Source: an uncultured archaeon
GTDB taxonomy: Archaea > Iainarchaeota > Iainarchaeia > Iainarchaeales > 1-14-0-10-31-34
Assembly: GCA_964608675.1 (NCBI GenBank)
Contig: CAZSOZ010000002.1
Location: 1-64,000, forward strand
Length of the DNA: 64,000 nucleotides
Direction: 5' to 3'
A model generated the notes under the pieces. That model made no database searches. It saw only the letters and a list, made by a program, of their open reading frames with translations, and had not been told where the DNA came from. The number at the start of each line of letters is the position of its first letter. The stretch's first letter is position 1. Shown here piece by piece: positions 1 through 64,000 of this stretch. The position numbers were made by a program, and so were the translations under genes.

Positions 1-313
1 AGCCGGCTTCGGGATTGAGTTTTAGTAATGTAGGGCGTTTTCCCCCTTTTTTTGTTTCTTTTTTTTCTTCAGGTTTTTCTGTTTTTTTTCTTGTTTCTTC
101 TGCTTTTTTTTCTTGTTCTGTGTTTTCTTTTTTTTCTGTTTCTTTTTCTGTTTGAATTATTTTGTTTGGTATTTCTTCTTCTAAATGGCTTTCTGTTTTT
201 CCTTCAAACACTTCATCAAATATATCATGATCTTCTTTTACTTTGCTTTTTTTTACTCTTGAATCCTTTATTGTTCTTGGTTCTTCGTCTATTATTTCTT
301 TTTCTTCAGCCAT
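1..313 (-). CDS. Partial CDS (runs off window), Glu/Lys-rich low-complexity N-terminus, unknown function
   Basis: ATG at 313 on minus strand, open frame MAEEKEIIDEEPRTIKDSRVKKSKVKEDHDIFDEVF... to the window edge; not in ORF track. Confidence 0.75.
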   Translation of the reverse strand, partial: MAEEKEIIDEEPRTIKDSRVKKSKVKEDHDIFDEVFEGKTESHLEEEIPNKIIQTEKETEKKENTEQEKKAEETRKKTEKPEEKKETKKGGKRPTLLKLNPEAG

Positions 314-416
314 TTTTTATTCCTCTAAAACATATAAATTCAAAGTTATATTAAAATATCGCTTTTTTTTATTTTAATCAGTTAATGTTTTAAATTCCTG
401 AAGCATTTATTTTTGC

Positions 417-971
417 ATGGGCATAAGAAACCGTGCTAGAAGACTGAGAGATAAAGCAGGCAGATTCAAATCCAAAGCAGGGCAATACAAAATCAAAGCC
501 AAAAAAAAGCTTAAAGGATTAATTCCTTCAAGGCATATGGCTAAATGGAAATTGATTGCTGAAGGCTCTCTTGCAGTAATAATTATTGTAGGCTTGTTTG
601 AAATAGCCCATTATTTTTTTCATGTGCATTTTGAAGAAGAATTTTTAATTGCTTTAGAGGCAGTTGATTATTTTGCAGTATTTATTTTGGGAGTAGATTT
701 GTTTCATCATTATCTTGTTGCCCCCAGAAAAGAAAAATTCCTGCAAAACAAATTCATTTACATTCTTTCTTTTATTCCTTATTTAATTTTTCATAAAGCT
801 TTAGCTTTTCTTGCAATCTTAAGGCCTTTAAAGCCCATTTTTACAGGCATAGCAAAAATAATTAAATTGACTTCCCATAAAAAAGAAATAAAAGAAAAAA
901 TTGACGGCATAACAGAAGATGTTTCAGAATTAACTCAAAAAACTAAATCAAAGAAAAAAATAAAAAAATAA
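417..971 (+). CDS. Membrane protein resembling a stand-alone voltage-sensor (S1-S4) domain
   Basis: Hydrophobic helices with 'DYFAVFILGVDL', 'KEKFLQNKFIYILSFIP' and a periodically basic helix 'ILRPLKPIFTGIAKIIK'; no pore motif. Confidence 0.55.
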   Translation: MGIRNRARRLRDKAGRFKSKAGQYKIKAKKKLKGLIPSRHMAKWKLIAEGSLAVIIIVGLFEIAHYFFHVHFEEEFLIALEAVDYFAVFILGVDLFHHYLVAPRKEKFLQNKFIYILSFIPYLIFHKALAFLAILRPLKPIFTGIAKIIKLTSHKKEIKEKIDGITEDVSELTQKTKSKKKIKK

Positions 972-972
972 T

Positions 973-2445
973 TCACTTTTTCAAATATTCTATTGTCAGC
1001 CTTACTCCGAATCCTGTTCCGCCTTTATTGCAGTATTCTGATTCCCTGTCTTCGTTGAATGCAGTTGGAGCAATATCCAAATGAATCCAATCAGCTTCCC
1101 CAACAAATTCTTTTAGGAAAGCTGACGCACTTGAAGTTCCACCATACTTGTTTTTGCTTGTATTCCTTAAATCTGATATTTCTCCTTTCATATCCTCTGA
1201 AAACTCTTTATATAAAGGCAATTGCCATACTCTTTCAAATACTTCGTTTCCTGCTTCAAACATTTCTTTATATAATGAATCCTTGTTTGTCAGAAAACAT
1301 GCAGAGTATCCGCCTGTTATATGCATTGCCATTCCAGTTAAAGTTGCATAATCTATAACCAGTTTTGGCTTGAATTTTTTTATTCCAAAAGCCAGAGTGT
1401 CAGCCAAAACAAGTCTTCCTTCTGCATCAGTGTTTCCAATTTGAACAGTTTTTCTGTTTAATGCCTTAAAAATGTCACCGGGTTTGAATGCTTTGCTTCC
1501 AATTGCATTTTCTGCTAATCCAAGCAATGCCACAATATTTTTTTTTAATTTTAATTCTTTTGCTGTTTTAATTATTCCTAAAACTGTTGCTGCTCCAGCC
1601 ATATCAGATTTCATTGTTTCAATGTAGCCGGTTGGCTTTAAATTTATTCCGCCGGAATCAAAAGTAATTCCTTTTCCTGCCAGCAAAATAGGTTTTTCTT
1701 TTTTGTTTGTTCCAGTGTATTCCATTACAACAATTCTGGATTTTTCTTTTGCTCCCTGCCCTACTGCCAGAATCAAGTTTGCGTTCATTTTTTTTAACTG
1801 CTTTTCTTCAATTACCGTACATTTAATTCCTGTTTGTTTGCATATTTCTCTTGCTTTTTTTGCAAACAAAAAAGGATTTTTGTCTTTTGCGTTTTCGTTA
1901 ACTAAATCTCTTACTAAATTAACGTTTTCTGCAATCACTTTTTTTTCTTTAGCGATTTCTTCAAATTCATTTGATTTTTGTGCTGTCAAAAAAACTTTTT
2001 TTATTTTTGTTTCCTGTTCCTGTTTCTTTTTGGGTTTTGATTTATATTTAGTAAAAGAATAGTCTGCCAGAATTGGAATTTCGCAGCATACTTCAATCCA
2101 TTCTTTTTCTCTGAATCCTGCTTTAAACAAAAAACCTATTTCTTCTATTTTTTTTCCTTTCGCTGTTTTAACTAAATTTCCTGCAGTTTTTCTTAAATCT
2201 TCTTTTTTGATTTCTTTTTCTTCTCCTAAACCAATAAACGAAATTTTTTTTGCTTTAAATCCTTTTGGCAGTGAAAGCAAAGAAGTCTGTCCTTTTTCTG
2301 CTTTAAATTCATCGATTTTTTCTGCGTTTGCCAGCAGTTCAGCTAATTCCCCTTTTTTTTCTTTTTTTATTTGTTCTTTGCTTAAGCAAACAAATAATGC
2401 TCCACATTCAATTTTCTTTAAGTTTTCTTCAAATAAAAACTGCAT
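973..2445 (-). CDS. pepA: Leucyl aminopeptidase (M17 family)
   Basis: GKGITFDSGG, MKSDMAGAA, NTDAEGRLVLAD, WIHLDIA motifs. Confidence 0.95.
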   Translation of the reverse strand: MQFLFEENLKKIECGALFVCLSKEQIKKEKKGELAELLANAEKIDEFKAEKGQTSLLSLPKGFKAKKISFIGLGEEKEIKKEDLRKTAGNLVKTAKGKKIEEIGFLFKAGFREKEWIEVCCEIPILADYSFTKYKSKPKKKQEQETKIKKVFLTAQKSNEFEEIAKEKKVIAENVNLVRDLVNENAKDKNPFLFAKKAREICKQTGIKCTVIEEKQLKKMNANLILAVGQGAKEKSRIVVMEYTGTNKKEKPILLAGKGITFDSGGINLKPTGYIETMKSDMAGAATVLGIIKTAKELKLKKNIVALLGLAENAIGSKAFKPGDIFKALNRKTVQIGNTDAEGRLVLADTLAFGIKKFKPKLVIDYATLTGMAMHITGGYSACFLTNKDSLYKEMFEAGNEVFERVWQLPLYKEFSEDMKGEISDLRNTSKNKYGGTSSASAFLKEFVGEADWIHLDIAPTAFNEDRESEYCNKGGTGFGVRLTIEYLKK

Positions 2446-2527
2446 TTTAATACACCACCTAATTTAAAGCAATTATAATTATAGGTTATTTTCCTTTAAA
2501 TCTCTTTTGTTTATTAAATTTTTTTGT

Positions 2528-2628
2528 GGGCTCGTAGATCAGCTGGTAGATCGCCGTCTTCGCAAAAAATTTTTTTTTGTTTTTTTTGAATCAGGCGGAG
2601 GCCGCGGGTTCGAATCCCGCCGAGTCCA
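2528..2628 (+). tRNA. tRNA-Ala(CGC) with 28-nt canonical 37/38 intron (2565-2592)
   Basis: Acceptor GGGCTCG/CGAGTCC-A (G3:U70), anticodon stem CCGTC/GGCGG, GGTTCGAATCC T-arm; BHB with TTCG pairing TGAA and bulges CAA and TCA. Confidence 0.92.
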
Positions 2629-2630
2629 TT

Positions 2631-2674
2631 CGCGCCTGTTTGCGCGAGCAGAGCACATTATCTAAAAACAGGCC
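2631..2674 (+). repeat. Degenerate copy of tRNA-downstream GC-rich palindromic repeat (family A)
   Basis: CCTGTTTGCGCGAGCAGAGCACATTATCT aligns with CCTGCTCGCGCGAATAGAGCGTGCTATCT found after tRNA-Glu. Confidence 0.6.
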
Positions 2675-2764
2675 ATCATAAACTAAACTCTTTTTTTTTT
2701 ATGTTTTTTTTGTAAGTGATTTGTTTGCAAACTATTTTAATTGTGTTTCTTTTTTATTTTATTT

Positions 2765-3412
2765 ATGAAAGTGAAAGTTTTCCCTTCTCTTTTGGCAGCA
2801 GATTTTTCTAAAATAGAAAAAGAAATAAAAAAAGCTGAATCTTCAGGAGCAGACGGAATTCATTTGGATGTGATGGACAACAAATATGTTCCAAATAAAA
2901 CTTTTCCTCCTGAAAAAATTAAGGCTTTTTATAAAAAAATTTCTGTTCCAATTGACATTCATTTAATGATAGAAAAACCTGAAGAAAAAATTAATGATTT
3001 TCTTGAATTTAATCCTTCTTTTTTGAGTTTTCATGTTGAAGCCTGTTCTAATCCAAAAGAATTAATTCAAAAAATTAAATCTAATAACTGCAAAGCCGGA
3101 TTAGCAGTTAATGCACAAGTTTCTGTTCATTCAGTTAAAGATTTTTTAAATGAAATTGATTTTGTTTTAATAATGACAGTTAACGCTGGATTCGGAGGAC
3201 AAAAATTTATTGAAAAAAACATTGAAAAAATAAAAAAATTAAATGAAATTCGGAAACAAAAAAATTTGTTTTTTGAAATTGAAGTTGATGGAGGAATTAA
3301 CACAGAAAATGCAGGGAAATTAATTGAATCAGGAGCATCAATTATTATTTCAGGTACTACAGTATTCAAATCTGATTCAATTACTGAAACAATAAAAAAA
3401 TTAAGGAGTTAA
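2765..3412 (+). CDS. rpe: Ribulose-phosphate 3-epimerase
   Basis: PSLLAADF, IHLDVMD, DIHLMI, MTVNAGFGGQKF, IEVDGGI; start reassigned to ATG 2765. Confidence 0.95.
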   Translation: MKVKVFPSLLAADFSKIEKEIKKAESSGADGIHLDVMDNKYVPNKTFPPEKIKAFYKKISVPIDIHLMIEKPEEKINDFLEFNPSFLSFHVEACSNPKELIQKIKSNNCKAGLAVNAQVSVHSVKDFLNEIDFVLIMTVNAGFGGQKFIEKNIEKIKKLNEIRKQKNLFFEIEVDGGINTENAGKLIESGASIIISGTTVFKSDSITETIKKLRS

Positions 3413-5029
3413 AGCGTTTGCATCACAATCTGCTCTGTAAGTTGTGTTCATGATTTGTTTGCATGCAAATTCATCATTTTTATTTGCTGCATAATCATAA
3501 AAACAGTAATCTTGTGTCAAGTAATCAAGTTTTGGAAACCTTTTTGTAGCTGAATTGCATACAGTGAAATCAGTTAATTCTACGGCAATATTAACAAAGC
3601 ATGAAATGTATTGTTCGCTTCCTGTAATTTCCTGACACAAAGTTGAATCTAAATCATTCACTGCAATACTGGAATAACAACTGTTTCTTAAATGAGGATT
3701 CAATAACCTTATTTTATTGCATAACTCGGATTTATTTAAGTCCAAAGCAAGAGCATAATAACAATTATCTCTTGTTTCATTTTTTATTATATAACTGCAG
3801 TAAACTTCTTTTTTAGTGGATTGTGCAGTATTATAATAGCATGTATCTTTTGTATCAAGGTTTTCAATTAATTCACATACTTCCTTGTAAGGATTAACTT
3901 CTGATACAGCTGTAACGCATTCCTGAAATATTTCAGGAGCATTTATGCTTAAACAGTAATCTGAATCCTGTTCTTTTACTGCAATGTCTTTAATGCAGTA
4001 ATCAGTTATGTTTTCGTCAGTTGATTTCTCACAAATTAAAGGATTGCTTAATTCAACTCCTACCTGCCAAAAACATTCGTTTTTGTAGTCTTCACCCAAA
4101 AAGAAAGAACATAAAGCTTCTTCTTTTTTTAATTCAAGAATTGAATTCAGGCATTCATCTCTTTCAAAACCTTCCTGTGTTCTTGAAGTAGAAATATAAC
4201 TGCATACAACATAATCATTTAAATTTAAAGCCAAAGACTTATAACATAAATCTCTGTCTCTTGTAACTGAAATTTTTTTGCATGCTTCAAGGCTGTTTTC
4301 TGCTGAAGCAACAATCGAAGCACAAGCATTTGCTTTTTGAGGGTCATCCACTATCTGACTGCATCCAGTTGAATCCTGCAAAGAAATAGCGATTTCATAA
4401 AAGCATTCATTCCTTAAAGAAACATTCTTAAATTTTATTTCCTTGCAGGAATCATAATTTTTTAAATTTACAGCAATATCCTTAATGCATTTATCGACAT
4501 TCAATTCTTTCATTTCCCTGCATGCTCCAATATCATTGTATTGCAAAGCATATTCATTTAAGCATTGGTCAACTTTTAATTGACTGGCTTCTTCTTTGCA
4601 TGCTTCAACATAAGGTTTTTCTTCTCCGTTTCCAGGATCTAATACAATTGGAATTGCACTAACTTCAGTTGAAAAATTACTTTCTTTGTCAGTTTTAGTT
4701 ACAGAAGTAATCACATAATAATAAGTTATTCCGCTTACAAGACCTTCATCAATATAACTTTCTCCTGTAACAGGAAAAGAATTAATTTTGCCGTAATCTT
4801 TTCCCTGATTTAAGCTCCTGTAAATATTATATCCTTTCAGTGAATCACTTGAAATTCCATCCCAAGATAATTCAACTGACTTAATTTTTGAGGTTGCTTT
4901 AAGGCTTACAGGAGGACTTAAGGCAATATCTTCTTTTCCTCCGTTTCCGCCGTTTTCTTCAGGGAAAATTTCCGGGCAACCGGCAAAAAACAAAACCAAC
5001 GCAGTTAAAAACAAAACTTTAAATTTCAT
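3401..5029 (-). CDS. Surface lipoprotein with fibronectin type III domain and Cys-rich repeats
   Basis: Lipobox FFAGC; FN3 motifs LSW, GYNIYRS, TYYYVITSV; many C-x2-I-x5-7-[RK]D-x-C-[YF] repeats. Confidence 0.8.
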   Translation of the reverse strand: MKFKVLFLTALVLFFAGCPEIFPEENGGNGGKEDIALSPPVSLKATSKIKSVELSWDGISSDSLKGYNIYRSLNQGKDYGKINSFPVTGESYIDEGLVSGITYYYVITSVTKTDKESNFSTEVSAIPIVLDPGNGEEKPYVEACKEEASQLKVDQCLNEYALQYNDIGACREMKELNVDKCIKDIAVNLKNYDSCKEIKFKNVSLRNECFYEIAISLQDSTGCSQIVDDPQKANACASIVASAENSLEACKKISVTRDRDLCYKSLALNLNDYVVCSYISTSRTQEGFERDECLNSILELKKEEALCSFFLGEDYKNECFWQVGVELSNPLICEKSTDENITDYCIKDIAVKEQDSDYCLSINAPEIFQECVTAVSEVNPYKEVCELIENLDTKDTCYYNTAQSTKKEVYCSYIIKNETRDNCYYALALDLNKSELCNKIRLLNPHLRNSCYSSIAVNDLDSTLCQEITGSEQYISCFVNIAVELTDFTVCNSATKRFPKLDYLTQDYCFYDYAANKNDEFACKQIMNTTYRADCDANALTP

Positions 5030-5380
5030 TCATTAATAATACACTATTTTTATTTAAATAGCTTTTGCTTTATTTTTTTCATCAAAAAAAAATCTGAAAA
5101 AAAAACTGATTCTTTTTTGCTTCAAAAAAACCAAAACATTTTTTCTTTTTCAAAAAATCAATCATACTTAAGCTAATTTTATGTAGAGTTTTTAAAATAA
5201 CTATTTAAAGATTTTGCAAAAAAAATTATTCTGGTATTGGGAGTTAAGGAAGCAAGTTATACTGCTATGCAGTTCCCTGGCTTGCCCCTTAACAAATTTT
5301 CTGATTTTTAATGTATTCAATTTGCTTATAAATATTTTTGACACTATTTTTTAGAGTCTAATTCAACAGTTTTTGCTTTA

Positions 5381-5436
5381 GCAAAAAAAACCTTTTTTGA
5401 AGAAAGTTTTTGTTTAACCTTTTTTTTAAAAAGGTT
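5381..5436. repeat. AT-rich hairpin repeat (family B) immediately upstream of tRNA-Ser
   Basis: TTTTTGTTTAACCTTTTTTTTAAAAAGGTT, similar to copies at 25112, 33121, 36415 and in the tRNA-Arg intron. Confidence 0.6.
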
Positions 5437-5439
5437 ATT

Positions 5440-5523
5440 GCAGAGGTGGCGGAGCGGTTTAACGCGCCGGCCTTGAGAGCCGGTGTCCGAAAGGACGCGC
5501 GAGTTCGAATCTCGTCCTCTGCG
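5440..5523 (+). tRNA. tRNA-Ser(TGA)
   Basis: GCAGAGG/CCTCTGC-G acceptor, CCGGC-CT-TGA-GA-GCCGG anticodon arm, long variable arm. Confidence 0.95.
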
Positions 5524-5630
5524 TAGCCGGTTGCGTCCGGCTGTAGCGCGTGCTATCTGCGATAGCACTGTCCGCGCTGTTCTTTGGAAGGGAGCGTGTT
5601 ATCTTCACTTTGTTTGATAGCACTGCAATT
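5524..5630 (+). repeat. tRNA-downstream palindromic repeat (family A), two GTG(C/T)TATC..GATAGCAC hairpins
   Basis: GTGCTATC-TGC-GATAGCAC at 5550-5568 and GTGTTATC-TTCACTTTGTTT-GATAGCAC at 5596-5623. Confidence 0.8.
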
Positions 5631-5642
5631 GGAGATGAAAAA

Positions 5643-6209
5643 ATGAAGAAAAAAATTTTTGTTTTGATGGTTTTGGTTTTGCTTTTGTATGGCTGTACTA
5701 ATTCAACCGGAAAAATAAGTCAAGCAAACGAAATCCAAAATAATTCTGAAAACATTTCAGGAGAACAAAATAATGGAGGAGTTAATTTGAGTGAAACAGT
5801 TGAAAAAGGAGATTTAATTAAAGTTGAATACATTGGAAAGTTTCCTGAGTCAGGGGAAGTTTTTGATAAAAGTGAAGGCCGGGGTCCATTAGAATTCACT
5901 GTTGGAGCAGGGCAAATGATTAAAGGATTTGATAAAGGAGTTTTAGGAATGAAATTAAACGAAGAAAAAACTGTTACAATTCCTCCGGAAGAAGCTTATG
6001 GCACTTTAGATTCAGGCCAAAAATTTGAAGTTCCTTTATCTCAGTTAGGAGAAAATGCACAAGTGGGTTCTCCTGTTGTTGCTTCCAACGGAATGCAGGG
6101 AAAAATAATTGAATTAAAAGAAGGCATTGCAGTAGTTGAATTCAAGCATCCAATGGCAGGCAAAACCTTGGAATTCTGGATCAAAGTAATTGAAATAAAC
6201 AAAGCTTAA
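5643..6209 (+). CDS. FKBP-type peptidyl-prolyl isomerase (SlyD-like) with lipoprotein signal
   Basis: LLYGC lipobox; VEYIG, VFDKS, PLEFTVGAGQMIKGFD, PPEEAYG, HPMAGKTLEF; start reassigned to ATG 5643. Confidence 0.9.
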   Translation: MKKKIFVLMVLVLLLYGCTNSTGKISQANEIQNNSENISGEQNNGGVNLSETVEKGDLIKVEYIGKFPESGEVFDKSEGRGPLEFTVGAGQMIKGFDKGVLGMKLNEEKTVTIPPEEAYGTLDSGQKFEVPLSQLGENAQVGSPVVASNGMQGKIIELKEGIAVVEFKHPMAGKTLEFWIKVIEINKA

Positions 6210-6265
6210 GGTTTTTAAACCAGCTTTTTTTTCTTTTTTTAAACTTTTTTTTCATTAGTTTTTGT

Positions 6266-6628
6266 ATGAAAGAAACAATAAGGAAAGTTAAAAAAAACAG
6301 TCTTTTAATCAGGCTTCTTTTGCTTCCTTTGCTTTTGTATTCATTTTTTTTGTCTGGTTTTCCATTTGAAGTAATTTTAATTTTAGGAGTTTTTTTTCTT
6401 TTAATAATTTTATTTAGAAGCCATGCATACAATAAAATTGAATTTCATTTAGGTAAAAAATTTCCTTTTATTCATTCCTGGCATCCCTGGAAAAAAAAAG
6501 CTTTAATCATTTTAGTTTTCATTTTTATTTTTGCAGTAATAAAACAATTACTGTATTTTTCTTTAGATGTGTTTTTTGGCATAAATATTGAAGAAATGCT
6601 TTTAAAAAACCTTAATTCAGTTCAATAA
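6266..6628 (+). CDS. Hypothetical membrane protein
   Basis: Three hydrophobic segments, ATG start. Confidence 0.65.
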   Translation: MKETIRKVKKNSLLIRLLLLPLLLYSFFLSGFPFEVILILGVFFLLIILFRSHAYNKIEFHLGKKFPFIHSWHPWKKKALIILVFIFIFAVIKQLLYFSLDVFFGINIEEMLLKNLNSVQ

Positions 6629-6673
6629 CTATTTTAATTCTTTTTCAAGAATTATAATCTTGAGGGGATAAAA

Positions 6674-7084
6674 ATAAACTTTTATTTTTGGAATTTAATT
6701 AAAGGATTAAAGAATTCCTTTAAAGACAAAGGAGTCAGAGTTCTTTTAATCATAGTTTTTTTGAGCATTCTTTTTGGAGGATTATTTTATCATTTTGCTG
6801 AAGGCTGGACTTTTTTTGATTCAGTTTATTTTTCGGTTATAACTTTAACTACAATTGGATATGGAGACATTTATCCAATAACTTTTGCAGGAAAACTTTT
6901 CACTATGATTTATGTTTTTATTGGAATAGGAATAATTTTTTTATTCATTAACAGGATTGCTTCAAATACAGTTAAAGAGTATCCTGCAATAAAAGTAATT
7001 GAAAGAAAGCCTTCAATTCAAAAAGAAATAAAAGAAGAAGAAAAAAAACAGCAAAAGGAAATTAAAGGAGAAACAAAAAAATGA
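6674..7084 (+). CDS. Two-TM potassium channel pore protein (Ion_trans_2 type)
   Basis: EGWTFFDSVYFSVITLTTIGYGDIYP selectivity filter; frame open upstream of the TTG at 6761, start uncertain (ATA 6668/6674 after GAGGGG). Confidence 0.88.
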   Translation: MNFYFWNLIKGLKNSFKDKGVRVLLIIVFLSILFGGLFYHFAEGWTFFDSVYFSVITLTTIGYGDIYPITFAGKLFTMIYVFIGIGIIFLFINRIASNTVKEYPAIKVIERKPSIQKEIKEEEKKQQKEIKGETKK

Positions 7085-7587
7085 AAAAAATAATTATGGT
7101 TGCAGGCTCGCATAAATGTTCAGAAAATTCATTTAAATTAGCTGAAGAAACAGGAAAAGAAATAGCAAAAAAAAACTGTGTTTTAATTTGCGGGGGTTCA
7201 ACCGGAATAATGGAGTCAGCATGCAAAGGAAACTCTGAACAAAAAGGAACTTCAGTTTGTGTTATTCCTTCAGAAAACAAATCTGATGCAAACAAATTTT
7301 GTTCAATTGTAATTCCTTCAGGAATAGGTTTTGCAAGAAATTTTGTTTTAGTTAATTCAGCTGACGCAGTAATTTTAATTGAAGGCCATGCAGGAACATA
7401 CATTGAAGCGCTTGCAGCATATCTTCAAAAAAAACCAGTTATTGCTTTATCAGAAAGCGGAGGAATAGCAGACAAAATCAAAAACACTTTTTTAGATGAA
7501 AATAAAACAATTAAAATTCTTTCAGCTTCTACTCCTAAACAAGCAGTTGAATTAGCTTTAAAAAAAATTGAAGAAAAAACCAAATGA
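7081..7587 (+). CDS. TIGR00725/LOG-like Rossmann-fold nucleotide-binding protein
   Basis: LICGGSTGIMESACKG, GIGFARNFVLVNSADAVILIEG, GTYIE. Confidence 0.85.
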   Translation: MKKIIMVAGSHKCSENSFKLAEETGKEIAKKNCVLICGGSTGIMESACKGNSEQKGTSVCVIPSENKSDANKFCSIVIPSGIGFARNFVLVNSADAVILIEGHAGTYIEALAAYLQKKPVIALSESGGIADKIKNTFLDENKTIKILSASTPKQAVELALKKIEEKTK

Positions 7588-7693
7588 ATTCTTTTTTAAC
7601 CTTTTATTCACGTAATTTTTAAAGCTTATTTTGTTGCAGTTCTATTGACGAAAGCCAAGATAGTACACAGATGTCAACTGGCTGGGCAGTTGT

Positions 7694-7777
7694 GCAGGGG
7701 TGGCTGAGTGGTTTAAAGCGCCAGCTTGGAGAGCTGGTGTCCGAAAGGACGCGCGAGTTCGAATCTCGTCCCCTGCG
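7694..7777 (+). tRNA. tRNA-Ser(GGA)
   Basis: GCAGGGG/CCCCTGC-G acceptor, CCAGC-TT-GGA-GA-GCTGG anticodon arm, long variable arm. Confidence 0.95.
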
Positions 7778-8020
7778 TTCCGAGCTACTGCTCGGAAACC
7801 AGTGTACGGCATAAAGTCGTACTGCTCGCGTGAGTAGAGCATGCTATTTTCATTTCATTTGATAGCACTGCAATAAACTGATTGCATTCGAGTGTGTTAG
7901 AATATATCGCTCCATCTGCAATGGAGCATTAATATTTGATTTTAAAAAAAATTGCACGGCTTCAGCTGTGCGTTAGCCGGTTGCGTTTGATTATAATGCA
8001 TGCTGTCTGCAATAGCACTT
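7778..8020 (+). repeat. Cluster of tRNA-downstream palindromic repeats (family A)
   Basis: 7822-7869 matches the reverse complement of 54185-54232 at 44/48 nt; 7970-8020 is a decayed copy of 5521-5569. Confidence 0.8.
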
Positions 8021-8069
8021 CATTAATATTCTGTTTAGTCAGCATGCATTAAAAATCTGAATTATTTTT

Positions 8070-8654
8070 TTATTTGCTTTTTCTGAAAGGCATAAAAGAT
8101 TTAAAGAAAAAATGCTTTTTTTTGTGATGAATTATTCCTTCTTTTGCTGACCTTACGTCTTCTATTGCATAAAATGCTCTTGGATTGAATTCGTTTATTA
8201 TTTCAATTACTTTTTTTATTTTGCTTCTTTTTGTTACAATAAAAAACATTTTAACGTATCCTTCTTCTTCTGCTTCAATTGAAGTTACTCTGAATTTTTT
8301 TTCTTTTAATTGTTCAAGCATGCCTAAAGCATTTTTTCTTGTTATTACTTGAATTAAAACTGTTCCTAAAGAAAGTTTTTCTTCAATCCATATTCCAATA
8401 AATGTTCCTGCAGAAAAACCTAAAGCATAAGCTAAAGCAAGATAAATATTATCCAAATTTTTCATTATTTGTGCTATTGCTAAAAGCCAGATTAAAACTT
8501 CAATAAAGCCTATTATTGGAGCATAATATTTGAAGCCTCTGGAAATAAAAATTACTCTTATTGTTCCTAAACTTACATCTAAAACTCTTGCAGTAAAAAT
8601 CATTAAGGGAAGAAAAATAAACGCAAACAAATCTGAGTTAATTAATAAATCCAT
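8070..8654 (-). CDS. UPF0316/DUF2179 family membrane protein
   Basis: IFTARVLDVSLGTIRVIFISRG, GFIEVLIWL, YALGFSAGTFIG, FNPRAFYAIEDVR. Confidence 0.88.
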   Translation of the reverse strand: MDLLINSDLFAFIFLPLMIFTARVLDVSLGTIRVIFISRGFKYYAPIIGFIEVLIWLLAIAQIMKNLDNIYLALAYALGFSAGTFIGIWIEEKLSLGTVLIQVITRKNALGMLEQLKEKKFRVTSIEAEEEGYVKMFFIVTKRSKIKKVIEIINEFNPRAFYAIEDVRSAKEGIIHHKKKHFFFKSFMPFRKSK

Positions 8655-8697
8655 ATTTCACTAGTTTATGTACAGTAAGCTCTTTAAATCTTTTTTT

Positions 8698-8934
8698 TTA
8701 AATTAATAAAAAAATTACTGCAAATAAACTGAACATTATTGTTGAAAAAGCCCTGTTATAGTAAGCAATTAAAGCAATGAATAATGGAATTACTGCCAGC
8801 CAGCTTAATTCTTGTTGAATTAAAATCATTCCTGTTATTATTCCTGCAAAAAACCATATGTATGTAAGGCTTACAAACAAGGTTGCTCTGCTTTCAAAAT
8901 ATTCCAGTAATTTTTTTGTTATTTCTACTGCCAT
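8698..8934 (-). CDS. Small hypothetical membrane protein
   Basis: 78 aa hydrophobic ORF with ATG. Confidence 0.6.
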   Translation of the reverse strand: MAVEITKKLLEYFESRATLFVSLTYIWFFAGIITGMILIQQELSWLAVIPLFIALIAYYNRAFSTIMFSLFAVIFLLI

Positions 8935-9025
8935 AACTTATTTTCCTTTAAAAAAAGTTTTTATTGCTTTTGCTGAAAAAAAGACTATTTTTAAAATAAG
9001 AATTAGTCTTTTTTTTTGTATTATT

Positions 9026-9111
9026 GCGGGAGTCCCATAGTCCGGTCAATTGGACACGGTTGAGGGCCGTGTGGCTTAGTGCCTTCGAGAGTTCGAATCT
9101 CTCCTCCCGCA
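9026..9111 (+). tRNA. tRNA-Leu(GAG)
   Basis: GCGGGAG/CTCCCGC-A acceptor, CACGG-TT-GAG-GG-CCGTG anticodon arm, variable arm. Confidence 0.93.
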
Positions 9112-9114
9112 TAA

Positions 9115-9276
9115 TTATTTTCTAATTAATGATACAATCAATAAAATCAAGAAAATTATTGCAGGAATTTTTGTTATGCCTGCAAACATCCCTTTAATTT
9201 TATTAATTCAAATAATCCTGCAACTAAAGTCAGAATTAAAAAGTATTCCTGAATACCTTAACAATTTTTTTTTCAT
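9115..9276 (-). pseudogene. Frameshifted small two-helix membrane protein (DUF1328/UPF0391-like)
   Basis: MKKKLLRYSGILLILTLVAGLFELIKLKG then a shift to MFAGITKIPAIIFLILLIVSLIRK*; one-base slip near 9190. Confidence 0.4.
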
Positions 9277-9280
9277 TTAA

Positions 9281-9541
9281 TTAAAAAGCTATTCCAAACA
9301 CGTCAAGTAAAATCAACAAAATTATTCCCGGAATTCCTCCTAATGCAGCAATTAATACACTCCAAAAATTAATGTTAATTTGAATTACAGGAAAAAAATT
9401 CAGCAAAGTTATTGCGATTATTCCTAAAATTCCGTTTACTATAAGCCAAATCACTGCTTTTCCTGCTTTTATTGCCAGATAAATAACTGCAAACAACAAT
9501 AAAAGGCTCAACACAGGCCCTAACCATAAAACTTCAACCAT
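9281..9541 (-). CDS. BofA-like (pro-sigmaK processing inhibitor family) membrane protein
   Basis: LIVNGILG...ININFWSVLIAALGGIPGIILL pattern. Confidence 0.75.
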   Translation of the reverse strand: MVEVLWLGPVLSLLLLFAVIYLAIKAGKAVIWLIVNGILGIIAITLLNFFPVIQININFWSVLIAALGGIPGIILLILLDVFGIAF

Positions 9542-9638
9542 AATTTCACCTTACAATAACTTGCTTTTTTTGTTTTAATTTAATTAACTTTAGTTTTTTT
9601 AAAAAAAAAGAAGAAAATAAATCAAATAATTTCTTTTT

Positions 9639-10661
9639 TTATTCTAAATGGTTTTTTCTTAGTTGTGCTCCGCTTGTAAATCTTGTTCCTGCTTTTTGTT
9701 TTCTGATTTTGTCTATTTTGTCTATTTCTTTTTGCATTTTCCAAGTCCTTAAATGAACTTCTATTGGAACCTTGTTTTCTCCTAAAAAATAAAGAACATG
9801 AATTGAACGATAAGGCACTTCAGTGGAAACATCTTGATAATATTTTGGGTTTCTTACATAATCTTTTGATTCCCTTATTTTTCCTTTATTGCTTTTAATC
9901 CATTCGTCCAGCAAAGACTTAATTTTATATAAATCTTCTTTTGTTCCTGCAACAATCCTTAAACCTAAAGCTTCAAGGGAAATTCTTTCAGCCATTGTTT
10001 CAGTTAATTTTTCTCTTAATTTTTTTCCCAGTTTTTGTCTTTTTCTTTCATTTAATGCTTTGTTTAAAAATCTTCTTGTTTTATCCATTCTTTTATTTAA
10101 TTCTTTTAAGTCTCCAGGCACATAAATGCCTCTTTCCATTTTTACTTTATAGTCAAGCAGGTAATTCAGTTCTTTGTTCCATTTGTTTATTCTGCTTATA
10201 CTGCTTTCAAGCCTGTTCATTTTTTTCAGAACAGTTTGCTTTTCTTTTAGATTAAGGTCTTTTGAAGCCTGAACTGTCTGCCTTATTTTTTGAATTTCCC
10301 TGTTATTTAATAATTCTGGTTTCTCGCATTTCCTAGAAAAATTGTTTATTGCATCATTCAAGGACTTAAATGTTTTTACTCTGGTAAAAAACCAGGGTTT
10401 ACTGTTTAATTCTGTGTTATTTATCCTTGCCTTAAATCCTTTTTTTATTTTTGTAAGCATGTGTCTTCTTACAGCATAATCATCAAAAGAAAACAATCTT
10501 TTTTGTTGTATAAGCCGATTTCTTATTCTTTCTTTTGCTTTTTTTTCTTTTACCAAAAAAATAGCGTTAAATACTTTTCCTGTGGCTTTGGATGCAAGAT
10601 GCTTTACTCTTGTTTTAGCTTTAAATAAAGAACTCACTTTATTTGTTTTTTTTGCAGGCAT
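9639..10661 (-). CDS. RelA/SpoT synthetase-domain (small alarmone synthetase-like) protein with helical insertion
   Basis: RVKTFKSL, EALGLRIV, KDYVRNPK, YRSIHV, IEVHLRT..MQ correspond in order to RSH SYNTH motifs. Confidence 0.72.
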   Translation of the reverse strand: MPAKKTNKVSSLFKAKTRVKHLASKATGKVFNAIFLVKEKKAKERIRNRLIQQKRLFSFDDYAVRRHMLTKIKKGFKARINNTELNSKPWFFTRVKTFKSLNDAINNFSRKCEKPELLNNREIQKIRQTVQASKDLNLKEKQTVLKKMNRLESSISRINKWNKELNYLLDYKVKMERGIYVPGDLKELNKRMDKTRRFLNKALNERKRQKLGKKLREKLTETMAERISLEALGLRIVAGTKEDLYKIKSLLDEWIKSNKGKIRESKDYVRNPKYYQDVSTEVPYRSIHVLYFLGENKVPIEVHLRTWKMQKEIDKIDKIRKQKAGTRFTSGAQLRKNHLE

Positions 10662-10712
10662 AAATAAACAATATTTTTAGTTATTTAAATTATTTTTGCT
10701 AAAAAAAAAGAA

Positions 10713-11084
10713 TTAAAGGATTTCAATGTGTTCATTGTTGAATTTTTTGAGCCTTTCTTTTAAAGAAGAAGGTTTTTTTTCTTGATGCATTAATGCACTG
10801 GAATTAAATGAACTTCTTGTTTCAACTGTATTTTTTTCTGTTTGGAATTCAATTTTTGGTTCAGTTTTTTGAATCCGCCTAGAAATGTTTTTCGGCTGAA
10901 AAACAGAAGTTGAATCAGAGTTATTTTGATTTCCTTGAACTCTTTTTGCTGCAATAAAAGAATTAATTACATCAATTGAATCTTCTTTCATTATTCCAGT
11001 GTATGAACATTTTTTGCACTGCATTTCAATGCCATTTGCCTGCAATTGAATTGAACCGCATTGAGGACAGTATTTCATTTTCAT
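10713..11084 (-). CDS. Zn-ribbon protein with low-complexity tail
   Basis: N-terminal CPQCGS...CKKCSYTG. Confidence 0.7.
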   Translation of the reverse strand: MKMKYCPQCGSIQLQANGIEMQCKKCSYTGIMKEDSIDVINSFIAAKRVQGNQNNSDSTSVFQPKNISRRIQKTEPKIEFQTEKNTVETRSSFNSSALMHQEKKPSSLKERLKKFNNEHIEIL

Positions 11085-11151
11085 ATTTTTTCACAACAAA
11101 AGACTGCATATAATAAAACTATTCTCATATTTAAAGCTTATGATTATTTTT

Positions 11152-12087
11152 TCATTTTTTTTGAATTAAATCAGAAATACTGAATCTTCTTTTTTTTGGT
11201 TTGGGTTCTTCTTCTGCAAATCCTTCAAGAGAACTTTCGTCTTCAAATTCTTTTTCTAAATCCTTGTCGTCCAGTACTTCTTCAAAAACAGTTTGATTTG
11301 ATTTCATTTTATGCATTTGATATAATAATGCAAGCAATACAAGCAGGGCAATCAAAAAAACTGCTCCTTTCCATGCATTGTCAACAGAAAAATTATAGAA
11401 GCCTGTTAAATAATTTTGTTTTTTTTGGCTGTCCTGCAGTATTTCTTCACTTTTTTTTTCTGTTTCCTGTGCAGGAATTTCTTCTTCTTTTAATTCATTT
11501 AGTTTGCTTAAAGTTTCTTCTAATTCGTTTATTTCTTTTTCCAGAGAGCTTGTTTTTTGTTCAACGTTTTGTTCAGTTGAATTCTTTAATTGTTCTAATT
11601 CTTGCCTGCCTTCATTTATTTTTTTTATTATGCTTTTCATTAAAATGTCTACATCTTCTTTAAATGAATCAGGCATGTTTTGGATTGCAGTAATTGTATT
11701 AATTGCTTTTACTTCAAATTCTTTTTCTTCCACTAAACTGCTTTGATTAAAAGTTTTAATTTTTATTGTATGTTTTCCTTCAGGTATTCCAAAATAAGAT
11801 GCAAAAACAGTTAACCCTGAATTTTCTTCAGGATTTTTGTCAAACATGAATGCCTTTAAAACAAAATCTTCTTCTATTACAGGCTGTTTGTCGTTGTATG
11901 CAGTGATAATCAGCATTTCATCAAAATAAATAAAAGTTTTGGTAAATTCATTGGTTGGATTTAATTCAACTGAAAAACTCCAGTTTAAGTTTGCAGGAAT
12001 TTCTTTTGAAGCATTAATTTCTGCTGAATAAACGCTTGAAACAAGCATTACAAAAAACAATAAAATTAATTTCTTTGATTTTTTCAT
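11152..12087 (-). CDS. Exported/membrane-anchored coiled-coil protein
   Basis: Signal peptide, Glu/Lys coiled coil, C-proximal TM helix, acidic tail. Confidence 0.7.
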   Translation of the reverse strand: MKKSKKLILLFFVMLVSSVYSAEINASKEIPANLNWSFSVELNPTNEFTKTFIYFDEMLIITAYNDKQPVIEEDFVLKAFMFDKNPEENSGLTVFASYFGIPEGKHTIKIKTFNQSSLVEEKEFEVKAINTITAIQNMPDSFKEDVDILMKSIIKKINEGRQELEQLKNSTEQNVEQKTSSLEKEINELEETLSKLNELKEEEIPAQETEKKSEEILQDSQKKQNYLTGFYNFSVDNAWKGAVFLIALLVLLALLYQMHKMKSNQTVFEEVLDDKDLEKEFEDESSLEGFAEEEPKPKKRRFSISDLIQKK

Positions 12088-12171
12088 TTAAATATAATGT
12101 TTTTTGTTTTATTAATTCTTTTTGTTTTTTTTTTATTTGATTATTTAAATATTTTCTTTCATTTTATTTTT

Positions 12172-12630
12172 ATGATAAAAAGAAAGGCTTTAGTGTCTTT
12201 TGTGGCTTCAGCTGAAACAATTAAGATGGCTGAAATAGTCAAACAAGAACTAGAAAAAAAGAATTATTCAGTTAATTTAACAGAAATAATTAAACACAAA
12301 AAACAACCAAAAAAAAAAGGGTTAGTTAACTTGAAGTCAGGAAAAACTGACTGGAAATCCTTTGATTTAATTGTGTTAGGTTTTCCTGTAATTGGAATTT
12401 CTTCTTCTCATTTAATGAACGATTACTTAAAGCAATGCAAAAACATTTCAGGAAAACAAACCGCGGTTTTTATTGGATGCATCGGCTTGCACGGCAATGC
12501 CTTAAAGAAAGTGTCAAGCATTATTTCTTTTTACGGCGGAAAATTAAAGGATTCAATTATTGTTTCATCTTTTTTGGGTTTAAATGAAAAAAAAACAGAA
12601 AAAGTGAAAGAATTTGCTTCAAATCTTTAA
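12172..12630 (+). CDS. Flavodoxin-like fold protein
   Basis: FDLIVLGFPV, ISGKQTAVF; degenerate FMN loop; start reassigned to ATG 12172. Confidence 0.6.
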   Translation: MIKRKALVSFVASAETIKMAEIVKQELEKKNYSVNLTEIIKHKKQPKKKGLVNLKSGKTDWKSFDLIVLGFPVIGISSSHLMNDYLKQCKNISGKQTAVFIGCIGLHGNALKKVSSIISFYGGKLKDSIIVSSFLGLNEKKTEKVKEFASNL

Positions 12631-12727
12631 GAAAAAATTTAAATACAAGTTTTGTTTTCTTATTTTTGCAGGGGTTTTTTTTATAGTATATGAAAACAAT
12701 GTAAACGGAAACAACAAAACAAATTTA

Positions 12728-13171
12728 ATGCATTTATATACTTTCAATGAACTCAATAAAATGCATTTAAACAATGAACTGGAAATAAAAAAAATTTGTC
12801 CTGAACAATCTGTTTTAATTCATTCAAAAAACAATTCCAATTTATGTAATGAAGGAAGATTTGATTTTTTAGTGGAAACCAAACAAAGCAAAATAATTGG
12901 AATGGAAGTCCTCACAAGACCCAGCAAAGGAAAAATGAAAAACAAGTTAAGATATGCAAGAGAAGCAGATGAATTCATTTTTGTTTTGCCTTTAAATTCT
13001 ATGGAGTTTTACAGGAAACCAGAAAAAAAAGGGTTTCCTAAAAAAGTTAAATCCAAGTTTTTTGGCAGAGAATTTTCAGATAAAAACCTTTTTGTATGGT
13101 TGCTGGATTTAAAAAAAGGTTTTATTATAAAAAATTCTTTTAATAAAATATTCAATGTTTCATTAAAATAG
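12728..13171 (+). CDS. Hypothetical protein, possible PD-(D/E)XK nuclease fold
   Basis: EQSV...GRFDFLV...IIGMEVLT...KLRY; start uncertain. Confidence 0.5.
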   Translation: MHLYTFNELNKMHLNNELEIKKICPEQSVLIHSKNNSNLCNEGRFDFLVETKQSKIIGMEVLTRPSKGKMKNKLRYAREADEFIFVLPLNSMEFYRKPEKKGFPKKVKSKFFGREFSDKNLFVWLLDLKKGFIIKNSFNKIFNVSLK

Positions 13172-13207
13172 AAACCTTTATTAATATCTATTCCTTTCTT
13201 TTTTTTC

Positions 13208-13894
13208 ATGAAAAAATATTTTTTGTTTGCTTTGCTTGTTTCAATTCTGTTGTTTTCAGGATGCATTAAAATTCATATTAACCAGAAAATTTATTCAAAT
13301 TATGATTCAGACATAGAAATGGAAATGGATTTGTCTGGTGCAATGGGTTTAATGGGTTCAATGCCTGATGCAAACAAGAATTCTTTTGCTGATATCTGCA
13401 AGAATTTTGAAAAAAAACAAACAGAAAAACTAGAAAACTTTAAATGTGAAGCAGACGAAGAAAATTATGTTGTTAAAGTTTCAGGAACAACTTCTTTGAA
13501 AGACACAGAAGCACTGCAAATTGAAAACGGAATCCTAACAACAAAATATAGGTATGATGCTTCAAAAGGCAAAGATTATTTGAATTCACTTGAAGCTTCT
13601 GATACTTCAGGTTCAATGAATTTATCTGAAGAAATGAATGAAGAGCAAATCCAGTACTTGAAGTCAGTCGGAGTAGAAATGATTTATGCTCTTGAAATGC
13701 CCGGCAAAATAATTCATTCAGATGCAGGAGAAATAAAAGACAACAAAGTAGTAATTGACTTATTAAATTTAACCGGAAAAGAAAAAGTTTATATTGAATC
13801 AGAAGAACTAAACATTCTTCCATTAATTGCAGTTATAATTGCAGTGATTGCAGTAATCTTGTTTTTGTTTTTTAAAAGAAAAGGTTCAATTTAA
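13208..13894 (+). CDS. Lipoprotein with C-terminal TM anchor (LppM-like)
   Basis: LFSGC lipobox, LEMPGKIIHSDA, C-terminal hydrophobic helix followed by KRK. Confidence 0.7.
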   Translation: MKKYFLFALLVSILLFSGCIKIHINQKIYSNYDSDIEMEMDLSGAMGLMGSMPDANKNSFADICKNFEKKQTEKLENFKCEADEENYVVKVSGTTSLKDTEALQIENGILTTKYRYDASKGKDYLNSLEASDTSGSMNLSEEMNEEQIQYLKSVGVEMIYALEMPGKIIHSDAGEIKDNKVVIDLLNLTGKEKVYIESEELNILPLIAVIIAVIAVILFLFFKRKGSI

Positions 13895-13940
13895 TTCGGC
13901 TTTCCTTTTTAAACTTTTTTTAAGTCTTTTTTATTAGTAT

Positions 13941-14144
13941 GGGCCTGTAGCCTAGTGGATAAGGCATCAGCCTTCTAAACTTTTTTCGCAAAAAAGTTTA
14001 ATCAAAAAAGCAATCTTTTCTACGAAAAGATTGTGCATGATTATCTTTTGATTAGGTGCAGTGCGAGTTTATCTCGCACGTTTTGTTGCACCTTTTGGAA
14101 AAGGCGCAAGCTGAGGATCGGGGGTTCGAATCCTCCCAGGCCCG
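13941..14144 (+). tRNA. tRNA-Arg(TCT) with 131-nt intron at 37/38 (13978-14108)
   Basis: 5' exon GGGCCTG...TCAGC-CT-TCT-A; 3' exon A-GCTGA-GGATC-GGGGGTTCGAATCCTCC-CAGGCCC-G. Confidence 0.88.
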
Positions 14145-14190
14145 TCGCGATTCCGCTCGCGAGTCACGAGTGCTATCTAAAGATAGCACC
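14145..14190 (+). repeat. tRNA-downstream palindromic repeat (family A)
   Basis: GCTCGCGAGT...GTGCTATCT-AA-AGATAGCAC (14170-14189). Confidence 0.75.
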
Positions 14191-14273
14191 GTTATAAACG
14201 TTTTGTAGTTTAATCTTACTTATAAGAAAATCTTATATATTGGTTTGTTTACTGTTATTATTGAGGTGGTTTA

Positions 14274-14519
14274 ATGCAGGATGTTGAAACAACCAGAATG
14301 TCCACTAAAGGGCAGGTAATTATTCCTAAAGATATAAGGGATTTTACTGACAGCAGGGAAGACACTATTTTTACTGTTTTTCCTATTGACAAAAAAACTA
14401 TTGTTTTGAAGAAACTGGATAAACAAAAAATTATTGCTGAGTTCAGGGCTTTAAGGAAAAAAGTTAAAAACAAGATTTCTGAGGCAGAAGTAAATACAAT
14501 TGTCCATAAAGTCAGGTAA
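14274..14519 (+). CDS. AbrB/MazE/SpoVT-family antitoxin-like DNA-binding protein
   Basis: TTRMSTKGQVIIPKDIR; GAGGTGG RBS. Confidence 0.85.
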   Translation: MQDVETTRMSTKGQVIIPKDIRDFTDSREDTIFTVFPIDKKTIVLKKLDKQKIIAEFRALRKKVKNKISEAEVNTIVHKVR

Positions 14520-14571
14520 AATCAGAGTGGTTCTTGATACTAATATTGTTGTTTCTGCTTTGATTGCTTAA
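14500..14571 (+). pseudogene. Truncated PIN/VapC toxin remnant
   Basis: Overlapping frame reads KIRVVLDTNIVVSALIA* (PIN N-terminal motif) and stops after 23 codons. Confidence 0.7.
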
Positions 14572-14574
14572 AAA

Positions 14575-16398
14575 TTAGTTTTCACTGATTTTGGGCCAAA
14601 TTAAAGTGAAAACAATGATTGCAAGAGCAAGAATTAATAAAAGCAGAATTTGAGGAATTAAATGAATTAATGGAGTCCCTCTGATTATAATTGAAGTTAA
14701 AAGGTCTATTGCTATTGTTAAAGGAAGGATTTCGCTTATTGTTCGAATAAAAGAAGGCATAAATGAAGTCGGCAGAATCATTCCGCTTAAAAAAACTAAT
14801 GGAACTGAAATCAGCAAAGAAGACAAAATTGCAGTTGACTGCGTTTTAGTAAAAGTTGTAATCAGCAGTCCAATTGAAATAAACGTGAATGAAATTAAAA
14901 TTAACACAAAAATTAATTCCCATATTTCTCCATGAGGAATCACTCCGAATCCAGTTAAAGCTACAATCAAAATTAATGCTGCTTCAAATAAAGCAAAAAC
15001 CATTTGGCCTGAAATTTTTCCTGTAATCCAAGTTAAATTCATTGTAGGAGAAAGTTTTGCTCTTAATTCTGCTCCCTGATTTTTTTCTAAAATAGTTGAA
15101 ATGCTTGTCAATAAAAGCGAAGTTAAAAGCAAAACTATCGCTATTGCCATTGGAGTAATAACTGAAATTTCAGTTGAAGCATACAATGGTTTGCGGGAAA
15201 TTTTCACAGGCCTTACAATTGCATCAGGAGAAACAGAACTCAGATTGTCAAGTTTTGTTGAAAGCTCCTGCATTTGAATTTTTGTTTCCTCTAAATCCAT
15301 TAAAATTGATTCCCTTGAACTTTTTGCTTCTGTAATCATTAATTTTATTTCATTCAGTGTTTCCTGCATTGAATTAACTGTATTTTTAAATGACTGCACA
15401 CTGGAGTTAGCGGAATCAAGCCGTGCATTAATTACATTTAAATCATTTAAAGTCTGATTTAATTTTGTTTGAGTGCTGTCAATATCAATTAACGCTTGAT
15501 TTAATTCGTTTATAGTTAAATTAAGTTCATTTATTACATCATTTAACTGGTTTTCTGCGTTAATTAAAGAGCCTTGTAATTCTGCAGGAGACACGCTTTT
15601 AAGGTAAGTTATCTGGGATTTAATTGAATACAATTGATCACGGTAAATAATCAAATTGTTTCTTTCTCTTTGAATTTTTGTTTTGTAATCTGAAAGTTTT
15701 CCTTGTGCTGAAATAATTTCATTTCTTGTGTCTGCAATTGAATTTTTTGCGTCCGTGTAATATGAATCAAATTCATTTAATTGATTCTGCATTGAAGTTA
15801 AATCAAATAAATTCAATCTTTTTTCAAGGTTGTTTAATTCATATTTTGTTCCTTCAAGTTTTACAATAAAATTGTTTATAGTGTTGATTTCCTGGTTTAC
15901 TGTTGTTTTAATTGTTTCAAGGTTATGAATCATTTCTTCAAGTATTTCTGTTGCTTTAGTGTAGCTTACTTCATTCAAAATTGTTTCGGTTACAAACAAA
16001 GTGACTTGTGTTTCAAGCAAACTTGAATTATCGTAAATTAATTCAACGCTTACAGGAGAACCAATTGAATGTTTTTCTGCAATTAATCCTATTTTAATGT
16101 TTCTTTTGTTTATTGCATTTCTTACTTCTTGTTCTGAATTAAATTCAATTAAATTCACTGCCTGATACAAACTTAATTCTGAAATTAATTCATTTATTTG
16201 TTCAGTGTTTTCAGGAGAATAAAATCCAATGTTTACTTCAGAAAAAGCGCTTCCTGTTCCTGTAAAAATGTTTACGTTTCCGAATGCTGCTCCAATTGCA
16301 AAAATGGTTATTATTGGAAAAAAGAAAATTAACATTAAAGAAATTTTTTGGGTTTTAATTAATTTCAGTTCCTTTAATGCAATTTTAAATAACTTCAT
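14575..16398 (-). CDS. ABC-2 transporter permease with long extracellular coiled coil (YhgE/Pip-like)
   Basis: KIALKELK N-terminus, central heptad region, C-terminal TMs with FLSGMILP..MP and PLT. Confidence 0.85.
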   Translation of the reverse strand: MKLFKIALKELKLIKTQKISLMLIFFFPIITIFAIGAAFGNVNIFTGTGSAFSEVNIGFYSPENTEQINELISELSLYQAVNLIEFNSEQEVRNAINKRNIKIGLIAEKHSIGSPVSVELIYDNSSLLETQVTLFVTETILNEVSYTKATEILEEMIHNLETIKTTVNQEINTINNFIVKLEGTKYELNNLEKRLNLFDLTSMQNQLNEFDSYYTDAKNSIADTRNEIISAQGKLSDYKTKIQRERNNLIIYRDQLYSIKSQITYLKSVSPAELQGSLINAENQLNDVINELNLTINELNQALIDIDSTQTKLNQTLNDLNVINARLDSANSSVQSFKNTVNSMQETLNEIKLMITEAKSSRESILMDLEETKIQMQELSTKLDNLSSVSPDAIVRPVKISRKPLYASTEISVITPMAIAIVLLLTSLLLTSISTILEKNQGAELRAKLSPTMNLTWITGKISGQMVFALFEAALILIVALTGFGVIPHGEIWELIFVLILISFTFISIGLLITTFTKTQSTAILSSLLISVPLVFLSGMILPTSFMPSFIRTISEILPLTIAIDLLTSIIIRGTPLIHLIPQILLLLILALAIIVFTLIWPKISEN

Positions 16399-16402
16399 TT
16401 TT

Positions 16403-17377
16403 TCACTCTTTTTCAGTTTTTTTTATTCCTTCAGCTTTTCCTGTTAAATTCAAAAAAACGTTTTCTAGGTCAGGTTCTTTTATAGTTGTTTTTGTTATGT
16501 TTAATCCGTTTAAGATAATTAACCGGTTTATTTTAGATAAAGCATTTATTTCATTTTTTCCTTTATAGACAATGTTGATTTTTTGGCCGTCTATATGAAT
16601 TGAATTTCCTAAAGCTTTTTCTAAATCTTGTTTGGTTTTTTCTGGAATAGGCTTGTCTGTTTCAAATTGAAAGTTTTTTTGTCCGCCAAAACTTTCAATT
16701 AATTCATATGGAGACTTGCATACAAAAATTTTTCCTTTCATTATTAATGCAACTCTGTCACATAATTCTTGTGCTTCATCCATGTAATGCGTTGTAATAA
16801 ACAAGGTTTTCTTTTTTTGTTTTAATTCAATTAACTTTTTCCATAACAGTCTTCTCATGTCTGGATCTAATCCAACTGTTGGTTCATCCAAAAAAATAAA
16901 TGAAGGATTGTAAACCAAAGAGCATGCAATGTTAAGCATTTTTCTGTATCCTCCTGAAAGATTTTCTGCTTTTCTGTTTTTGAAATAACTTAAATTAAGC
17001 CAGTCCAGCAAAAAATTAATTCTTTCCTTTAATTTTTTTCCTTTTATGCCGTACAATGAACCAAAAAAAGAAAGGTTTTCTTCTACTGTAAAAAACCTGT
17101 AAAAAGAGTCTTCCTGCGGAACAAAAGCAACATGTTTTTTTAATTCAAGGTTTTTTGGATTAAATTTTTCAAAAAAAACTGCTTTTCCTGAATCAGCTGT
17201 ATTTAAGCCGTTTAAAATTTTAATTAAAGTGCTTTTGCCTGCTCCGTTTGGCCCAAGCAAACCGAATATTTCTCCGCCAAAAACTTCTAAGTCAACGTCA
17301 ACCAAAACTTTTTGTTTTCCGTATGCTTTAGATAAATCAGCTGTCTTCAAAACTGTTTCCATGCTATTAAATAACAA
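16403..17377 (-). CDS. ABC transporter ATP-binding protein
   Basis: GPNGAGKST, LSGG, FLDEPT, TTHYMDEA. Confidence 0.95.
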   Translation of the reverse strand: MLFNSMETVLKTADLSKAYGKQKVLVDVDLEVFGGEIFGLLGPNGAGKSTLIKILNGLNTADSGKAVFFEKFNPKNLELKKHVAFVPQEDSFYRFFTVEENLSFFGSLYGIKGKKLKERINFLLDWLNLSYFKNRKAENLSGGYRKMLNIACSLVYNPSFIFLDEPTVGLDPDMRRLLWKKLIELKQKKKTLFITTHYMDEAQELCDRVALIMKGKIFVCKSPYELIESFGGQKNFQFETDKPIPEKTKQDLEKALGNSIHIDGQKINIVYKGKNEINALSKINRLIILNGLNITKTTIKEPDLENVFLNLTGKAEGIKKTEKE

Positions 17378-17450
17378 AAAGAACTATAAAAACTTATCCG
17401 ATTTCTAAGACTGAATCTTTTAGTTTATTAACTTTTTTGCTTTAATTTAT

Positions 17451-19154
17451 TTGAGGCTCATGAATCTAAGAAATGAAATTGGATTAAAATTAGCGGAAAT
17501 TCTTTCTTTTCCTGAAGAAAAAATAATTGAATTAATTGAAGTTCCTCCTTCAAAAGAATTAGGGGATTATTCTCTGCCGTGCTTTAAGTTTTCATCTGAA
17601 CTAAAAAAACCTCCTCAGGAAATTGCTTTGAATTTAAAGAAAAAAATTGATTCCAAAAAAATTAAGTTCATTAAATCAACTGAAACCAAAGGGCCTTATC
17701 TGAATTTTTTTCTTGATTATGATTTCACTGCAAAAAAAATTGTTTCAGAAATCTTAAAAGAAAAAAACAGGTTTGGATTTAATTCTCACGGCAAAAACAA
17801 AAAAGTTATGATTGAATATTCTTCGCCAAACACAAACAAGCCTTTGCATATCGGCCATTTAAGAAATGATTCAATTGGAATGAGTTTAAATAATTTATTT
17901 AAAGCAAACGGCTTTAATCCAATTAAAGCAATACTCATTAATGACAGAGGCGTTCACATCTGCAAGTCAATGCTTGCCTACAAAAAATTTGGAAAAAACC
18001 AAAAACCGAACAAAAAATCTGATCATTTTGTTGGAAACTATTATGTTTTGTTTAACCAGAAAACTGAATCAAATCCCGAATTAGAAAAAGAAGCAATGAA
18101 CTTGCTTGAAAAATGGGAAAAAAGAGATAAAGAAACATTAAAGTTATGGAAGAAAATGAATGACTGGAGCATTAAAGGATTGTTTCAGACTTACAAAAAA
18201 TTTGGTTCAAAATTTGATGTAATTTACAGGGAATCAGATTACTTTGATAAAGGAAAAAAATTAATTGAAAAAGGACTTAAAAAAAATGTTTTCAAAAAAG
18301 ACAAACAAAAAAATATTATTGTTGATTTAGAAGAATTTGATTTAGGAAAAAAAGTTGTTTTAAGAAACGACGGAACATCAATTTATTTTACCAACGATTT
18401 GATTTTGTCAGTGGAAAAATTCAGGCAGTTTAACTTAGAAAAAAATATTTGGATTGTGGGTTCAGAGCAAAATTTTTATTTCAAGCAGTTGTTTAAAACA
18501 CTTGAATTGCTGGATTTTAACTGGATAAACAAATGCATGCATTACAGTTATGGAATGGTTTATTTGCCTGAAGGAAAAATGAAGTCAAGGGAAGGAAAAG
18601 TAGTTGATGCAGACGATTTAATTCAGCAAATCACTGAATTAGCAGAAAAAGAAATCAAAAAAAGAAACCCAAAACTAAAAGAAAAAGAATTAAAATCAAG
18701 AGCCCAAGCAATAGCTTTGGGTGCAATAAAATTCTTTTTGCTTAAAACTGATTCAGTTAAAGACATTTATTTTAATCCAAAAGAAAGCATTTCGTTTGAA
18801 GGAGAAACATCTGCTTTTGTTCAATATGCTTTTGCCAGATGCACAAGCATTTTAAGGAAAACAAAAAAACCCAAAAAATTTGAATTCAAAGACTTAACAG
18901 AAGAAGAAAAAAATCTTGTTTATGTTCTTTCATTGTTTCCGGAAAAAGTTTTGTTTGCTTTTAATTCTCTTTCTCCTCATATTTTGTGTCATTATCTTCT
19001 TGATTTAGCTTCAGCTTTTAATTTGTTTTACCAAAACTGCAGGGTTTTAGAGGGAAACCAAAAAAATTCAAGGCTTGCTTTGGTTGAAAGCACTTCAATT
19101 GCCTTAAAAAACGGGTTAAATTTATTAGGAATACAGGAACTAAAAAATATGTAA
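17451..19154 (+). CDS. argS: Arginine--tRNA ligase
   Basis: EYSSPNTNKPLHIGH, KMKSREG, QYAFAR, C-terminal LGI..LKNM. Confidence 0.96.
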   Translation: MRLMNLRNEIGLKLAEILSFPEEKIIELIEVPPSKELGDYSLPCFKFSSELKKPPQEIALNLKKKIDSKKIKFIKSTETKGPYLNFFLDYDFTAKKIVSEILKEKNRFGFNSHGKNKKVMIEYSSPNTNKPLHIGHLRNDSIGMSLNNLFKANGFNPIKAILINDRGVHICKSMLAYKKFGKNQKPNKKSDHFVGNYYVLFNQKTESNPELEKEAMNLLEKWEKRDKETLKLWKKMNDWSIKGLFQTYKKFGSKFDVIYRESDYFDKGKKLIEKGLKKNVFKKDKQKNIIVDLEEFDLGKKVVLRNDGTSIYFTNDLILSVEKFRQFNLEKNIWIVGSEQNFYFKQLFKTLELLDFNWINKCMHYSYGMVYLPEGKMKSREGKVVDADDLIQQITELAEKEIKKRNPKLKEKELKSRAQAIALGAIKFFLLKTDSVKDIYFNPKESISFEGETSAFVQYAFARCTSILRKTKKPKKFEFKDLTEEEKNLVYVLSLFPEKVLFAFNSLSPHILCHYLLDLASAFNLFYQNCRVLEGNQKNSRLALVESTSIALKNGLNLLGIQELKNM

Positions 19155-19174
19155 GAAAAAAAAAGGTTTTTAAA

Positions 19175-20971
19175 ATGAAAAAATTAGATTATAATGAATT
19201 GCTGAAAAAACTTTTAGATAAATATTATGCTTACAACAAAAAAGAATCCAGTTTAATTAGAAGAGCATTACATGCTTCAAAAAAAAAACTTTTAGCAAAA
19301 AATTCGCTGATTTTTCTTGAAAGAAAAGATGAAATTTTTGGCTCTGAATTAATTTCAAAAGCTTTTTGGTATTCAAAAAAAAAGCATTCAAGACAAAAAA
19401 GGTTTTCTGGAGAACCTTATTTTATTCATCCATTTAATACTGCTTTATATTTAGCGGAAATGGAAACGGATGCTGCTTCAATTTCTGTTGGACTTCTTCA
19501 TGATGTAGTTGAAGACACTGAAACAGACGTAAAAGAAATAAAAGAAAATTTTGGAAAAGAAATTGCGTCTCTGGTTGAAAGCCTTACAAAATTAAGGTTA
19601 ATGGTTAAAATAAGCGACAGAAAAGAATACAATACTGCTTTGCAGAAAATACTTCTTGCAACAACAAAAGATGTAAGGGTTTTGCTGATAAAACTTGCAG
19701 ACAAACGGCATAATTTAAGAACACTGCATTATCTACCAAAACAAAAACAGATTTCTATTGCTTCTCATGCACTGGAATTTTATGTTCCTCTTGCAAAAAA
19801 ACTTGCTTTGCATGACTTAAAGGATGAATTTGAAGAAATCTGCTTTAAAATAATTAAGCCAAAAATTTATTCTAAAATAAAAAAAAGAATGAAGAACAGC
19901 ATTAAATTAAAAGAAGAAGAAATGAAGTTAATGGAAGACAAACTTGAAAAAAAACTGGATAAAGCAGAACTTAAAGTTGAATTTCATAAATATAAAAGAA
20001 CTGCTTACAGTGTATTTAAAAAAATGACTCAAAACTTTAAGTCTTTCACTGAAGTACAGGATTCAGTTGTATTAATTTGTTTAACTAACACAAAAGAAGA
20101 ATGTTATGAATTTCTTGGAATTCTTCATAATACTTTTTCTCCTCTTCCCTTAAAATTCCGCGACCATATGTCTTTGTCTCAATTAGATTTATATAAATCA
20201 ATTCATACTACAGTTTTGGGTCCAAAGCATTCTCCAATTAAAGTTTATATTAGAACAAAAGAAATGCAGTCTTTGATTGACAGGGGAGTAGCTGAATTAC
20301 TGCGTGAATCAGAAATAGACAAAGAACATTTCAGCAAAAACGTTTCATTACTGCATAATTTAATGTCTATAAACATAGATGAACTTTCAACTGAAACTTT
20401 TATTGATTCACTTAAAACTGACTACTTAAAGGACAGAATTCTTGTTTTTACTGATAATGGAAAATTAATTGAACTGCCAAGAGGTTCTTCGGTTATTGAT
20501 TTTGCTTTTGCTTTGGATCCAAAAATGGGAATTAAAGCAAGAAAAGCAAAAGTGAACGGCAAAACAGTTCCAATCTGGCATAAATTAAACAACGGAGACC
20601 TAGTGCAGGTATCAGTTGGAAAAAAGAAAACTGTTTCAAGGGTCTGGAAAAATTTTGCTATTTCAGCCAAAGCAAGAAATGAAATAGAAAAAAACTTGAA
20701 GGGAAAAAAACAAAAAAAACAAAAAATGCCTTTGGTTTCAATTGAATTCAAGGCTTTGGACAGACCAGGCTTAATAAAAGATTTCGCTGAAGTTTTTCTT
20801 GAAGTTAAAGCAAACATTTTTTCTGCTGAAATCAGGACAAGCCAGGAAAGCGGAATAGGAAGAGATTCTTTTACAATTGAATTAGAAAGTCCTAATCAAT
20901 TAGAAGAATTAATTAAAAAATTAAAAAAAATAAAAGGAATTCTTGAAATTAAAGCAAAATATATTGAATGA
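19175..20971 (+). CDS. Long RelA/SpoT homologue: HD hydrolase, degenerate synthetase, TGS, ACT
   Basis: HSRQKRFSGEPYFIHP, LLHDVVEDT, IKLADKRHNLRTL; TGS LPRGSSVIDFAF..AKVNGK; ACT DRPGLIKD. Confidence 0.9.
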   Translation: MKKLDYNELLKKLLDKYYAYNKKESSLIRRALHASKKKLLAKNSLIFLERKDEIFGSELISKAFWYSKKKHSRQKRFSGEPYFIHPFNTALYLAEMETDAASISVGLLHDVVEDTETDVKEIKENFGKEIASLVESLTKLRLMVKISDRKEYNTALQKILLATTKDVRVLLIKLADKRHNLRTLHYLPKQKQISIASHALEFYVPLAKKLALHDLKDEFEEICFKIIKPKIYSKIKKRMKNSIKLKEEEMKLMEDKLEKKLDKAELKVEFHKYKRTAYSVFKKMTQNFKSFTEVQDSVVLICLTNTKEECYEFLGILHNTFSPLPLKFRDHMSLSQLDLYKSIHTTVLGPKHSPIKVYIRTKEMQSLIDRGVAELLRESEIDKEHFSKNVSLLHNLMSINIDELSTETFIDSLKTDYLKDRILVFTDNGKLIELPRGSSVIDFAFALDPKMGIKARKAKVNGKTVPIWHKLNNGDLVQVSVGKKKTVSRVWKNFAISAKARNEIEKNLKGKKQKKQKMPLVSIEFKALDRPGLIKDFAEVFLEVKANIFSAEIRTSQESGIGRDSFTIELESPNQLEELIKKLKKIKGILEIKAKYIE

Positions 20972-20973
20972 AA

Positions 20974-22317
20974 TCAGATTTTAATTTTTTCAACTTTCTT
21001 TAATGTTTTAGGAAGCTCTTTTTTCATTTGTTTTGCACTTTTTAATGCAAGCCATTCACATACTTCCTGTGGAATTTTGTCTTTTTTTGAATAACCTTTT
21101 CTTTTAATTCTTTTAATCATTACATCTGAAACAGTTTTTTTTCTGGAAATTATTTCTTTTAAGGGATTCAATAATTTTTGGTATTCTTTTGGAACTTGTT
21201 TTGATGCAAACTTCAAAAACTTTTTAGAATAATCAAAGACATCTTTGTTGTCAAAACCGTTTTTTGCTGATTCAATTTGCAGGTAATGCCTTAAATAAGT
21301 AATTGGAGGAACATGAATTGTTTTTCCCTCAATTTTAAATGGTTCTTCTTTTCCTAAATCTGAAGGTTTTACTTCATAAAATTCCTGCTGAATTTTTCTT
21401 AAAATGAATTTCATTAAAATGCTTGCTGAAACAAAATATTTAGGCTGGCATACATCTGAATTTCTTGCTTCAAGTGTTCCTAATTTGTTTATTTTAACAG
21501 GATTCCAAACTAAATCCAAAAACTCTTTTTTCTTTGCTTCATTATATAACCCTAAAGACTTCATGTTTTGTTTCCAAAAATTGTCTGCATATTTTGTTTT
21601 ATATTGCAGGTCTTCTAAAGTTAAAACATAAGGAGGCAGCGCTCCAAACAATTTTTTTCCTGTATATAATCCCCCAGAATAAATTTTTCCTCCTCTAAAT
21701 AGCGCCATCCTTGAATCTTTCATTAAAAATTTTTGGTTAACATAAGGAGAACTCTGAAGAAGAGTTGTTATTCCGGGATCAACTGCAATAATTATATTAT
21801 AACTGCTTAACAGTGTTTCTTTTACTTTTGATTTAACTAAAGGCTTTAATTTTTTGTAATTGGAATCAAATACTCCGAAAGGAAGAGTGTAATGCATGTG
21901 AAAAGCAGCAATCCTTGAAGTAATAAAAGAATAATCTTTTTTTCCAAAAACTTCTCTGAACAATTTTTCTTGAAGCAAATACCTTTTTTCGTTTGTTATT
22001 TTTTCTTTAAATCTTCCAGGGTAAGTTGATAAAGGCAAAAGCATTGAATTTTTTTCTTCCAGTTCTCTGGAAACAAATAAAATTTGTTCAAGTTCGTTGC
22101 AAATGGAATCTTTTATTGCAGGATAAGGATTTGATTGAATTTCAATTAAGTTTTCTGTTGCTTCAGTGTCGATATTGTAGTTTGGTTTCTTTTTTTTTAA
22201 TAAAGGAACTAATTCAGGAACTTTTGCATTAATTTTTCCCTGTGAATCAATTAAATTAAACTCTAATTCCAATCCTGTTAATGATCTTTTAATGACTTTT
22301 TTTTTTCTTTTTTTCAT
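20974..22317 (-). CDS. Glutamate--cysteine ligase family 2 (carboxylate-amine ligase)-like protein
   Basis: TGLELEFNLID, LIEIQS, AFHMH, SSPY, DSR, GTLEAR..D. Confidence 0.7.
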   Translation of the reverse strand: MKKRKKKVIKRSLTGLELEFNLIDSQGKINAKVPELVPLLKKKKPNYNIDTEATENLIEIQSNPYPAIKDSICNELEQILFVSRELEEKNSMLLPLSTYPGRFKEKITNEKRYLLQEKLFREVFGKKDYSFITSRIAAFHMHYTLPFGVFDSNYKKLKPLVKSKVKETLLSSYNIIIAVDPGITTLLQSSPYVNQKFLMKDSRMALFRGGKIYSGGLYTGKKLFGALPPYVLTLEDLQYKTKYADNFWKQNMKSLGLYNEAKKKEFLDLVWNPVKINKLGTLEARNSDVCQPKYFVSASILMKFILRKIQQEFYEVKPSDLGKEEPFKIEGKTIHVPPITYLRHYLQIESAKNGFDNKDVFDYSKKFLKFASKQVPKEYQKLLNPLKEIISRKKTVSDVMIKRIKRKGYSKKDKIPQEVCEWLALKSAKQMKKELPKTLKKVEKIKI

Positions 22318-22368
22318 TTAAAACACAAAGACCAAAATAATAAAAAGCGTTTTCTTTTTTTAAAAATT

Positions 22369-25023
22369 TTATTTTATTTCTTTTATTTTTTCTTTTTTTT
22401 CTGTTTTTCCTCTGGCAAATTTTTCGTTTCCTCCACCTTTGCCTCCTGCAAAAGAAAAAATTTCTTTCAATGTTTTGTTTGCTTTGTTGTTTGATTTGTT
22501 TCCTTCAATAACCAAAACATTGTTTTCATTAACTAAAATAAATTCTGCTTTAGGGTTTTCTTTTGCAAGCTTGTTTGCCAGAGAAATAACTGCTTTTTCA
22601 GGCAAATCCATTTCAATTAAATTTCTTCCTTCTGGGTTTTTTACTTTAATTTCTTTTTCTGAAAAATTTCCTTTCCTTAACTGTTTTTTTAGTTCTTTCC
22701 ATTCTTTTATTATTTTTTTGTTTGTTTCAAGTATTTTTGTTTCAGGGCTTCCAAGCAGTTCAGCGGTATCTCTAATTATTTTTTCTTTTTCTTGAATTAA
22801 TTTTACTGCACTTAATCCTACTGTATATGTTATTCTTTCTATTCCGTCTTTTATTCCTTCTCTTTTAATTATTTTAAATAAACCTATTTCTCCGGTGTTT
22901 TTTATGTGAGTGCCTCCGCATGCTTCCACATCATATCCTTTGATATTCAGTATTCTTAAAATTTTTCCTGGAACTGCCCCTCCCTGATATAATCTGAAAC
23001 CAAATTTTTGTTCTGCTTTGTCTCTTTCCATTTCAAAGTTTTCCACTGGAATGTTTTCCTGAATGATTCTGTTTGCAGTGAATTCAATTTTTTTGAGTTC
23101 TTCTGAAGTAATTCTTTTAAAGTGAGTTAAATCCAAATGCGCTTTGTTTTCTTCTTTTTTGCTTCCGCTCTGCCAGATATGATTTCCTAATATTTCTCTT
23201 GCAGCAGCATTTAAAACGTGTGCAGCAGTATGATGCTTCATTTTACTGTATCTTTTATTCCAGTCAATTTTTCCTATGACAGTCATTCCTTTTTTGAATT
23301 TATTTATGTTTTTCATTTCATGAAGAATTATTTTTTTTTGTTGGATTGTATCCAAAACTTGAATGCTGTTTATTTTTCCTGTGTCCCCGGTTTGGCCTCC
23401 TCCTTCAGGATAAAAAGCAGTTTTATCTAAAATCAGATAACTGTCTATTTTTCCAAGCACTTTTGCCTGAAATTCCTGCATATAACGGTCTTCATAATAT
23501 AAAGGAAAAGTTTTATTAAAATCTAATTTTAGTTCTCTTTTGTTTTCTTTTTCAATTTCATCTTCTTTTGCAAGCATCTGATAAAAATTTCCGGGAATTT
23601 CTGCTTTTACTCCTTTTTTTCCTGCAATTTCTTTTACTGTTTCAGGGGGTATTCCGTTTGATTCATATAAAGTCAGCAGTTCGTTTGTTTTTATTTCTTT
23701 TTTTTCTTTTTTCTTTTTATCTATTACTAAAGCAAGTTTTTTTTCTGCATTAATCCTGCTTGCATAATATTTTTTTTCTTCTTCTTCAATTATTTCAATT
23801 GCAGTTCTTACTCCGTCTTTTATTTCTTCATCTAATTCTTTTAAATGCCTTGCATGGTTTTCAATTATTTTCCCATAATCCAATTCAAAATTAAACTCGT
23901 TATTGAAAGCAAAAACCCTTCTTAAAATCATTCTTAAATTGTATCCTCCACCGCTGTTGGAGGGAAGCATTCCGTCATTTGTAGTGTATAAAATATTCTT
24001 TAAGTGGTCTGCAATTGCATATAATGCCTGTAATTTTTCTAATTCAGATAAAAACTCTTTTTCTGCGCCAATTTTTTTTACAATCGCTTCTTTTTGTTTT
24101 TCATAGTCTTTTAATTCACTGTCTAAAACTCCTGCCAATTTAGAGTAATCTAAAAACATTTTTTCATCGACTTTTATTCCAGTGGATTTCTTCATGTCTT
24201 TAATTGCTTTTCCAAAAGTTATTTCATAGCTTGTTGGAGTTCCATTAGTAAACCATGCCAGTCTTTCTAGTCCGGCTCCCATGTCAATTACTTTTGTATT
24301 CAATTCCCTGAATTTTCCGTTTCCTAAATCTTTGTATTGCATGAAAACAATGTTTCCTAATTCAACTCCTTTTGAACAGTATTCAATGCACGGCCCAAAA
24401 CTTCCGCCTCCCATCCAAACATCTTCCTGAAAAACTAAATCTTTTTCTTTTAAACCTAAAACTTTCAAAACATAATTATAGTTGTCTTTTACGGCTTCTT
24501 CTTTCCAGTAAAACAAATTATTTTTTTTGTTGAATGCATGCTGTCCAAACATAACAAAACAAGTGTAATGTGCTCCTGTTATTCCTACGTTGTTTACGTC
24601 TCCAAACCTAATGCTTGTCTGAGGCACAATTAAAGGGTTTGCAGGAGGCTCAATTTCTCCGCTTACAACATATGGCTGAAAGTCAATTATTGATGCATTA
24701 GTAAAATACAAGTCATCTCTCCATCTGCTTACAGTCGGATATCTTTTAATTGAAGTGTGATTGTGTTTTGAAAAATATTTTTCTATTTCTTTCCATGTTT
24801 CCACATACTCTAATTTTCTGGTTTTTTCTCCAATGAATTCATATCCAACACATGTTGAATCAGCACAAGTTTTTCTTTCATTATTTACAGTCCAAAAGTT
24901 TCTTCCGCATTTTTTGCATTGCTTTCTTTGAAAACCTTTTTCTTTAAAGAACTTTAAATCATAATGTGTTTTCCAGTCTTTTGCAAACTTTTCTCTTAAC
25001 TCTTTCTTTGATACACTCATCAA
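22369..25023 (-). CDS. alaS: Alanine--tRNA ligase (archaeal type)
   Basis: RWRDDLYFTNASIIDFQP, IDMGAGLERL, FYPEGGGQ, HHTAAH, ACGGTH, GGKGGG. Confidence 0.97.
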   Translation of the reverse strand: MMSVSKKELREKFAKDWKTHYDLKFFKEKGFQRKQCKKCGRNFWTVNNERKTCADSTCVGYEFIGEKTRKLEYVETWKEIEKYFSKHNHTSIKRYPTVSRWRDDLYFTNASIIDFQPYVVSGEIEPPANPLIVPQTSIRFGDVNNVGITGAHYTCFVMFGQHAFNKKNNLFYWKEEAVKDNYNYVLKVLGLKEKDLVFQEDVWMGGGSFGPCIEYCSKGVELGNIVFMQYKDLGNGKFRELNTKVIDMGAGLERLAWFTNGTPTSYEITFGKAIKDMKKSTGIKVDEKMFLDYSKLAGVLDSELKDYEKQKEAIVKKIGAEKEFLSELEKLQALYAIADHLKNILYTTNDGMLPSNSGGGYNLRMILRRVFAFNNEFNFELDYGKIIENHARHLKELDEEIKDGVRTAIEIIEEEEKKYYASRINAEKKLALVIDKKKKEKKEIKTNELLTLYESNGIPPETVKEIAGKKGVKAEIPGNFYQMLAKEDEIEKENKRELKLDFNKTFPLYYEDRYMQEFQAKVLGKIDSYLILDKTAFYPEGGGQTGDTGKINSIQVLDTIQQKKIILHEMKNINKFKKGMTVIGKIDWNKRYSKMKHHTAAHVLNAAAREILGNHIWQSGSKKEENKAHLDLTHFKRITSEELKKIEFTANRIIQENIPVENFEMERDKAEQKFGFRLYQGGAVPGKILRILNIKGYDVEACGGTHIKNTGEIGLFKIIKREGIKDGIERITYTVGLSAVKLIQEKEKIIRDTAELLGSPETKILETNKKIIKEWKELKKQLRKGNFSEKEIKVKNPEGRNLIEMDLPEKAVISLANKLAKENPKAEFILVNENNVLVIEGNKSNNKANKTLKEIFSFAGGKGGGNEKFARGKTEKKEKIKEIK

Positions 25024-25111
25024 ATCACAACTATTAATACAAAACAGCAGAAGTAATTAAATTTATTGGTTTTAAAGAAGCAGTACAGCCGGCATAGCTG
25101 GCATTTTTTTT

Positions 25112-25145
25112 GTTTTTTTTGGATCAAACTTTTTGTAAAAAGTTT
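25112..25145. repeat. AT-rich hairpin repeat (family B) abutting RNase P RNA 3' end
   Basis: TTTTGGATC-AAACTTTTT-GT-AAAAAGTTT. Confidence 0.65.
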
Positions 25146-25146
25146 G

Positions 25147-25473
25147 GGGTTGTGGAGAGTAAGCCGCTTTTTGTTTTATCCGGCATTCACCTAATGCGTC
25201 AAAAGACTTGCACTCCCAGAACATATTTCAGTTCTGTTTAACCCAAAGCACGTTTCAGCCTTTCCTGAAAAACCTCGCTTTTAAGGTCATTGTAATTTTC
25301 AGGCGGATCGTTTCTGCTCTTTGGGAATTCCTCTCAGAATTATTTTTTTTGGGAATGAGTGAGCGGACTTTCCTCAGCGCCGCAACGTCTGCTCACGTTG
25401 ACAGAGCGTTCAGCATAAAGCTGGACTGCCATAGCTTACAGACAAGGCACCGTCAGCCGGTCTTCCACTACCC
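25147..25473 (-). ncRNA. rnpB: RNase P RNA
   Basis: Minus strand has GAGGAAAGTCCG, GAGTGCAAG and ACAAAAAGCGGCTTAC (P4 halves); P1 GGGTAGTGGA/TCCACAACCC; upstream TATA-like box. Confidence 0.92.
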
Positions 25474-25618
25474 TATATAATTATACAAAAATCCGTTTTT
25501 AAGTCTTTTTATTGTTTTTTTTAGGCAAAAACCTATTAAAAAGAATCTTTTTAAATTAAAGAAACAATTTAGTTAATACATGCTTTTTTTGTTAAACAAA
25601 AAAAAACGAGGTGAATAA

Positions 25619-26521
25619 ATGAAAAAAGTTTTTTTAGTTTTAATTCTGTCTTTGCTTTTGCTGGCAGGATGCATTAATCCGAACCCTATTCCTGAACCAG
25701 ATGAATTTTATCCAGTTGAATTTTCTGTGATAGATGAAGGCAGTCATTCAGCAGTAACTGAATCAACTCATAAAGTGATTAATTCTCAGAAAGAATTAGG
25801 AGATTTATATAAAGAAATGTTTCCTGATGCAGTTAATACTTTTCCTTCAATTGATTTTGATAAATATACTGTTGTTGCAGTTTTTGCAGGAGAAAAACCT
25901 AATCCTTTATATAAACTTGAAGTAAAAAAAGTTCTTGCTTCAAAAAAACTGATTAAAGTTTATGTAAATGAAATAAAAGAAAAACTTCCTGAAGATACTG
26001 TTATTACTCCTGTTACAGTTCAACCTTTTGAAATCATTAAATTTAAGAAAACCAATCTTCCAGTAAAAGTTTTCAGAAACCAAATAATTGAAGAACAGGA
26101 AACTCTTGTTCAAATTGATTTTTCTGTAGTTGAATCAGATTTAATGAGTGTAATAGAAACTAAAAAAGAAATTGTAATAGACAACATGTCTGATTGGGAA
26201 GACGTTTATGCTGAAATTCATTCAAGGGAACTCCTTCCTGAACAAGCTTCTCTTGAAATTCCTGCAGTAGATTTTGATGAATATATTTTAATTGGAGTTT
26301 TTGCAGGAGAAAAACCTAATCCAAATTATGGCATTAAAATAAATAAAATAATTAAATCAGAGAAAGCAATAACCGTTCAGGTGCAAAACATTTACGCTGA
26401 GCCTCCGGAAGGAACAGGAACAATTCAGGTTATAGTTCAGCCTTATGAAATAATTAAAATAAAGAAAACCAGTCTTCCAATTGAATTTGAATGCAAAGAT
26501 GTTATTGTTAAACCTGTTTAA
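25619..26521 (+). CDS. Lipoprotein with two PrcB C-terminal-like domains (frame continues past TAA to 26896)
   Basis: LAGC lipobox; duplicated P.[IV]DFD.Y....VFAGEKPNP.Y...VQP[FY]EIIK.KKT.LP. Confidence 0.8.
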   Translation: MKKVFLVLILSLLLLAGCINPNPIPEPDEFYPVEFSVIDEGSHSAVTESTHKVINSQKELGDLYKEMFPDAVNTFPSIDFDKYTVVAVFAGEKPNPLYKLEVKKVLASKKLIKVYVNEIKEKLPEDTVITPVTVQPFEIIKFKKTNLPVKVFRNQIIEEQETLVQIDFSVVESDLMSVIETKKEIVIDNMSDWEDVYAEIHSRELLPEQASLEIPAVDFDEYILIGVFAGEKPNPNYGIKINKIIKSEKAITVQVQNIYAEPPEGTGTIQVIVQPYEIIKIKKTSLPIEFECKDVIVKPV

Positions 26522-26896
26522 GGATGTGCTGAACAAGGAGAAAAATTTTCAAAGGTTTTAATTGAAGAATATCCTTCAAAATGTTGTGACGGCTTAACTG
26601 AATGGAATTCAGGAATGGATTCAAGGATTTCAATTGCAGGAAAATGTTTTGAAACAGGTTTATTGAAGGGTTCTCCTGTTGGAACCTGCCTGAATTGCGG
26701 AAACCAGGAATGTGAAAAACTGGAAAATCCATGCAATTGTCCTTCAGATTGTTCTGCTTTATCTGATTCAGATTATGTTTCAGCAGAAGAATACTGCGGT
26801 CAGTTCACTCAGGAAGAACTTTCAGTTTCATGTGAAGATTCAATGACTACTGCCGGTTGTCAGTTGTGTTATTTCGCAGAAATTGAATCTCCTTAA
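26522..26896 (+). pseudogene. Cys-rich C-terminal part of the preceding lipoprotein, separated by one in-frame TAA
   Basis: Same frame as 25619; GCAEQGEKF...KCCDGL...CGNQECEKLENPCNCPSDC. Confidence 0.6.
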
Positions 26897-27007
26897 TTTT
26901 CTTTTTTTTTCCTTTTTTTTTAGTTTAAAAGCTTGTTTTTTAGTTAGTTTTTTTAATCAGAATCTTTTATTAATCAATAAAGGGTTATTTAGTAATGAGG
27001 TGAATAA

Positions 27008-28624
27008 ATGAAAAAATTAATGTTAATTGGATTAATTTTATTTGGATTGTTTTTAGCTGGATGCACTGAACCTCCTGTTAATCCTCAGGAAAAAACAGGT
27101 GTTTTAAAATTAAGCATTACAGATAAAAAAGTTGAAGGATTAGAAGAACTGCAGGTAACTATTTCTTCTGTTGAAATCCATAAAGCAGTACAAGAGCAGG
27201 AACAAGAAGAAAATCAAAATATGGATGAAAACTCTGATGAAAACATACAAGGAGAAAATCAAAACCAAAATTTTGAACAAGGAGAATGGATTTTGTTTTC
27301 TGAAACAGAAAAAACTTTTGATATAATGCAGTTGGATTCAACTCAAGGACTAAAGGACATTTTAGGTGAAAAAGAACTTGAAACAGGAAAATACACTCAA
27401 ATCCGTTTTACAGTAAAAGAAGTTAAAGCAGTAATTAATGGAGAAACAGTTAATGTAATGGTTCCTTCAGAAAAACTAAAAATTGTCAGGCCTTTTGAAG
27501 TAAAAGAAGGAGAAGAACTTGAATTAATAATTGATTTTTCTCCTGAATCAGTAATTCAATCAGGAAACACATATAAACTAAAGCCTGTGTTAAAGCTTTT
27601 AACAGAACAAGAATTCAAAAAAAGGCATCAAAACCAGCAGAACAATAACGGAAACCAGCAGGACGACAATCAAAATCAAATACAAAAAATGACTCAAGAA
27701 AAAGCATTAGAGTTAGCTCAAAACAGTGTCTGCACACAAAAAGGAACTTTAACACAAAAAACAAATTATAATGCAAACAGCAAAACATGGTGGATTGATT
27801 TAGAATTAAATGAACCTCAACAAGGATGCAGTCCAGCTTGTGTGGTTTCAGATGATGAATCAATTGAAATCAATTACAGATGTACCGGACTCCAGCAACA
27901 GGGAACAGGAACATTCACTTTGCTTTTGTCAGACAAAGAAGCAGATATTGAAGACTTTGAATCAGTAAATGTTTCTTTTGACAAAGCAAGAATTTTTATA
28001 CAGGATTCAAACACTGGATTCACTGAAGTAGACTTGAATGGAACAACAGTTGATTTAACTACTGTTATAGGAGAACTGGCTGTTCCTTTAGTAGAACTTA
28101 AATTGGATGCAGGAACTTACAATAAAATTGAATTGCACGTTTCTTCTGTTGAAGCAATTTTATTAGATGGAAACACTGCTAATGTTTTTGTTCCAAGCGG
28201 AAAACTTCAAATAGTTAAACCTTTCACTATTGATGCCAATTCAGAAACAAAATTTGTTTTTGACATTCAGATAGTCAGAAAAGGAATGACAAATGAATAT
28301 AATTTACTGCCAGTTATAGCCAAAAGCGGAGTAATAGGAAAAGACTTAAAAGAAAACGAAATACAAGAACAGGAACAAGAACAGGAGCAAGAGCAGGAAG
28401 GACAGGAATTAGAAGTTGATGATTCAACTTTTTTGGAAGATGAATGTGATGCAAACACTTCCTGCCTTGAAGGATATGAATGCGCTCAATTTCCAACAAT
28501 TGGATTAAAATGCTATCCAACTACAACTCAAGATCCCTGTGATTTTGTTACCTGTCTTGAAGGCCAAGAATGCGTTGTAGCTGAAAGTTATCCTGTTCAG
28601 GTAATATGCAGTGACACAAAATAA
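27008..28624 (+). CDS. Lipoprotein with two DUF4382-like domains, Q/N/E-rich linkers and Cys-rich modules
   Basis: LAGC; two copies of L.[IL][TS]DK...G.Y..I...VPS.KL.IV.PF...D...Y.L.PV; EQEQEQ tract. Confidence 0.8.
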   Translation: MKKLMLIGLILFGLFLAGCTEPPVNPQEKTGVLKLSITDKKVEGLEELQVTISSVEIHKAVQEQEQEENQNMDENSDENIQGENQNQNFEQGEWILFSETEKTFDIMQLDSTQGLKDILGEKELETGKYTQIRFTVKEVKAVINGETVNVMVPSEKLKIVRPFEVKEGEELELIIDFSPESVIQSGNTYKLKPVLKLLTEQEFKKRHQNQQNNNGNQQDDNQNQIQKMTQEKALELAQNSVCTQKGTLTQKTNYNANSKTWWIDLELNEPQQGCSPACVVSDDESIEINYRCTGLQQQGTGTFTLLLSDKEADIEDFESVNVSFDKARIFIQDSNTGFTEVDLNGTTVDLTTVIGELAVPLVELKLDAGTYNKIELHVSSVEAILLDGNTANVFVPSGKLQIVKPFTIDANSETKFVFDIQIVRKGMTNEYNLLPVIAKSGVIGKDLKENEIQEQEQEQEQEQEGQELEVDDSTFLEDECDANTSCLEGYECAQFPTIGLKCYPTTTQDPCDFVTCLEGQECVVAESYPVQVICSDTK

Positions 28625-28734
28625 TTAACAAAAAAAAGTAATTGGATGGAATAAAAAAATTCCATTCCTTTTTTTTTGCAGAATATTATTTTATTTTTTT
28701 TAATTCTTTCTAGTTTGTTTTTTTTTTTATTCTC

Positions 28735-29670
28735 TTATTTGTTTTCCCATTTTTCAATCAAATTTAACATTATAGCGTTTTGTGCCCATAACCTGTTTTC
28801 TGCTTGGTCAAATACAATTGATTGTTTTCCGTCAATTACTTCTGCTGTTTGTTCCATTCCTCTTATTGCAGGCAAACAATTCATAAAAATTGCATCTTCT
28901 TTTGCGTGCTTCATTAATTCTTCGTTTACTTGGAACGGCATAAATAATTTCATTCTTTTTTCTTTTTCTTCTTCCGGAATATGGTATGACATCCATGAAT
29001 CAGTGTAAATGACATCAGCATCTTTTACTGCTTCTTTGGCATCATGTAATACTTCAATTTTTGAGCCGGTTTCTTCAGCATTCTTTTTGGCTAATTCTAG
29101 TATGTCTTCTTGTGGCATGAATTCTTTTCCTTCAGGACAAGCAACACTTACATTCATTCCAACCATTGAACATCCAATTAACAGTGAATGAGTTACATTG
29201 TTGTTGCTGTCACCGCAGTAAGCTAGTTTAATGTCTTTATGTTTTCCTTTTTTTTCTTTGATTGTCTGCAGGTCAGCTGCAATCTGGCATGGATGATACT
29301 TGTTTGTTAATGCATTTATTACTGGAACATCTGCATGTTCTGCTAATACATCCAAATCCTCTTGCTTAAACAGTCTTGCCATAATAATATCCACATATCT
29401 TGAAGCGGCTTTTGCTGTGTCTTCAATTGATTCTTTTTTTCCTAGAGGAGAATCTTTAATTGAATAAAATATTGCATGGCCTCCCATTTTTGTCATTCCT
29501 GTTTCAAATGACACTCTTGTTCTCAATGAAGGCTTTTCAAATAACATCATCAAAGTTTTTCCTTTTAATGCTTTTTCAAATTTTTCCGGATTTTTTTTGA
29601 TTTCAATTCCCTTATCAATTATTTCAGTTAATTCTTCTTTTTTAAAGTCATTTAAGCTTCTTAAATGCAT
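28735..29670 (-). CDS. argF: Ornithine carbamoyltransferase
   Basis: FEKPSLRTRVSFE, HPCQ, YTDSWMS, NCLPA, DQAENRL. Confidence 0.95.
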   Translation of the reverse strand: MHLRSLNDFKKEELTEIIDKGIEIKKNPEKFEKALKGKTLMMLFEKPSLRTRVSFETGMTKMGGHAIFYSIKDSPLGKKESIEDTAKAASRYVDIIMARLFKQEDLDVLAEHADVPVINALTNKYHPCQIAADLQTIKEKKGKHKDIKLAYCGDSNNNVTHSLLIGCSMVGMNVSVACPEGKEFMPQEDILELAKKNAEETGSKIEVLHDAKEAVKDADVIYTDSWMSYHIPEEEKEKRMKLFMPFQVNEELMKHAKEDAIFMNCLPAIRGMEQTAEVIDGKQSIVFDQAENRLWAQNAIMLNLIEKWENK

Positions 29671-29782
29671 TAAACTACCCCCAGATTTTTTTTCCTTAAA
29701 ACTTTTTCTTTAAATCAAATTTTAAATGTTTTTGTTTAATTCTATATAATCTTTTAATGTATTTGATTTTAGGTGTTTTTTT

Positions 29783-30775
29783 TTGGGTAAAAAAAATGAT
29801 TTAATTGCAAGAAAAGCGGTTTTAAAGAAATCAGAAAATGCTTTTTTAAAAAATTTTCCTGTAATTAAAGGCCCTGATTTTAACAAAAAACTTTCTTTGA
29901 ATTCTTTAATTGATTCTTATTATAATATTGGGTTTCAGGCTTCAAATTTAGGGAAAGCAATAGAAATAATAAAAGAAATGAGGAAAGAAAACGCAGTAAT
30001 TTTTTTGGGTTTTTCTTCTAATATGGTTTCCTGCGGTTTAAGAGAAATAATTTCTTATCTTGTAAAAAACAAAATGGTTCATGTTCTTGTTACAACTGCA
30101 GGAGGAATTGAAGAAGATTTTCTTAAAACTTTGGGGGATTTTTATTTAGGAGATTTTCGTGCTTCAGGAGAAATTTTAAGAAATAAAGGAATCAACAGAA
30201 TAGGAAATGTTTTTGTTTCAAATGAACTTTATATTAAATTTGAAAAAATTCTTAATGAATTTTGGGGAGAAATTTATTTACGCCAAAAGAAAGAGAACAG
30301 AATTTTTACTCCAAGTGAAATAATTTTTGAGTTAGGAAAAAAAACCAAAGACAAGAATTCAATTTATTATTGGGCAACAAAAAATAATATTCCTGTTTTT
30401 TGTCCTGCAATAACTGATGGAGCAATAGGAGACAACATTTATTTTTTTAAACACAAAAAAAAAGATTTTGCAGTTGATTCAACTTCAGACATAGTTAAAT
30501 TAAATAATCTGGCTGTTAACGCAAAAAAAACAGGAATAATTTTATTGGGTGCAGGAATAATAAAACATCATGTATGCAACGCAAATTTATTTAGAGATGG
30601 AGCAGAATATGCAGTTTACATTAACACTGAACCAGAATACAATGGCTGTGATTCAGGTTCATTGCCTGAAGAAGCAGTTTCATGGGGAAAAATTAAACCA
30701 AAAGGAAAAAGAATTAAAGTTTACACAGATGCAACTCTTGCATTTCCTTTAATTGCAGCAAAAGCATTTAAATAA
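29783..30775 (+). CDS. dys: Deoxyhypusine synthase
   Basis: GFQASNL, TTAGGIEED, NRIGNV, PAITDG, DSGSLPEEAVSWGK. Confidence 0.95.
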   Translation: MGKKNDLIARKAVLKKSENAFLKNFPVIKGPDFNKKLSLNSLIDSYYNIGFQASNLGKAIEIIKEMRKENAVIFLGFSSNMVSCGLREIISYLVKNKMVHVLVTTAGGIEEDFLKTLGDFYLGDFRASGEILRNKGINRIGNVFVSNELYIKFEKILNEFWGEIYLRQKKENRIFTPSEIIFELGKKTKDKNSIYYWATKNNIPVFCPAITDGAIGDNIYFFKHKKKDFAVDSTSDIVKLNNLAVNAKKTGIILLGAGIIKHHVCNANLFRDGAEYAVYINTEPEYNGCDSGSLPEEAVSWGKIKPKGKRIKVYTDATLAFPLIAAKAFK

Positions 30776-30787
30776 AAAATTTAAAAA

Positions 30788-31783
30788 TCAAATTTTCATC
30801 ATATAACCAATTGCCTTTCCTGCTTTTAAAATTACTTTTTCAGGCAGTTCAATTACCTGTTCTTTTTCAGGTTTCCTTATCACTTGCAGAATTAACTCTA
30901 AAGTGTTTTTTTTCATATAAGGGCATAATTCACAGCTTCCAACAAAATTTTTCTGCATTAACTCCACTCTCATTCTGTCACTTAAACCGCATTCTGTTAC
31001 CATCATAAAACTTTTTGCTTTATTCATTTTAGCGTAATTAATCATTCCATTTGTTCCTCCGGCAAAATCAGCTAATCCAACAACTGACGGATTGCATTCA
31101 GTGTGCACTAAAATTTTTGTTTCAGGAAACCTTTTTTTCACTTCCTTTATTTGTTTTGCATTAAACTCTTTGTGGACAACACACAATCCATTCCAAGGAA
31201 TAATTCTTTTGTCTGTTAAATTCTGAACATTTTCTGCCATTAATTTATCCGGCAAAAAAATTATTGTATTTTCTTTAAAGCTTTCCACTACTTTTAATGC
31301 ATTAGCTGAAGTACAGCAAGCAGTGCATTCAGCTTTAACTTCAGCAGAAGTATTCACATAACATACTACTGGAACATCAGGATATTTTTCTTTGATTTTT
31401 TTTACGTCTTCTGCTGTAATTGATTCTGAAAGCGAACACCCTGCTTCAGTTGACGGAAGCAAAACAGTTTTTTTTGGAGACAAAATTTTTGCTGTTTCAG
31501 CCATGAACTTTACTCCGGCAAAAACAATTATTTCAGCTGTAGTTTTTGCAGCCATTTTACTTAGTTCAAGTGAATCTCCAACAAAGTCTGCTACTCCATA
31601 AATGATGTCTGGAGTCTGATAGCTGTGAGCCAGAATAATCGCATTTTTTTCTTTTTTTATTCTGTTAATCTCTAATGTAAGTGGAGCTAAAGCATTACAG
31701 TCATCTTCGCTGAACTTTACTTTTTTCAGTTTTGTGTAAAGTCTTTCAGCCTCTTTTTTCACTTCTTCTTCAGTGTAATCCAT
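30788..31783 (-). CDS. nadA: Quinolinate synthase
   Basis: ILAHSYQ, GDSLEL, GVKFMAETAKIL, AGCSL, YVNTSA, CVVH, HTEC, CPYMK. Confidence 0.95.
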   Translation of the reverse strand: MDYTEEEVKKEAERLYTKLKKVKFSEDDCNALAPLTLEINRIKKEKNAIILAHSYQTPDIIYGVADFVGDSLELSKMAAKTTAEIIVFAGVKFMAETAKILSPKKTVLLPSTEAGCSLSESITAEDVKKIKEKYPDVPVVCYVNTSAEVKAECTACCTSANALKVVESFKENTIIFLPDKLMAENVQNLTDKRIIPWNGLCVVHKEFNAKQIKEVKKRFPETKILVHTECNPSVVGLADFAGGTNGMINYAKMNKAKSFMMVTECGLSDRMRVELMQKNFVGSCELCPYMKKNTLELILQVIRKPEKEQVIELPEKVILKAGKAIGYMMKI

Positions 31784-31856
31784 AAAAACATTTTATTCCG
31801 TGAACTTTTAAAACATACTTCGCTCATACAAAGTATGATAAAATCAGTTAATCAGT

Positions 31857-32021
31857 TCAAAGCCATTTTTGTTTTTTCTTTTTTTCTCTTTCAAATTTTT
31901 TTATTTCTTTTTCTCAGTAATCAAACATTTCCTTGTTTTTAGCTGTTTTCTGCTTTTCCTTGTGTTCTGAAATCCTTTTGTCAAATGATTCAATGGCTTT
32001 CAAGTACTTTTTTTTGCTCAT
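31857..32021 (-). pseudogene. Small Lys/Glu-rich helical protein with in-frame TGA
   Basis: ATG overlaps upstream stop (ATGA); MSKKKYLKAIESFDKRISEHKEK...FDY*EKEIKKFEREKKKKQKWL*. Confidence 0.5.
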
Positions 32022-32830
32022 TTTTTCGCCATTTCTTCTGTTTTTATGAACTCTATTTTCGCTGCGTCAAATAATTCTTCTGCTTCACTCAAAAGAATTG
32101 AATGAACTGCTTTCTTTTCGTCTCTTTCAGCCCTGTAAACACCAAAAAATTCTTCAACTTTTTTTTCTTTAAATCCGTGACTTTTAATCACTTCCTTAAC
32201 CCCTTTGTTTGAGAATTCCTTGTTTTTTAGATAGCATTGCAGTAAGTAAAGCCCTTTTAACCTCAGAATAAGAGAATAAACAACTGCATTGGAATCCAGA
32301 TGCTTTTTTCCTCTTTTTTTTCCTGCTTTAATTAATTCTTTAACATTCTTGAAAGCAGTTAAGGTAGAAGAAAAAAATTCATTAAAATCAGGCTTAACTT
32401 TTTCTTTTTTTAATTCTTCCAAAAGAGATTTATTAAAAACAGGTTTTGCTTCCCTTAAAATCTGATGCAAAAACAGAGTTGAATCCTTTTTTAATCCATC
32501 CAAAAACTCTTTTTTTGTTTTAACCAGAAAATCAAACCTTCCTTTTTTCTTTAAATCAATTTTTTTGTCTGAAATAACCAGTAAATCTATATCTGATTCC
32601 TTTGTTTGTTCTTTTCTTGCAAAGCTTCCAAAAAGGTAAATCCCCTGGATTTCGCTGAAAAAAGGCTTAAGCAATTCCATTACTTCTCCTTTTACATCTA
32701 AAGGCTTTTCCTCTAAAACCACAAGAACTTTTTTTCCAATCCATTTTTTTGGAGTATACACAATGCTTCCGTTCCCAAAAGGAACAACCTCTTTTTTCAC
32801 TTCCTCCAAAACATTAATTGTTCTAATCAT
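32018..32830 (-). CDS. DUF2080-like DNA-binding domain, minimal nucleotidyltransferase (MNT) and helical (HEPN-like) C-terminus
   Basis: VVPFGNGSIVYTPKKWIGKKV; IYLFGSFARKEQTKESDIDLLVI. Confidence 0.8.
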   Translation of the reverse strand: MIRTINVLEEVKKEVVPFGNGSIVYTPKKWIGKKVLVVLEEKPLDVKGEVMELLKPFFSEIQGIYLFGSFARKEQTKESDIDLLVISDKKIDLKKKGRFDFLVKTKKEFLDGLKKDSTLFLHQILREAKPVFNKSLLEELKKEKVKPDFNEFFSSTLTAFKNVKELIKAGKKRGKKHLDSNAVVYSLILRLKGLYLLQCYLKNKEFSNKGVKEVIKSHGFKEKKVEEFFGVYRAERDEKKAVHSILLSEAEELFDAAKIEFIKTEEMAKK

Positions 32831-32849
32831 AGTATATACAAGTATATAC
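32831..32849. promoter_or_regulatory. Putative autoregulatory operator
   Basis: Tandem palindromes AGTATATAC-A-AGTATATAC directly upstream of the start codon. Confidence 0.45.
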
Positions 32850-33120
32850 CAAATTGTTTTTAAATCTTCTCCTGTTTAACCTGTCATAAATTAGCATAAA
32901 AATCTTTTCCAAAGGCAATCAGCGAAATGCCAGTTAATTGATTGGAGTAAGTTTAGGCTCCTTGAAAAATTTATAAGTATATCATTATACTGATATATTT
33001 TGTCTAATTTTATATCAGTTTAATGAAGAAGTTTTTTAAAGCTTTAAGTTAATTAAATCTGCTGATGGCTTGCCTAAAAATAATTTTGAAAAAAAAGATG
33101 TTCGACTGAAAGTCGTGCGT

Positions 33121-33152
33121 TTTTTGTTCAACCTTTTTTTGTAAAAAGGTTG
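33121..33152. repeat. AT-rich hairpin repeat (family B) after the 23S processing stem
   Basis: TTTTTGTT-CAACCTTTTT-TTGT-AAAAAGGTTG. Confidence 0.65.
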
Positions 33153-33180
33153 GTTAACGCATTGGAAAGTCAAATGATTA

Positions 33181-36163
33181 TAAAGAGCTCTTGAGTTTTT
33201 AGTAACAGTCAACTTAACATGTCGCCGTAGCTTCATGCTTACATTTCTGTCCTATCAAACCAGTGTTCTACTGGAACTCTCACTCCTATTCCTTTTGCCC
33301 CGCAAGACAAAAGTCGTCAGAGATGACTGACTCTTTTCAGGGACCGTTTCAAGCTTAGATGCTTTCAGCTTTTATCGGTTCCGGCGTGGCTACCCAGCAA
33401 CTGCCTTGTCAGACAACTGGTACACTAGAGGCCAGGACTCCACGTTCCTCTCGTACTTATGGAATCTTCCCCTCAGTCAATCGACATGTCCGATAGATAG
33501 GATCCAAACTGGCTCGCACCGTTCTTAACCCAACTAACGTAAGGCTTTAATGAGTTAACACCTCCACCCTTGGCAGCTTATGCACTGCCAGGATGCCTTG
33601 AGACGACGGCGAGGTCGCAAACCGCGGGGTCGATATGAGCTCTTGCCCGCGACCACTCAATTACCCCCAAGATAAGTTCACTGTTAGACTAGGCCCCCAT
33701 TAACAGGGACACTAGCGTTCGCTAGACCCATCTTTCGATTCGGCTTTACTTGCTGTGCGTAAAACCGTCAAGCGTGCTTTTGGTCTTACCCTCTATGGAG
33801 AATTTCTGACTCTCCTGAGCACACCTTTGGGCACCCCTGATACCCTTTCAGGGGTGTACCGCCCCAGTCCAACTACCCATCTAATGCTGTCCTCTTTCAA
33901 GTTAGAAGTATGCTTTCCTAAGGATGGTGTTACATTGACGTCTCCACAATTCCTGACGAAACTGCTTCGAAGACTACCATCTACTCTGTACATAGAAAAC
34001 CATACCACAACATCAAACTGTAGTAAACCTCTGTGGGGTCTTCTCTTCCCATCGGACATTCGAGGCATATTCACCTCGCAGTGAGTTCATTGGGCCCAAA
34101 TTAGGGACAGTGGGAATCTCGTTACTTCATTGGTGCAAGCCGGCATTAAACCGGCAAGGTATTACGCTACCGTGAGAGCCTCAGAGTTAGGCCCGCTCTT
34201 CACCAGCGCTTAGCTCCATTGAACTGAAGTTTAACGTACTGGCAGTGAGCAGAAGTCAGCCTCTATACAAACCATTACTGGCTAGCAGAGACCTGTGTTT
34301 TTGTTAAACAGTCGGACTCCCTTTGTCATTGAAACCTGCAATTTACTCAATCGCAGGCACCCCTTATACCTAAGATACAGGGCTAATTTGCCGAATTCCC
34401 TTAATTTGGTTCTCCCAACACGCCTAGGCCTTTTCAGCCAGGGGCACTCTTCCTAGTTCTTGGTACGGTTACATGAAATCCATTTTAGTTCCCTTTTTAC
34501 GAAACCCAGGCCTCAATTAAAGGTTTCCCCTATTTCTAAATTTAATCTGTTTCTCACCATTACAGTTCTCCACAGATTTATTTTAGTTGAATGCACAGAC
34601 AAATGCACTTAATTTAGCCTGAGCTGTTAGAAACTAAACTATCGTTGCCGAAAGTATTCATGCAGTACAGGAATATGAACCTGTTTCCCTTTCGTTCACG
34701 TCGATTTACGAGTGACCTTAGGACCGACTAACCCTTAGCTAATGATTAGCGCTAAGGAACCCTAGCCCATTCGGCGGAAAGAATTCTCATCTTTCTATTG
34801 TTATTACTAGCGCGAGGATCCATATTCATAATAGATCCACAAGAAATTTCTCTCTTGCTTCTACTCTACTATGACACCCCCCTACTCCATTTATTCTTAC
34901 GAATAAGGATATGGTATCGGCAGCTGGTTTTAGCCCAGTGAATTTTCAAGACCTTTATTCTAGGTAGGTGAGCTGTTACGCACTCTTTAAAGGATGGCTG
35001 CTTCTAAGCAAACCTCCCTACTGTATTAGAATAAAGATACTTTTCGTATTTACACTTAACCAGCATTTGTGGGCCTTAACCATATTTCAGGTTGTTCCCT
35101 TCTTGGAACAAGGGCTTACCCCTTGCCCCCTACTCCGGCCTTCAAAGACATTTATAGATTTGGAGTTTGACGAAAAAGCTGGAAGTTTCCAACCAGTACT
35201 TTCTAATCAGTATCTCGACACCATAAATTATCTCCAGCCAGGCTAGCCTTAGGGCTAATTCGAGAGGAGCCCGCTATGGCCGCGTTCGATGAGCATTTAA
35301 CTACCACTCCCAGATCACCAAAGTAGATAGACTAACACTTGTTGCGAACCTCCACCATCCGGTAGGACGGCTTCATTCTGTCCAGGAGTAACTCACGCGG
35401 ATTCGGGTTTTGCCCCAGTGACTAAAGCAGTTTAATACTTTCAATCTCATCTAAAAGACTGCATTGACTCGCTTTCGCTGTGATTTCAAGGTTAAACCTT
35501 TTAATCTCGCCACAGAGACAATCTCCCTCGCTCGTGATTCAAGACGAACGATATAACGCTGATCAAATTCCTTCGGCAGCAATTTTTCAATTACCTCCTT
35601 TAGGAATCATCTTTTCTTTAACGCTATATCTTGCTGTAACCAGTTAGTTTCAAGCGCTTTTAACCCCCTGTCAAGGGTACTTTTCAACTTTCCTTCGCAG
35701 TACTAGTATGCTATCGGTCTTGAGTAGTATTTAGAATTGGAAGTTAATGCCTCCCAAGTTCACGCGCAATATTCAATGCACGCTACTCTTGAAAACGAAA
35801 AATCATCCTTTTAAATTTTTTATTTACGAGGCTATCACTCTCTATGGCACTGCTTTCCAGCAGACTTCAATTAAATTTTAAGGATGTAAATCGCTCAACA
35901 CCACATCTCCTTAATATTACTATTAAGGATTCAGTTTGTTCTCTTCTGCCTTCGATCGACTCTAATAACAGAATCATATTCATTTTCTTTTCCTTCAGGT
36001 ACTAAGATGATTCAGTTCCCTGAGTATGCCTTTCCTTTCGGAATAATTCAGGAATCCCTGGCTCAAAGATTGCATTGCATCTCCCCAAGGCTTATCGCAG
36101 CTTGCCACGCCCTTCATCAGCACTCAAGCCTAGTTATCCACTAACTGGCGTAATAACTCTTTA
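33181..36163 (-). rRNA. rrl: 23S rRNA (ends approximate)
   Basis: Sarcin-ricin loop AGTACGAGAGGAAC and peptidyl-transferase motifs; flanking inverted repeat 33152-33187/36157-36192 forms the processing stem. Confidence 0.97.
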
Positions 36164-36389
36164 TATCCGATTGACTTTCCAATGCATCAACCGTCACGCC
36201 CGGTTGACGTGCGCGCAGTATCTTCGCTTTCGCTCGATACAGCTTACTCGCCAATGGCCGTTTATAACGATTGCTTCCCCCAAGAAAAAACTCCTGGAGT
36301 GCGTTAACATCACAATAATTTTGTGAACATGATTTTAGTTTGAATTTCAATTTATTTTTTCGTTATTTGAATTCCAAACCAAATTTATC

Positions 36390-36447
36390 AGAAACTTTTC
36401 GAAGAAAAGTTTCTTTTTTTTGATACAACTTTTTTAAAAAAAGTTGT
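36390..36447. repeat. Tandem AT-rich hairpins (family B) 3' of the spacer tRNA-Ala
   Basis: AGAAACTTTTC-GAA-GAAAAGTTTCT and ACAACTTTTTT-A-AAAAAAGTTGT. Confidence 0.65.
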
Positions 36448-36448
36448 T

Positions 36449-36522
36449 TGGACTCAACGGGATTCGAACCCGTGGCCTCCTGGTTGCAAACCAGGCGCTC
36501 TACCAAGCTGAGCTATGAGCCC
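36449..36522 (-). tRNA. tRNA-Ala(TGC), 16S-23S spacer
   Basis: GGGCTCA/TGAGTCC-A, CCTGG-TT-TGC-AA-CCAGG. Confidence 0.96.
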
Positions 36523-36754
36523 AAAAAGCTGTCACGTCCAGCTTGCATACGGGTACAATCTTCGCTTAAGCCTTTGCAAGCAAACGCTTGCGAAAACAAG
36601 GGATGAATCCCTCCAGCTCGATTGAGCTGTTATCCAGCTTTGTCCATTAAAAAAAAATTGCAGTAAATGAACCTTAAAAAAGGCAAATTTTTTTTGAACC
36701 TGTTTTGGTTCCGATACTTCCAAAAGAAATACCGGAACCTTAGGTTCTAATTGA

Positions 36755-38240
36755 AGGAGGTGATCCGTCCGCAGGTTCCCCTACGGACACCTTGTTACAA
36801 CTTAGCCCGCTTTGCAGAAACTAGAATAACTTTAAGCAAGAACTTAAAGTTCATCCAGACCCCACTTAGCTGGCTTGATGGGCGGTGTGTGCAAGGCGCA
36901 GGGACTTATTCACCGGAAGATAATGACTTCCGATTACTGGGGATTCCAACTTCATGAGGCCGAGTTACAGACCTCAATCCGAACTGAGGTTAAGTTTAAG
37001 AGATTGCCTTGCCCTTTCGGGTTTGGAGCCCATTGTCTTAACCATTGTATGCCGCGTGTTGCCCAGGAGATTCGGGCCATACTGATCTACCGTTGCCCAC
37101 TCCTTCCTCGAAGTTACCTCCGCGGTCTTTATAGAGTGCTCCCGCTAAAAACGAAATAGCAACTATAAATGTGGGTCTCGCCCGTTGCCTGAGTTGACAG
37201 GACGCTTCATAGTACGAGCTGACGATGACCATACAACACCTCTCAGCGCGTCAGGAAAGCCCTTCAGACTGTCCATCATTCTGCTGTCACCCCTGGTGAA
37301 TTATCTGGCGTTGTATCCAATTGAACCGCAGCATCCACCCCTTGTAGTGCGCCCCCGCCAATTCCATTAAGTTTCAGCCTTGCGACCGTACTTCCCAGGC
37401 GGCAGACTTAACGGCTTCCCTTCGGCACCCCTACAGCCTGTAGCTGCTAGGACACCTAGTCTGCATCGTTTACGGCTGGGACTAACCGGGTATCTAATCC
37501 GGGTCGATCCCCCAGCTTTCGTTTCTCACCGTCAGGCCCGTTCTAGTCAAACGCCTTCGCTACTGGTGGTCCTCCTAAGATCATAGCATTTCACCGCTAC
37601 CTCAGGAATTCCTTTGACTTCTCCCGGCCTCGAGTCTAAGAGTATTCTTGGCACGCCTACAGGTTAAGCCTGCAGATTTCACCAAGGACTTTTTAGACCG
37701 GCTACAAACGCTTTAGGCCCAATATTAGTGGACACAACTTATGGAGTACGTATTACCGCGGCGGCTGGCACGTATCTTACCCTCCATTTATTCGCATAAC
37801 GTTTTAAATTATGCAAAAGCAAGCAAAGCTTGCACTTGAAATCCCCCTATCACGCTTTCGCGCATTGTAGAGAATTCGCAACTGCTGCACCCCGTAGGGC
37901 TAGGGACCTTATCTCAGTTCCCTTCTCCGGGCTCCCTCTCTCAAGGCCCGTATGGATCTTGGGCTTGGTGGGCAGTTACCCCGCCAACAACCTAATCCAC
38001 CGCAGTCCCGTCTTCAAGCGAATTGCATGCATGAATGCAATCCCTTTAGGCAATTAAATCTTCCAATATTAATTGCTTATAGAGCATTAGTCCCAGTTTC
38101 CCGGGGTTTACTCTTCTTAAAGGTAGGTTGACTACGTGTTACTGAGCCGTCCGCCACAGTCCATCATAGCATGAACTGTAAGACTTGCATGTTTGAGTCG
38201 GATTTCAATAGCAGTGTCCGCCAGCAGGATCAGCTGGTAT
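36755..38240 (-). rRNA. rrs: 16S rRNA, divergent archaeal (DPANN-like)
   Basis: 5' ATACCAGCTGATCCTGCTGG, GTGCCAGCCGCCGCGGTAA, 3' GGATCACCTCCT; flanking stem 36669-36687/38291-38311. Confidence 0.98.
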
Positions 38241-38556
38241 CTTCACTAATATCCTTGTCGCTTTTTTTAGTTAAAAACTGAATGGAATTGTTTTGCACTT
38301 TTTTAAGGTTTAAACCTTTAAAAAAGGTTTTTTCATTTACTACATCAGATTCAAAAAAACTTGAATCCTCATTTTTTGTCTGCCGTAAAAAAAAATCACG
38401 GTAGACACTTATGTTTGTTGCATGAAATTCATCGGAATCCAAAAAAGTGAATTCCTCTTTACGCGCATAAAGGAGGCGATAAAAAATTTGTTTTTGGCAA
38501 AAAAATTAAAACAGAAAATTACAATTTTTCTGCCTATATAATAGGGTCTTATATTA

Positions 38557-38570
38557 TTTATAAAGCTTTC
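38557..38570 (-). promoter_or_regulatory. BRE/TATA promoter of rRNA operon
   Basis: Minus strand GAAAGC-TTTATAAA about 320 nt upstream of the 16S 5' end. Confidence 0.55.
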
Positions 38571-38615
38571 TGTGATTGATTTTTTTGTTTGTTGAATTAT
38601 TTTTTTTGTGGTTAA

Positions 38616-39545
38616 ATGAATTTAAAAGCATATTTTGATTTAGTCAGGCCTTTAGAATGGAGCAAGACTTTTGGAAACATGGTTTTTGGCTATTTGATTG
38701 CATTATTTGTTTCTGATGGTTTTGTTGTTTTTTCTAATTTTGATTTTTTTTTGTTTTTAACTGCATTTATTGCTGTTGGGCCTTTTTTGTGGGGGGGCCT
38801 TTATGCTTTAAATGATTTAACTGATTTTCATAACGATAAAAAGCATTCAGTTAAATCTTCAAGACCTTTGGCTTCAGGGAAAATTTCAGAAAAAAATACT
38901 TTTATTTTTTCTTTGATTTTAATTTTTTTGTCTTTGTTGACTGGATTTTTTTTCTTTGTTTTTTTGAATAACTTTCTTTTTCTTTTTTGTCTTCTGGCAA
39001 TGCTGTTCAATCAAATTTTGTATACTGTTAAACCTTTTCGGTTTAAATCTCTTCCATTTCTTGATTTAATTTCTGGTTCTGTAATTAATCCTTTTTTTCG
39101 TTTTTATGCAGGCTGGGTTCTTGTTTTTCAATCTTTTAATGCGCCTTTATTGATTTTAATTTTTGTTGTTGGAATCCAGTTTGCAGGTTTTGCTTTATAC
39201 AGATTGAATTCAAGAGGGCATGAAAAAGAATTGGGATACAAAAGTTCTATTGTTGTTTTTGGAGAAAAAAAAATTTTGTTTGTTTCTTATGCTGTTGGTT
39301 TAATTGCAGTTTTTTCTTTTGTTTTGATGACTTTAACTAAATGTTTTTTTCCTGACTTAATTTTTTTGGGAACTCTTCCATCCAAGTTTTTGTGGCTGGT
39401 GGTTTTAAGTATTATTTTACTTCCTTTATATTTGCAGGCTTTAAGCGACCCCCAAAAAATGGATATCAAAAAAATGCACAGAATAATGTACTTTCATAAT
39501 CTTGCATTCATTTTTGGCTTTATCTTATTGTTTTTCATTAACTAA
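38616..39545 (+). CDS. UbiA prenyltransferase family protein
   Basis: LVRPLEWSK, YALNDLTDFHNDKKH..K..RPLASG; multiple TMs. Confidence 0.88.
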   Translation: MNLKAYFDLVRPLEWSKTFGNMVFGYLIALFVSDGFVVFSNFDFFLFLTAFIAVGPFLWGGLYALNDLTDFHNDKKHSVKSSRPLASGKISEKNTFIFSLILIFLSLLTGFFFFVFLNNFLFLFCLLAMLFNQILYTVKPFRFKSLPFLDLISGSVINPFFRFYAGWVLVFQSFNAPLLILIFVVGIQFAGFALYRLNSRGHEKELGYKSSIVVFGEKKILFVSYAVGLIAVFSFVLMTLTKCFFPDLIFLGTLPSKFLWLVVLSIILLPLYLQALSDPQKMDIKKMHRIMYFHNLAFIFGFILLFFIN

Positions 39546-39602
39546 AATAAAATAAAAAAGAGAATAAAAAGGGGAAGAATAATAAAAAAAAGAGTTAATT
39601 AT

Positions 39603-39734
39603 TCAGGTTGTCTTTCTTTTCTTCAAATATCTTTTTTTGCGTTTTTCTTTGCGCATTTTCTTTTTTTTCCATTTCCATCTTTCTCTGGCTTTGGTTTTTT
39701 TAAATCTGCTTGTATCTTTGCTTCTAGTTCCCAT
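39603..39734 (-). CDS. rpl41e: Ribosomal protein L41e (eS32)-like basic peptide, 43 aa
   Basis: AGGTGA RBS; MGTRSKDTSRFKKTKARERWKWKKKKMRKEKRKKRYLKKRKTT matches the archaeal R.RWKW.KK..R..KR pattern; below ORF-track cutoff. Confidence 0.72.
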   Translation of the reverse strand: MGTRSKDTSRFKKTKARERWKWKKKKMRKEKRKKRYLKKRKTT

Positions 39735-39896
39735 TAATTCACCTAAAAAATAAGTTTTAAGTAGAATAAAAATAGGCTGTGGAAGTATTTAAATAATTTA
39801 TGCCAAAAATAACTGGTTTTTTTTGTCTTACAGTTAAATTTTTAGATGATTACTTTTAATAATTTATAAAAATCCAATTTATTGATTTGTGATAAA

Positions 39897-40141
39897 ATGG
39901 ATTCCAAAGTATTAAAGGAAACTGAATCAGTTTGTTCTGTTTGTTTAAAATTTAATTTCTGTTAAAATTGTTGAAGAAAACAACAAAATTTTTTTAAAAA
40001 AAATGCAAAGAATACGGTTTTTTTAAGGAAATTTATTGGAATAATGCTAATTTATTCAAAAAATTTTCTGATTTTGAAGCAGTTCATTCAAAAGGATACA
40101 GGGATGAAATAGAAAAAGCTAATGTAAAACCTTTAAAATAA
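39897..40141 (+). pseudogene. Frameshifted N-terminal remnant of Tes/MJ0619-like radical SAM gene
   Basis: KETESVCSVCLK / ISVKIVEENNKIFLKK / CKEYGFFKEIYWNNANLFKKF across two frameshifts. Confidence 0.6.
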
Positions 40142-40144
40142 AAA

Positions 40145-40699
40145 TTATTTTTTGATTGTTTTGCCTGCAAAAGCAAGGCTTCCGCCAATGGACGCAGTTA
40201 TGAATTGAATTAAACCCATAGGCACCAAAAAAACTGCCGGCACAATCCCTAAAAAAACCAAAAAAAGTGTGGCTGAAAAAATGAAAACTGATTTAATTAT
40301 TCCTGCAGTTATAACTGAAACAAAATAATTGATTTTGTTGACTAAATTAAAGTTTTTAATGAAATAAACAAATAATGCGTTCCCTATCCAAATGAAAGGC
40401 ATTAAATAAACTAAAAACAAGGTGAATGAACTAAAAATTATTCCTGAAATCACTGCGCCTACTGCAGGAAGCAGTATTACTGGAAGGCTTTTTTTAAAGC
40501 TTAAATACATTGCGCTTGACGCCAGAAAAAAATTCACTATGCTTCCAATAATTATCTGGTTTTGAAACTGAACATGGTTTAAAATAATTGGAATAAAAAA
40601 AACTGAAAAAGCAAGAATTAAGAGAAGCTGGTTTTCTGATTTAAAAATTGATTCATATTTTTTTTTGTTTGTTTTTTCAAAACTGTATTCAAATTTCAT
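40145..40699 (-). CDS. Membrane protein, ECF S-component-like, divergent from the hydrogenase gene
   Basis: QIIIGSIVN, PFIWIGNAL, QFITASIGG. Confidence 0.7.
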   Translation of the reverse strand: MKFEYSFEKTNKKKYESIFKSENQLLLILAFSVFFIPIILNHVQFQNQIIIGSIVNFFLASSAMYLSFKKSLPVILLPAVGAVISGIIFSSFTLFLVYLMPFIWIGNALFVYFIKNFNLVNKINYFVSVITAGIIKSVFIFSATLFLVFLGIVPAVFLVPMGLIQFITASIGGSLAFAGKTIKK

Positions 40700-40753
40700 A
40701 TTAAATTAAAAACCAGCAAAGCCTTAAAAACATATTTTCTTTTTCTTTTATTC

Positions 40754-41857
40754 ATGAATGAGAATCTGAATGAAATAGAAAAATTACAGAAAGCTTTGAA
40801 TGACAAAAACAAACAGGTTGTTGCTCAGGTTGCTCCTGCTTTAAGGGTTACTATAGGGGAACTATTTGGTTTTCCTGCAGGAACAATTTTAACTAAAAAA
40901 TTTGTTGGAGCACTAAAAGAATTGGGAATACAAAAAGTGTTTGATACTTCTTTTTCTGCTGATGTAGTTACGGTTGAAGAGGGAACTGAATTCATTAATA
41001 GGCTTAAAGAAAAAAATAATTTGCCTTTGTTTACTTCTTGTTGTCCTGGTTCAGTTGCTTTTGTTGAAAACAAGCATCCTGAATTAGTTTATCATTTTTG
41101 TACGGTTAAATCTCCTCAGCAGACAATGGGGGCTTTAATTAAAAGTTATTACACTGAAAAAATGAATTTAAGTCATGAAAACGTTTTTGTTGTTTCAATT
41201 ATGCCGTGTGTAGTAAAAAAAATTGAAGCAAAGCGTCCTGAAATGGATTTTAACGGAATTCATCATGTTGATGCAGTTTTAACTACTATGGATATAGCCA
41301 GATTATTAAAAGAAAAAGGAATTGATTTAAAGAATTCAAAGGAACAGGAGTTTGATTCAATTCTTGGAAACGCTACAGGCGCAGGACAATTGTTTGGTGT
41401 AACCGGAGGAGTCTCTGAATCTTTGTTAAGGTTTGTTTCACAGAAACTTGAACCAGAAAAAAAGAAAATTGAATTTAGAGAAGTAAGAGGCATGGAAGGA
41501 TTAAGGGAAAAAGAAATTGAAATTGCAGGAAAAAAAATCAGGATTGCAGTTGTTCATGGTTTGCATAACTTAAATAATTTGATTTTGGATAAAAAAAAGT
41601 TTGAGTCTTTTCAGGTAATTGAAATGATGGCTTGTCCTGGCGGATGCATTGGGGGGGGAGGTCAGCCGAAATCTACTCCTGAAACAAGGGAAAAAAGAAT
41701 TCAGGCTTTAAGAAAAGTTGATTCATCTGAATCAGTAAAAATTTCTTCTGAAAGTGATGAAGTAAAAGAATTATATAAAACTTTTTTGATGAAACCGGGT
41801 TCAAAAAAAGCAAGGGATTTACTGCACACGAAAAGAATCTGCTTGAAATGCGATTAA
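40754..41857 (+). CDS. hydA: Minimal [FeFe]-hydrogenase (H-cluster domain only)
   Basis: L1 FTSCCPG, L2 MPCVVKKIE, L3 EMMACPGGCIGGGGQP; KSPQQ; C-terminal LLHT. Confidence 0.93.
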   Translation: MNENLNEIEKLQKALNDKNKQVVAQVAPALRVTIGELFGFPAGTILTKKFVGALKELGIQKVFDTSFSADVVTVEEGTEFINRLKEKNNLPLFTSCCPGSVAFVENKHPELVYHFCTVKSPQQTMGALIKSYYTEKMNLSHENVFVVSIMPCVVKKIEAKRPEMDFNGIHHVDAVLTTMDIARLLKEKGIDLKNSKEQEFDSILGNATGAGQLFGVTGGVSESLLRFVSQKLEPEKKKIEFREVRGMEGLREKEIEIAGKKIRIAVVHGLHNLNNLILDKKKFESFQVIEMMACPGGCIGGGGQPKSTPETREKRIQALRKVDSSESVKISSESDEVKELYKTFLMKPGSKKARDLLHTKRICLKCD

Positions 41858-41975
41858 ATTAATTTATAAATCCATCTATTATTAATTATTATAGAATAAC
41901 ACATTAAATTTAATGGAATCTATTTCTTTTATTTTTAGTTGTGTTATTAAAAGTTATATAGGAGTAGAAAAAAGC

Positions 41976-42137
41976 ATGGATTTTAACAGAAGAGGTCCAA
42001 GAAGAGATTTTGGACCAAGAGAAATGCATAAAGCAGTTTGTTCTGAATGCGGTCAGGAATGTGAAGTTCCGTTTAAGCCAATGGAAGGCAAACCTGTTTA
42101 CTGCAGAGAATGCTATAGAAACAAAAAAAGCTACTGA
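41976..42137 (+). CDS. CxxC-x17-CxxC domain protein
   Basis: REMHKAVCSECGQECEVPFKP..GKPVYCREC; start reassigned to ATG 41976. Confidence 0.9.
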   Translation: MDFNRRGPRRDFGPREMHKAVCSECGQECEVPFKPMEGKPVYCRECYRNKKSY

Positions 42138-42235
42138 TTTTTTGGCATTCAGTTCAAATTAATTTTTTAACCTAATTTTTTTTCTTTTTTTTTATTCAAA
42201 AGTCTTATTAACTTTAAAACTCTTTATTTTTGTTT

Positions 42236-42709
42236 ATGAATAAAAATGATTTTTTTTTGCTTTTTTTTTCTGTTTTTGTCTGCCTTCTTGCAGGTTTTGT
42301 TGGTTCACTTTTTACTGTTGATTCAATTTCTTCTTGGTATGTTTTTTTGAATAAACCTTTTTTTACTCCTCCAAGCTGGGTGTTTGCTCCTGTTTGGACT
42401 GCTTTGTATATTTTAATGGGTTTGTCTTTGTTTTTTGTTTTAAGAAAAGGGTTTATCTGGAAAGTTAAGATTGCTTCAGGTCTTTTTTTTGTTCAGCTTT
42501 TTTTGAATTTTTTATGGTCAATTTTGTTTTTTGGTTTAAAGAATCCTTTTCTTGCTTTAATTGAAATAATTTTTTTGTGGACTGCAATTTTGTTTACTTT
42601 GTTCTTTTTTTACAGAATCGAAAAAAAGTCTGCTTATCTTTTGATTCCTTATTTTTTGTGGGTTTCTTTTGCGTCTTTATTGAATTATTTTATTTGGATT
42701 TTAAATTAA
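42236..42709 (+). CDS. tspO: TspO/MBR tryptophan-rich sensory protein
   Basis: WY..LNKP.FTPPSWVFAPVWTALY, LNFLWS.LFFG, LIPYFLWVSFA.LLN. Confidence 0.92.
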   Translation: MNKNDFFLLFFSVFVCLLAGFVGSLFTVDSISSWYVFLNKPFFTPPSWVFAPVWTALYILMGLSLFFVLRKGFIWKVKIASGLFFVQLFLNFLWSILFFGLKNPFLALIEIIFLWTAILFTLFFFYRIEKKSAYLLIPYFLWVSFASLLNYFIWILN

Positions 42710-42940
42710 TGCCAACATTTAAATAAGTTTAACGTGCATTAATTGATTTATGAATACAGCCAAAAAAATTTTTTCTTTAATTTTTTTTCTGTTTAGACCT
42801 CTGTTTGTCTTAAAATGGCTGTTGTTCAAAAAACATTTTTTCTGATTTGAACCCGCTTTTTTTTGGTTTCATTTTAAGTTTTTTTTTAATGAAATTTTAG
42901 GCGGGAAAAATTAAATGAATTTAAAAATGAGTGGAGTTAA

Positions 42941-43087
42941 TTGGCTGAAAAAAAAAGGATTCCTTGCAGGTTTGCTTCTTTGTGTTCAGACCAAGCATGG
43001 TACAAATACTTGTGCAATAACCATAATGAAGCCCAAAAATACTGTTCAACTTACCCTGAAATAGCCAATTATAGAAAAATAAAATGA
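42941..43087 (+). CDS. Possible 48-aa four-Cys small protein
   Basis: GGAG RBS, TTG start, MAEKKRIPCRFASLCSDQAWYKYLCNNHNEAQKYCSTYPEIANYRKIK. Confidence 0.4.
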   Translation: MAEKKRIPCRFASLCSDQAWYKYLCNNHNEAQKYCSTYPEIANYRKIK

Positions 43088-43137
43088 AAGTAATGCTTAT
43101 TTAAACTGATTTTTTCAGATTCAATAGGGGTAATTTA

Positions 43138-43362
43138 ATGAAATCAGAAGTGATAGAAAAAATTGCTGCATTGATTACTGCAGCATTTGGTTTGGTTGCG
43201 GCTTTGGCCTGGAACGGGGCAATTCAGGCAATCTTTAAGGAAATTTTTGGTTCAGCTGAATCATTAATTCCAATGATAATCTATGCAGTAGTAGTAACAA
43301 TAATTGCTGTTTTAGCTACAATCTGGATAGGAAAAATATCAGAGAAAGCAAAAGAAAACTGA
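43138..43362 (+). CDS. DUF5654-like small membrane protein
   Basis: LITAAFGLVAALAWN.AI. Confidence 0.8.
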   Translation: MKSEVIEKIAALITAAFGLVAALAWNGAIQAIFKEIFGSAESLIPMIIYAVVVTIIAVLATIWIGKISEKAKEN

Positions 43363-43444
43363 TTTAATTGGTAAAAATTTTGCCACTTTTTATTCTTTTT
43401 TTTTATTTATTTTTTTCTTTTAACTTTTTTCCTTTTTTATTTTA

Positions 43445-44317
43445 TTAGGATACAACTCGGTTTAACTGGAATTCCAGAATGTCTGTTGCGCCTGCTTTGA
43501 TTATTTTTGGAAGAATTTTTGGAATCATTTCTTTGTTTACTGCTACTTTCACTGCATAACCTTGTTCTGCAAAAAGCTCGCTTACAGTAGGGCTTTTCAT
43601 GCAAGGAAGAATTTTAACTAATCCGTCTAGTTTTTCTTTTGGAACATTCATTTCAAGCATTACTTTTTGCATTCCAAGCAATGCTGCTTCTAATAGCATT
43701 TTTATTTCATTTATTTTGTTTTTTTTCCATTTATCTTTTAAAGCTTTTTTGTTTGAAATCATTGTTGTAACCGACTCAAATACAATGTCAACTGCCCTTA
43801 AATTGTTTGTTTTAAGTGTTGTTCCTGTTTCAGTTAAATCAATTATTGCATCAGCAAAAATAGGGCATTTAACTTCTGTTGCGCCCCAGGAAAATTCTGC
43901 TTTGGCTTTAACCTTGTTTTTTTTAAAATATTTTTTTGTTAAATTCATTAATTCAGTTGAAACAGTTTTTCCTTCTAAATCTTTTACTGATTTGATTTTA
44001 GAGTTTTTTGGAACAGCCAAAACCCATTTAACTTTATTAAAGCCTTGTTTAGCATATTCAAATTCTTTTATTTTTTCTACTTTTACTTCAGTTTCTTTAA
44101 TCCAATCTAATCCGGTTATCCCTAAATCAATTACTTTATCTTCAACAAACATTGGAATTTCCTGTGGCTTAATTAAAGTTATTTCCACTTCTTTATCGCT
44201 TGTTACAGGATAATAAGAACGAGAATTAACTGTTATTTCAATTCCTGCTTTGCTGAATAACTCTATTGTTGTTTTCTGCAGACTGCCTGTGGGCAGTCCG
44301 ATTTTTAGTTTGTTCAT
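43445..44317 (-). CDS. hisG: ATP phosphoribosyltransferase, long form
   Basis: DLGITGLDW, SWGATE, DLTETGTTL..N.L, SPTVS. Confidence 0.95.
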   Translation of the reverse strand: MNKLKIGLPTGSLQKTTIELFSKAGIEITVNSRSYYPVTSDKEVEITLIKPQEIPMFVEDKVIDLGITGLDWIKETEVKVEKIKEFEYAKQGFNKVKWVLAVPKNSKIKSVKDLEGKTVSTELMNLTKKYFKKNKVKAKAEFSWGATEVKCPIFADAIIDLTETGTTLKTNNLRAVDIVFESVTTMISNKKALKDKWKKNKINEIKMLLEAALLGMQKVMLEMNVPKEKLDGLVKILPCMKSPTVSELFAEQGYAVKVAVNKEMIPKILPKIIKAGATDILEFQLNRVVS

Positions 44318-44982
44318 TTAATTTCCTCCAAAGAAATTTTTTCTGAATATAATGCCATTCCAATAACAGGTTTAACCCTGATTTTTTCCAGTTTTCTTGC
44401 TTCCTGAATTGAAGTAATTCCTCCTGCTACACTCAAATCTTTTTTAGTGCTCTTTCGCAATTTTTTTATTATTCCAAAATCTGTTCCCTTCATTAATCCT
44501 TCTTTTTCAACGCAAGTGAAAAGAAATTCCCCACAAAAATCTTCAAGTTCTGAAATCACTTCAAAAGGAGTTTTATTTGTTTTTTTCTTCCATCCTTGAA
44601 TTACAACTTTTCCTTTAAAAGAATCAACTGCAACAATAATTTTTTTCTTTGAAATTTTTTCAGTTAATTTTTCAAGAAACTCTTTATCTGCTTTTGTCCC
44701 AATAATAATTTTTTTTGCTCTACAATCAATTAATTCTTCTGCTTTTTCAATGCTCCTGATTCCTCCTCCAACTCTTGCATTTACAATTCCTGCTATTTCT
44801 TTTACAATCAAAGTGTTTTCTCCGTTATTCATTGCCTTATCCAAATCAATTACCTGCACTTCTTTGAATCCTTTGAATTTTCCTGCAAAATAAAAAGGGT
44901 TATTTATTTCAATCACTTTTTTTCTTCCTTGCTGAAGCTGAACTACTTTTCCTTGAATTAAATCAATGCTTGGAATAATCAT
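44314..44982 (-). CDS. hisA: ProFAR isomerase
   Basis: IIPSIDL..GKVVQL, VGGGIRS, AGGI. Confidence 0.9.
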   Translation of the reverse strand: MIIPSIDLIQGKVVQLQQGRKKVIEINNPFYFAGKFKGFKEVQVIDLDKAMNNGENTLIVKEIAGIVNARVGGGIRSIEKAEELIDCRAKKIIIGTKADKEFLEKLTEKISKKKIIVAVDSFKGKVVIQGWKKKTNKTPFEVISELEDFCGEFLFTCVEKEGLMKGTDFGIIKKLRKSTKKDLSVAGGITSIQEARKLEKIRVKPVIGMALYSEKISLEEIK

Positions 44983-45773
44983 ATTCTCACCTTAATGTTT
45001 TGTTTTTTCAGATATTGTTTTACTTCTTTAACTGAATACTTTCCATAGTGAAAAACGCTTGCAGCTAAAACTGCGTCTGCTTTGCCTTTTTTTATTGCTT
45101 TAGCAAAACTTTCTAGTGTTCCCGCTCCTCCTGAAGCAATAACAGGAATATTAACTGAATCAGAAATCAATGAAGTTAGCTCTAAATTAAATCCTTTTTG
45201 TGTGCCGTCTGAATCCATTGAAGTAAGCAGAATTTCTCCTGCGCCAAGCTTTTTTGACTGCTTTGCCCAATACAATGCATTTAATCTGGTGTTTTTTTTT
45301 CCTCCAAAAACAAAGCATTCAAATCTTTTCCTTCCTTTAAATGAATTCTTTTTTGCATCAATTGCAATAACGCATGCCTGTGAACCAAACTCTTTGCTTA
45401 TTTTTGTTATTAATTCAGGTGAATTAATTGCGGCAGAATTAACTGAAATTTTGTCTGCTCCTGCCTTAAACAATTTTTCTGCATCTTTTATTGTTTTGGT
45501 TCCTCCTCCAACAGTTAATGGAACAAAAACCTGTTCACTTACTTTTTTGACTACTTCAATCATTGTTTTTCTTTTTTCTGCTGAAGCAGTTATGTCAAGT
45601 AAAACTATTTCATCTGCTCCTTGTTCATAGTATTGTTTAGCCATTTCTTCAGGGATTCCGGCATACTTTATTTGATTGAATTTTATTCCTTTAACTACTC
45701 TTCCTTCTTTTACTCCTAAATCGCAGTCCAAGCAAGCAATAATTCTTTTTGACAGCATTTTTTCACAACTCAA
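44979..45773 (-). CDS. hisF: Imidazole glycerol phosphate synthase cyclase subunit
   Basis: KRIIACLD, LDITAS, GAGEILLTSMDSDGT, IASGGAG, LAASVFH. Confidence 0.96.
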   Translation of the reverse strand: MSCEKMLSKRIIACLDCDLGVKEGRVVKGIKFNQIKYAGIPEEMAKQYYEQGADEIVLLDITASAEKRKTMIEVVKKVSEQVFVPLTVGGGTKTIKDAEKLFKAGADKISVNSAAINSPELITKISKEFGSQACVIAIDAKKNSFKGRKRFECFVFGGKKNTRLNALYWAKQSKKLGAGEILLTSMDSDGTQKGFNLELTSLISDSVNIPVIASGGAGTLESFAKAIKKGKADAVLAASVFHYGKYSVKEVKQYLKKQNIKVRI

Positions 45774-46359
45774 TAAATTTTTTCAATACTTTTAATCCAT
45801 TTTTTCCTGATTTTTCTGGGTGAAACTGAAAAGCAAAAACATTTTCTTTTTCTATTCCGGAAACAAATTCTTCTCCTTGATAACTGCTTGTACAGGAAAT
45901 AATTTTTTTTTCTTCTGGAACAGGATAAAAACTGTTAACAAAATAAAAAAATTTTCCATTTAATCCTGAGAGCAGCCCATTATTTTTTTTCACTTTGATT
46001 TTGTTCCAGCCAATCTGAGGAATCTTTTTTGCTTTAGAAAATCTTTTGTTTTTTCCCTTAAAAACTCCGAAGCCTCTTCCTTTGTTTTCCTCGCTTTCTT
46101 CAAACAATGCCTGCAGTCCTAAACAGATTCCAAGAAAAGGAGTGCCTTGTTTTATTGACTGGATTAGTGCTTTATCCAGTTTTTTTTCTTCAAGTTTTCT
46201 GGCCATGGTTCCGAATTCTCCTACTCCTGGAAAAACAATTTTTTCTGCTTTAAGTATTTTTTTCGGATTATTTGTTTCACTAACTGTTTCTCCCAGAAAC
46301 TCAAGAGAATTTTTCAGGCTTTGAATATTGCCTTTTCCATAGTCAACTATTGAAATCAT
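45763..46359 (-). CDS. hisH: Imidazole glycerol phosphate synthase glutaminase subunit
   Basis: VDYGKGN, PGVG, GICLGLQ, QFHPEKS. Confidence 0.96.
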   Translation of the reverse strand: MISIVDYGKGNIQSLKNSLEFLGETVSETNNPKKILKAEKIVFPGVGEFGTMARKLEEKKLDKALIQSIKQGTPFLGICLGLQALFEESEENKGRGFGVFKGKNKRFSKAKKIPQIGWNKIKVKKNNGLLSGLNGKFFYFVNSFYPVPEEKKIISCTSSYQGEEFVSGIEKENVFAFQFHPEKSGKNGLKVLKKFIEL

Positions 46360-46362
46360 TTT

Positions 46363-46953
46363 TTACAGCACTCCTTTTGTTGAAGGAACCCCTTTGATTC
46401 TTTCATCTGTTTCCACTGCCATTCTGACAGCTCTTCCAAATGCCTTAAACATTGCCTCTATTTTGTGGTGTGTGTTTCTTCCCTCCAAAACTTTTATGTA
46501 GAGGTTTATTCCTGCATTAAATGCAACTGCTTCAAAGAAATCCTGAATTAATTCTGTTGGCAGATCTCCAATTATTTCTCTTTCAAATTCTGCTTTAATT
46601 ACAGGAAAACCTCTGTCCGAAAAATCAACTGCACACAATGCAATCGATTCATTCATTGGAATTAATGCATTTCCATACCTCTTTATTCCTTTTTTTTCTT
46701 CTAAAGCTTTTTTTAATGCAATGCCTAAGCAAATTCCAATGTCTTCAACTATGTGGTGTTCATCCACTTCAAGGTCTCCTTTTGCTTTCAAATTCAAGTC
46801 AATTAATGATTGTTTTGAAAACAATTCAAGCAGGTGGTTTAAGAAACCGATTTTTGAATCAACTTCATATTTTCCTGTTCCATCTAAATCTATTTCTAAT
46901 TCAATTTTTGTTTCATTTGTTTTTCTTTCAATTTTTGCTTTTCTCATAGCCAA
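46363..46953 (-). CDS. hisB: Imidazoleglycerol-phosphate dehydratase
   Basis: RKTNET, GDLEVDEHHIVED, GRNTHHKIEAMFKA, PSTKGVL. Confidence 0.96.
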   Translation of the reverse strand: MAMRKAKIERKTNETKIELEIDLDGTGKYEVDSKIGFLNHLLELFSKQSLIDLNLKAKGDLEVDEHHIVEDIGICLGIALKKALEEKKGIKRYGNALIPMNESIALCAVDFSDRGFPVIKAEFEREIIGDLPTELIQDFFEAVAFNAGINLYIKVLEGRNTHHKIEAMFKAFGRAVRMAVETDERIKGVPSTKGVL

Positions 46954-48010
46954 CTTCCTCCAGTATTTTTTTCAGTTCCTCAACAAAAAACTCCGTTTGT
47001 TTTTGTGTTCCTATTCCAATTCTGATGCACCCTTCAAGCAAAGAATACCTGCTTCTGTCTCTCACTAAAATATTTTTTTCTCTGAGTTTTTTTGAGATCA
47101 GTGAAGCGTTTTCTCCAAATTTTGCAATAAAAAAGTTTGCTGAAGTAGGAAAAGTTTTGATTTGCATTTTATTGAATTCATTTAAAGTAAATTCTCTTGC
47201 ATTCAAAACTTCTTTAATGTATTTTTCAGTGTATTCCTTGTCTTTTAATGCAGCTAATACTCCAATAACACTTAAAGAACTCACGCTGTAAGGAGAACCG
47301 GCTTTCAGCAGAACAGAAATTATTTTTTTGCAGCTTGCCAGAAAAGCAATTCTTAATCCAGCTAATCCTGCTCCTTTGCTAAAGCTCCTTAAAACAACCA
47401 GATTACTGTATTTGTCAATTAAGTCAATTACTGTTTCTTTGCAGACATCATAATATGCTTCATCAACCAAAACAATGCAGTTATTTTCTTCTGCTTTTTC
47501 AATTACTTTAATTATTGTTTTTCTTTCAATTTTTGTTCCTGTCGGGTTATTTGGATTGCATAAAACAACCAAGTTTGTTTTTGGCTTTATTGCTTTAAGA
47601 ATTCCTTTTTCAGGAAAACTTAAGTCTTTGCTGTAAAGCACTTTAGTTATTTTTGCTCCTCTTAATTCTGCATAAAACCTGAACATTGCAAAAGTGGGAA
47701 CTGCAATAACAACTTCTTCTCCTTCTTCTACAAAACAGTTCATTAAATTCCTTATTCCTTCGTCTCCTCCATTAGTTACAACAATGTTTTCTTTTTTTAA
47801 TCCAAGAGATTCAGCTATTTTTTCTCTTGCTTCATTGTATTCAGGGTAAACACAGAAATCTTCTGCTGCTGCATTTTTTATTGCTTCAATTACTTTAATT
47901 GAAGGGCCTAAAGTGTTTTCATTAAAATCCAGCCTTAATTTTCCTTTTCTGCTTTCTGTCGGCGGATCATAAGATTTCATTTCTTTTACTGCTTTCCTGA
48001 TTTTAACCAT
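46928..48010 (-). CDS. hisC: Histidinol-phosphate aminotransferase
   Basis: LDFNEN, NPNNPTG, DEAY, RSFSKGAGLAGLR; operon context. Confidence 0.93.
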   Translation of the reverse strand: MVKIRKAVKEMKSYDPPTESRKGKLRLDFNENTLGPSIKVIEAIKNAAAEDFCVYPEYNEAREKIAESLGLKKENIVVTNGGDEGIRNLMNCFVEEGEEVVIAVPTFAMFRFYAELRGAKITKVLYSKDLSFPEKGILKAIKPKTNLVVLCNPNNPTGTKIERKTIIKVIEKAEENNCIVLVDEAYYDVCKETVIDLIDKYSNLVVLRSFSKGAGLAGLRIAFLASCKKIISVLLKAGSPYSVSSLSVIGVLAALKDKEYTEKYIKEVLNAREFTLNEFNKMQIKTFPTSANFFIAKFGENASLISKKLREKNILVRDRSRYSLLEGCIRIGIGTQKQTEFFVEELKKILEEVGYEKSKN

Positions 48011-48744
48011 TTTACTGCCTCCATTAAATCTTCAATTTTTTTTATTGAATAATCCCCTAAATTTTCTTCTCCTAAATAAATTGATTGTATTTTTGCTTTT
48101 TCTGAAGCCAAAACATCGTTAATGCTGTCCCCTACATAAACTACTTTTTTTGAGCCAATCTTTTTTGCAGCTAAAAGCAATGGTTCTGGATAAGGCTTTG
48201 CTTTTTTTGTGTCTTCCATGCAGACAATTTTCTTTAAATCAAAAAACTCTTCTAATGAATTCAGTTTCAAAGAATATTCTGCTTCTTTTCTCGGCCTTCC
48301 GGTAACAATTCCCAGCTTAAACTCTTTTTTTAGTTTTTCAAAAACTTTTTTTGGAATCATCAATTTTTCTTTATTAATCAAACCATTTTCTTTTGTTACT
48401 GGTTTTCTTCCATAGATTGTTTTGTATAATTTTTCTCCAAGATATTTTGCCTGAAATAATTCAAACAATTCAATGTATTTTTTGCTTTTCCTGTCTTTTT
48501 CTGTTATTTGCTTTATTTTTTTTTTGAATTCTTCTTTTGGAATGTCTTTTTCTAGCAAACTTATTAATGCATAGGTTGCATTCCAGTCATTGTTAAATTC
48601 AGGGATTTTTTTTATAGCTGAAACTTCTTCTTGTGAAACACTTTTTTCTAAAAATTCTTCTGATGTCTGCCTTATTGCTTCCCTGTATGACTCTGATACA
48701 TCAATTATTACTCCGTCAATGTCAAATATTATTGAATCAATCAT
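47986..48744 (-). CDS. HAD-family phosphatase, probable histidinol-phosphate phosphatase
   Basis: FDIDGVIIDV, NNDW, VTGRP, KPYPEP, YVGDS..D; lies between hisD and hisC. Confidence 0.8.
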   Translation of the reverse strand: MIDSIIFDIDGVIIDVSESYREAIRQTSEEFLEKSVSQEEVSAIKKIPEFNNDWNATYALISLLEKDIPKEEFKKKIKQITEKDRKSKKYIELFELFQAKYLGEKLYKTIYGRKPVTKENGLINKEKLMIPKKVFEKLKKEFKLGIVTGRPRKEAEYSLKLNSLEEFFDLKKIVCMEDTKKAKPYPEPLLLAAKKIGSKKVVYVGDSINDVLASEKAKIQSIYLGEENLGDYSIKKIEDLMEAVKWLKSGKQ

Positions 48745-48772
48745 TTTTTTTTCCTCCGAATTTTTTTATTAA

Positions 48773-50047
48773 TTATTTGAACCTTATTTTTGCCGAGTTT
48801 TTGTGTGCAGGCAGGCTTTCAATGTCTGCAAAAACCTTAATTGTTTCTAAAAGATTTTTTAGTCCTTTTTTTGAAATTTTCTGGACAAAAGGGGTAACCA
48901 AGAAATCCCTTGCATTTAATCCAGAAGAAAACCCTGCATTTCTTCCAGTGGGCAGAATGTGGTTTGTTCCAGAACAATAATCTCCTGCAGCAACAGGAGA
49001 ATATTCTCCTACAAAAATTGAGCCCGCACACTTTATTTTCTTTAAGTCTTTTTTGCTGTCTTCAAATAAAATCAAGTGTTCTGGTGCAAGCTCATTAACT
49101 ACTTCAATTGCCTGATTCCAAGTTTTAGTTAAAATTATTGTTCCATTCCTTTTCAATGATTCTTTAATTACTTTTTTTGTTTCAAGTTTTTCTATTTGCT
49201 TTAATGCCTCTTTTTTTGCCTGTAATGCAAGCTTTTTGTTTGTTGTAACCAAAACCGTTTTAGCCAGTTCATCGTGTTCTGCCTGAGCCAAAATCTCTGA
49301 AGCAATAAATTCTGCATTGCCTTTTCTTGCCAGAATACAGCATTCACTTGGCCCTGCAATTGAATCAATTCCAACGCCTTTTCCAAAAACAATTTTTTTT
49401 GCTGTAGCAACAAAAATATTTCCCGGCCCAGTAATTTTATTCACTTTAGGGATTTTTTTTGTTCCAACTGCCATTGCCGCAATTGCCTGTGCTCCTCCTA
49501 TTTTAACTATTTTATTCACTTTGCACAAATCTGCTGCAACTAAAATAAACGGGTTAATGCTTCCGTTTTTTTCTGGGGGAGTGCATAAAACGATTTTCTT
49601 GCATCCTGCTGTTTTTGCAGGAACCAAATTCATTAAAACACTTGAAGGATAAGGATATTTTCCTCCGGGAACATAAACCCCGACTTTTTCAATTGGTCTG
49701 GTTAATTCTCCTATTTTAACTCCTTTTCTTGTTTCAACAGCCCATTCTTTGGGTAATTGTTTTTTACAGCTTTTTTCAAGGTTTTTTTTGGCAAACTTTA
49801 ATGCATTTAACTGTTTTTTTGAAACTTTTTTGTATGCATCTTTTATTTCTTTTTTTGAAACAAGGATTTCTTTTAGTTTAACTTTATCGAATTTTTCAGT
49901 AAAGCCTATTAGAGCTTTGTCCCCTTTATTTTTCACTTCCTTTATTATTTCTTTAACTGTTTCTTCTATTCTTTCAGTTTCTTCTTCTGTATCTCTCATT
50001 AAATCATTTATTTGATTTTTTTCCCTGAATTCAATTATTTTCATCAT
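48773..50047 (-). CDS. hisD: Histidinol dehydrogenase
   Basis: GVYVPGG, GGAQAIAA, GPGN.FV, AGPSE, QAEHD, APEHL, GTNHILPT. Confidence 0.97.
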   Translation of the reverse strand: MMKIIEFREKNQINDLMRDTEEETERIEETVKEIIKEVKNKGDKALIGFTEKFDKVKLKEILVSKKEIKDAYKKVSKKQLNALKFAKKNLEKSCKKQLPKEWAVETRKGVKIGELTRPIEKVGVYVPGGKYPYPSSVLMNLVPAKTAGCKKIVLCTPPEKNGSINPFILVAADLCKVNKIVKIGGAQAIAAMAVGTKKIPKVNKITGPGNIFVATAKKIVFGKGVGIDSIAGPSECCILARKGNAEFIASEILAQAEHDELAKTVLVTTNKKLALQAKKEALKQIEKLETKKVIKESLKRNGTIILTKTWNQAIEVVNELAPEHLILFEDSKKDLKKIKCAGSIFVGEYSPVAAGDYCSGTNHILPTGRNAGFSSGLNARDFLVTPFVQKISKKGLKNLLETIKVFADIESLPAHKNSAKIRFK

Positions 50048-50067
50048 TTTATTACCTCAAAACTTAA

Positions 50068-50385
50068 TCATTTTACTCTTTCAAAACAGTTTTTTTTGTT
50101 TAAATGACAGGCATTTCCTTTTTGTTCTACTTTAAACAATAAAGTGTCTTTATCACAGTCAACAAAAACCTGTTTTAATTTTTGGGTGTTGCCAGAGGTT
50201 TCCCCTTTTCTCCACAGTTTTTTCCTGCTCCTGCTGTAATACCATCCTTGTTTTTTTTTTATTGCTTTTTCTAATGATTCTTTAGTTGAATAAGCAAGCA
50301 TTAACACTTCCCTGCTTTTTTCTTCCTGAACAATTGTTGGAATTAATCCTTTTCCTTTGTTCCAGTCAACCTTTTTTTGATTCAT
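50068..50385 (-). CDS. hisI: Phosphoribosyl-AMP cyclohydrolase
   Basis: VLMLAY, SRSRKKLWRKGETSGN, DCDKD, ACH...CF; start reassigned to ATG 50385. Confidence 0.95.
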   Translation of the reverse strand: MNQKKVDWNKGKGLIPTIVQEEKSREVLMLAYSTKESLEKAIKKKQGWYYSRSRKKLWRKGETSGNTQKLKQVFVDCDKDTLLFKVEQKGNACHLNKKNCFERVK

Positions 50386-50647
50386 TGTTTCTCCTCTCCA
50401 GTTCAATAAAAACTTCTTTTAGTTTTACTTCCCTTTTTGCAAGCAAAACCATCAAAAAATAGAGTAAATCAGCTGCTTCCCATACAACTTCTTTTTTTTC
50501 TTTTATTTCTGCTGCTTCAATCAGTTCTTCACTTTCTTCACTAATTTTTGTAACAAGAAGCAAGGGATCTTTAAGTAATTCGCATGTAAAAGATTTTTCA
50601 GAAAAAGATTGCTTTCTTTTTTCAATGATTTTTTCCAGAGAAAACAA
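50366..50647 (-). CDS. hisE: Phosphoribosyl-ATP pyrophosphatase (start uncertain)
   Basis: KISEESEELIEA, EAADLLYF, ELERR. Confidence 0.9.
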   Translation of the reverse strand: MFSLEKIIEKRKQSFSEKSFTCELLKDPLLLVTKISEESEELIEAAEIKEKKEVVWEAADLLYFLMVLLAKREVKLKEVFIELERRNNESKKG

Positions 50648-50747
50648 GTCAAATTCGTTTTTTGTGAACTGAATCCCTTCTCATAAAAGCACCAGAAACT
50701 CTTCTTTCCTCTAAATAAATAAAATCAGCAATGAACTAAACCACTTA

Positions 50748-50766
50748 GTGGGAATAATGTGGGAAT
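50748..50766. promoter_or_regulatory. Direct-repeat operator candidate upstream of his operon
   Basis: GTGGGAAT-AAT-GTGGGAAT, 11-bp period. Confidence 0.5.
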
Positions 50767-50794
50767 CATATACTAATAGAGTTGCATAATCTTT

Positions 50795-51181
50795 TTAAAC
50801 CTTTGCGAATTTTGCCTTGAGAATCAGTTTTTCTTTTTCCAGTTCTTTTTTTACTTTGCCCAAATTTGCTTTGCTGAAGTCTGCTACCACATTCCATAAA
50901 GCTTCTTTTCCTCTTTTTGTGCTTCGTGATTCAGTAAAAACCAAATCCACTTTATTTTTTCTGAGAATTTCTGCTGCTTTTGCTAAAGAACCTGCTTTGT
51001 CGCTCAAAAAAATATGCATTTTTTTTACTTTTCTTTCCAATGGAAACAACACTATTCTTTCGTTTTCTTTGTCCAGTTCTGCTATTATTTTTTCTCCTTT
51101 TTTTATTCCTAATGCTTCTCTAAAAGAGTTTGGAATCACTATTCTTCCTTTGGAGTCAATTTTTGAGTTCTGCGTGTTCAT
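50795..51181 (-). CDS. AbrB/MraZ-type DNA-binding domain fused to ACT domain
   Basis: KIDSKGRIVIP..FREALGI..GE; ACT LSDKAGSLAKAAEILRKNKVDL. Confidence 0.82.
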   Translation of the reverse strand: MNTQNSKIDSKGRIVIPNSFREALGIKKGEKIIAELDKENERIVLFPLERKVKKMHIFLSDKAGSLAKAAEILRKNKVDLVFTESRSTKRGKEALWNVVADFSKANLGKVKKELEKEKLILKAKFAKV

Positions 51182-51248
51182 GCATTAATTACTGCTTTTC
51201 ACTTATTTAATGTTACTGTTAAATACTTGTCTGGTTTTATTTAAGTGC

Positions 51249-51873
51249 ATGAAAAACAGGATTTGCTTTTTTTTTTGTATTATTGCTTGTTTTTTCTTTT
51301 GGTTGTCCTGAAGAAAAAAAAGAGAAATCAAATAGTTTGCCTGATTTGGATTTTGAACCAAAACAGGAAGAAATAACTGAAGAATTTGAGTACTTGGATT
51401 ACACTAATTATGATATTTTTGAAATGGAAAAAAACATTCATGAATTAATCAATGAAGAAAAAATTAAGTTGGGCATGAATCCATTAACTTTTGATGAAGC
51501 TCTTGCGTTTATTGCAAGAAAGCATTCAAAGGACATGGCTGAAAACAATTTTTTTTCTCATTTTGACTTAAACGGAAACGATTTCAGTTACAGGTATGCA
51601 CAGGCAGGTTATGTATGCGAGATTAAAACAGGGAATTTGATTCATTTGGGTGCAGAAAACTTATTCAAATATAATATAGCAAAAACTGTTTACTCTGATG
51701 GTAGTGTTGCGGAATATAATACTCAGGAAGAATTAGAGGTTTCTGCTGTTCAGGGCTGGATGAATTCCCTTCCCCACAGGGAAAACATTGAAGAGAGTTT
51801 CTGGTTGAAAGAAGGAATAGGGGTTTACATTGATGAAGAAGGCGAAGTTTTGGTTACAGAAAACTTTTGCTGA
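51249..51873 (+). CDS. CAP/SCP-domain lipoprotein; signal peptide out of frame at a poly-T tract
   Basis: ARKHSKDMA..NFFSH, GAENL, GWMNSLPHRENI, GIGV; ATG 51249 joins the frame if T10 were T9. Confidence 0.8.
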
Positions 51874-51879
51874 ACTATT

Positions 51880-52109
51880 TTTTATTTAACTATTCCTTGT
51901 TTTCGTTACTTTAATGGCTTTTTTTGTGTTTCTTTGGTGAGTGTTGTATCTCTGATAGTTAACTTATTTTCATTTTCTATTCATAATTATGCTTTTTTGC
52001 CGTTTCATCTGGAACTTCTCCATTTCATGCCCCAAAATTTTTTCTTCTTGCAACAACCCAAAAAAACAAGATTGAAACAACGGCTAAAACCAAAAAATTT
52101 TTTTTTCAT
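51880..52109 (-). pseudogene. Possible degraded lipoprotein gene remnant
   Basis: ATG AAA AAA followed by frameshifted fragments LVLAVVSILF and LGC, then multiple stops. Confidence 0.25.
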
Positions 52110-52220
52110 GTTCCAGTTTAGTTAAAAACCCAGGGTTATTCCTTTGTTTTTGGCTGAAACAAACTATTTTAAATAAAAAAAACAATAGTTATTTCATTTC
52201 TTTAGGTAGGAGGCAAAAAT

Positions 52221-52415
52221 ATGTTTGAAAAAAAAGGCATTCCCGGAGAACAGCCAAAATACACGGTTTTTTCTATTATTCCTTTGCTTGTATTGATTCT
52301 GGCAGTATTATGGTTTTTGGATGAAATAGCTTTAATTAACACTAGAATTCCATGGCTTCCGGCAATCTTTATGTTAATTGCTATTGGCTGGATTCTTCAT
52401 TCAGGCCAAAAATAA
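52221..52415 (+). CDS. Small two-TM membrane protein
   Basis: GGAGG RBS, ATG, two hydrophobic helices. Confidence 0.65.
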   Translation: MFEKKGIPGEQPKYTVFSIIPLLVLILAVLWFLDEIALINTRIPWLPAIFMLIAIGWILHSGQK

Positions 52416-52484
52416 AGCATTTTTTATTTTTTTGGAGCAATATTAGTAAACTTTGTTGTTCAGCCTTCTTTACTTTTAATTAAT

Positions 52485-52985
52485 TTAAGTTTTTTTGATT
52501 TTTGGAGGTTTTGGACGCCATAAACGAGTTTTTCTGTGAGTTAAATAAAAGTTTGGAGGAGTTTTTTTCCTTCCTTTCAAGTAATACAATGAAGCCACTT
52601 GAATCTTTCCTGCAGTAACTCCTCTTGCAATCAAATTTTTTCTTGCTAATTCAAGTGTTTTCCCTGAACTAATACTGTTATCTACAATTAAAACTCTTTT
52701 TCCTTTAAGAGAAGTTTTTCCACTTCTAACTATTGATGGTTCTTGAAATAATTTAACCACTTCAGCTAAAGCTTTAGGAATCTTTCCCTGTCTTTTTTTC
52801 TTTGAAACAGGTCGGTTAATTGTAATTCTTTCAATTTTAATTCCTAATTCTCTTGAAATAATTTTTGCAATAGAAAGTCCCTTGGATTCAATAGCTAAAA
52901 TCAAGTCAGGTTTAAATCTGCTTTCCTTAATTTTTTTCGCCAAAGCTTTAGTGTATTCTTCTTTTTTTTCCCAGTTTTCTGCCAT
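52485..52985 (-). CDS. Type I phosphoribosyltransferase-like protein (basic, divergent)
   Basis: FKPDLILAIESKG; PRPP loop RVLIVDNSISSGKTL (DN instead of DD). Confidence 0.75.
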   Translation of the reverse strand: MAENWEKKEEYTKALAKKIKESRFKPDLILAIESKGLSIAKIISRELGIKIERITINRPVSKKKRQGKIPKALAEVVKLFQEPSIVRSGKTSLKGKRVLIVDNSISSGKTLELARKNLIARGVTAGKIQVASLYYLKGRKKTPPNFYLTHRKTRLWRPKPPKIKKT

Positions 52986-53249
52986 AAAATAATTACACTT
53001 GAAACACTTTTTTAGCTTTTCTTTTTATCCCAAACTAGTTTATATTTTTTTGATTAGTGTTTACTTTAAGTTTTTGAGGTGAATTTATAGCAGTTTTTGT
53101 TAATTTTAAATGTCTTCATGGTGGTAAAGTAACAGAAAAAATGGAAAACATGATTTATTCAAAATATTATTAGCCTATTAGTCTATTTTTGTTTCCCATT
53201 TCATTAATTTTTTGTATGTCTTTTTTTGAAAGCTTCCAGTCAAACAATT

Positions 53250-54128
53250 TCATGTTTTCTTTTCTTTGTTTTCTTTTTTTGATAGAAAATAAACTCCAAA
53301 GAAAACAAGAAGGGTTCCTGTTAACTGCATTAAAGTAATGTTTTCATATAAAATAAAAAAAGCAAGAACTCCGGCAAACAAAGGAGCAGTTAATTCTAAG
53401 GCAGACGATTGTGCAGCTTTTAGCCTTTTAATTGACTCAAAAAATAAAATTATTCCGATTCCGCCGGCTAGCCCTAAAAGAAATTGAAATATATTTGAAA
53501 AACCGATTGAAGAATAAAAAAGCAAGTAAAAAAAGAAAACAAGGAATGCAATTGAAAACCTGTAAAAAGATACAACTCCCGCATTCATTTCTTTTAAGTA
53601 TTTTCTCATTGCAATAGTTGAAGTAGCCCAAAAAAAAGTTGCAGTCAAGATAAGCAGGTCGCCTAAAGAACCAAGGTTAAATAAAAAAAGGTTTTCAATT
53701 GTCCTGGTTGTAACCATTAAAGCAGAAATAATCATTAAAAAAATTCCAAGATAATCAAATTTACTTAAAACATCTTCTTTTAATACAAGGAATCCAATTA
53801 AAACAACAAAAATTGGCTGTAAATGCCCTAACATTACTGCATTAACTGCAGGAACTGAAGCCAGAGCAAAAAAATAAATTAAGTCTCCAATAAGAGTTCC
53901 CGCAACAGCAACATAAATTATTCCTGTGAACTTTTTTTTGTTTGGCTTAAAGTTTCCTTTTGAAATCAAACCGTAAGCTAATGCAATTAATGTAATTACT
54001 CCTACTCTAATTAATTGTGTTTCAAAAAAATCAGCATTAATGTATGAAAGTTTTGCAAAAACTGGTTCTACTGCCCACATTAAACTTGCGCCTAAAACAG
54101 CCAGAACTCCAACAGATTTTTTGTCCAT
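53250..54128 (-). CDS. DMT/EamA family transporter
   Basis: About 10 TMs in two EamA repeats; QPIFVVLIGFLVLKE, APLFAGVLAFFILYE. Confidence 0.88.
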   Translation of the reverse strand: MDKKSVGVLAVLGASLMWAVEPVFAKLSYINADFFETQLIRVGVITLIALAYGLISKGNFKPNKKKFTGIIYVAVAGTLIGDLIYFFALASVPAVNAVMLGHLQPIFVVLIGFLVLKEDVLSKFDYLGIFLMIISALMVTTRTIENLFLFNLGSLGDLLILTATFFWATSTIAMRKYLKEMNAGVVSFYRFSIAFLVFFFYLLFYSSIGFSNIFQFLLGLAGGIGIILFFESIKRLKAAQSSALELTAPLFAGVLAFFILYENITLMQLTGTLLVFFGVYFLSKKENKEKKT

Positions 54129-54184
54129 TCAATAAATTTTGTTGTTGGATGTATTTAATTGTATTTTAAATTTAAAATCAGTGA

Positions 54185-54238
54185 AGTGCTATCAAATGAA
54201 ATGAAGATAGCACGCTCTATTCGCGCGAGCAGGCACGA
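54185..54238 (-). repeat. tRNA-downstream palindromic repeat (family A)
   Basis: Minus strand CTGCTCGCGCGAATAGAGCGTGCTATCTTCATTTCATTTGATAGCACT. Confidence 0.8.
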
Positions 54239-54241
54239 AAA

Positions 54242-54316
54242 TGCTCCGACCGGGATTCGAACCCGGGTCTACGGCTTGAAAGGCCGCTATGCTTGGCCGG
54301 ACTACACTATCGGAGC
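54242..54316 (-). tRNA. tRNA-Glu(TTC)
   Basis: GCTCCGA/TCGGAGC-A, GCGGC-CT-TTC-AA-GCCGT. Confidence 0.95.
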
Positions 54317-54510
54317 GGCTGCTGCTGTCAGCCGGCATCAGTGCAGGACATTTGCTGCGCTCAGTCCAGCTGGACATGATTTTTGAATAAATAATTCTCA
54401 AACAGTTTTTATAAAGTTTTAGTTTAAGAATTATTATAAATTAAAGCAGTTATCTATTTTAGTAAAGGATTGTTTTTAAATTTATTGAACTGAAAAAAGA
54501 GGTTTAAAAA

Positions 54511-54678
54511 ATGGCTAGATTCAAGGAAGCAGACAACAGAATTTTCAAGGACGTTTGGATTTGCATGAAATGCAATTCAAAAAATAAGGGAAGCAAATCA
54601 AAAAAACCAAACAAATGCAGAAAATGCAATTCAAGGTCCTTGCGTTTAAAAAAGAAAGCAGCAAAGAAAGCTGCATAA
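54511..54678 (+). CDS. rpl40e: 50S ribosomal protein L40e
   Basis: MARFKEADNRIFKDVWICMKCNSKN...KCRKCNSRSLRLKKK; GAGGT RBS; below ORF-track cutoff. Confidence 0.9.
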   Translation: MARFKEADNRIFKDVWICMKCNSKNKGSKSKKPNKCRKCNSRSLRLKKKAAKKAA

Positions 54679-54691
54679 ATTTTATGGTAAA

Positions 54692-55513
54692 ATGAATCTG
54701 AAAGAATACATTAAATTAATTCGTCCAATTGACTGCATTGTTGCTTCAATTGGAGTATTTATTGGATTCAGTTTATCTGTTCAGGGAATAATTTTAATTC
54801 CTTTTCTTGGATATGCAATGCTTTCAGTGTTTTTTGTATGTGCAGGAGGACAGGCAGTAAACGATTTTTTTGATTTTGAAATAGACAAAAAAACAAACAA
54901 AAACAAGCCTTTAGTTAACGGTTCAATTTCACAAAAGCAGGCTTTAATTTTTTCTTTGACTCTTTTTTTAATTGGAATTTCATTTTCTTTTTTAGTTAAC
55001 TTGTATGCAGTTATTGCCGCTGGATTTTTTTCTTTGCTTTTAATTGCTTATTCTGCTTTAATGAAAAAAATAAAGTTTTTGGGCAATTTGGTTGTTTCAT
55101 TTAGTGTGGCTTTTACGATTTTGTTTGGTGCAATTATTTCTATGAATTTTTTTCTGCCTTTAATTTTGTTTATTGCAGCATTTTTTGCTAATACTGCAAG
55201 GGAAATCTTAAAGGATTTAGAGGATTTAGAAAGCGAAAAAGGAATTAAAATCACTTTGCCTCAAGTTCTTTCGATTAAAACAGTTTTTTCTTTAGTGGTT
55301 TTTTTATATTTTTTAAGTGTTTTAACAGGCTTTTATCCTTTTTTTACAGGAAGATTTAATTCAATTATTTATTTGTTTTTAATGAGTGGAGCAACAATTT
55401 TTTTTGCTTTAAGTTCAATTAAAATGTATGACAAAAATTTTTCTTGCTCACAAAAGCATTCAAAAACAGGAATGTTTTTGGGTTTGATTGCTTTTTTGTT
55501 TGGAGTAATTTAA
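54692..55513 (+). CDS. Digeranylgeranylglyceryl phosphate synthase-like UbiA prenyltransferase
   Basis: NDFFDFEIDK...KPL..G; AREILKDLEDLE...ITLP. Confidence 0.85.
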   Translation: MNLKEYIKLIRPIDCIVASIGVFIGFSLSVQGIILIPFLGYAMLSVFFVCAGGQAVNDFFDFEIDKKTNKNKPLVNGSISQKQALIFSLTLFLIGISFSFLVNLYAVIAAGFFSLLLIAYSALMKKIKFLGNLVVSFSVAFTILFGAIISMNFFLPLILFIAAFFANTAREILKDLEDLESEKGIKITLPQVLSIKTVFSLVVFLYFLSVLTGFYPFFTGRFNSIIYLFLMSGATIFFALSSIKMYDKNFSCSQKHSKTGMFLGLIAFLFGVI

Positions 55514-55522
55514 AGTGAAAAA

Positions 55523-56470
55523 ATGCGTGAATTAATTTTAATGAAAGCAATTTCTTTTCTTAAAACACAGGGATTTAATGTAAGCACTTTTTTGGATACA
55601 AATTCTTGTTTTGATTTGGTTGCAAAACGTTCTGATTTAAAGCTTGTAATAAAAATTTATTCGAATATTGATGGATTAAGGAAAGAACAATCAGAAGAAC
55701 TCAAAAAAATTGCAGAAGCATTTAATGCAGTGGTTTTGATTATTGGAGAAAAAACAAAAGCTTTTATTTTAAAAAAAGGAATCGTATATGAAAGGCATTT
55801 GATTCCGGCAATGAATTATTCTACTTTTGTTTCAGTTTTTGATACAGTTGTTCCTTCAGTGAAATATTTTAAAGGAAAATCAATAGTGGAAATTGATTCA
55901 GAGGCATTAAAGGAAAAAAGAAAAGAGAAAGACTTTACTTTGGAGGAGCTTGCAAAAAAAACAGGCATAACAAAAGAATCCTTGTATAGATTAGAGCATG
56001 GTTTTTCAACAAGCCTGGAAACAGCAAAAAAATTAGAGAAATTACTGAAAGCAGATTTGATTATGGAAAAAAATTTGTTGGAAGATTTTGTTTCTGTTTC
56101 AAAGGAAAACAAAGACGAAAAAATTTTTCCTGAAAAATTTGATGATGAAGCCTTGGCAAAAATTCATTCTCTTGGTTTGGATGTATTGGAATTCAGGCAC
56201 GCTCCGTTTAAGGCTTTTGGAACAAAAAAAGAGTTTTTGTTTATTGATAAAGGGAAAGAAAAAACTGAAATGCACAAAAAAGCTTTGGTATTGGAAAAAA
56301 CTAAAGCAGTGTTTGATTCTCACAGCCTTATTTTAACTAAAAAATTTAATCTGGAAAGAATTTCTTTAACTCCAGTAATGCATGAAGAAGAATTAGATTC
56401 TTATTCTAAAGCCCGTGAACTCATGAAGGAAATAAAGAAAAGAGAAAAAGAAAAAAAACACAGGCATTAA
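55523..56470 (+). CDS. Archaeal HTH transcriptional regulator (COG1395-like, nuclease-fold plus Cro HTH)
   Basis: SCFDLVAKR, KIYSNID, GIVYERH, HTH TLEELAKKTGITKESLYRLEHG, APF. Confidence 0.85.
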   Translation: MRELILMKAISFLKTQGFNVSTFLDTNSCFDLVAKRSDLKLVIKIYSNIDGLRKEQSEELKKIAEAFNAVVLIIGEKTKAFILKKGIVYERHLIPAMNYSTFVSVFDTVVPSVKYFKGKSIVEIDSEALKEKRKEKDFTLEELAKKTGITKESLYRLEHGFSTSLETAKKLEKLLKADLIMEKNLLEDFVSVSKENKDEKIFPEKFDDEALAKIHSLGLDVLEFRHAPFKAFGTKKEFLFIDKGKEKTEMHKKALVLEKTKAVFDSHSLILTKKFNLERISLTPVMHEEELDSYSKARELMKEIKKREKEKKHRH

Positions 56471-56539
56471 TATTGTTTTTTCTTTTTTTTAAAAATCAGT
56501 TAGCAACATTTAAATTCAATTAAAGTTACTTTTTTTATT

Positions 56540-57193
56540 ATGTTTAATTTTGAATTGGAAAGAAAAAAACTTGTAATGCATTTGAAAAATATTAATGCAA
56601 TTAAATCAAAGAATGTTGAGAACGCTTTTTTGAATGTTAAACGTGAAAATTTTTTTCCTGAAGGCATGAAAGGAAACGCTTATTCTGATAACGCTTTTCC
56701 TATTGGTTTAGGGCAGACTATTTCTCAGCCGTATACTATTGCAGTAATGCTTGAAATGCTTGATGTAAAAAAAGGCCTGAAAGTATTGGATGTTGGTTCT
56801 GGTTCAGGTTATACTGCGTGCCTTTTATCTGAATTGCTTGGAAAAAAAGGAAAAGTTGTTTCAGTGGAATTGATTGAAGAATTAATGGACAGACAGAAAA
56901 AAAATCCTGAAATAAAAAAAAGAGAAAACATTGAATTCATTCAGGCAGATGCAACAAAAACAGATTTTGGAAAAAATCAGTTTGACAAAATTCTGGTTTC
57001 TGCTGCGTGTCCTTTTCTTCCAAAAAACTTGTTTGATTCATTAAAGGAAAAAGGAACTGCTGTTGCTCCTGTAGGAGACAGATTTTCTCAAAGAATTCAG
57101 TCAATTATCAAATTAAAAGGAAAGCCGTTCAAAGAAGATTTTTTGGAAGGCTTTTTTGTTTTTGTTCCATTAAAAGGAAGTTTTAGTGAATAA
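56540..57193 (+). CDS. pcm: Protein-L-isoaspartate O-methyltransferase
   Basis: GQTISQP, VLDVGSGSGY, FDKILVSAA, FVPL. Confidence 0.93.
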   Translation: MFNFELERKKLVMHLKNINAIKSKNVENAFLNVKRENFFPEGMKGNAYSDNAFPIGLGQTISQPYTIAVMLEMLDVKKGLKVLDVGSGSGYTACLLSELLGKKGKVVSVELIEELMDRQKKNPEIKKRENIEFIQADATKTDFGKNQFDKILVSAACPFLPKNLFDSLKEKGTAVAPVGDRFSQRIQSIIKLKGKPFKEDFLEGFFVFVPLKGSFSE

Positions 57194-57284
57194 AAGAACT
57201 GCGAACCTTTCTGAAGAAACAAATAAATACTCGAAAAGCACTTTAATTATTGAATTATTTTTTAATTCAGGGGGCGACAAGCCT

Positions 57285-57323
57285 ATGGCAAAAAAGAAAG
57301 CAACAAAGAAAAAAAAGAAATAA
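57285..57323 (+). CDS. Possible 12-aa Lys-rich micropeptide MAKKKATKKKKK
   Basis: G-rich RBS-like GGGGGCG, ATG, stop; sits alone in an intergenic gap. Confidence 0.3.
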   Translation: MAKKKATKKKKK

Positions 57324-57366
57324 AAATTAGTTGATTTTGTTTTTTTAAGAAAAGGAATCAAGGATT

Positions 57367-58680
57367 TCAGTTCTTGATTTTCTTTTCTATTTCTTTTTCT
57401 ATTTCTCCTTCATTTATTTCTTCCAAATCATATTTTACTCTTATTATTTTTTTGTTTGTTTTAATTATTTTTGATAAATCAATTGGGGTTCCGCTTAAAA
57501 CTAAATCACATTCAGCTTTGTTGATTGTTTCCTCTAAATCTTTGATTTGTTTTTTTCCGTAACCCATTGCAGGCAGAACTTTGCTTAAATGAAGGTATTT
57601 CTGGAAAGTTTTTTGGATTGATTCCACTGCAAAGGGTTTTGGGTCAACAACATCTGCTCCCTGCTTTTCTGCCATAATTGTTGCGGCTCCAGTGTTCATT
57701 CCTCCGTGGGTAACAGTTGGGCCGTCTTCTACTATCAGAACTTTTTTTCCTTTTAATTCTGTTTCTTCTTCTAATAAAAGTTTTGAATTGCATTCAATTA
57801 TTTTTGCTGAAGGATTCCATTGCTTGATATTTTCTTTTAATTTTTCTACTTTTTCTTTTTTTGCTGTGTTCATTTTGTTGATTATTATTGCATCTGCCAT
57901 CAAAAAGTTTGCCATTCCTGGATGATAACTTAGTTCGTGTCCTGTTCTGAATGGGTCTGCTACAACAAATAATAAATTTGTTTCATAAAATGAAAATTCG
58001 TTGTTTCCTCCGTCCCATAAAAGTATGTCTGCTTCTTTTTCTGCTTCTTTTAGTATTTCTTTGTAATCGACTCCTGCAAACAATATGTTTCCTTTTTCTA
58101 TGTGGGGTTCAAATTCTTCTCTTTCTTCTATTGTGCAGTTGTTTTTTTCCAGGTCTTCATATTTTTCAAAGCGCATTACTTTTTGTTCAACTAAATTTCC
58201 GTAAGGCATTGGTTCTCGAATTACAGCAAATTTTTTTCCTGTTTTTTTAAGTATTTCTGCAATATATCTTGTGGTTTGGCTTTTTCCGCATCCTGTTCTC
58301 ACTGCATTAACTGCAATAACTGGTTTACTTGATTTTAATTGCATTGCTTTTGGTCCAAGCAGTTGAAAGGAAGCTCCTGCACTTAAAACAAGTGAAGCTC
58401 TTTTCATTACGTAATCAAAGGAATTATCTGAATAAGAAAAAAAAACTAAATCAATGTTTTTTTCTTTAATTAATTCAGTTAATTTTTCTTCTGATTCAAT
58501 TGGAATGCCTTTTGGATAAAGTTTTCCTGCTAATTCTTTTGGATAAATTCTGCTGTCTATTCCAGGAATTTGTTCTGCAGTAAAACACACTACTTCAAAT
58601 TCTTGGTTGTTTTGAAAATATGAATTAAAGTCATGGAAATCCCTGCCTGCGGCCCCCATAATAATTACTCTTTTTTTCAT
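57367..58680 (-). CDS. COG2403 P-loop protein (cyclic 2,3-DPG synthetase homologue; candidate arginine synthetase ArcE)
   Basis: IMGAAGRDFHDFN, AVRTGCGKSQT, TIEEREE, WDGGNN, EDGPTVTHGGM, LPAMGY. Confidence 0.82.
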   Translation of the reverse strand: MKKRVIIMGAAGRDFHDFNSYFQNNQEFEVVCFTAEQIPGIDSRIYPKELAGKLYPKGIPIESEEKLTELIKEKNIDLVFFSYSDNSFDYVMKRASLVLSAGASFQLLGPKAMQLKSSKPVIAVNAVRTGCGKSQTTRYIAEILKKTGKKFAVIREPMPYGNLVEQKVMRFEKYEDLEKNNCTIEEREEFEPHIEKGNILFAGVDYKEILKEAEKEADILLWDGGNNEFSFYETNLLFVVADPFRTGHELSYHPGMANFLMADAIIINKMNTAKKEKVEKLKENIKQWNPSAKIIECNSKLLLEEETELKGKKVLIVEDGPTVTHGGMNTGAATIMAEKQGADVVDPKPFAVESIQKTFQKYLHLSKVLPAMGYGKKQIKDLEETINKAECDLVLSGTPIDLSKIIKTNKKIIRVKYDLEEINEGEIEKEIEKKIKN

Positions 58681-58744
58681 AAAATTGCCTCCAATTTTTT
58701 TCTGAATTCATTAATTTTTTTTATTTAGAAAAACCACGATATTT

Positions 58745-59356
58745 TTATTTTTCCCAAAGCTCTTTTTTGTCTTTTCCCTGTTTATGCATTTCAATTTCAT
58801 TCATTAATTTTTCTCTTTCATCTGTTTTTTTTTGGTCTGCAAAAAAAGGTTTGATTAAAAAGAAAACAAAAGCCAGAACAACATCCAAAAATATTATGTA
58901 TAAAAAAAAAGCGTGGTTGAGAATAACAAAATAGCCCAGCAGAAAGATTCTCAGTAAAATAAGAATTGAAGCATAATTGTGCCCCTGGTATTTTCTTTTA
59001 TAAACTGCAATTCCTAAAATCAAGGAAATTAATCCGAATAATCCAAGCAAAAGAAATTCAAACAAATGCTCTGCTTTTATTATTTCTAGTTCTGGAAACA
59101 AAAGAAAAAAATAAAATATTTCTACAATCCAGGTAAGAAACAAAAGCGTTCCTGCAGTTTTTACTGCCAGAGGATTTATTTCTTCTCCTTTGTTTTCTTT
59201 TGATTCTTTTTTTTTGTATTCTCTGTTCACTTCTTCCAAAAGCCTTAAAGGATAACCAGACAATTCAAGAAATTTAATGATTTCTTTTTCATCCATTCCT
59301 TGTTTTTTTTTCTGTTTTATTCTTTTTTTGATTTCTCTGTAATCTGTTTCATGCAT
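58745..59356 (-). CDS. Hypothetical membrane protein
   Basis: Basic N-terminal domain plus four TMs. Confidence 0.65.
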   Translation of the reverse strand: MHETDYREIKKRIKQKKKQGMDEKEIIKFLELSGYPLRLLEEVNREYKKKESKENKGEEINPLAVKTAGTLLFLTWIVEIFYFFLLFPELEIIKAEHLFEFLLLGLFGLISLILGIAVYKRKYQGHNYASILILLRIFLLGYFVILNHAFFLYIIFLDVVLAFVFFLIKPFFADQKKTDEREKLMNEIEMHKQGKDKKELWEK

Positions 59357-59362
59357 TCTTTT

Positions 59363-60271
59363 TTACCGCCTTTTTGTCACAAAAACTATTTCGTTTGGAA
59401 AATCTATTTTTGCATTCAGATAGAGGTCATTCTCTTTAATAAATTTTTTTATGATTGAGGTTTCTCTGAATGAAATTTTTTCTTTTTTTGTCATGGATTC
59501 TTTTGAACAACTTAAAATAATCCATTTAGCAGGAATCAATTCAATTAAATTTTCAGTAGAACCTTTTTTTTCTCTTTCCATTACAGGAATTAATTTAAGC
59601 AGAAAAGCTGAATCAAATTTTTTTCCGTTGTTTAAATCAAGCAATTCATTTCGTGTTTCAAAATCTGTTTCCATTAAATTCAAAAAAAAGCCTTTTCCGT
59701 TTACTTCAGAGTATTTTTTTATTAAAGAAAAATATTCATTCATCTGCTTTATGAACTCTTTTTTGTATTCTGTTCCTGCAAAAAAAATTTTTTTTAATCC
59801 AAGAAATGGAACAGAAAAATAATTGAATCCAGCAGATACATCAAGAATTGATTCAGGTTTTCCTGTTATCCTAAAAATTTTCCTGTAAAATTCAGGATAA
59901 AAATCAATTCTTTCTCTTGAAGAAACATGCATTTCCAGCATTTGTTTGTGCAAGCCAATTGTTTTTTCAAGTTTTTTTTCTTTTTTAATTTTTTCTTTTA
60001 ATTCATTAAATTTTTCTTTTATTTTTTCTTCTGGTTCGTGTTTGTACTGCCTTAATTCATAATAAATTTTCTTTTTTGTTTTTTTCATTACTTTTTTGTA
60101 TTCACTCCATTTCTCGAAATTTTTTTTCTCTGAAAACTCTAAAATATTTTCCATGAATTTTTTGTTTTTGAAGGCTTCCTCTAAAAAGACTTCTTTTGCT
60201 TTTTTTTCAGAAACCTTGTACCTTTTAACTATTTTTTTAGTTGAATTCTCAACAATTTTTTCGGGAATCAT
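59363..60271 (-). CDS. ArmA/Rmt/Sgm (FmrO)-family 16S rRNA m7G1405 methyltransferase-like protein
   Basis: MHVSSRER...FY..IF...PESILDVSAGFN; D.AFLLKLIPVMEREKKG; C-terminal PNEIVFV. Confidence 0.78.
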   Translation of the reverse strand: MIPEKIVENSTKKIVKRYKVSEKKAKEVFLEEAFKNKKFMENILEFSEKKNFEKWSEYKKVMKKTKKKIYYELRQYKHEPEEKIKEKFNELKEKIKKEKKLEKTIGLHKQMLEMHVSSRERIDFYPEFYRKIFRITGKPESILDVSAGFNYFSVPFLGLKKIFFAGTEYKKEFIKQMNEYFSLIKKYSEVNGKGFFLNLMETDFETRNELLDLNNGKKFDSAFLLKLIPVMEREKKGSTENLIELIPAKWIILSCSKESMTKKEKISFRETSIIKKFIKENDLYLNAKIDFPNEIVFVTKRR

Positions 60272-61297
60272 TTAAAACCATTTTCCTAAAGAGCTCTGCT
60301 TTCCTTTTTCATCAAGTTTTTTTTGCAGTTTATCCAGAGTGTTTGCAACTCTTTCTTTGCTGAACTGGTGTTTTTCATGAAGCAATTCAATTATTTTTTC
60401 TTTGTCTGCATTCATGAATTTTATTTCAAAGTCTTCTTCGTATTCAGGTTTCAAAAAAATCTTTTCAATTTCTTTCCAGTCAAAATCAATTTTGTGTTCT
60501 GTTTTTTTAAGTATTTCTTCAAAGGAATCATTTTCTTTAACTAATTTTAATGCAGTTTTTGGGCCTATTTTAGGGAATTTTTCATTGAAGTCTGTTCCCA
60601 CTAAAATTCCAATCCAGACAAGTTTTTTTCTGGTTATCTCATTTTTTTCTAATACTTTGTTTAATTCAATTCTTTCAGGAAAACTTTCAATATAAATGTT
60701 TCTGCCTGGAACTTTTCTTTTTCCTCCGACAGTAATGTTTCTCAGCAAAACAGGGCTTCCAAACAATAATGCATCAAAATCCTGGCTTATACATCCGTAA
60801 ACTTCTTTTTTTTCTGCCATAACAGAAATTTGTGCTTCTCCTTCTCCTTTTGCCTGAATTACAGGCAATCCCATTAATTCAACTAATTTTTTTGCTTCTT
60901 CAATCATTTCATCTGTTAATCTTGAACTCTGCTGGGCAAATTTTTTTGCTTCTTTTAAGTCTCCTTTTTTTTGTGCTTCCTTCATTTTTTTTTCTGCTGA
61001 AGTCCTTATTTCTCGTCTTTTTTTTCTTGTTTTTTCTTTTAAAGGATGAGGTTTTCCGTCAAAAACAAAAACCGGTTTAATGTCCCTGCTTAACAGGTTA
61101 GTAGTGCGGTAAAATAATCCGGTTAAATGAGAAGTAACTTTTCCCGCTGAATCCATTAAAGGGCTTCCGTCCTGCCCCCTGATATTTGAAAGAAACTGAT
61201 ACAAAATATTAAATGAATCAATTCCAACTATTTTATTAGAAAGAGCATCTAATTCAATTTGCTCTTTTTTAACTAAATCCCCTAAATGAGTTCCCAT
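60272..61297 (-). CDS. fen: Flap endonuclease-1
   Basis: YQFLSNIRGQDG, TSHLTGLFYR, FVFDG, EGEAQ, SQDFD, LVGTDFN, PIP box QSSLGKWF. Confidence 0.97.
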   Translation of the reverse strand: MGTHLGDLVKKEQIELDALSNKIVGIDSFNILYQFLSNIRGQDGSPLMDSAGKVTSHLTGLFYRTTNLLSRDIKPVFVFDGKPHPLKEKTRKKRREIRTSAEKKMKEAQKKGDLKEAKKFAQQSSRLTDEMIEEAKKLVELMGLPVIQAKGEGEAQISVMAEKKEVYGCISQDFDALLFGSPVLLRNITVGGKRKVPGRNIYIESFPERIELNKVLEKNEITRKKLVWIGILVGTDFNEKFPKIGPKTALKLVKENDSFEEILKKTEHKIDFDWKEIEKIFLKPEYEEDFEIKFMNADKEKIIELLHEKHQFSKERVANTLDKLQKKLDEKGKQSSLGKWF

Positions 61298-61561
61298 TTT
61301 TTCTCTATAAAAAAGATTAATGCAAAGGCATTTTAAGCTTTTATTTGCATTATATTTAAAAGAAAAAAGCGCAGAAAATTAGCTTAACCTAATTTCCTTT
61401 ATAAAGGAAATTGAACCAAAACCTTTATATAGAACCTATGTAGCAATTTATATACTAATATGCTAATTTGTCCTTGTTTTTTACTGCATATTGAATCCCG
61501 TTAGAAAGATTTGGCGAGATAAAAAATAAATTTTTTTTTAATAAAAGAAGGTGAGTTTTAA

Positions 61562-62464
61562 ATGGTTGAATGCCCAGATTGCAAAAGCAAAAACGTAAGA
61601 AGAGATCCTGAAAAAGGAGAATTAGTCTGTCAGAACTGCGGTTTAGTTATGGAAGAAGACGAAATAGACCAAGGAAAAGAATGGAGAAGCTTTGATTCAG
61701 ACCAATTCGAAGAAAGAGCAAGAACAGGAAGCCCTATGAAATACGTTAAATTAAACAAAGGGTTAGTGACAATGATTGACAGAAGAGGAACAGATTTAAG
61801 AGGAAACAAACTGTCTTCAAAGTCAAGAGCTCAAATGTACAGATTAATTAAATGGCATAAAAGAGCTTCAATTTCAAGTTCAATGCAAAGAAATTTGTCA
61901 ATTGCATTAACTGAATTAAGAAGAGTTGCTTCGTATTTGAATATTCCTGAATCTTTAGTTGAAGCAGCCGCACTCTTATACAGAAAAACAGTAAAAAAAG
62001 GATTAATTAGAGGAAGATTAATTGAAGCAGTTGTTGCAGCAGTTTTGTATACAGTTTGTAGAACTTATCATGTTCCAAGAACCTTAAACGAAATGGCTGA
62101 AGCATCAGGTTTAACCAAAAAAGAAATTGGAAGAACTTACAGGTTTTTGGTCAGAGAACTAAAATTAGAGGTTCCTTTAACTAATCCAATTCATTACATT
62201 CCAAGATTTGCTTCTGAATTAAATCTTTCAGGAGAAGTCCAGGAAGAAGGAAGAAAAATCCTTGAAGAAGCAATTGGAAATGGATTAATCTCTGGAAGAG
62301 GTCCAACAGGAGTTGCAGCAGCAGCAGTATACATCGCTGGATTACTAAAAGGAGAAAGAAGAACACAAAAAGAAGTAGCAAATGTTGCAGGGGTAACAGA
62401 AGTTACAATTAGAAACAGGTATAGGGAACTCAAAAAAAGATTAAATATTGAGGTGGTTGCTTAA
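61562..62464 (+). CDS. tfb: Transcription initiation factor IIB
   Basis: CPDC...GELVCQNCG, EWRSF, two cyclin repeats, GVTEVTIRNRY. Confidence 0.98.
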   Translation: MVECPDCKSKNVRRDPEKGELVCQNCGLVMEEDEIDQGKEWRSFDSDQFEERARTGSPMKYVKLNKGLVTMIDRRGTDLRGNKLSSKSRAQMYRLIKWHKRASISSSMQRNLSIALTELRRVASYLNIPESLVEAAALLYRKTVKKGLIRGRLIEAVVAAVLYTVCRTYHVPRTLNEMAEASGLTKKEIGRTYRFLVRELKLEVPLTNPIHYIPRFASELNLSGEVQEEGRKILEEAIGNGLISGRGPTGVAAAAVYIAGLLKGERRTQKEVANVAGVTEVTIRNRYRELKKRLNIEVVA

Positions 62465-62541
62465 ACCCCTTTTTTTCTTTTTTTTTGTTCAGGAGTTATG
62501 TATATTCATTAATTGTTATACTTTAAAATGGAGGTAGTATA

Positions 62542-62727
62542 ATGAATCAGTTAGGAAGAATAACAGCTTTGTTTAACGATTTAAAAGCAAACCTTGGATT
62601 AAAGCAGACAAAATTAAAAACTGTTAAAACTAATGCAAAGATTTCAAGAAACAAAGCTAAAAGAACAGTGAGAACCAGAAATAAAGCAAGAACTTCCAAA
62701 AAGAAATCAGTCAGAAAAAGAAAATAA
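62542..62727 (+). CDS. Small highly basic protein
   Basis: GGAGGT RBS; Arg/Lys-rich C-terminal half. Confidence 0.6.
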   Translation: MNQLGRITALFNDLKANLGLKQTKLKTVKTNAKISRNKAKRTVRTRNKARTSKKKSVRKRK

Positions 62728-62837
62728 AAATTTTTTTAAAAAATTTTTATTAAAATCCAGCTAAAGCTGATTTCTAATTTCTTTTTTTTTATTTTTTTAG
62801 CAAATTATTTTAAACTTTAAATGCATTCTTTTTTTTG

Positions 62838-63185
62838 ATGAATTATTTGTTTGTTTTAATTGGTCTTGCAGTTGAAGCAATTGTATTGTTTTATACTGCA
62901 AAATTTTTTTCTGTTAAAAACAATAATGCCCAAAAAGCGATTGCTGTAGTTTTAGCTTCTTTTTTTGCAGGCAATTTAATTGGACCTTTTCTTGTTTCTG
63001 TGTTTTTTTCTCCTTTTGTTGCCGTGCTTCTTCCGTTTATTCCTTTAATTCTTGTTGTTGTCTTGTTGTTAAGATTAATTATAATAAAAATAGTTTACGG
63101 CACAGGAATTGGAACTGCTTTTGGAATTTGGATTGTTTCTGCAATAGCTTCAATCGGCTTGTCGTTTTTTCTTCCTTTTTATTAG
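62838..63185 (+). CDS. Hypothetical membrane protein
   Basis: Four hydrophobic helices. Confidence 0.65.
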   Translation: MNYLFVLIGLAVEAIVLFYTAKFFSVKNNNAQKAIAVVLASFFAGNLIGPFLVSVFFSPFVAVLLPFIPLILVVVLLLRLIIIKIVYGTGIGTAFGIWIVSAIASIGLSFFLPFY

Positions 63186-63194
63186 TTAATTAAT

Positions 63195-63494
63195 TTATTT
63201 CGTTTCTTTTTTGTTTGTTTTTGTTTCTGTGTTTTTTCTTTTTATTTTGATTTTTGTTCCTATTGCGGTTCCGGGCAGGCCTTTTTCCATTCTTGTTATT
63301 ACTGCTCCTTTGTTTCCGTGAACTCTGGTTATTTTTCCTTGAATTGTTTTTCCGCTTAAAGTTTTCCATTCAGTTTTTTTTCCAATTAAGTCTGATGCTT
63401 TTGTTTTTGAGTCAACTGAATCACTGACTAAAACAAACTGGTTTGTATGCTGTGTTCTTCTTCCTCTTCTGAAATTTTTTATTGTCATTTCCAT
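63195..63494 (-). CDS. rpl35ae: 50S ribosomal protein L35Ae
   Basis: NFRRGRRTQ..NQ, LIGK, GKITRVHGNKGAV, GLPG.AIG. Confidence 0.93.
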   Translation of the reverse strand: MEMTIKNFRRGRRTQHTNQFVLVSDSVDSKTKASDLIGKKTEWKTLSGKTIQGKITRVHGNKGAVITRMEKGLPGTAIGTKIKIKRKNTETKTNKKETK

Positions 63495-63635
63495 TAATAA
63501 TCCCCTTTTTTAAAACTAAAAAAATAGGTTTTTTTACCAAAAAATTGTGTATCGCAATACTTTTAAATCAAACTTTTTTTGTTTTTGTTTCCATTAATCT
63601 ATTAAACTTTTCAGCTATTCTTTTTTTGAGAGAGT

Positions 63636-64000
63636 ATGCTGATTGCAGGAATTGATGAAGCAGGCAGAGGGCCGGTGTTTGGGCCAATGGTACTGGCGGT
63701 CTGCACTATTCATAAAACAGATGAAGAAAAACTAATTAAGCTTGGAGTAAAAGACTCTAAACTTCTTTCTGTAAAAGAAAGAGCAAGACAATTTAATGAA
63801 ATTAAATGTATGGTAAAAGAATTTGGTTCAATTCAGGTTTCTCCGAAAGAAATTGATTTACTTAGAGACAGAAGGTCTTTGAATGAAATTGAAGCAATGA
63901 GAATAGGAATACTTTTAAATGAATTAAAAGAAAAACCAGAAATAGTTTTTGTTGATTCTCCTGACCATATAGCTCCAAATTTTGCTTTAAGAATAAAAAA
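63636..64000 (+). CDS. rnhB: Ribonuclease HII (partial, runs off window)
   Basis: [39 protein letters not shown]; not in ORF track. Confidence 0.95.

Follow-up and report, generated by a model that had tools for sequence, protein, structure and literature searches.

An uncultured archaeon of the Iainarchaeota (Diapherotrites, DPANN) carries two long RSH paralogues whose active sites are preserved in opposite ways. We propose, with a probability of about 70%, that the predicted hydrolase P0001 and the predicted synthetase P0003 constitute a two-gene circuit to make and break an alarmone, derived from a duplicated Rel, to which a small synthetase-like protein, P0002, is added as a third and accessory element. 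P0001 and P0002 are encoded in the window, i.e. the whole stretch of 64,000 nucleotides that was analysed (GCA_964608675.1 CAZSOZ010000002.1:1-64000), and P0003 on another contig of the same genome (Table 1). The contig of the window is archaeal, since archaeal LSU and SSU rRNAs and an archaeal RNase P RNA share the window with both RSH genes. The stringent response is regarded as a trait of bacteria and plastids. P0001 and P0003 could represent a testable alarmone circuit in archaea, and they provide two defined proteins for asking whether any archaeon uses (p)ppGpp.

Table 1. Features of the three RSH genes and of their surroundings (positions in the window, except for P0003).
Feature	Position	Strand	Remarks
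Variable segment	7600..10700	.	tRNA-Ser, DUF5698/DUF2179 gene, tRNA-Leu, BofA-like ORF, P0002
Accessory SAS-like protein P0002, 340 aa, pI 10.4	9639..10661	-	RelA_SpoT alone
Predicted SYNTH fold core of P0002	9729..10034	-	ExxGxR, YxSIH and PIExxxRT motifs
RxKTxxS motif of P0002 (R94, K96, S100)	10362..10382	-	Invariant in 6/6 family members
argS (arginyl-tRNA synthetase)	17451..19154	+	Directly upstream of the hydrolase gene, same strand
A-rich spacer, 20 nt	19155..19174	+	argS stop TAA at 19152-19154, RSH ATG at 19175
Long RSH, type [Hs], P0001, 598 aa	19175..20971	+	ORF, Pfam, alignment to 1vj7
HD hydrolase domain of P0001	19361..19804	+	HD_4 121.1 bits, residues 63-210; catalytic and metal-binding residues all kept
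Pseudo-synthetase domain of P0001	20000..20296	+	RelA_SpoT 61.3 bits, residues 276-374
TGS domain of P0001	20444..20611	+	51.6 bits; conserved His of the ...IH... motif missing
ACT domain of P0001, C-terminal	20735..20950	+	ACT_4 52.3 bits
alaS	22369..25023	-	Convergent with the RSH gene; tRNA-synt_2c 306.8 bits; context only
Long RSH, type [hS], P0003, 609 aa	G000:C1:194969-196798		Another contig; from its residues, synthetase predicted live and hydrolase predicted dead

The first-pass annotation had read P0001 as a long RSH with intact hydrolase motifs and an eroded synthetase, and this is borne out by Pfam and by alignment to the RelSeq structure chain 1vj7. The four Pfam families matched follow each other in the order HD, SYNTH, TGS and ACT. 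The HD_4 and RelA_SpoT scores both exceed the Pfam cut-offs, HD_4 reaching 124.5 bits in the genome-wide search. The E-values of the matches of the long RSH and of the 340-aa ORF (4.5e-35 and 7e-09) are far beyond chance, and both proteins have full-length homologues elsewhere. The residues of P0001 were mapped through the alignment to 1vj7. The hydrolase residues R76, H85, H109, D110, E113, D114, D176 and N180 are all present and correspond, in that order, to R44, H53, H77, D78, E81, D82, D144 and N148 of RelSeq. In the latter, H53, H77 and D144 bind Mn2+, the substitutions R44Q and D78A abolish hydrolysis, and D264G and E323Q abolish synthesis (PMC13299517). The synthetase site of P0001 is replaced with respect to RelSeq (R241 by Y273, K243 by R275, R269 by I301, E323 by K356 and Q325 by Y358): the catalytic Glu has become Lys, the Gln has become Tyr, and ATP-binding Arg residues are gone.

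These states extend to the whole [Hs] clade. On columns that played no part in defining the groups, equivalents of R44, H53, D144 and N148 are kept in 48/48 members. The equivalent of R269 is lost in 48/48 and that of E323 is a Lys in 44/48; the pocket of the pseudo-synthetase is half-preserved, the equivalents of D264, K251, Y308 and H312 being kept. The TGS His is found in 0/48 [Hs], 57/57 [hS] and 163/163 bifunctional sequences. With its hydrolase apparently intact and its synthetase apparently dead, P0001 is predicted to hydrolyse (p)ppGpp as its sole activity and to fall in the functionally SpoT-like [Hs] class, and the residue states support the hydrolase-only activity initially suggested for it.

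The layout of P0001 is a shortened long-RSH form. Between TGS and ACT, neither a ZFD nor the helical AH/RIS region was found. In the alignment, the [Hs] rows leave the ZFD motif columns blank, and PF19296 (helical AH/RIS) does not figure among the domains precomputed for the archaeal hits, both archaeal RSHs being devoid of it. Such architectures bear on which domains control needs, as the helical region is gone in both proteins and the ZFD and the TGS His are gone in the hydrolase. On TIGR00691 (cut-off 499.2), P0001 and P0003 reach 431 and 461.3 bits, both being divergent and below the curated cut-off. P0001 scores 321 bits on the NCBIfam SpoT model NF008303 (cut-off 947) versus 209.9 on the RelA model, again below the cut-off in both cases. 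We considered P0001 as an ortholog of proteobacterial SpoT and rejected it on this NF008303 score and on the position of E. coli SpoT inside the bacterial clade (97/95) of the tree described below.

Among solved structures, the nearest relative of P0001 is the Firmicutes Rel of Bacillus subtilis (6yxa, 326 bits), versus 172.5 bits for Acinetobacter baumannii SpoT (7qpr) and 177.6 bits for E. coli RelA. P0001 shares with Firmicutes Rel (6yxa; RelSeq 1vj7) the order of the four domains and identical hydrolase residues. The identity is about 36-38%, and P0001 lacks the AH/RIS and ZFD; moreover, whereas Rel holds both activities in one chain, each archaeal paralogue would keep only one.

The genome contains three loci with RelA_SpoT and two with HD_4, and P0001 shows the reverse pattern of the second long RSH, P0003. 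The latter scores 122 bits on RelA_SpoT and merely 63.9 bits on HD_4; its HD motif reads HE, the ED pair is missing, and the equivalents of H53 and D144 are N and S. In the [hS] clade, again on columns not used to define the groups, K251, Y308, H312 and R327 are kept in 57/57 sequences and D144 in just 8/57, and the synthetase retains the guanine-stacking Tyr and the G-loop His. Furthermore, 20/20 additional second-copy loci, from 13 families, have kept the synthetase motifs, the TGS His and the ZFD cysteines and have lost HDxxED. Judged by its residues, P0003 belongs to the functionally RelA-like [hS] class, with synthetase residues, TGS His and ZFD kept and hydrolase residues lost. P0003 does better on the NCBIfam RelA model (NF008124, 339.6 bits, cut-off 728); its candidacy as an ortholog of proteobacterial RelA was rejected by the tree and by this score.

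The phylum was sampled through 215 genomes, 58 of them high-quality. HD_4 is found in 139/215 genomes (44/58 high-quality ones), with at least two loci in 75 and one in 64, and RelA_SpoT in 162/215 (75%). Two loci are present in 9/9 genomes of the family of the window. Across the phylum, the P0003-type [hS] gene co-occurs with the [Hs] hydrolase and is its conserved partner; in genome G163, a single contig of 853 kb carries the two paralogues, so that a binning artefact is an unlikely explanation. The division of synthesis and hydrolysis between separate genes, claimed in the first-pass annotation, stands as a prediction, but the likely partner is P0003 on contig C1 rather than P0002, to which synthesis had been assigned. 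On the other hand, some genomes, near-complete ones included, have [hS] only and no HD_4-type hydrolase (G083, 99% complete and in one contig; G150, 97%), indicating that the hydrolase is not obligatory alongside the synthetase, unlike the bacterial rule.

In 2011, an RSH survey described archaea as being without long RSHs (PMC3153485), and in 2021 a DPANN survey reported RelA/SpoT in 69.0% of Diapherotrites genomes, with a predicted bacterial origin (PMC8407392). The view that long RSHs are not standard archaeal genes, from which our analysis started, consequently needs qualifying. The 69.0% of the 2021 survey and our 75% refer to one gene family within one phylum; the part of that survey which deals with these genes records presence and does not set apart two paralogues, inactivated sites, a linkage to argS or a third, small enzyme (PMC8407392).

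The arginyl-tRNA synthetase gene expected 20 nt upstream of the hydrolase gene is confirmed there by its Pfam scores (tRNA-synt_1d 155.7 bits, DALR_1 103.7, Arg_tRNA_synt_N 57.2). This linkage is conserved, argS being directly upstream and on the same strand in 21/30 related [Hs] loci. No terminator-like site was found between argS and the RSH gene, and the two genes are probably co-transcribed.

Where the pair comes from was addressed with a careful IQ-TREE analysis (60 rows, 24 of them bacterial, and 630 columns; support given as ultrafast bootstrap/SH-aLRT). The [Hs] and [hS] clades receive 100/100 and 99/88, respectively, and a branch with 97/95 separates the two of them from the short bifunctional forms and from every bacterial row, those of E. 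coli RelA and SpoT among them. That the paralogues stand together, apart from the sampled bacterial enzymes, suggests that they duplicated independently: most likely, a single Rel-type gene derived from bacteria was duplicated in the archaeal line, after which each copy lost one of the two active sites. This branch has to be read with the facts that many rows fail the composition test, that the AT-rich bias shared by both archaeal clades could draw them together and that the sister relation of [Hs] and [hS] depends on rooting among bacteria. The same tree pairs E. coli RelA with a Chloroflexi Rel, a sign of limited resolution, and in earlier trees the three-way split was weakly supported (SH-like 93; SH-aLRT 68).

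One could alternatively assume that the two long RSHs came in by separate transfers from different bacterial donors, one being SpoT-like and the other RelA-like already. The poorly resolved split of the two earlier trees, the NCBIfam ranking of P0001 and P0003 on the SpoT and RelA models, respectively, and the bacterial origin predicted for DPANN RelA/SpoT genes (PMC8407392) would fit such a scenario. We nevertheless consider it unlikely, because the careful tree joins the paralogues apart from all 24 bacterial rows, P0001 scores far higher on B. subtilis Rel than on SpoT 7qpr or E. coli RelA, both proteins find their nearest bacterial matches in the same Rel enzymes of Firmicutes type, and both are without PF19296.

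The archaeal pair parallels RelA[hS] and SpoT[Hs] (SpoT structure 7qpr) of Acinetobacter baumannii/Moraxellaceae, where fully reciprocal loss has likewise left a pseudo-HD in one protein and a retained pseudo-SYNTH in the other (PMC9974481). In A. baumannii, SpoT[Hs] is a proven hydrolase-only enzyme in which the pseudo-SYNTH and TGS serve as regulator and scaffold. As in that protein, P0001 has kept its dead SYNTH as a domain but carries other residues at the positions that coordinate ATP and nucleotide, and the hydrolase TGS is no longer of the tRNA-sensing type (PMC9974481). The two pairs appear to differ in origin, since the archaeal one branches away from every bacterial Rel sampled as well as from the RelA and SpoT of E. 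coli, and P0001 resembles SpoT 7qpr much less than B. subtilis Rel. The archaeal proteins are also about 100 residues shorter, both without AH/RIS and the hydrolase without ZFD. Finally, the archaeal host has archaeal ribosomes, its hydrolase gene lies in a predicted argS operon, and the activities of the archaeal pair are predicted ones. A conserved make-only/break-only pair, independent of the proteobacterial RelA/SpoT split, would represent a second natural experiment in Rel subfunctionalisation.

The domains, the residue states, the spread across genomes, the gene order and the tree are observed; which reactions the enzymes catalyse, which nucleotide they make, whether they sense tRNA and whether the hydrolase gene is co-transcribed with argS is inferred, as follows. 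P0003 would make (p)ppGpp from ATP and GDP or GTP. With both the TGS His and the zinc finger intact, it may still sense uncharged tRNA, possibly on the ribosome; since AH/RIS is missing in both proteins and the ZFD also in [Hs], a RelA-like ribosome-dependent control is uncertain. P0001 would strip the 3'-pyrophosphate at a Mn2+-dependent HD site, its dead SYNTH, TGS and ACT domains possibly providing a scaffold for regulation, much as in SpoT of Acinetobacter. Being co-transcribed with argS would couple the level of hydrolase to expression of the translation apparatus.

To our knowledge, (p)ppGpp has been neither measured nor detected in any of these archaea. One would then also wonder whether the genes are relics or have been repurposed, the HD domain acting for example on (pp)pApp or on the alarmone of neighbours, in the absence of any endogenous (p)ppGpp signalling. 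The existence of [hS]-only genomes would be compatible with this, as would the reduced layout of [Hs] and the absence of its TGS His, which point to a changed regulation. This explanation appears highly improbable to us: the hydrolase and synthetase residues are conserved in 48/48 and 57/57 sequences over a deep divergence (31-47% identity between families for the archaeal RSHs), and the synthetase has kept its guanine-stacking Tyr and G-loop His. Together with the conserved gene order and the retention of the genes in 1-Mb genomes, this conservation of the active sites indicates selection on catalysis.

As for P0002, a synthetase domain standing alone had been read in this ORF, and it is indeed recovered by several approaches. 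P0002 matches RelA_SpoT at residues 210-311 with 36.4 bits (cut-off 27), or 39.9 bits in the genome search, and has no NCBIfam match. Its family profile hits RelP (6fgj, E 5.3e-10) and RelSeq (1vj7, E 5.1e-08). An AF2 model (pLDDT 80; strand 90-95, helices 138-176 and 185-207) has RelP, RelSeq, CapRel and FaRel2 as top fold matches, and a helical hairpin insert of about 70 residues separates RxKTxxS from the rest of the fold. Besides this motif, E230, G233, R235, Y284, S286, H288 and R305 are invariant in 6/6 family members. P0002 is a divergent but real RSH synthetase domain with intact catalytic motifs. It would qualify as a SAS, as it consists of a lone SYNTH with ATP-binding and catalytic motifs and is without HD, TGS and ACT; its acceptor could be GDP/GTP, an adenine nucleotide or tRNA.

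The lone SYNTH and the motifs RxKxxxS, (D/E)xxGxR, YxSxH and ExQxRT are shared with RelP/RelQ (6fgj, 6ex0, 5dec) and with the toxSAS enzymes CapRel (7ztb) and FaRel2 (8pu4), which are the best profile or fold matches. P0002 differs from them by the weak similarity, by a Glu in place of the metal-binding Asp, by a basic N-terminal tail of about 88 residues (net charge +21), by the inserted hairpin and by the very small size of its family, of which only 5 representative proteins were found at E <= 1e-10 among 1.84 billion.

P0002 is encoded in a variable segment. In G014, a genome of the same genus, synteny holds on both flanks of the segment, other genes lie inside, and P0002 is missing at that place; no direct repeats were found flanking the segment. 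P0002 occurs in none of the eight other genomes of the family, all of which have the hydrolase. One true homologue exists in a further genome among 196 of the order, on a 2.2-kb contig of G155 (75% complete) that offers no gene context. The gene therefore looks like a rare accessory one, sporadically gained.

In the first-pass annotation, P0002 and P0001, 8.5 kb apart, either divide a split system between them or form an alarmone toxin with its antidote. The two genes are indeed real and share a contig. Since P0002 has kept all its catalytic motifs, its product could be degraded by the resident hydrolase; it has also been argued that SAS transfer succeeds more easily where a hydrolase pre-exists (Atkinson et al., PMC3153485). 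The expected co-occurrence with the hydrolase failed: the eight hydrolase-bearing relatives are without P0002, and G155, the sole other carrier in the order, has only a weak HD_4 match and none of the [Hs] type. Elsewhere in the genome of the window, moreover, lies P0003, a long synthetase paralogue that is conserved. We thus regard this pairing as very unlikely. No dedicated antitoxin-like neighbour was found for the toxin/antidote version: P0002 is flanked by an upstream Zn-ribbon ORF and a downstream BofA-like ORF, and the Zn-ribbon gene, which G014 has also conserved although P0002 is missing there, does not qualify as a dedicated antitoxin. Since no conserved two-gene antitoxin arrangement was seen, unlike for toxSAS, and PADLOC gave no match, a toxSAS toxin-antitoxin module was rejected.

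Within the P0001/P0003 circuit, P0002 would be a strongly basic SAS-like enzyme with a predicted-intact active site, tolerated possibly thanks to the resident hydrolase. It may add to alarmone synthesis in its own genome, as an extra link in the pairing first suggested. A more elaborate and doubtful scenario would have Iainarchaeota run a self-evolved RelA/SpoT-style circuit from one duplicated acquired gene, in which a tRNA-sensing [hS] would be activated on archaeal ribosomes, [Hs] would be expressed with argS so that alarmone removal tracks the translation apparatus, the pseudo-synthetase pocket of [Hs] would be a guanine-nucleotide sensor, and P0002 would be an effector of the toxSAS kind, with tRNA as its target or (pp)pApp as its product, restrained by the resident hydrolase.

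The alaS gene mentioned near the hydrolase in the first-pass annotation was also found, and in G014 and G012 alaS adjoins the RSH gene.

Pfam searches and the coordinates confirmed the arrangement reported in the first-pass annotation, namely a long RelA/SpoT homologue (RSH), P0001, an ORF carrying a synthetase domain only, P0002, argS 20 nt upstream of the former, and alaS nearby. A terminator-like site was looked for between argS and P0001, and none was found in the gap. A look-up of RNA runs for 17451-20971 listed none. We aligned P0001 with RelSeq (1vj7). All the hydrolase residues are present, namely R76, H85, H109, D110, E113, D114, D176 and N180, which are equivalent, in this order, to R44, H53, H77, D78, E81, D82, D144 and N148 of RelSeq. 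The synthetase residues are substituted at R241 (Y273), K243 (R275), R269 (I301), E323 (K356) and Q325 (Y358). According to PMC13299517, the Mn2+ ligands of RelSeq are H53, H77 and D144, hydrolysis is abolished by R44Q and D78A, and synthesis is abolished by D264G and E323Q. Because of these residue states and of the published roles of the residues, P0001 should be able to hydrolyze the alarmone but not to synthesize it.

Features of the window and of the partner locus on contig C1 of the same genome
Feature	Position	Strand	Remarks
Variable segment	~7600-10700		tRNA-Ser, DUF5698/DUF2179 gene, tRNA-Leu, BofA-like ORF, P0002
P0002, 340 aa	9639-10661	-	RelA_SpoT alone, 36.4 bits (cut-off 27)
argS	ends 19154	+	20 nt upstream of P0001 start
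P0001, long RSH, 598 aa	19175-20971	+	HD_4 121.1 bits, RelA_SpoT 61.3, TGS 51.6, ACT_4 52.3
alaS	22369-25023	-	
rRNA operon, archaeal, complete, tRNA-Ala in spacer	33179-38240	-	G+C 37-48% vs ~30% elsewhere
P0003, long RSH, 609 aa	G000:C1:194969-196798, outside window		RelA_SpoT 122 bits, TGS 72.1, HD_4 only 63.9, ACT_4 32.5
KaiC-like ATPase	G000:C1:196885-197625, outside window; L006:8886-9629	same strand as [hS]	

Over the whole source genome, RelA_SpoT was matched at three loci and HD_4 at two. The second long RSH, P0003, has every synthetase motif intact and an eroded hydrolase site, in which HD reads HE, the ED pair is lost and the equivalents of H53 and D144 are N and S, respectively. 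It also retains a ZFD-type CC...H...C motif and the TGS His. Judged by its motifs, P0003 is thus the mirror image of P0001. The first-pass annotation had assigned the synthetase half of a split alarmone system to P0002; the conserved partner is instead P0003, which lies on contig C1, beyond the stretch then in view. Altogether, the split-system interpretation is supported in part, for its hydrolase half and not for P0002 as the counterpart.

We then compared 268 aligned sequences, comprising 240 database proteins and the ORFs from 28 loci, two of the 30 loci retrieved (L011, L017) having yielded no ORF that passed the motif filter. Sorting on a few catalytic columns gave four groups: 147 bifunctional enzymes of bacterial length, 16 short bifunctional ones, 57 of the synthetase-only type ([hS], like P0003) and 48 of the hydrolase-only type ([Hs], like P0001). 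In columns outside the sorting set, the equivalents of R44, H53, D144 and N148 are found in 48/48 [Hs] sequences and the TGS His in 0/48. The [hS] sequences all keep K251, Y308, H312, R327 and the TGS His (57/57 each), and D144 is kept in only 8/57. Another 20 second-copy loci, which represent 13 families and the ORFs of which were picked by coordinates, are all of the [hS] type: in 20/20, HDxxED is lost, and the synthetase motifs, the His of TGS and the cysteines of the ZFD are kept. The pseudo-SYNTH domain of the [Hs] enzymes retains the equivalents of D264 (48/48), K251 (47/48), Y308 (43/48) and H312 (38/48). A profile search with the short bifunctional alignment listed at least 80 loci, all with bacterial titles.

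Of the phylum's 215 genomes, 139 contain HD_4 and 162 contain RelA_SpoT; among the 58 of high quality, the counts are 44 and 45. By our own count of the table, HD_4 loci number at least two in 75 genomes, one in 64 and none in 76; two loci are found in all nine genomes of the family of the source organism. G020 is the only genome whose sole HD_4 match is of the [Hs] type, and two RelA_SpoT matches occur there; therefore, among the 215 genomes, no [Hs] enzyme lacking a second RSH was seen. An [hS] enzyme stands alone, with no other HD_4 match, in G083 (99% complete, one contig; L056) and in G150 (97%; L055). Either another class of enzyme removes the alarmone in these two organisms, or they depart from the bacterial rule that a synthetase is always accompanied by a hydrolase. 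The phylum also contains further forms of RSH. Genus g15 of family f8, with HD_4 in 0/7, has ORFs of some 460 aa that match RelA_SpoT strongly (e.g. G026:C1:524677-525012). A 206-aa ORF with a RelA_SpoT match of 111 bits (G177:C4:148478-148795) looks like a classical small synthetase.

One could wonder whether these genes come from contaminating or misbinned DNA. We rejected this in view of the archaeal rRNA and RNase P RNA on the contig of P0001, of orthologues in 162 of the 215 genomes, and of G163, where both paralogues lie on a single 853-kb contig. The archaeal LSU rRNA (2541.7 bits), the archaeal SSU rRNA (1408.6 bits) and the archaeal RNase P RNA are all inside the window, the G+C content of which is about 30%, and homologues of the studied genes bear the source name 'Candidatus Diapherotrites archaeon'. 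The DNA of the window is archaeal.

In 21 of 30 [Hs] loci, which represent many genera, the gene immediately upstream of the RSH gene and in the same orientation is argS, the loci without this arrangement being L009, L012, L018, L019, L020, L023, L025, L026 and L034. Directly downstream of the [hS] gene, again on the same strand, a 247-aa single-domain KaiC-like ATPase is encoded in 17 of 20 loci as well as in the source genome, and class I LysRS adjoins in 7 of the 20. The KaiC-like ATPase, the sequences of which share 61-94% identity throughout the phylum, belongs to the single-copy core genes and occurs in 176 of 215 genomes. We considered that it might be an obligate partner of the RSH and rejected this possibility: it is present in families f32 and f34, for which few or no RelA_SpoT matches are listed, and absent from f8 (0/22), yet an RSH occurs in 12 of the 22 f8 genomes. 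Since the gene belongs to the core, is found where few or no RSH matches are listed and is missing from a family in which RSHs occur, we read its adjacency to the [hS] gene as conserved gene order. The predicted complex of the [hS] enzyme with this neighbor scored 0.00, which counts neither for nor against an interaction.

The nearest non-archaeal relatives of P0001 and P0003 are Firmicutes-type Rel enzymes, at 36-42% identity; P0001 scores 326 bits against Bacillus subtilis Rel (6yxa), 172.5 against Acinetobacter baumannii SpoT (7qpr) and 177.6 against E. coli RelA. The main tree (IQ-TREE, LG+C20 PMSF, 60 rows x 630 columns) contained 12 [Hs], 14 [hS] and 10 short bifunctional sequences; the remaining rows were the RelA and SpoT of E. 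coli and 22 bacterial Rel, in which many phyla are represented. Its rows, like those of two other trees, are subsets of our own choosing (120 of the 268 aligned sequences, then 68, then 60), with near-duplicates thinned and bacterial rows taken partly at random. Among the bacterial rows of the main tree are 13 loci from the short-bifunctional profile search. In ultrafast bootstrap/SH-aLRT values, the 60-row tree supports the [Hs] group at 100/100, the [hS] group at 99/88, the 24 bacterial rows together at 100/99, and the branch separating [Hs] plus [hS] from everything else at 97/95. Both types form a clade in all three trees, and the 120-row and 68-row trees give the same split with weaker support. 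Many rows failed the composition test, an AT-rich bias is common to both archaeal clades, and E. coli RelA was placed with a Chloroflexi row in the 60-row tree, which is surely wrong. If the root lies among bacteria, which is an assumption and not a result of the tree, the 97/95 branch would make [Hs] and [hS] sisters, and they would therefore stem from a separate duplication, distinct from the one that produced RelA and SpoT in proteobacteria.

P0002 is a real gene. It has one full-length homologue at 63% identity and four other relatives at 36-40%. Its family is very small: of 1.84 billion representatives, 9 match with E <= 0.001 and 5 with E <= 1e-10. R94, K96, S100, E230, G233, R235, Y284, S286, H288 and R305 are invariant in the six-member alignment, and five of the six have Glu in the PIE motif, the sixth having Asp. 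These motifs are the RSH synthetase set, except that Glu replaces the metal-binding Asp. In a profile comparison, the family matched RelP (6fgj, E 5.3e-10) and RelSeq (1vj7, E 5.1e-08). The AF2 model (pLDDT 80.0, pTM 0.63) finds RelP, RelSeq, Rel, CapRel and FaRel2 as best fold matches, with low global TM-scores and local alignments of about 100 columns at 3.4-4.0 Å; such a local match is consistent with a predicted helical hairpin, about 70 residues long, that interrupts the fold, and with a basic tail some 88 residues in length. The tail has a net charge of +21 and the whole protein a pI of 10.4, other proteins of the organism being also basic (pI 9.6-9.8). In the ESM Atlas the best score, 0.87, went to RelA_SpoT clusters and is under the significance level, hence a lead only. 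NCBIfam and PADLOC gave no match. Some distant relatives, P0260-P0263, share the basic N-terminal region and the catalytic motifs, and P0260 (545 aa) has a long C-terminal extension.

The supposed co-occurrence of P0002 with the hydrolase was not borne out. The 8 other members of the family all lack a homologue and, when proteins were searched across the order (196 genomes), a true one was found in G155 only; the other 9 matches are weak and to other proteins, mostly to the synthetase domain of long RSHs. In G014, from the same genus, the flanks are syntenic and the variable segment is replaced by other genes. We looked for signs of a mobile element around P0002: the search for flanking direct repeats or att-like sites gave only low-complexity matches and the likeness of two tRNA T-arms, and no integrase or defence-system match was found. 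P0002 is best read as an accessory enzyme resembling small alarmone synthetases. Just downstream of it, an 86-aa ORF (9281-9541, - strand) matches BofA (PF07441, 50.7 bits), a family that takes its name from a regulator of sporulation in bacteria.

We propose a working model patterned on the sole studied case of such a pair. (p)ppGpp would be made by P0003, probably in response to uncharged tRNA, and broken down by P0001, the HD site of which could be regulated by its dead domains. In view of the residues kept, the partly preserved pseudo-SYNTH pocket of the [Hs] enzymes may still bind a guanine nucleotide, and the argS operon could link the amount of hydrolase to the translation machinery. 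According to the 2011 RSH survey, archaea lack long RSHs, and the only ones that it lists are a few small ones in euryarchaea (PMC3153485). The presence of the gene family in these archaea is already published: a comparison of DPANN archaea from 2021 records RelA/SpoT for 69.0% of Diapherotrites as well as for three further DPANN groups, with a predicted bacterial origin, and its main text does not distinguish the paralogues (PMC8407392). Full-text searches of the literature brought up no paper that describes the split pair, the link with argS or the small enzyme, and supplements, including that of the RSH census (10.1101/575399), may hold more. These genes make archaeal alarmone signalling directly testable.

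Finally, some other features of the window were observed. A 447-aa ORF without Pfam family (20974-22317, - strand) lies between P0001 and alaS. Nothing corresponds to it at this position in G014 and G012, of the same genus, where alaS comes directly after the RSH gene. Two tRNAs were found by Rfam but not by ARAGORN, at 2528-2628 (+ strand, 101 nt) and 13941-14144 (+ strand, 204 nt), and are probably intron-bearing archaeal tRNA genes.

Follow-up and report, generated by a model that had tools for sequence, protein, structure and literature searches.

No cause of pan-aminoglycoside resistance is more serious than the methyltransferases that form m7G1405 in 16S rRNA, and what defines how they recognise the base is a single cryo-EM structure of a single bacterial enzyme. 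For RmtC, the available passages of the structural work describe contacts to G1405 through Tyr60, Lys204 and Lys236, none of which is presented in those passages as reading a guanine-only group; they also assign Ser107 to the SAM carboxyl, Asp160 to the SAM ribose, Lys204 to the N7 of the target base and Arg211 to the distortion of h44 (PMC10288597). The family has had published archaeal members since 2010, according to excerpts of two papers (PMC2896518; PMC3655853): NEQ545 of Nanoarchaeum equitans is called "the first archaeal ortholog", of unclear function (Husain et al., 2010), and a family gene is noted in both nanoarchaea (Podar et al., 2013). What is new here is that A1405 is the trait of an order, that a family gene is confined to one genus of it, where it forms part of an insertion, and that this gene is unlikely to be a relic.

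The gene lies at 59363..60271 of the window (the whole stretch of 64,000 nucleotides analysed), on the minus strand like every feature located below, and encodes 302 aa. Its product scored above the cutoff of the Pfam FmrO model (PF07091; 50.1 bits against 27, E 3.4e-13), as did six of six genus orthologues, and a clade profile run against the PDB matched eight distinct sequences, all of them Sgm, RmtC, ArmA, RmtB or RmtF (best E 6.5e-35). The AF2 model (pLDDT 92.8, pTM 0.87) comprises a helical N-terminal domain and a class I Rossmann methyltransferase domain and is nearest to solved Arm/Rmt structures: Foldseek ranks 1-16 were all occupied by Sgm, RmtC, ArmA, RmtB or RmtF, and the top 10 VIA entries were all Arm/Rmt enzymes (Z 17.5-24.1, the next entry having Z 14.4). 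The N1 subdomain superposed poorly on bacterial structures, only 3lcv covering model residues 9-300, with an rmsd of 7.3 A. Sequence and fold together show that the gene product truly belongs, by descent, to the Arm/Rmt (FmrO) 16S rRNA methyltransferase family, in line with a preliminary description made from the DNA letters, which had called it ArmA/Rmt-like and had suggested the FmrO search that proved positive; the other methyltransferase family that it allowed for does not apply. Within NCBIfam, the protein reached 86.2 bits with NF000466, the equivalog model for the Rmt 16S rRNA (guanine(1405)-N(7))-methyltransferase, whose cutoff is 250, and 17-37 bits with all the subfamily models, whose cutoffs are 500-550. 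A score so far below the equivalog cutoff (86 versus 250 bits) speaks against the reading, preferred below, of an Rmt-like action on the base at 1405.

The signature set of the FmrO/Arm/Rmt family is present and was located by alignment. It includes HVSSRER (residues 115-121, 59909..59929), in which S117 corresponds to RmtC Ser107; D144 and G148 of motif I, LDVSAGFNY (residues 143-151, 59819..59845); the acidic E168 of motif II, FFAGTE (residues 163-168, 59768..59785), equivalent to Asp160; and K226, equivalent to Lys204, in LLKLIPVMER (residues 224-233, 59573..59602), whose R233 corresponds to Arg211. The H, S, E and R of the signature are 97-100% conserved in 175 background sequences and K226 is 99% conserved; Y151 takes the place of the motif I Pro, itself 94% conserved across the family. 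The motifs that the preliminary description had picked out (H-x-S-[ST]-x-ER, the SAM-loop variant LDVSAGFN and LLKLIP..E) were found where it had placed them. Towards the N-terminus, KKTKKKIYYELRQY (residues 63-76, 60044..60085) supplies K63, K66, Y70 and Y76 as counterparts of RmtC Lys47, Arg50, His54 and Tyr60, hand-counted from the profile alignment to 8ghu_A. The KRYK loop (60215..60226), in which Y18 is nearly invariant in alignment A1, was placed by the model and matched to RmtC Lys20/Tyr21 by position, with no HMMER alignment, the residue roles being those given in part of PMC10288597. Towards the C-terminus, SCSKESMTKKEKI (residues 254-266, 59474..59512) is the counterpart of RmtC Loop 237-246 by alignment and spacing; spacing brings K262 to Arg241 and I266 to Met245, in a register that is ambiguous by one residue between HMMER alignments. 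K63, K66 and R233 are identical in kind to the docking and h44 residues of RmtC, and His54, Arg241 and Met245 are replaced by Tyr70, Lys and Ile. For all the RmtC residues on which SAM binding, N7 contact, base stacking and h44 distortion are said to depend critically, the alignments would appear to give identical or conservative counterparts (S117, E168, K226, Y76, R233 and K262/I266), and S117, D144, G148, E168 and K226 are kept in 19 of 19 genus-level sequences.

The sole 16S rRNA gene found in the genome (36755..38240; Rfam archaeal SSU, 1408.6 bits) contains the strands GCACACACCGCCCAUCAAGCC and ...CUAAGUUGUAACAAGG, that is, an A at E. coli position 1405 (36879) paired with a U at position 1496 (36799), replacing G-C. 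What we take to be the 1392-1406 primer site in 16S served as second anchor for this numbering. The first was the G1405-C1496 pair with its neighbours U1406, C1407, A1408 and U1495, as described in the available part of PMC10288597. No SSU gene but this one was found in the assembly (1.21 Mb, 53 contigs, 94.4% complete), where it shares a contig with the methyltransferase gene; the missing 6% might hold a second copy. Two runs of a single study, one of which (X1) may be the source sample, gave Logan contigs that cover position 36879, and no letter differs there. No RNA run containing the organism was listed. In a 17-mer tally, 80 of the 81 order genomes with a 16S match read A at 1405; in the genus, A1405-U1496 was found in the window and in four of five other genomes, G001 having no 16S match. 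A1405 is a trait of the whole order, and a near-universal decoding-site base pair is replaced throughout a DPANN order. The 17-mer tally replaced an earlier one in the first phylum because the 13-mer used there, ACACCGCCCNTCA, was too loose (18 of its 20 non-G matches in the second phylum fell outside 16S genes); the comparisons of gene and position 1405 covered 215 + 301 + 24 genomes. The A1405 read in the preliminary description is confirmed, with U1496 opposite, and neither of the exceptions that it had foreseen applies: a single SSU gene was found in the genome, with no second copy bearing G1405, and a mis-assembled 16S is countered by the agreeing Logan contigs and by the same A in 80 order genomes. 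Among the literature matches listed, no prior description of the A1405/U1496 substitution was found, and those on Micrarchaeota and primer mismatch held nothing about position 1405.

A guanine1405-N7 methyltransferase presupposes G1405 in its own 16S, and the 16S of this genome has A. Adenine being order-wide at this position, the enzyme must act other than by the textbook m7G1405 reaction, and the automatic product name "guanine(1405)-N(7)-methyltransferase" cannot be literally right in the genus. The presence of the gene is accompanied by no rRNA change: the top strands of h44 are identical in five carriers and in the non-carrier genus g2, h45 is identical to that of g2 in four of the five (G003 differs by one base), and all ten 16S columns diagnostic of the genus lie away from 1405 and 1496, so that no genus-specific change was seen near the enzyme footprint.

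The open reading frame begins directly after the stop codon of fen, a flap endonuclease gene with XPG_N and XPG_I domains (60272..61297; ORF list and Pfam), as had been noted beforehand. According to ORFs, Pfam and locus comparison, fen forms the upstream border of an insertion and a 437-aa GTPase-like gene (57367..58680) its downstream border; inserted with the methyltransferase gene is that of a 203-aa predicted membrane protein (58745..59356). In three sister genera, fen directly abuts the GTPase gene, and the insertion of both genes occurs only in the genus of the window, at a spot that also gathers small toxin-antitoxin-like cassettes varying by species. The membrane protein, 33-61% identical within the genus, had no Pfam family, atlas scores of 0.86 or lower, and no similarity to the gene beside the methyltransferase copy of G215. 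Strong clade-profile matches were found in 6 of 196 order genomes, namely 6/6 of this genus and 0/190 of the others; the locus scan used the single protein P0028 as its query. A compositionally foreign island was considered and rejected, GC being 0.29-0.30 around the gene and 0.27-0.33 in the non-rRNA bins of the window. The methyltransferase gene is not a housekeeping gene but part of a genus-specific insertion, and the "housekeeping context" previously assigned to it is not supported. Nor is the idea that this context informs the origin of the resistance family: since the insertion spot also gathers variable cassettes and the gene occurs in a single genus, adjacency to fen says nothing about function or about that origin. 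With A in 80 of 81 order genomes and the gene in one genus, at an insertion absent from its sisters, A1405 predates the gene.

The six genus orthologues are all intact, with 68-75% protein identity, and dN/dS was 0.14-0.23 in 15 of 15 pairs at dS 0.86-1.49, which shows purifying selection since the genus diversified. Thirteen more metagenomic sequences (68-77% identity) all retain the Pfam domain, ten at full length (303-307 aa) and three shorter (230-241 aa). G282 and G532, from another DPANN phylum, likewise read A1405-U1496, against G in three relatives from the same family; the methyltransferases of G282 and G532 are intact, are mutual closest relatives (62% identity) and show a dN/dS of about 0.16. 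They are a second, independent A1405-U1496 lineage keeping its copy under constraint, and nature has made the G1405A/C1496U substitution at least twice, the enzyme being retained each time. G271 also has A at 1405; as 9 of the 10 genomes with a match in its family read G, its A is recent and it adds little. The clade profile matched 183 of 301 sampled genomes in the phylum of G215 (182/300 without G458), and among the 117 genomes of this second phylum with a G-type match, by loose 13-mer matches, 69 carry the gene, so that G1405 is its usual background there.

In an 11-column family core, every A1405 lineage departs at one or two positions (P151Y and, in part of the genus, also Y164F; D220K in G271; E120G in G282), whereas 134 of the 175 background sequences show no departure. 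This less than full orthodoxy of the A1405 lineages is unfavourable to an unchanged action on 1405. No substitution common to the three A1405 lineages was found, and nothing therefore marks adaptation to adenine. The nearest outgroup, P0019, is 57% identical and has a Glu replacing the motif I glycine and four core departures, with its full-length frame kept; no relative was found in the metagenome scan. The one further carrier in the phylum, G213, has kept its frame and lost the H-x-S-x-x-E-R motif, and gave no 16S match by either k-mer tally. The pattern of P0019 and G213 would also fit a relaxed catalytic constraint.

The reading that we tentatively prefer, and whose chances we put a little short of even, is that the enzyme would still dock at the top of helix 44 and methylate the purine at 1405, here an adenine. 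The helical N-terminal domain would dock on the mature 30S surface of h24, h27, h44 and h45. The top of h44 would be pried open by Arg233 together with the C-terminal loop, nucleotide 1405 would flip out to lie between Tyr76 and bound SAM, and the N7 of the flipped base would be positioned for methyl transfer by Lys226. With an adenine as the flipped base, methylation would yield N7-methyladenosine, or else place the methyl on a different ring nitrogen of A1405. The family would recognise a purine at 1405, guanine not being required, and the modification would have the purpose that it has in G1405 relatives, namely to place a bulky, charged methyl in the part of the major groove that binds 4,6-disubstituted aminoglycosides and similar natural products. 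We regard as somewhat doubtful the further proposition that the Arm/Rmt fold is indifferent to purine identity at 1405 and that N7-methyladenosine is made in the genus and in G282/G532; if true, the A1405-U1496 swap and the methyltransferase would be two layers of one decoding-site defence against natural aminoglycoside-like compounds in microbial mats. Adenine N7 is a poorer nucleophile than guanine N7, and an N7 methyl leaves no reverse-transcription signature. Among the literature matches listed, judged by titles and abstracts, no enzyme making m7A in RNA was found, and the literature searched gave no report of N7-methyladenosine at 16S 1405.

Before this analysis, three options had been put forward: a changed target or chemistry, a non-catalytic assembly factor, or a relic. 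Six intact orthologues, low dN/dS and retention of the most conserved residues of the family make the relic unlikely, and the other two stay inseparable by sequence. An active enzyme directed at another target, whether a base reachable from the same dock (such as a conserved guanine of upper h44 or the h45 loop) or another RNA, seems fairly unlikely to us. The gene does persist in two A1405 lineages that arose independently and have no adaptive change in common, the clade occurs in the 183 of 301 sampled second-phylum genomes regardless of context, the N1 subdomain fits bacterial structures poorly (3lcv only, 7.3 A), and the excerpts of PMC2896518 mention no archaeal member with a mapped target; the whole archaeal clade may then never have targeted 1405. 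However, conservation here falls on the residues with which RmtC docks on h24/h27/h44/h45 and flips and holds 1405, G1405 is the usual background in the second phylum (the same 69 of 117 G-type 13-mer genomes), and near the footprint there is no G peculiar to the genus. It is distinctly unlikely that the selected function is binding, the protein clamping the top of h44 as a late factor in 30S assembly, quality control or protection, and methyl transfer being absent or incidental. The retention of SAM-contacting S117, D144, G148 and E168 and of N7-contacting K226 in 19 of 19 sequences is not required for binding, and an essential assembly factor would not be limited to one genus of the order; on the other side stand the full-length P0019 despite its motif I Gly to Glu change, the G213 frame without H-x-S-x-x-E-R, the one or two core departures in all A1405 lineages, and a precedent, in the available part of PMC4472018, of 18S rRNA methyltransferases needed by their presence and not their activity.

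Both remaining explanations appear very improbable. Small-genome archaea of such a kind depend on hosts, and the enzyme could act on foreign G1405 ribosomes, for example those of a host archaeon exchanging cytoplasm with the symbiont, in line with a genome of 1.2 Mb and the arrival of the gene with a membrane protein of unknown function; yet the N-terminus, MIPEKIVENSTKK..., has no export signal by eye, no secretion genes are linked, and the membrane protein has neither relatives nor a counterpart beside the G215 copy. A functionless orphan heading for loss would agree with the missing canonical substrate base and with a nearest outgroup that looks catalytically damaged, but this is equally improbable given the dN/dS of 0.14-0.23 across 6/6 intact orthologues already diverged to 68-75% identity (dS 0.86-1.49), the thirteen metagenomic sequences that keep the Pfam domain (ten of full length), and a small, streamlined genome. 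The outcome matters in each main case: methylation of adenine, which we prefer, would widen both the chemistry of the family and the range of catalogued rRNA modifications; a move to another base would exemplify the retargeting of a resistance-type enzyme; and binding alone would make the protein a new late-acting 30S factor.

Compared with known systems, the protein shares the two-domain fold of RmtC (PDB 6PQB, 6CN0, 8GHU) and of the acquired Rmt/ArmA m7G1405 enzymes (VIA Z 17.5-22.1; N2 and catalytic domain at 2.1-3.2 A rmsd), with counterparts of RmtC Ser107, Asp160, Lys204, Tyr60, Arg211, Lys47 and Arg50. It differs from this group in being about 17-21% identical, in having Tyr for RmtC His54, Lys/Ile for Arg241/Met245 and Tyr for the motif I Pro, and, unlike the acquired enzymes, in being encoded on an archaeal chromosome whose own 16S has A and not G at 1405. 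Sgm of Micromonospora zionensis (PDB 3LCU, 3LCV), a producer's self-resistance enzyme, was the best match in both sequence and structure (phmmer E 4.1e-11; profile E 6.5e-35; VIA Z 24.1, 2.1 A over 201 residues); identity with it is 17-19%, the locus has no aminoglycoside biosynthesis context, and the substrate base differs. Bud23/WBSCR22 and Dim1/DIMT1L, the 18S base methyltransferases whose presence and not activity is needed (PMC4472018, in part), offer a possible model for a binding-only role, but they belong to unrelated subfamilies, act on other nucleotides and are universal in their lineages, whereas the gene described here is genus-restricted. NEQ545, likened here by its published description, and the archaeal Arm-family clade are likewise archaeal, chromosomal members of the family; in the phylum of G215, however, the gene is common and G1405 is usual, whereas here it occurs in one genus, within an insertion, alongside A1405.

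The open reading frame at 59363-60271 (minus strand, 302 residues) genuinely belongs to the Arm/Rmt family, as the preliminary description had proposed, since Pfam, profile matches in the PDB, Foldseek and VIA-align all agree. It scored 50.1 bits against Pfam FmrO (PF07091; gathering score 27) and only 86 bits against the NCBIfam Rmt equivalog model, whose cutoff is 250. A single-sequence search of the PDB retrieved Sgm (E 4.1e-11) and RmtC (E 4.4e-9), while a clade profile built from this protein and 23 relatives matched eight distinct sequences, which belong without exception to Sgm, RmtC, ArmA, RmtB or RmtF; the alignments of the top matches (E 6.5e-35 and 6.9e-32) begin near residue 60 and run to the C-terminus. 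When the AlphaFold2 model computed on the clade alignment (mean pLDDT 92.8, pTM 0.87) was compared with the PDB, Foldseek ranks 1-16 were all occupied by the Arm/Rmt family, before a drop to generic methyltransferases; VIA-align returned Z 17.5-24.1 for the ten best entries versus 14.4 for the next, the N2 and catalytic domains superposing at 2.1-3.2 Å. The expected motifs were located at residues 115-121 (HVSSRER), 143-151 (LDVSAGFNY) and 224-233 (LLKLIPVMER). The frame starts directly after the stop codon of the flap endonuclease gene fen (60272-61297, minus), so the position reported for it, immediately downstream of fen, is correct. Six bases after it starts the gene of a 203-aa predicted membrane protein (58745-59356, minus), which is followed by a GTPase-like gene of 437 aa.

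At E <= 0.001, an exhaustive HMMER search gathered 933 representative clusters, of which 384 are also within 1e-10 and 14 within 1e-30; the full-length relatives are 57, 43, 42, 36% identical and lower. Few of them have a named source (a Bathyarchaeota archaeon for P0024, a Nanoarchaeota archaeon for the P0028 cluster), and "16S rRNA (guanine(1405)-N(7))-methyltransferase" is an automatic product name that occurs among them. A FastTree phylogeny (LG+gamma, 301 profile columns) was built from 196 sequences, namely 39 locus translations and 157 proteins from databases, the latter limited to lengths of 230-400 aa. In this midpoint-rooted tree, whose topology was taken without support values, the window's genus groups with P0019-P0025 and the protein of G215, a Nanoarchaeota archaeon, as a small clade; most sampled sequences of G215's phylum form another large clade.

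The archaeal 16S rRNA gene identified with Rfam (36755-38240, minus) shares its contig with the methyltransferase gene, 21 kb away, and the helix 44 strands in its 3' domain read GCACACACCGCCCAUCAAGCC and, opposite, CUAAGUUGUAACAAGG. According to the RmtC paper (PMC10288597, section 7), G1405 and C1496 form a Watson-Crick pair; the strand of G1405 continues with U1406, C1407 and A1408, and U1495 is on the opposite one. Numbered accordingly, the window's 16S has A1405 (36879) paired with U1496 (36799), a compensated swap. The A at 1405 noted earlier was therefore recovered, and neither a second copy nor mis-assembly is likely to account for it: the genome (1.21 Mb, 53 contigs, 94.4% complete) gave one SSU match and one methyltransferase copy, and Logan contigs from two runs of one study, one of which may be the window's source sample, span 36879 without a differing letter. 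Elsewhere in the window, two tRNA matches exceed their 71-position model, with lengths of 204 nt (13941-14144, +) and 101 nt (2528-2628, +), which points to long introns in these tRNA genes.

A1405 extends far beyond the window. A 19-mer permitting A or G at 1405 was matched in 26 of 41 close relatives, always with A, and the 17-mer GYACACACCGCCCNTCA in 82 of the 215 genomes of the phylum, with A in 80. Because only G020 and G214 differ, and G214 lies outside the order, 80 of the 81 matched genomes of the window's order have A1405. The 16S fragment of G020 (C7:23515-23531) reads GTACACACCGCCCGTCA, i.e., GTACAC...G, which looks bacterial-type; its congener G174 has the GCACAC...A form of the order, and the fragment may be a contamination of the assembly. 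G214, from another order of the same class, has the canonical G1405 and C1496. The 13-mer ACACCGCCCNTCA was too loose to call residue 1405 phylum-wide, and the 17-mer was used instead.

By contrast with A1405, the methyltransferase is restricted within this order to 6 of 196 genomes. Intact orthologues (68-75% identity) were found in all five other genomes of the genus and in none of 35 genomes of other genera. The proposed search with the FmrO HMM (PF07091) matched 7 of the 215 phylum genomes, namely the six of the genus and G213; the clade profile matched these seven strongly as well (E 1e-114 to 1e-119 in the genus, 4e-41 in G213), and another 18 at no more than 21 bits and in generic Rossmann motifs only. 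In the family's three sister genera, fen and the adjoining GTPase gene are 6-84 nt apart; members of the window's genus have the methyltransferase and membrane-protein genes between the two. Three species of the genus have an additional 650-890 nt separating fen from the methyltransferase (L003:2523-3240, L004:616-1500, L007:2460-2971), where small two-gene cassettes vary by species: PIN-like and RHH-like in G001 and G003, ParE-like with an 80-aa partner in G005, all labels resting on Pfam matches below threshold. In G004 yet another gene occupies this place. GC content near the methyltransferase is unremarkable, and the co-inserted 203-aa predicted membrane protein, for which no Pfam family and no convincing atlas match was found, diverges rapidly (33-61% identity among members of the genus). 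Since sister genera lack the insert and the cassettes vary, the site beside fen is a variable insertion spot rather than a housekeeping operon, and the housekeeping context initially assumed is not supported. The methyltransferase gene was inserted into a lineage already without G1405.

Once there, it was kept. Nei-Gojobori dN/dS among the six orthologues was 0.14-0.23 in 15 of 15 pairs, with dS of 0.86-1.49, near saturation. Counting along the alignment to RmtC chain 8ghu_A, with roles taken from sections 6-8 of PMC10288597, we found S117 for Ser107 (SAM carboxyl), E168 for Asp160 (SAM ribose), Y76 for Tyr60 (stacking between SAM and base), K226 for Lys204 (contacting N7 of the target) and R233 for Arg211 (stabilising the distorted h44). 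Lys47 and Arg50, which dock on h27/h44 and h45, correspond to K63 and K66, and His54, which stabilises the rRNA rearrangement, to Y70; Arg241 and Met245 of the loop distorting h44 correspond by spacing to K262 and I266, and Lys20 and Tyr21, docking on h45/h24, by position to a KRYK loop. Columns H115, S117, E120, R121, D144, G148, K226 and E294 are 97-100% conserved in 175 background sequences and retained in 19 of 19 genus-level sequences. The gene is maintained in the window's genus, its product retaining the residues that serve the family for catalysis and docking.

The core is nevertheless slightly unorthodox. Over 11 columns at least 90% conserved, 134 of the 175 background sequences depart at none, versus one or two departures in the genus (after motif I, Tyr for a 94%-conserved Pro, and in about half of the sequences Phe for a 96%-conserved Tyr) and one each in G271 (D220K) and G282 (E120G), from a second DPANN phylum. 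P0019, the nearest outgroup (303 aa, 57% identical), has four although its frame is full-length; among them, Glu stands where motif I has its glycine, and Asn takes the place of an Asp that is 90% conserved. The G213 gene (L072, G213:C7), the sole other FmrO-family gene in the phylum, has three in an intact frame and has lost the H-x-S-x-x-E-R motif, with RYDGRRM where the family has H-x-S-T-x-E-R; no 16S match was obtained in its assembly. No substitution common to the three A1405 lineages was found.

The 16S genes of five carriers were aligned with those of three sister genera that lack the methyltransferase, of four further members of the order and of G214. Near 1405 and 1496, the h44 strands of all five carriers are identical to those of the non-carrier genus g2, as is h45 in four, G003 differing by one base. 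Ten columns are diagnostic of the genus, at roughly E. coli 276, 455, 645, 823, 1118, 1153, 1163, 1201, 1285 and 1451 (numbers estimated from offsets to primer sites), and none of these ten is at the decoding site. Separately, two 16S genes of the family, those of G003 (L081) and G008 (L085), have helix 24 loop inserts of ~100 and ~190 nt at the same point inside GGATTAGAT^ACCC, which we take to be E. coli ~790; they may be rRNA introns or expansion segments. The insert is absent from the window's 16S and seven others, and the G004 copy is truncated there; the site is contacted by the Rmt N-terminal domain in bacteria.

The suggested tabulation of the gene against residue 1405 was made for the window's phylum and for sampled genomes of the phylum of G215, which itself has both G1405-C1496 and the gene. 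There, the clade profile matched 183 of 301 sampled genomes (182 of 300 without G458, which is flagged as unpublished), and 117 genomes had the G-type 13-mer, 69 with the gene and 48 without a match (116, 68 and 48 without G458). Short decoding-site patterns alone are unfit to call residue 1405, because 18 of the 20 matches in which the variable position is not G fell outside 16S genes (L047, L049-L052, L054-L066). Genuine A1405 was confined, among the sampled genomes, to G271 and G282, both with U1496 and the gene; in the tree, their proteins branch apart from each other and from the window's genus. The change in G271 is recent and little informative, since 9 of 10 matched genomes of its family have G. 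In the family of G282, A1405 and U1496 occur in G282 and G532, and G in G530, G531 and G533; the gene is present in G282, G532, G530 and G533, and the search of this family did not find it in G531. The G282 and G532 proteins are mutual nearest relatives (62% identity versus 45-49% for other pairs), with pN 0.24, pS 0.69 and dN/dS ~0.16. In this second lineage the gene came first and A1405 afterwards, the opposite order to the window's lineage, and the gene was likewise kept.

The simplest mechanism consistent with all these observations is that the enzyme would dock on the 30S subunit as RmtC does, would flip nucleotide 1405 in the same way, and would methylate the flipped adenine, a tentative reading to which we give somewhat less than an even chance. 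The base contacts of RmtC, i.e., Tyr60 stacking, Lys204 (to N7) and Lys236, are not described as guanine-specific in sections 6-8 of PMC10288597. Methylation of a different target is rather unlikely, and a role limited to binding is doubtful; both still have to be reckoned with because the core departs mildly from orthodoxy in every A1405 lineage and because motifs of P0019 and G213 look damaged. Of the options first listed (changed target or chemistry, non-catalytic factor, relic), only the relic lost its place, being very improbable for a gene under the constraint measured in all pairs of the genus. Action on a host's ribosome is just as improbable.

As regards known systems, the family, its archaeal branch and the fold of Arm/Rmt enzymes are already known. 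NEQ545 was presented as the first archaeal orthologue, its possession of the orthodox function being called unclear (Husain et al., 2010; PMC2896518), and the gene was noted in both nanoarchaea (Podar et al., 2013; PMC3655853). Within the literature searched, the replacement of G1405-C1496 across a whole order appears to be new, as does an enzyme of this family under selection without its textbook substrate base in two independent lineages.
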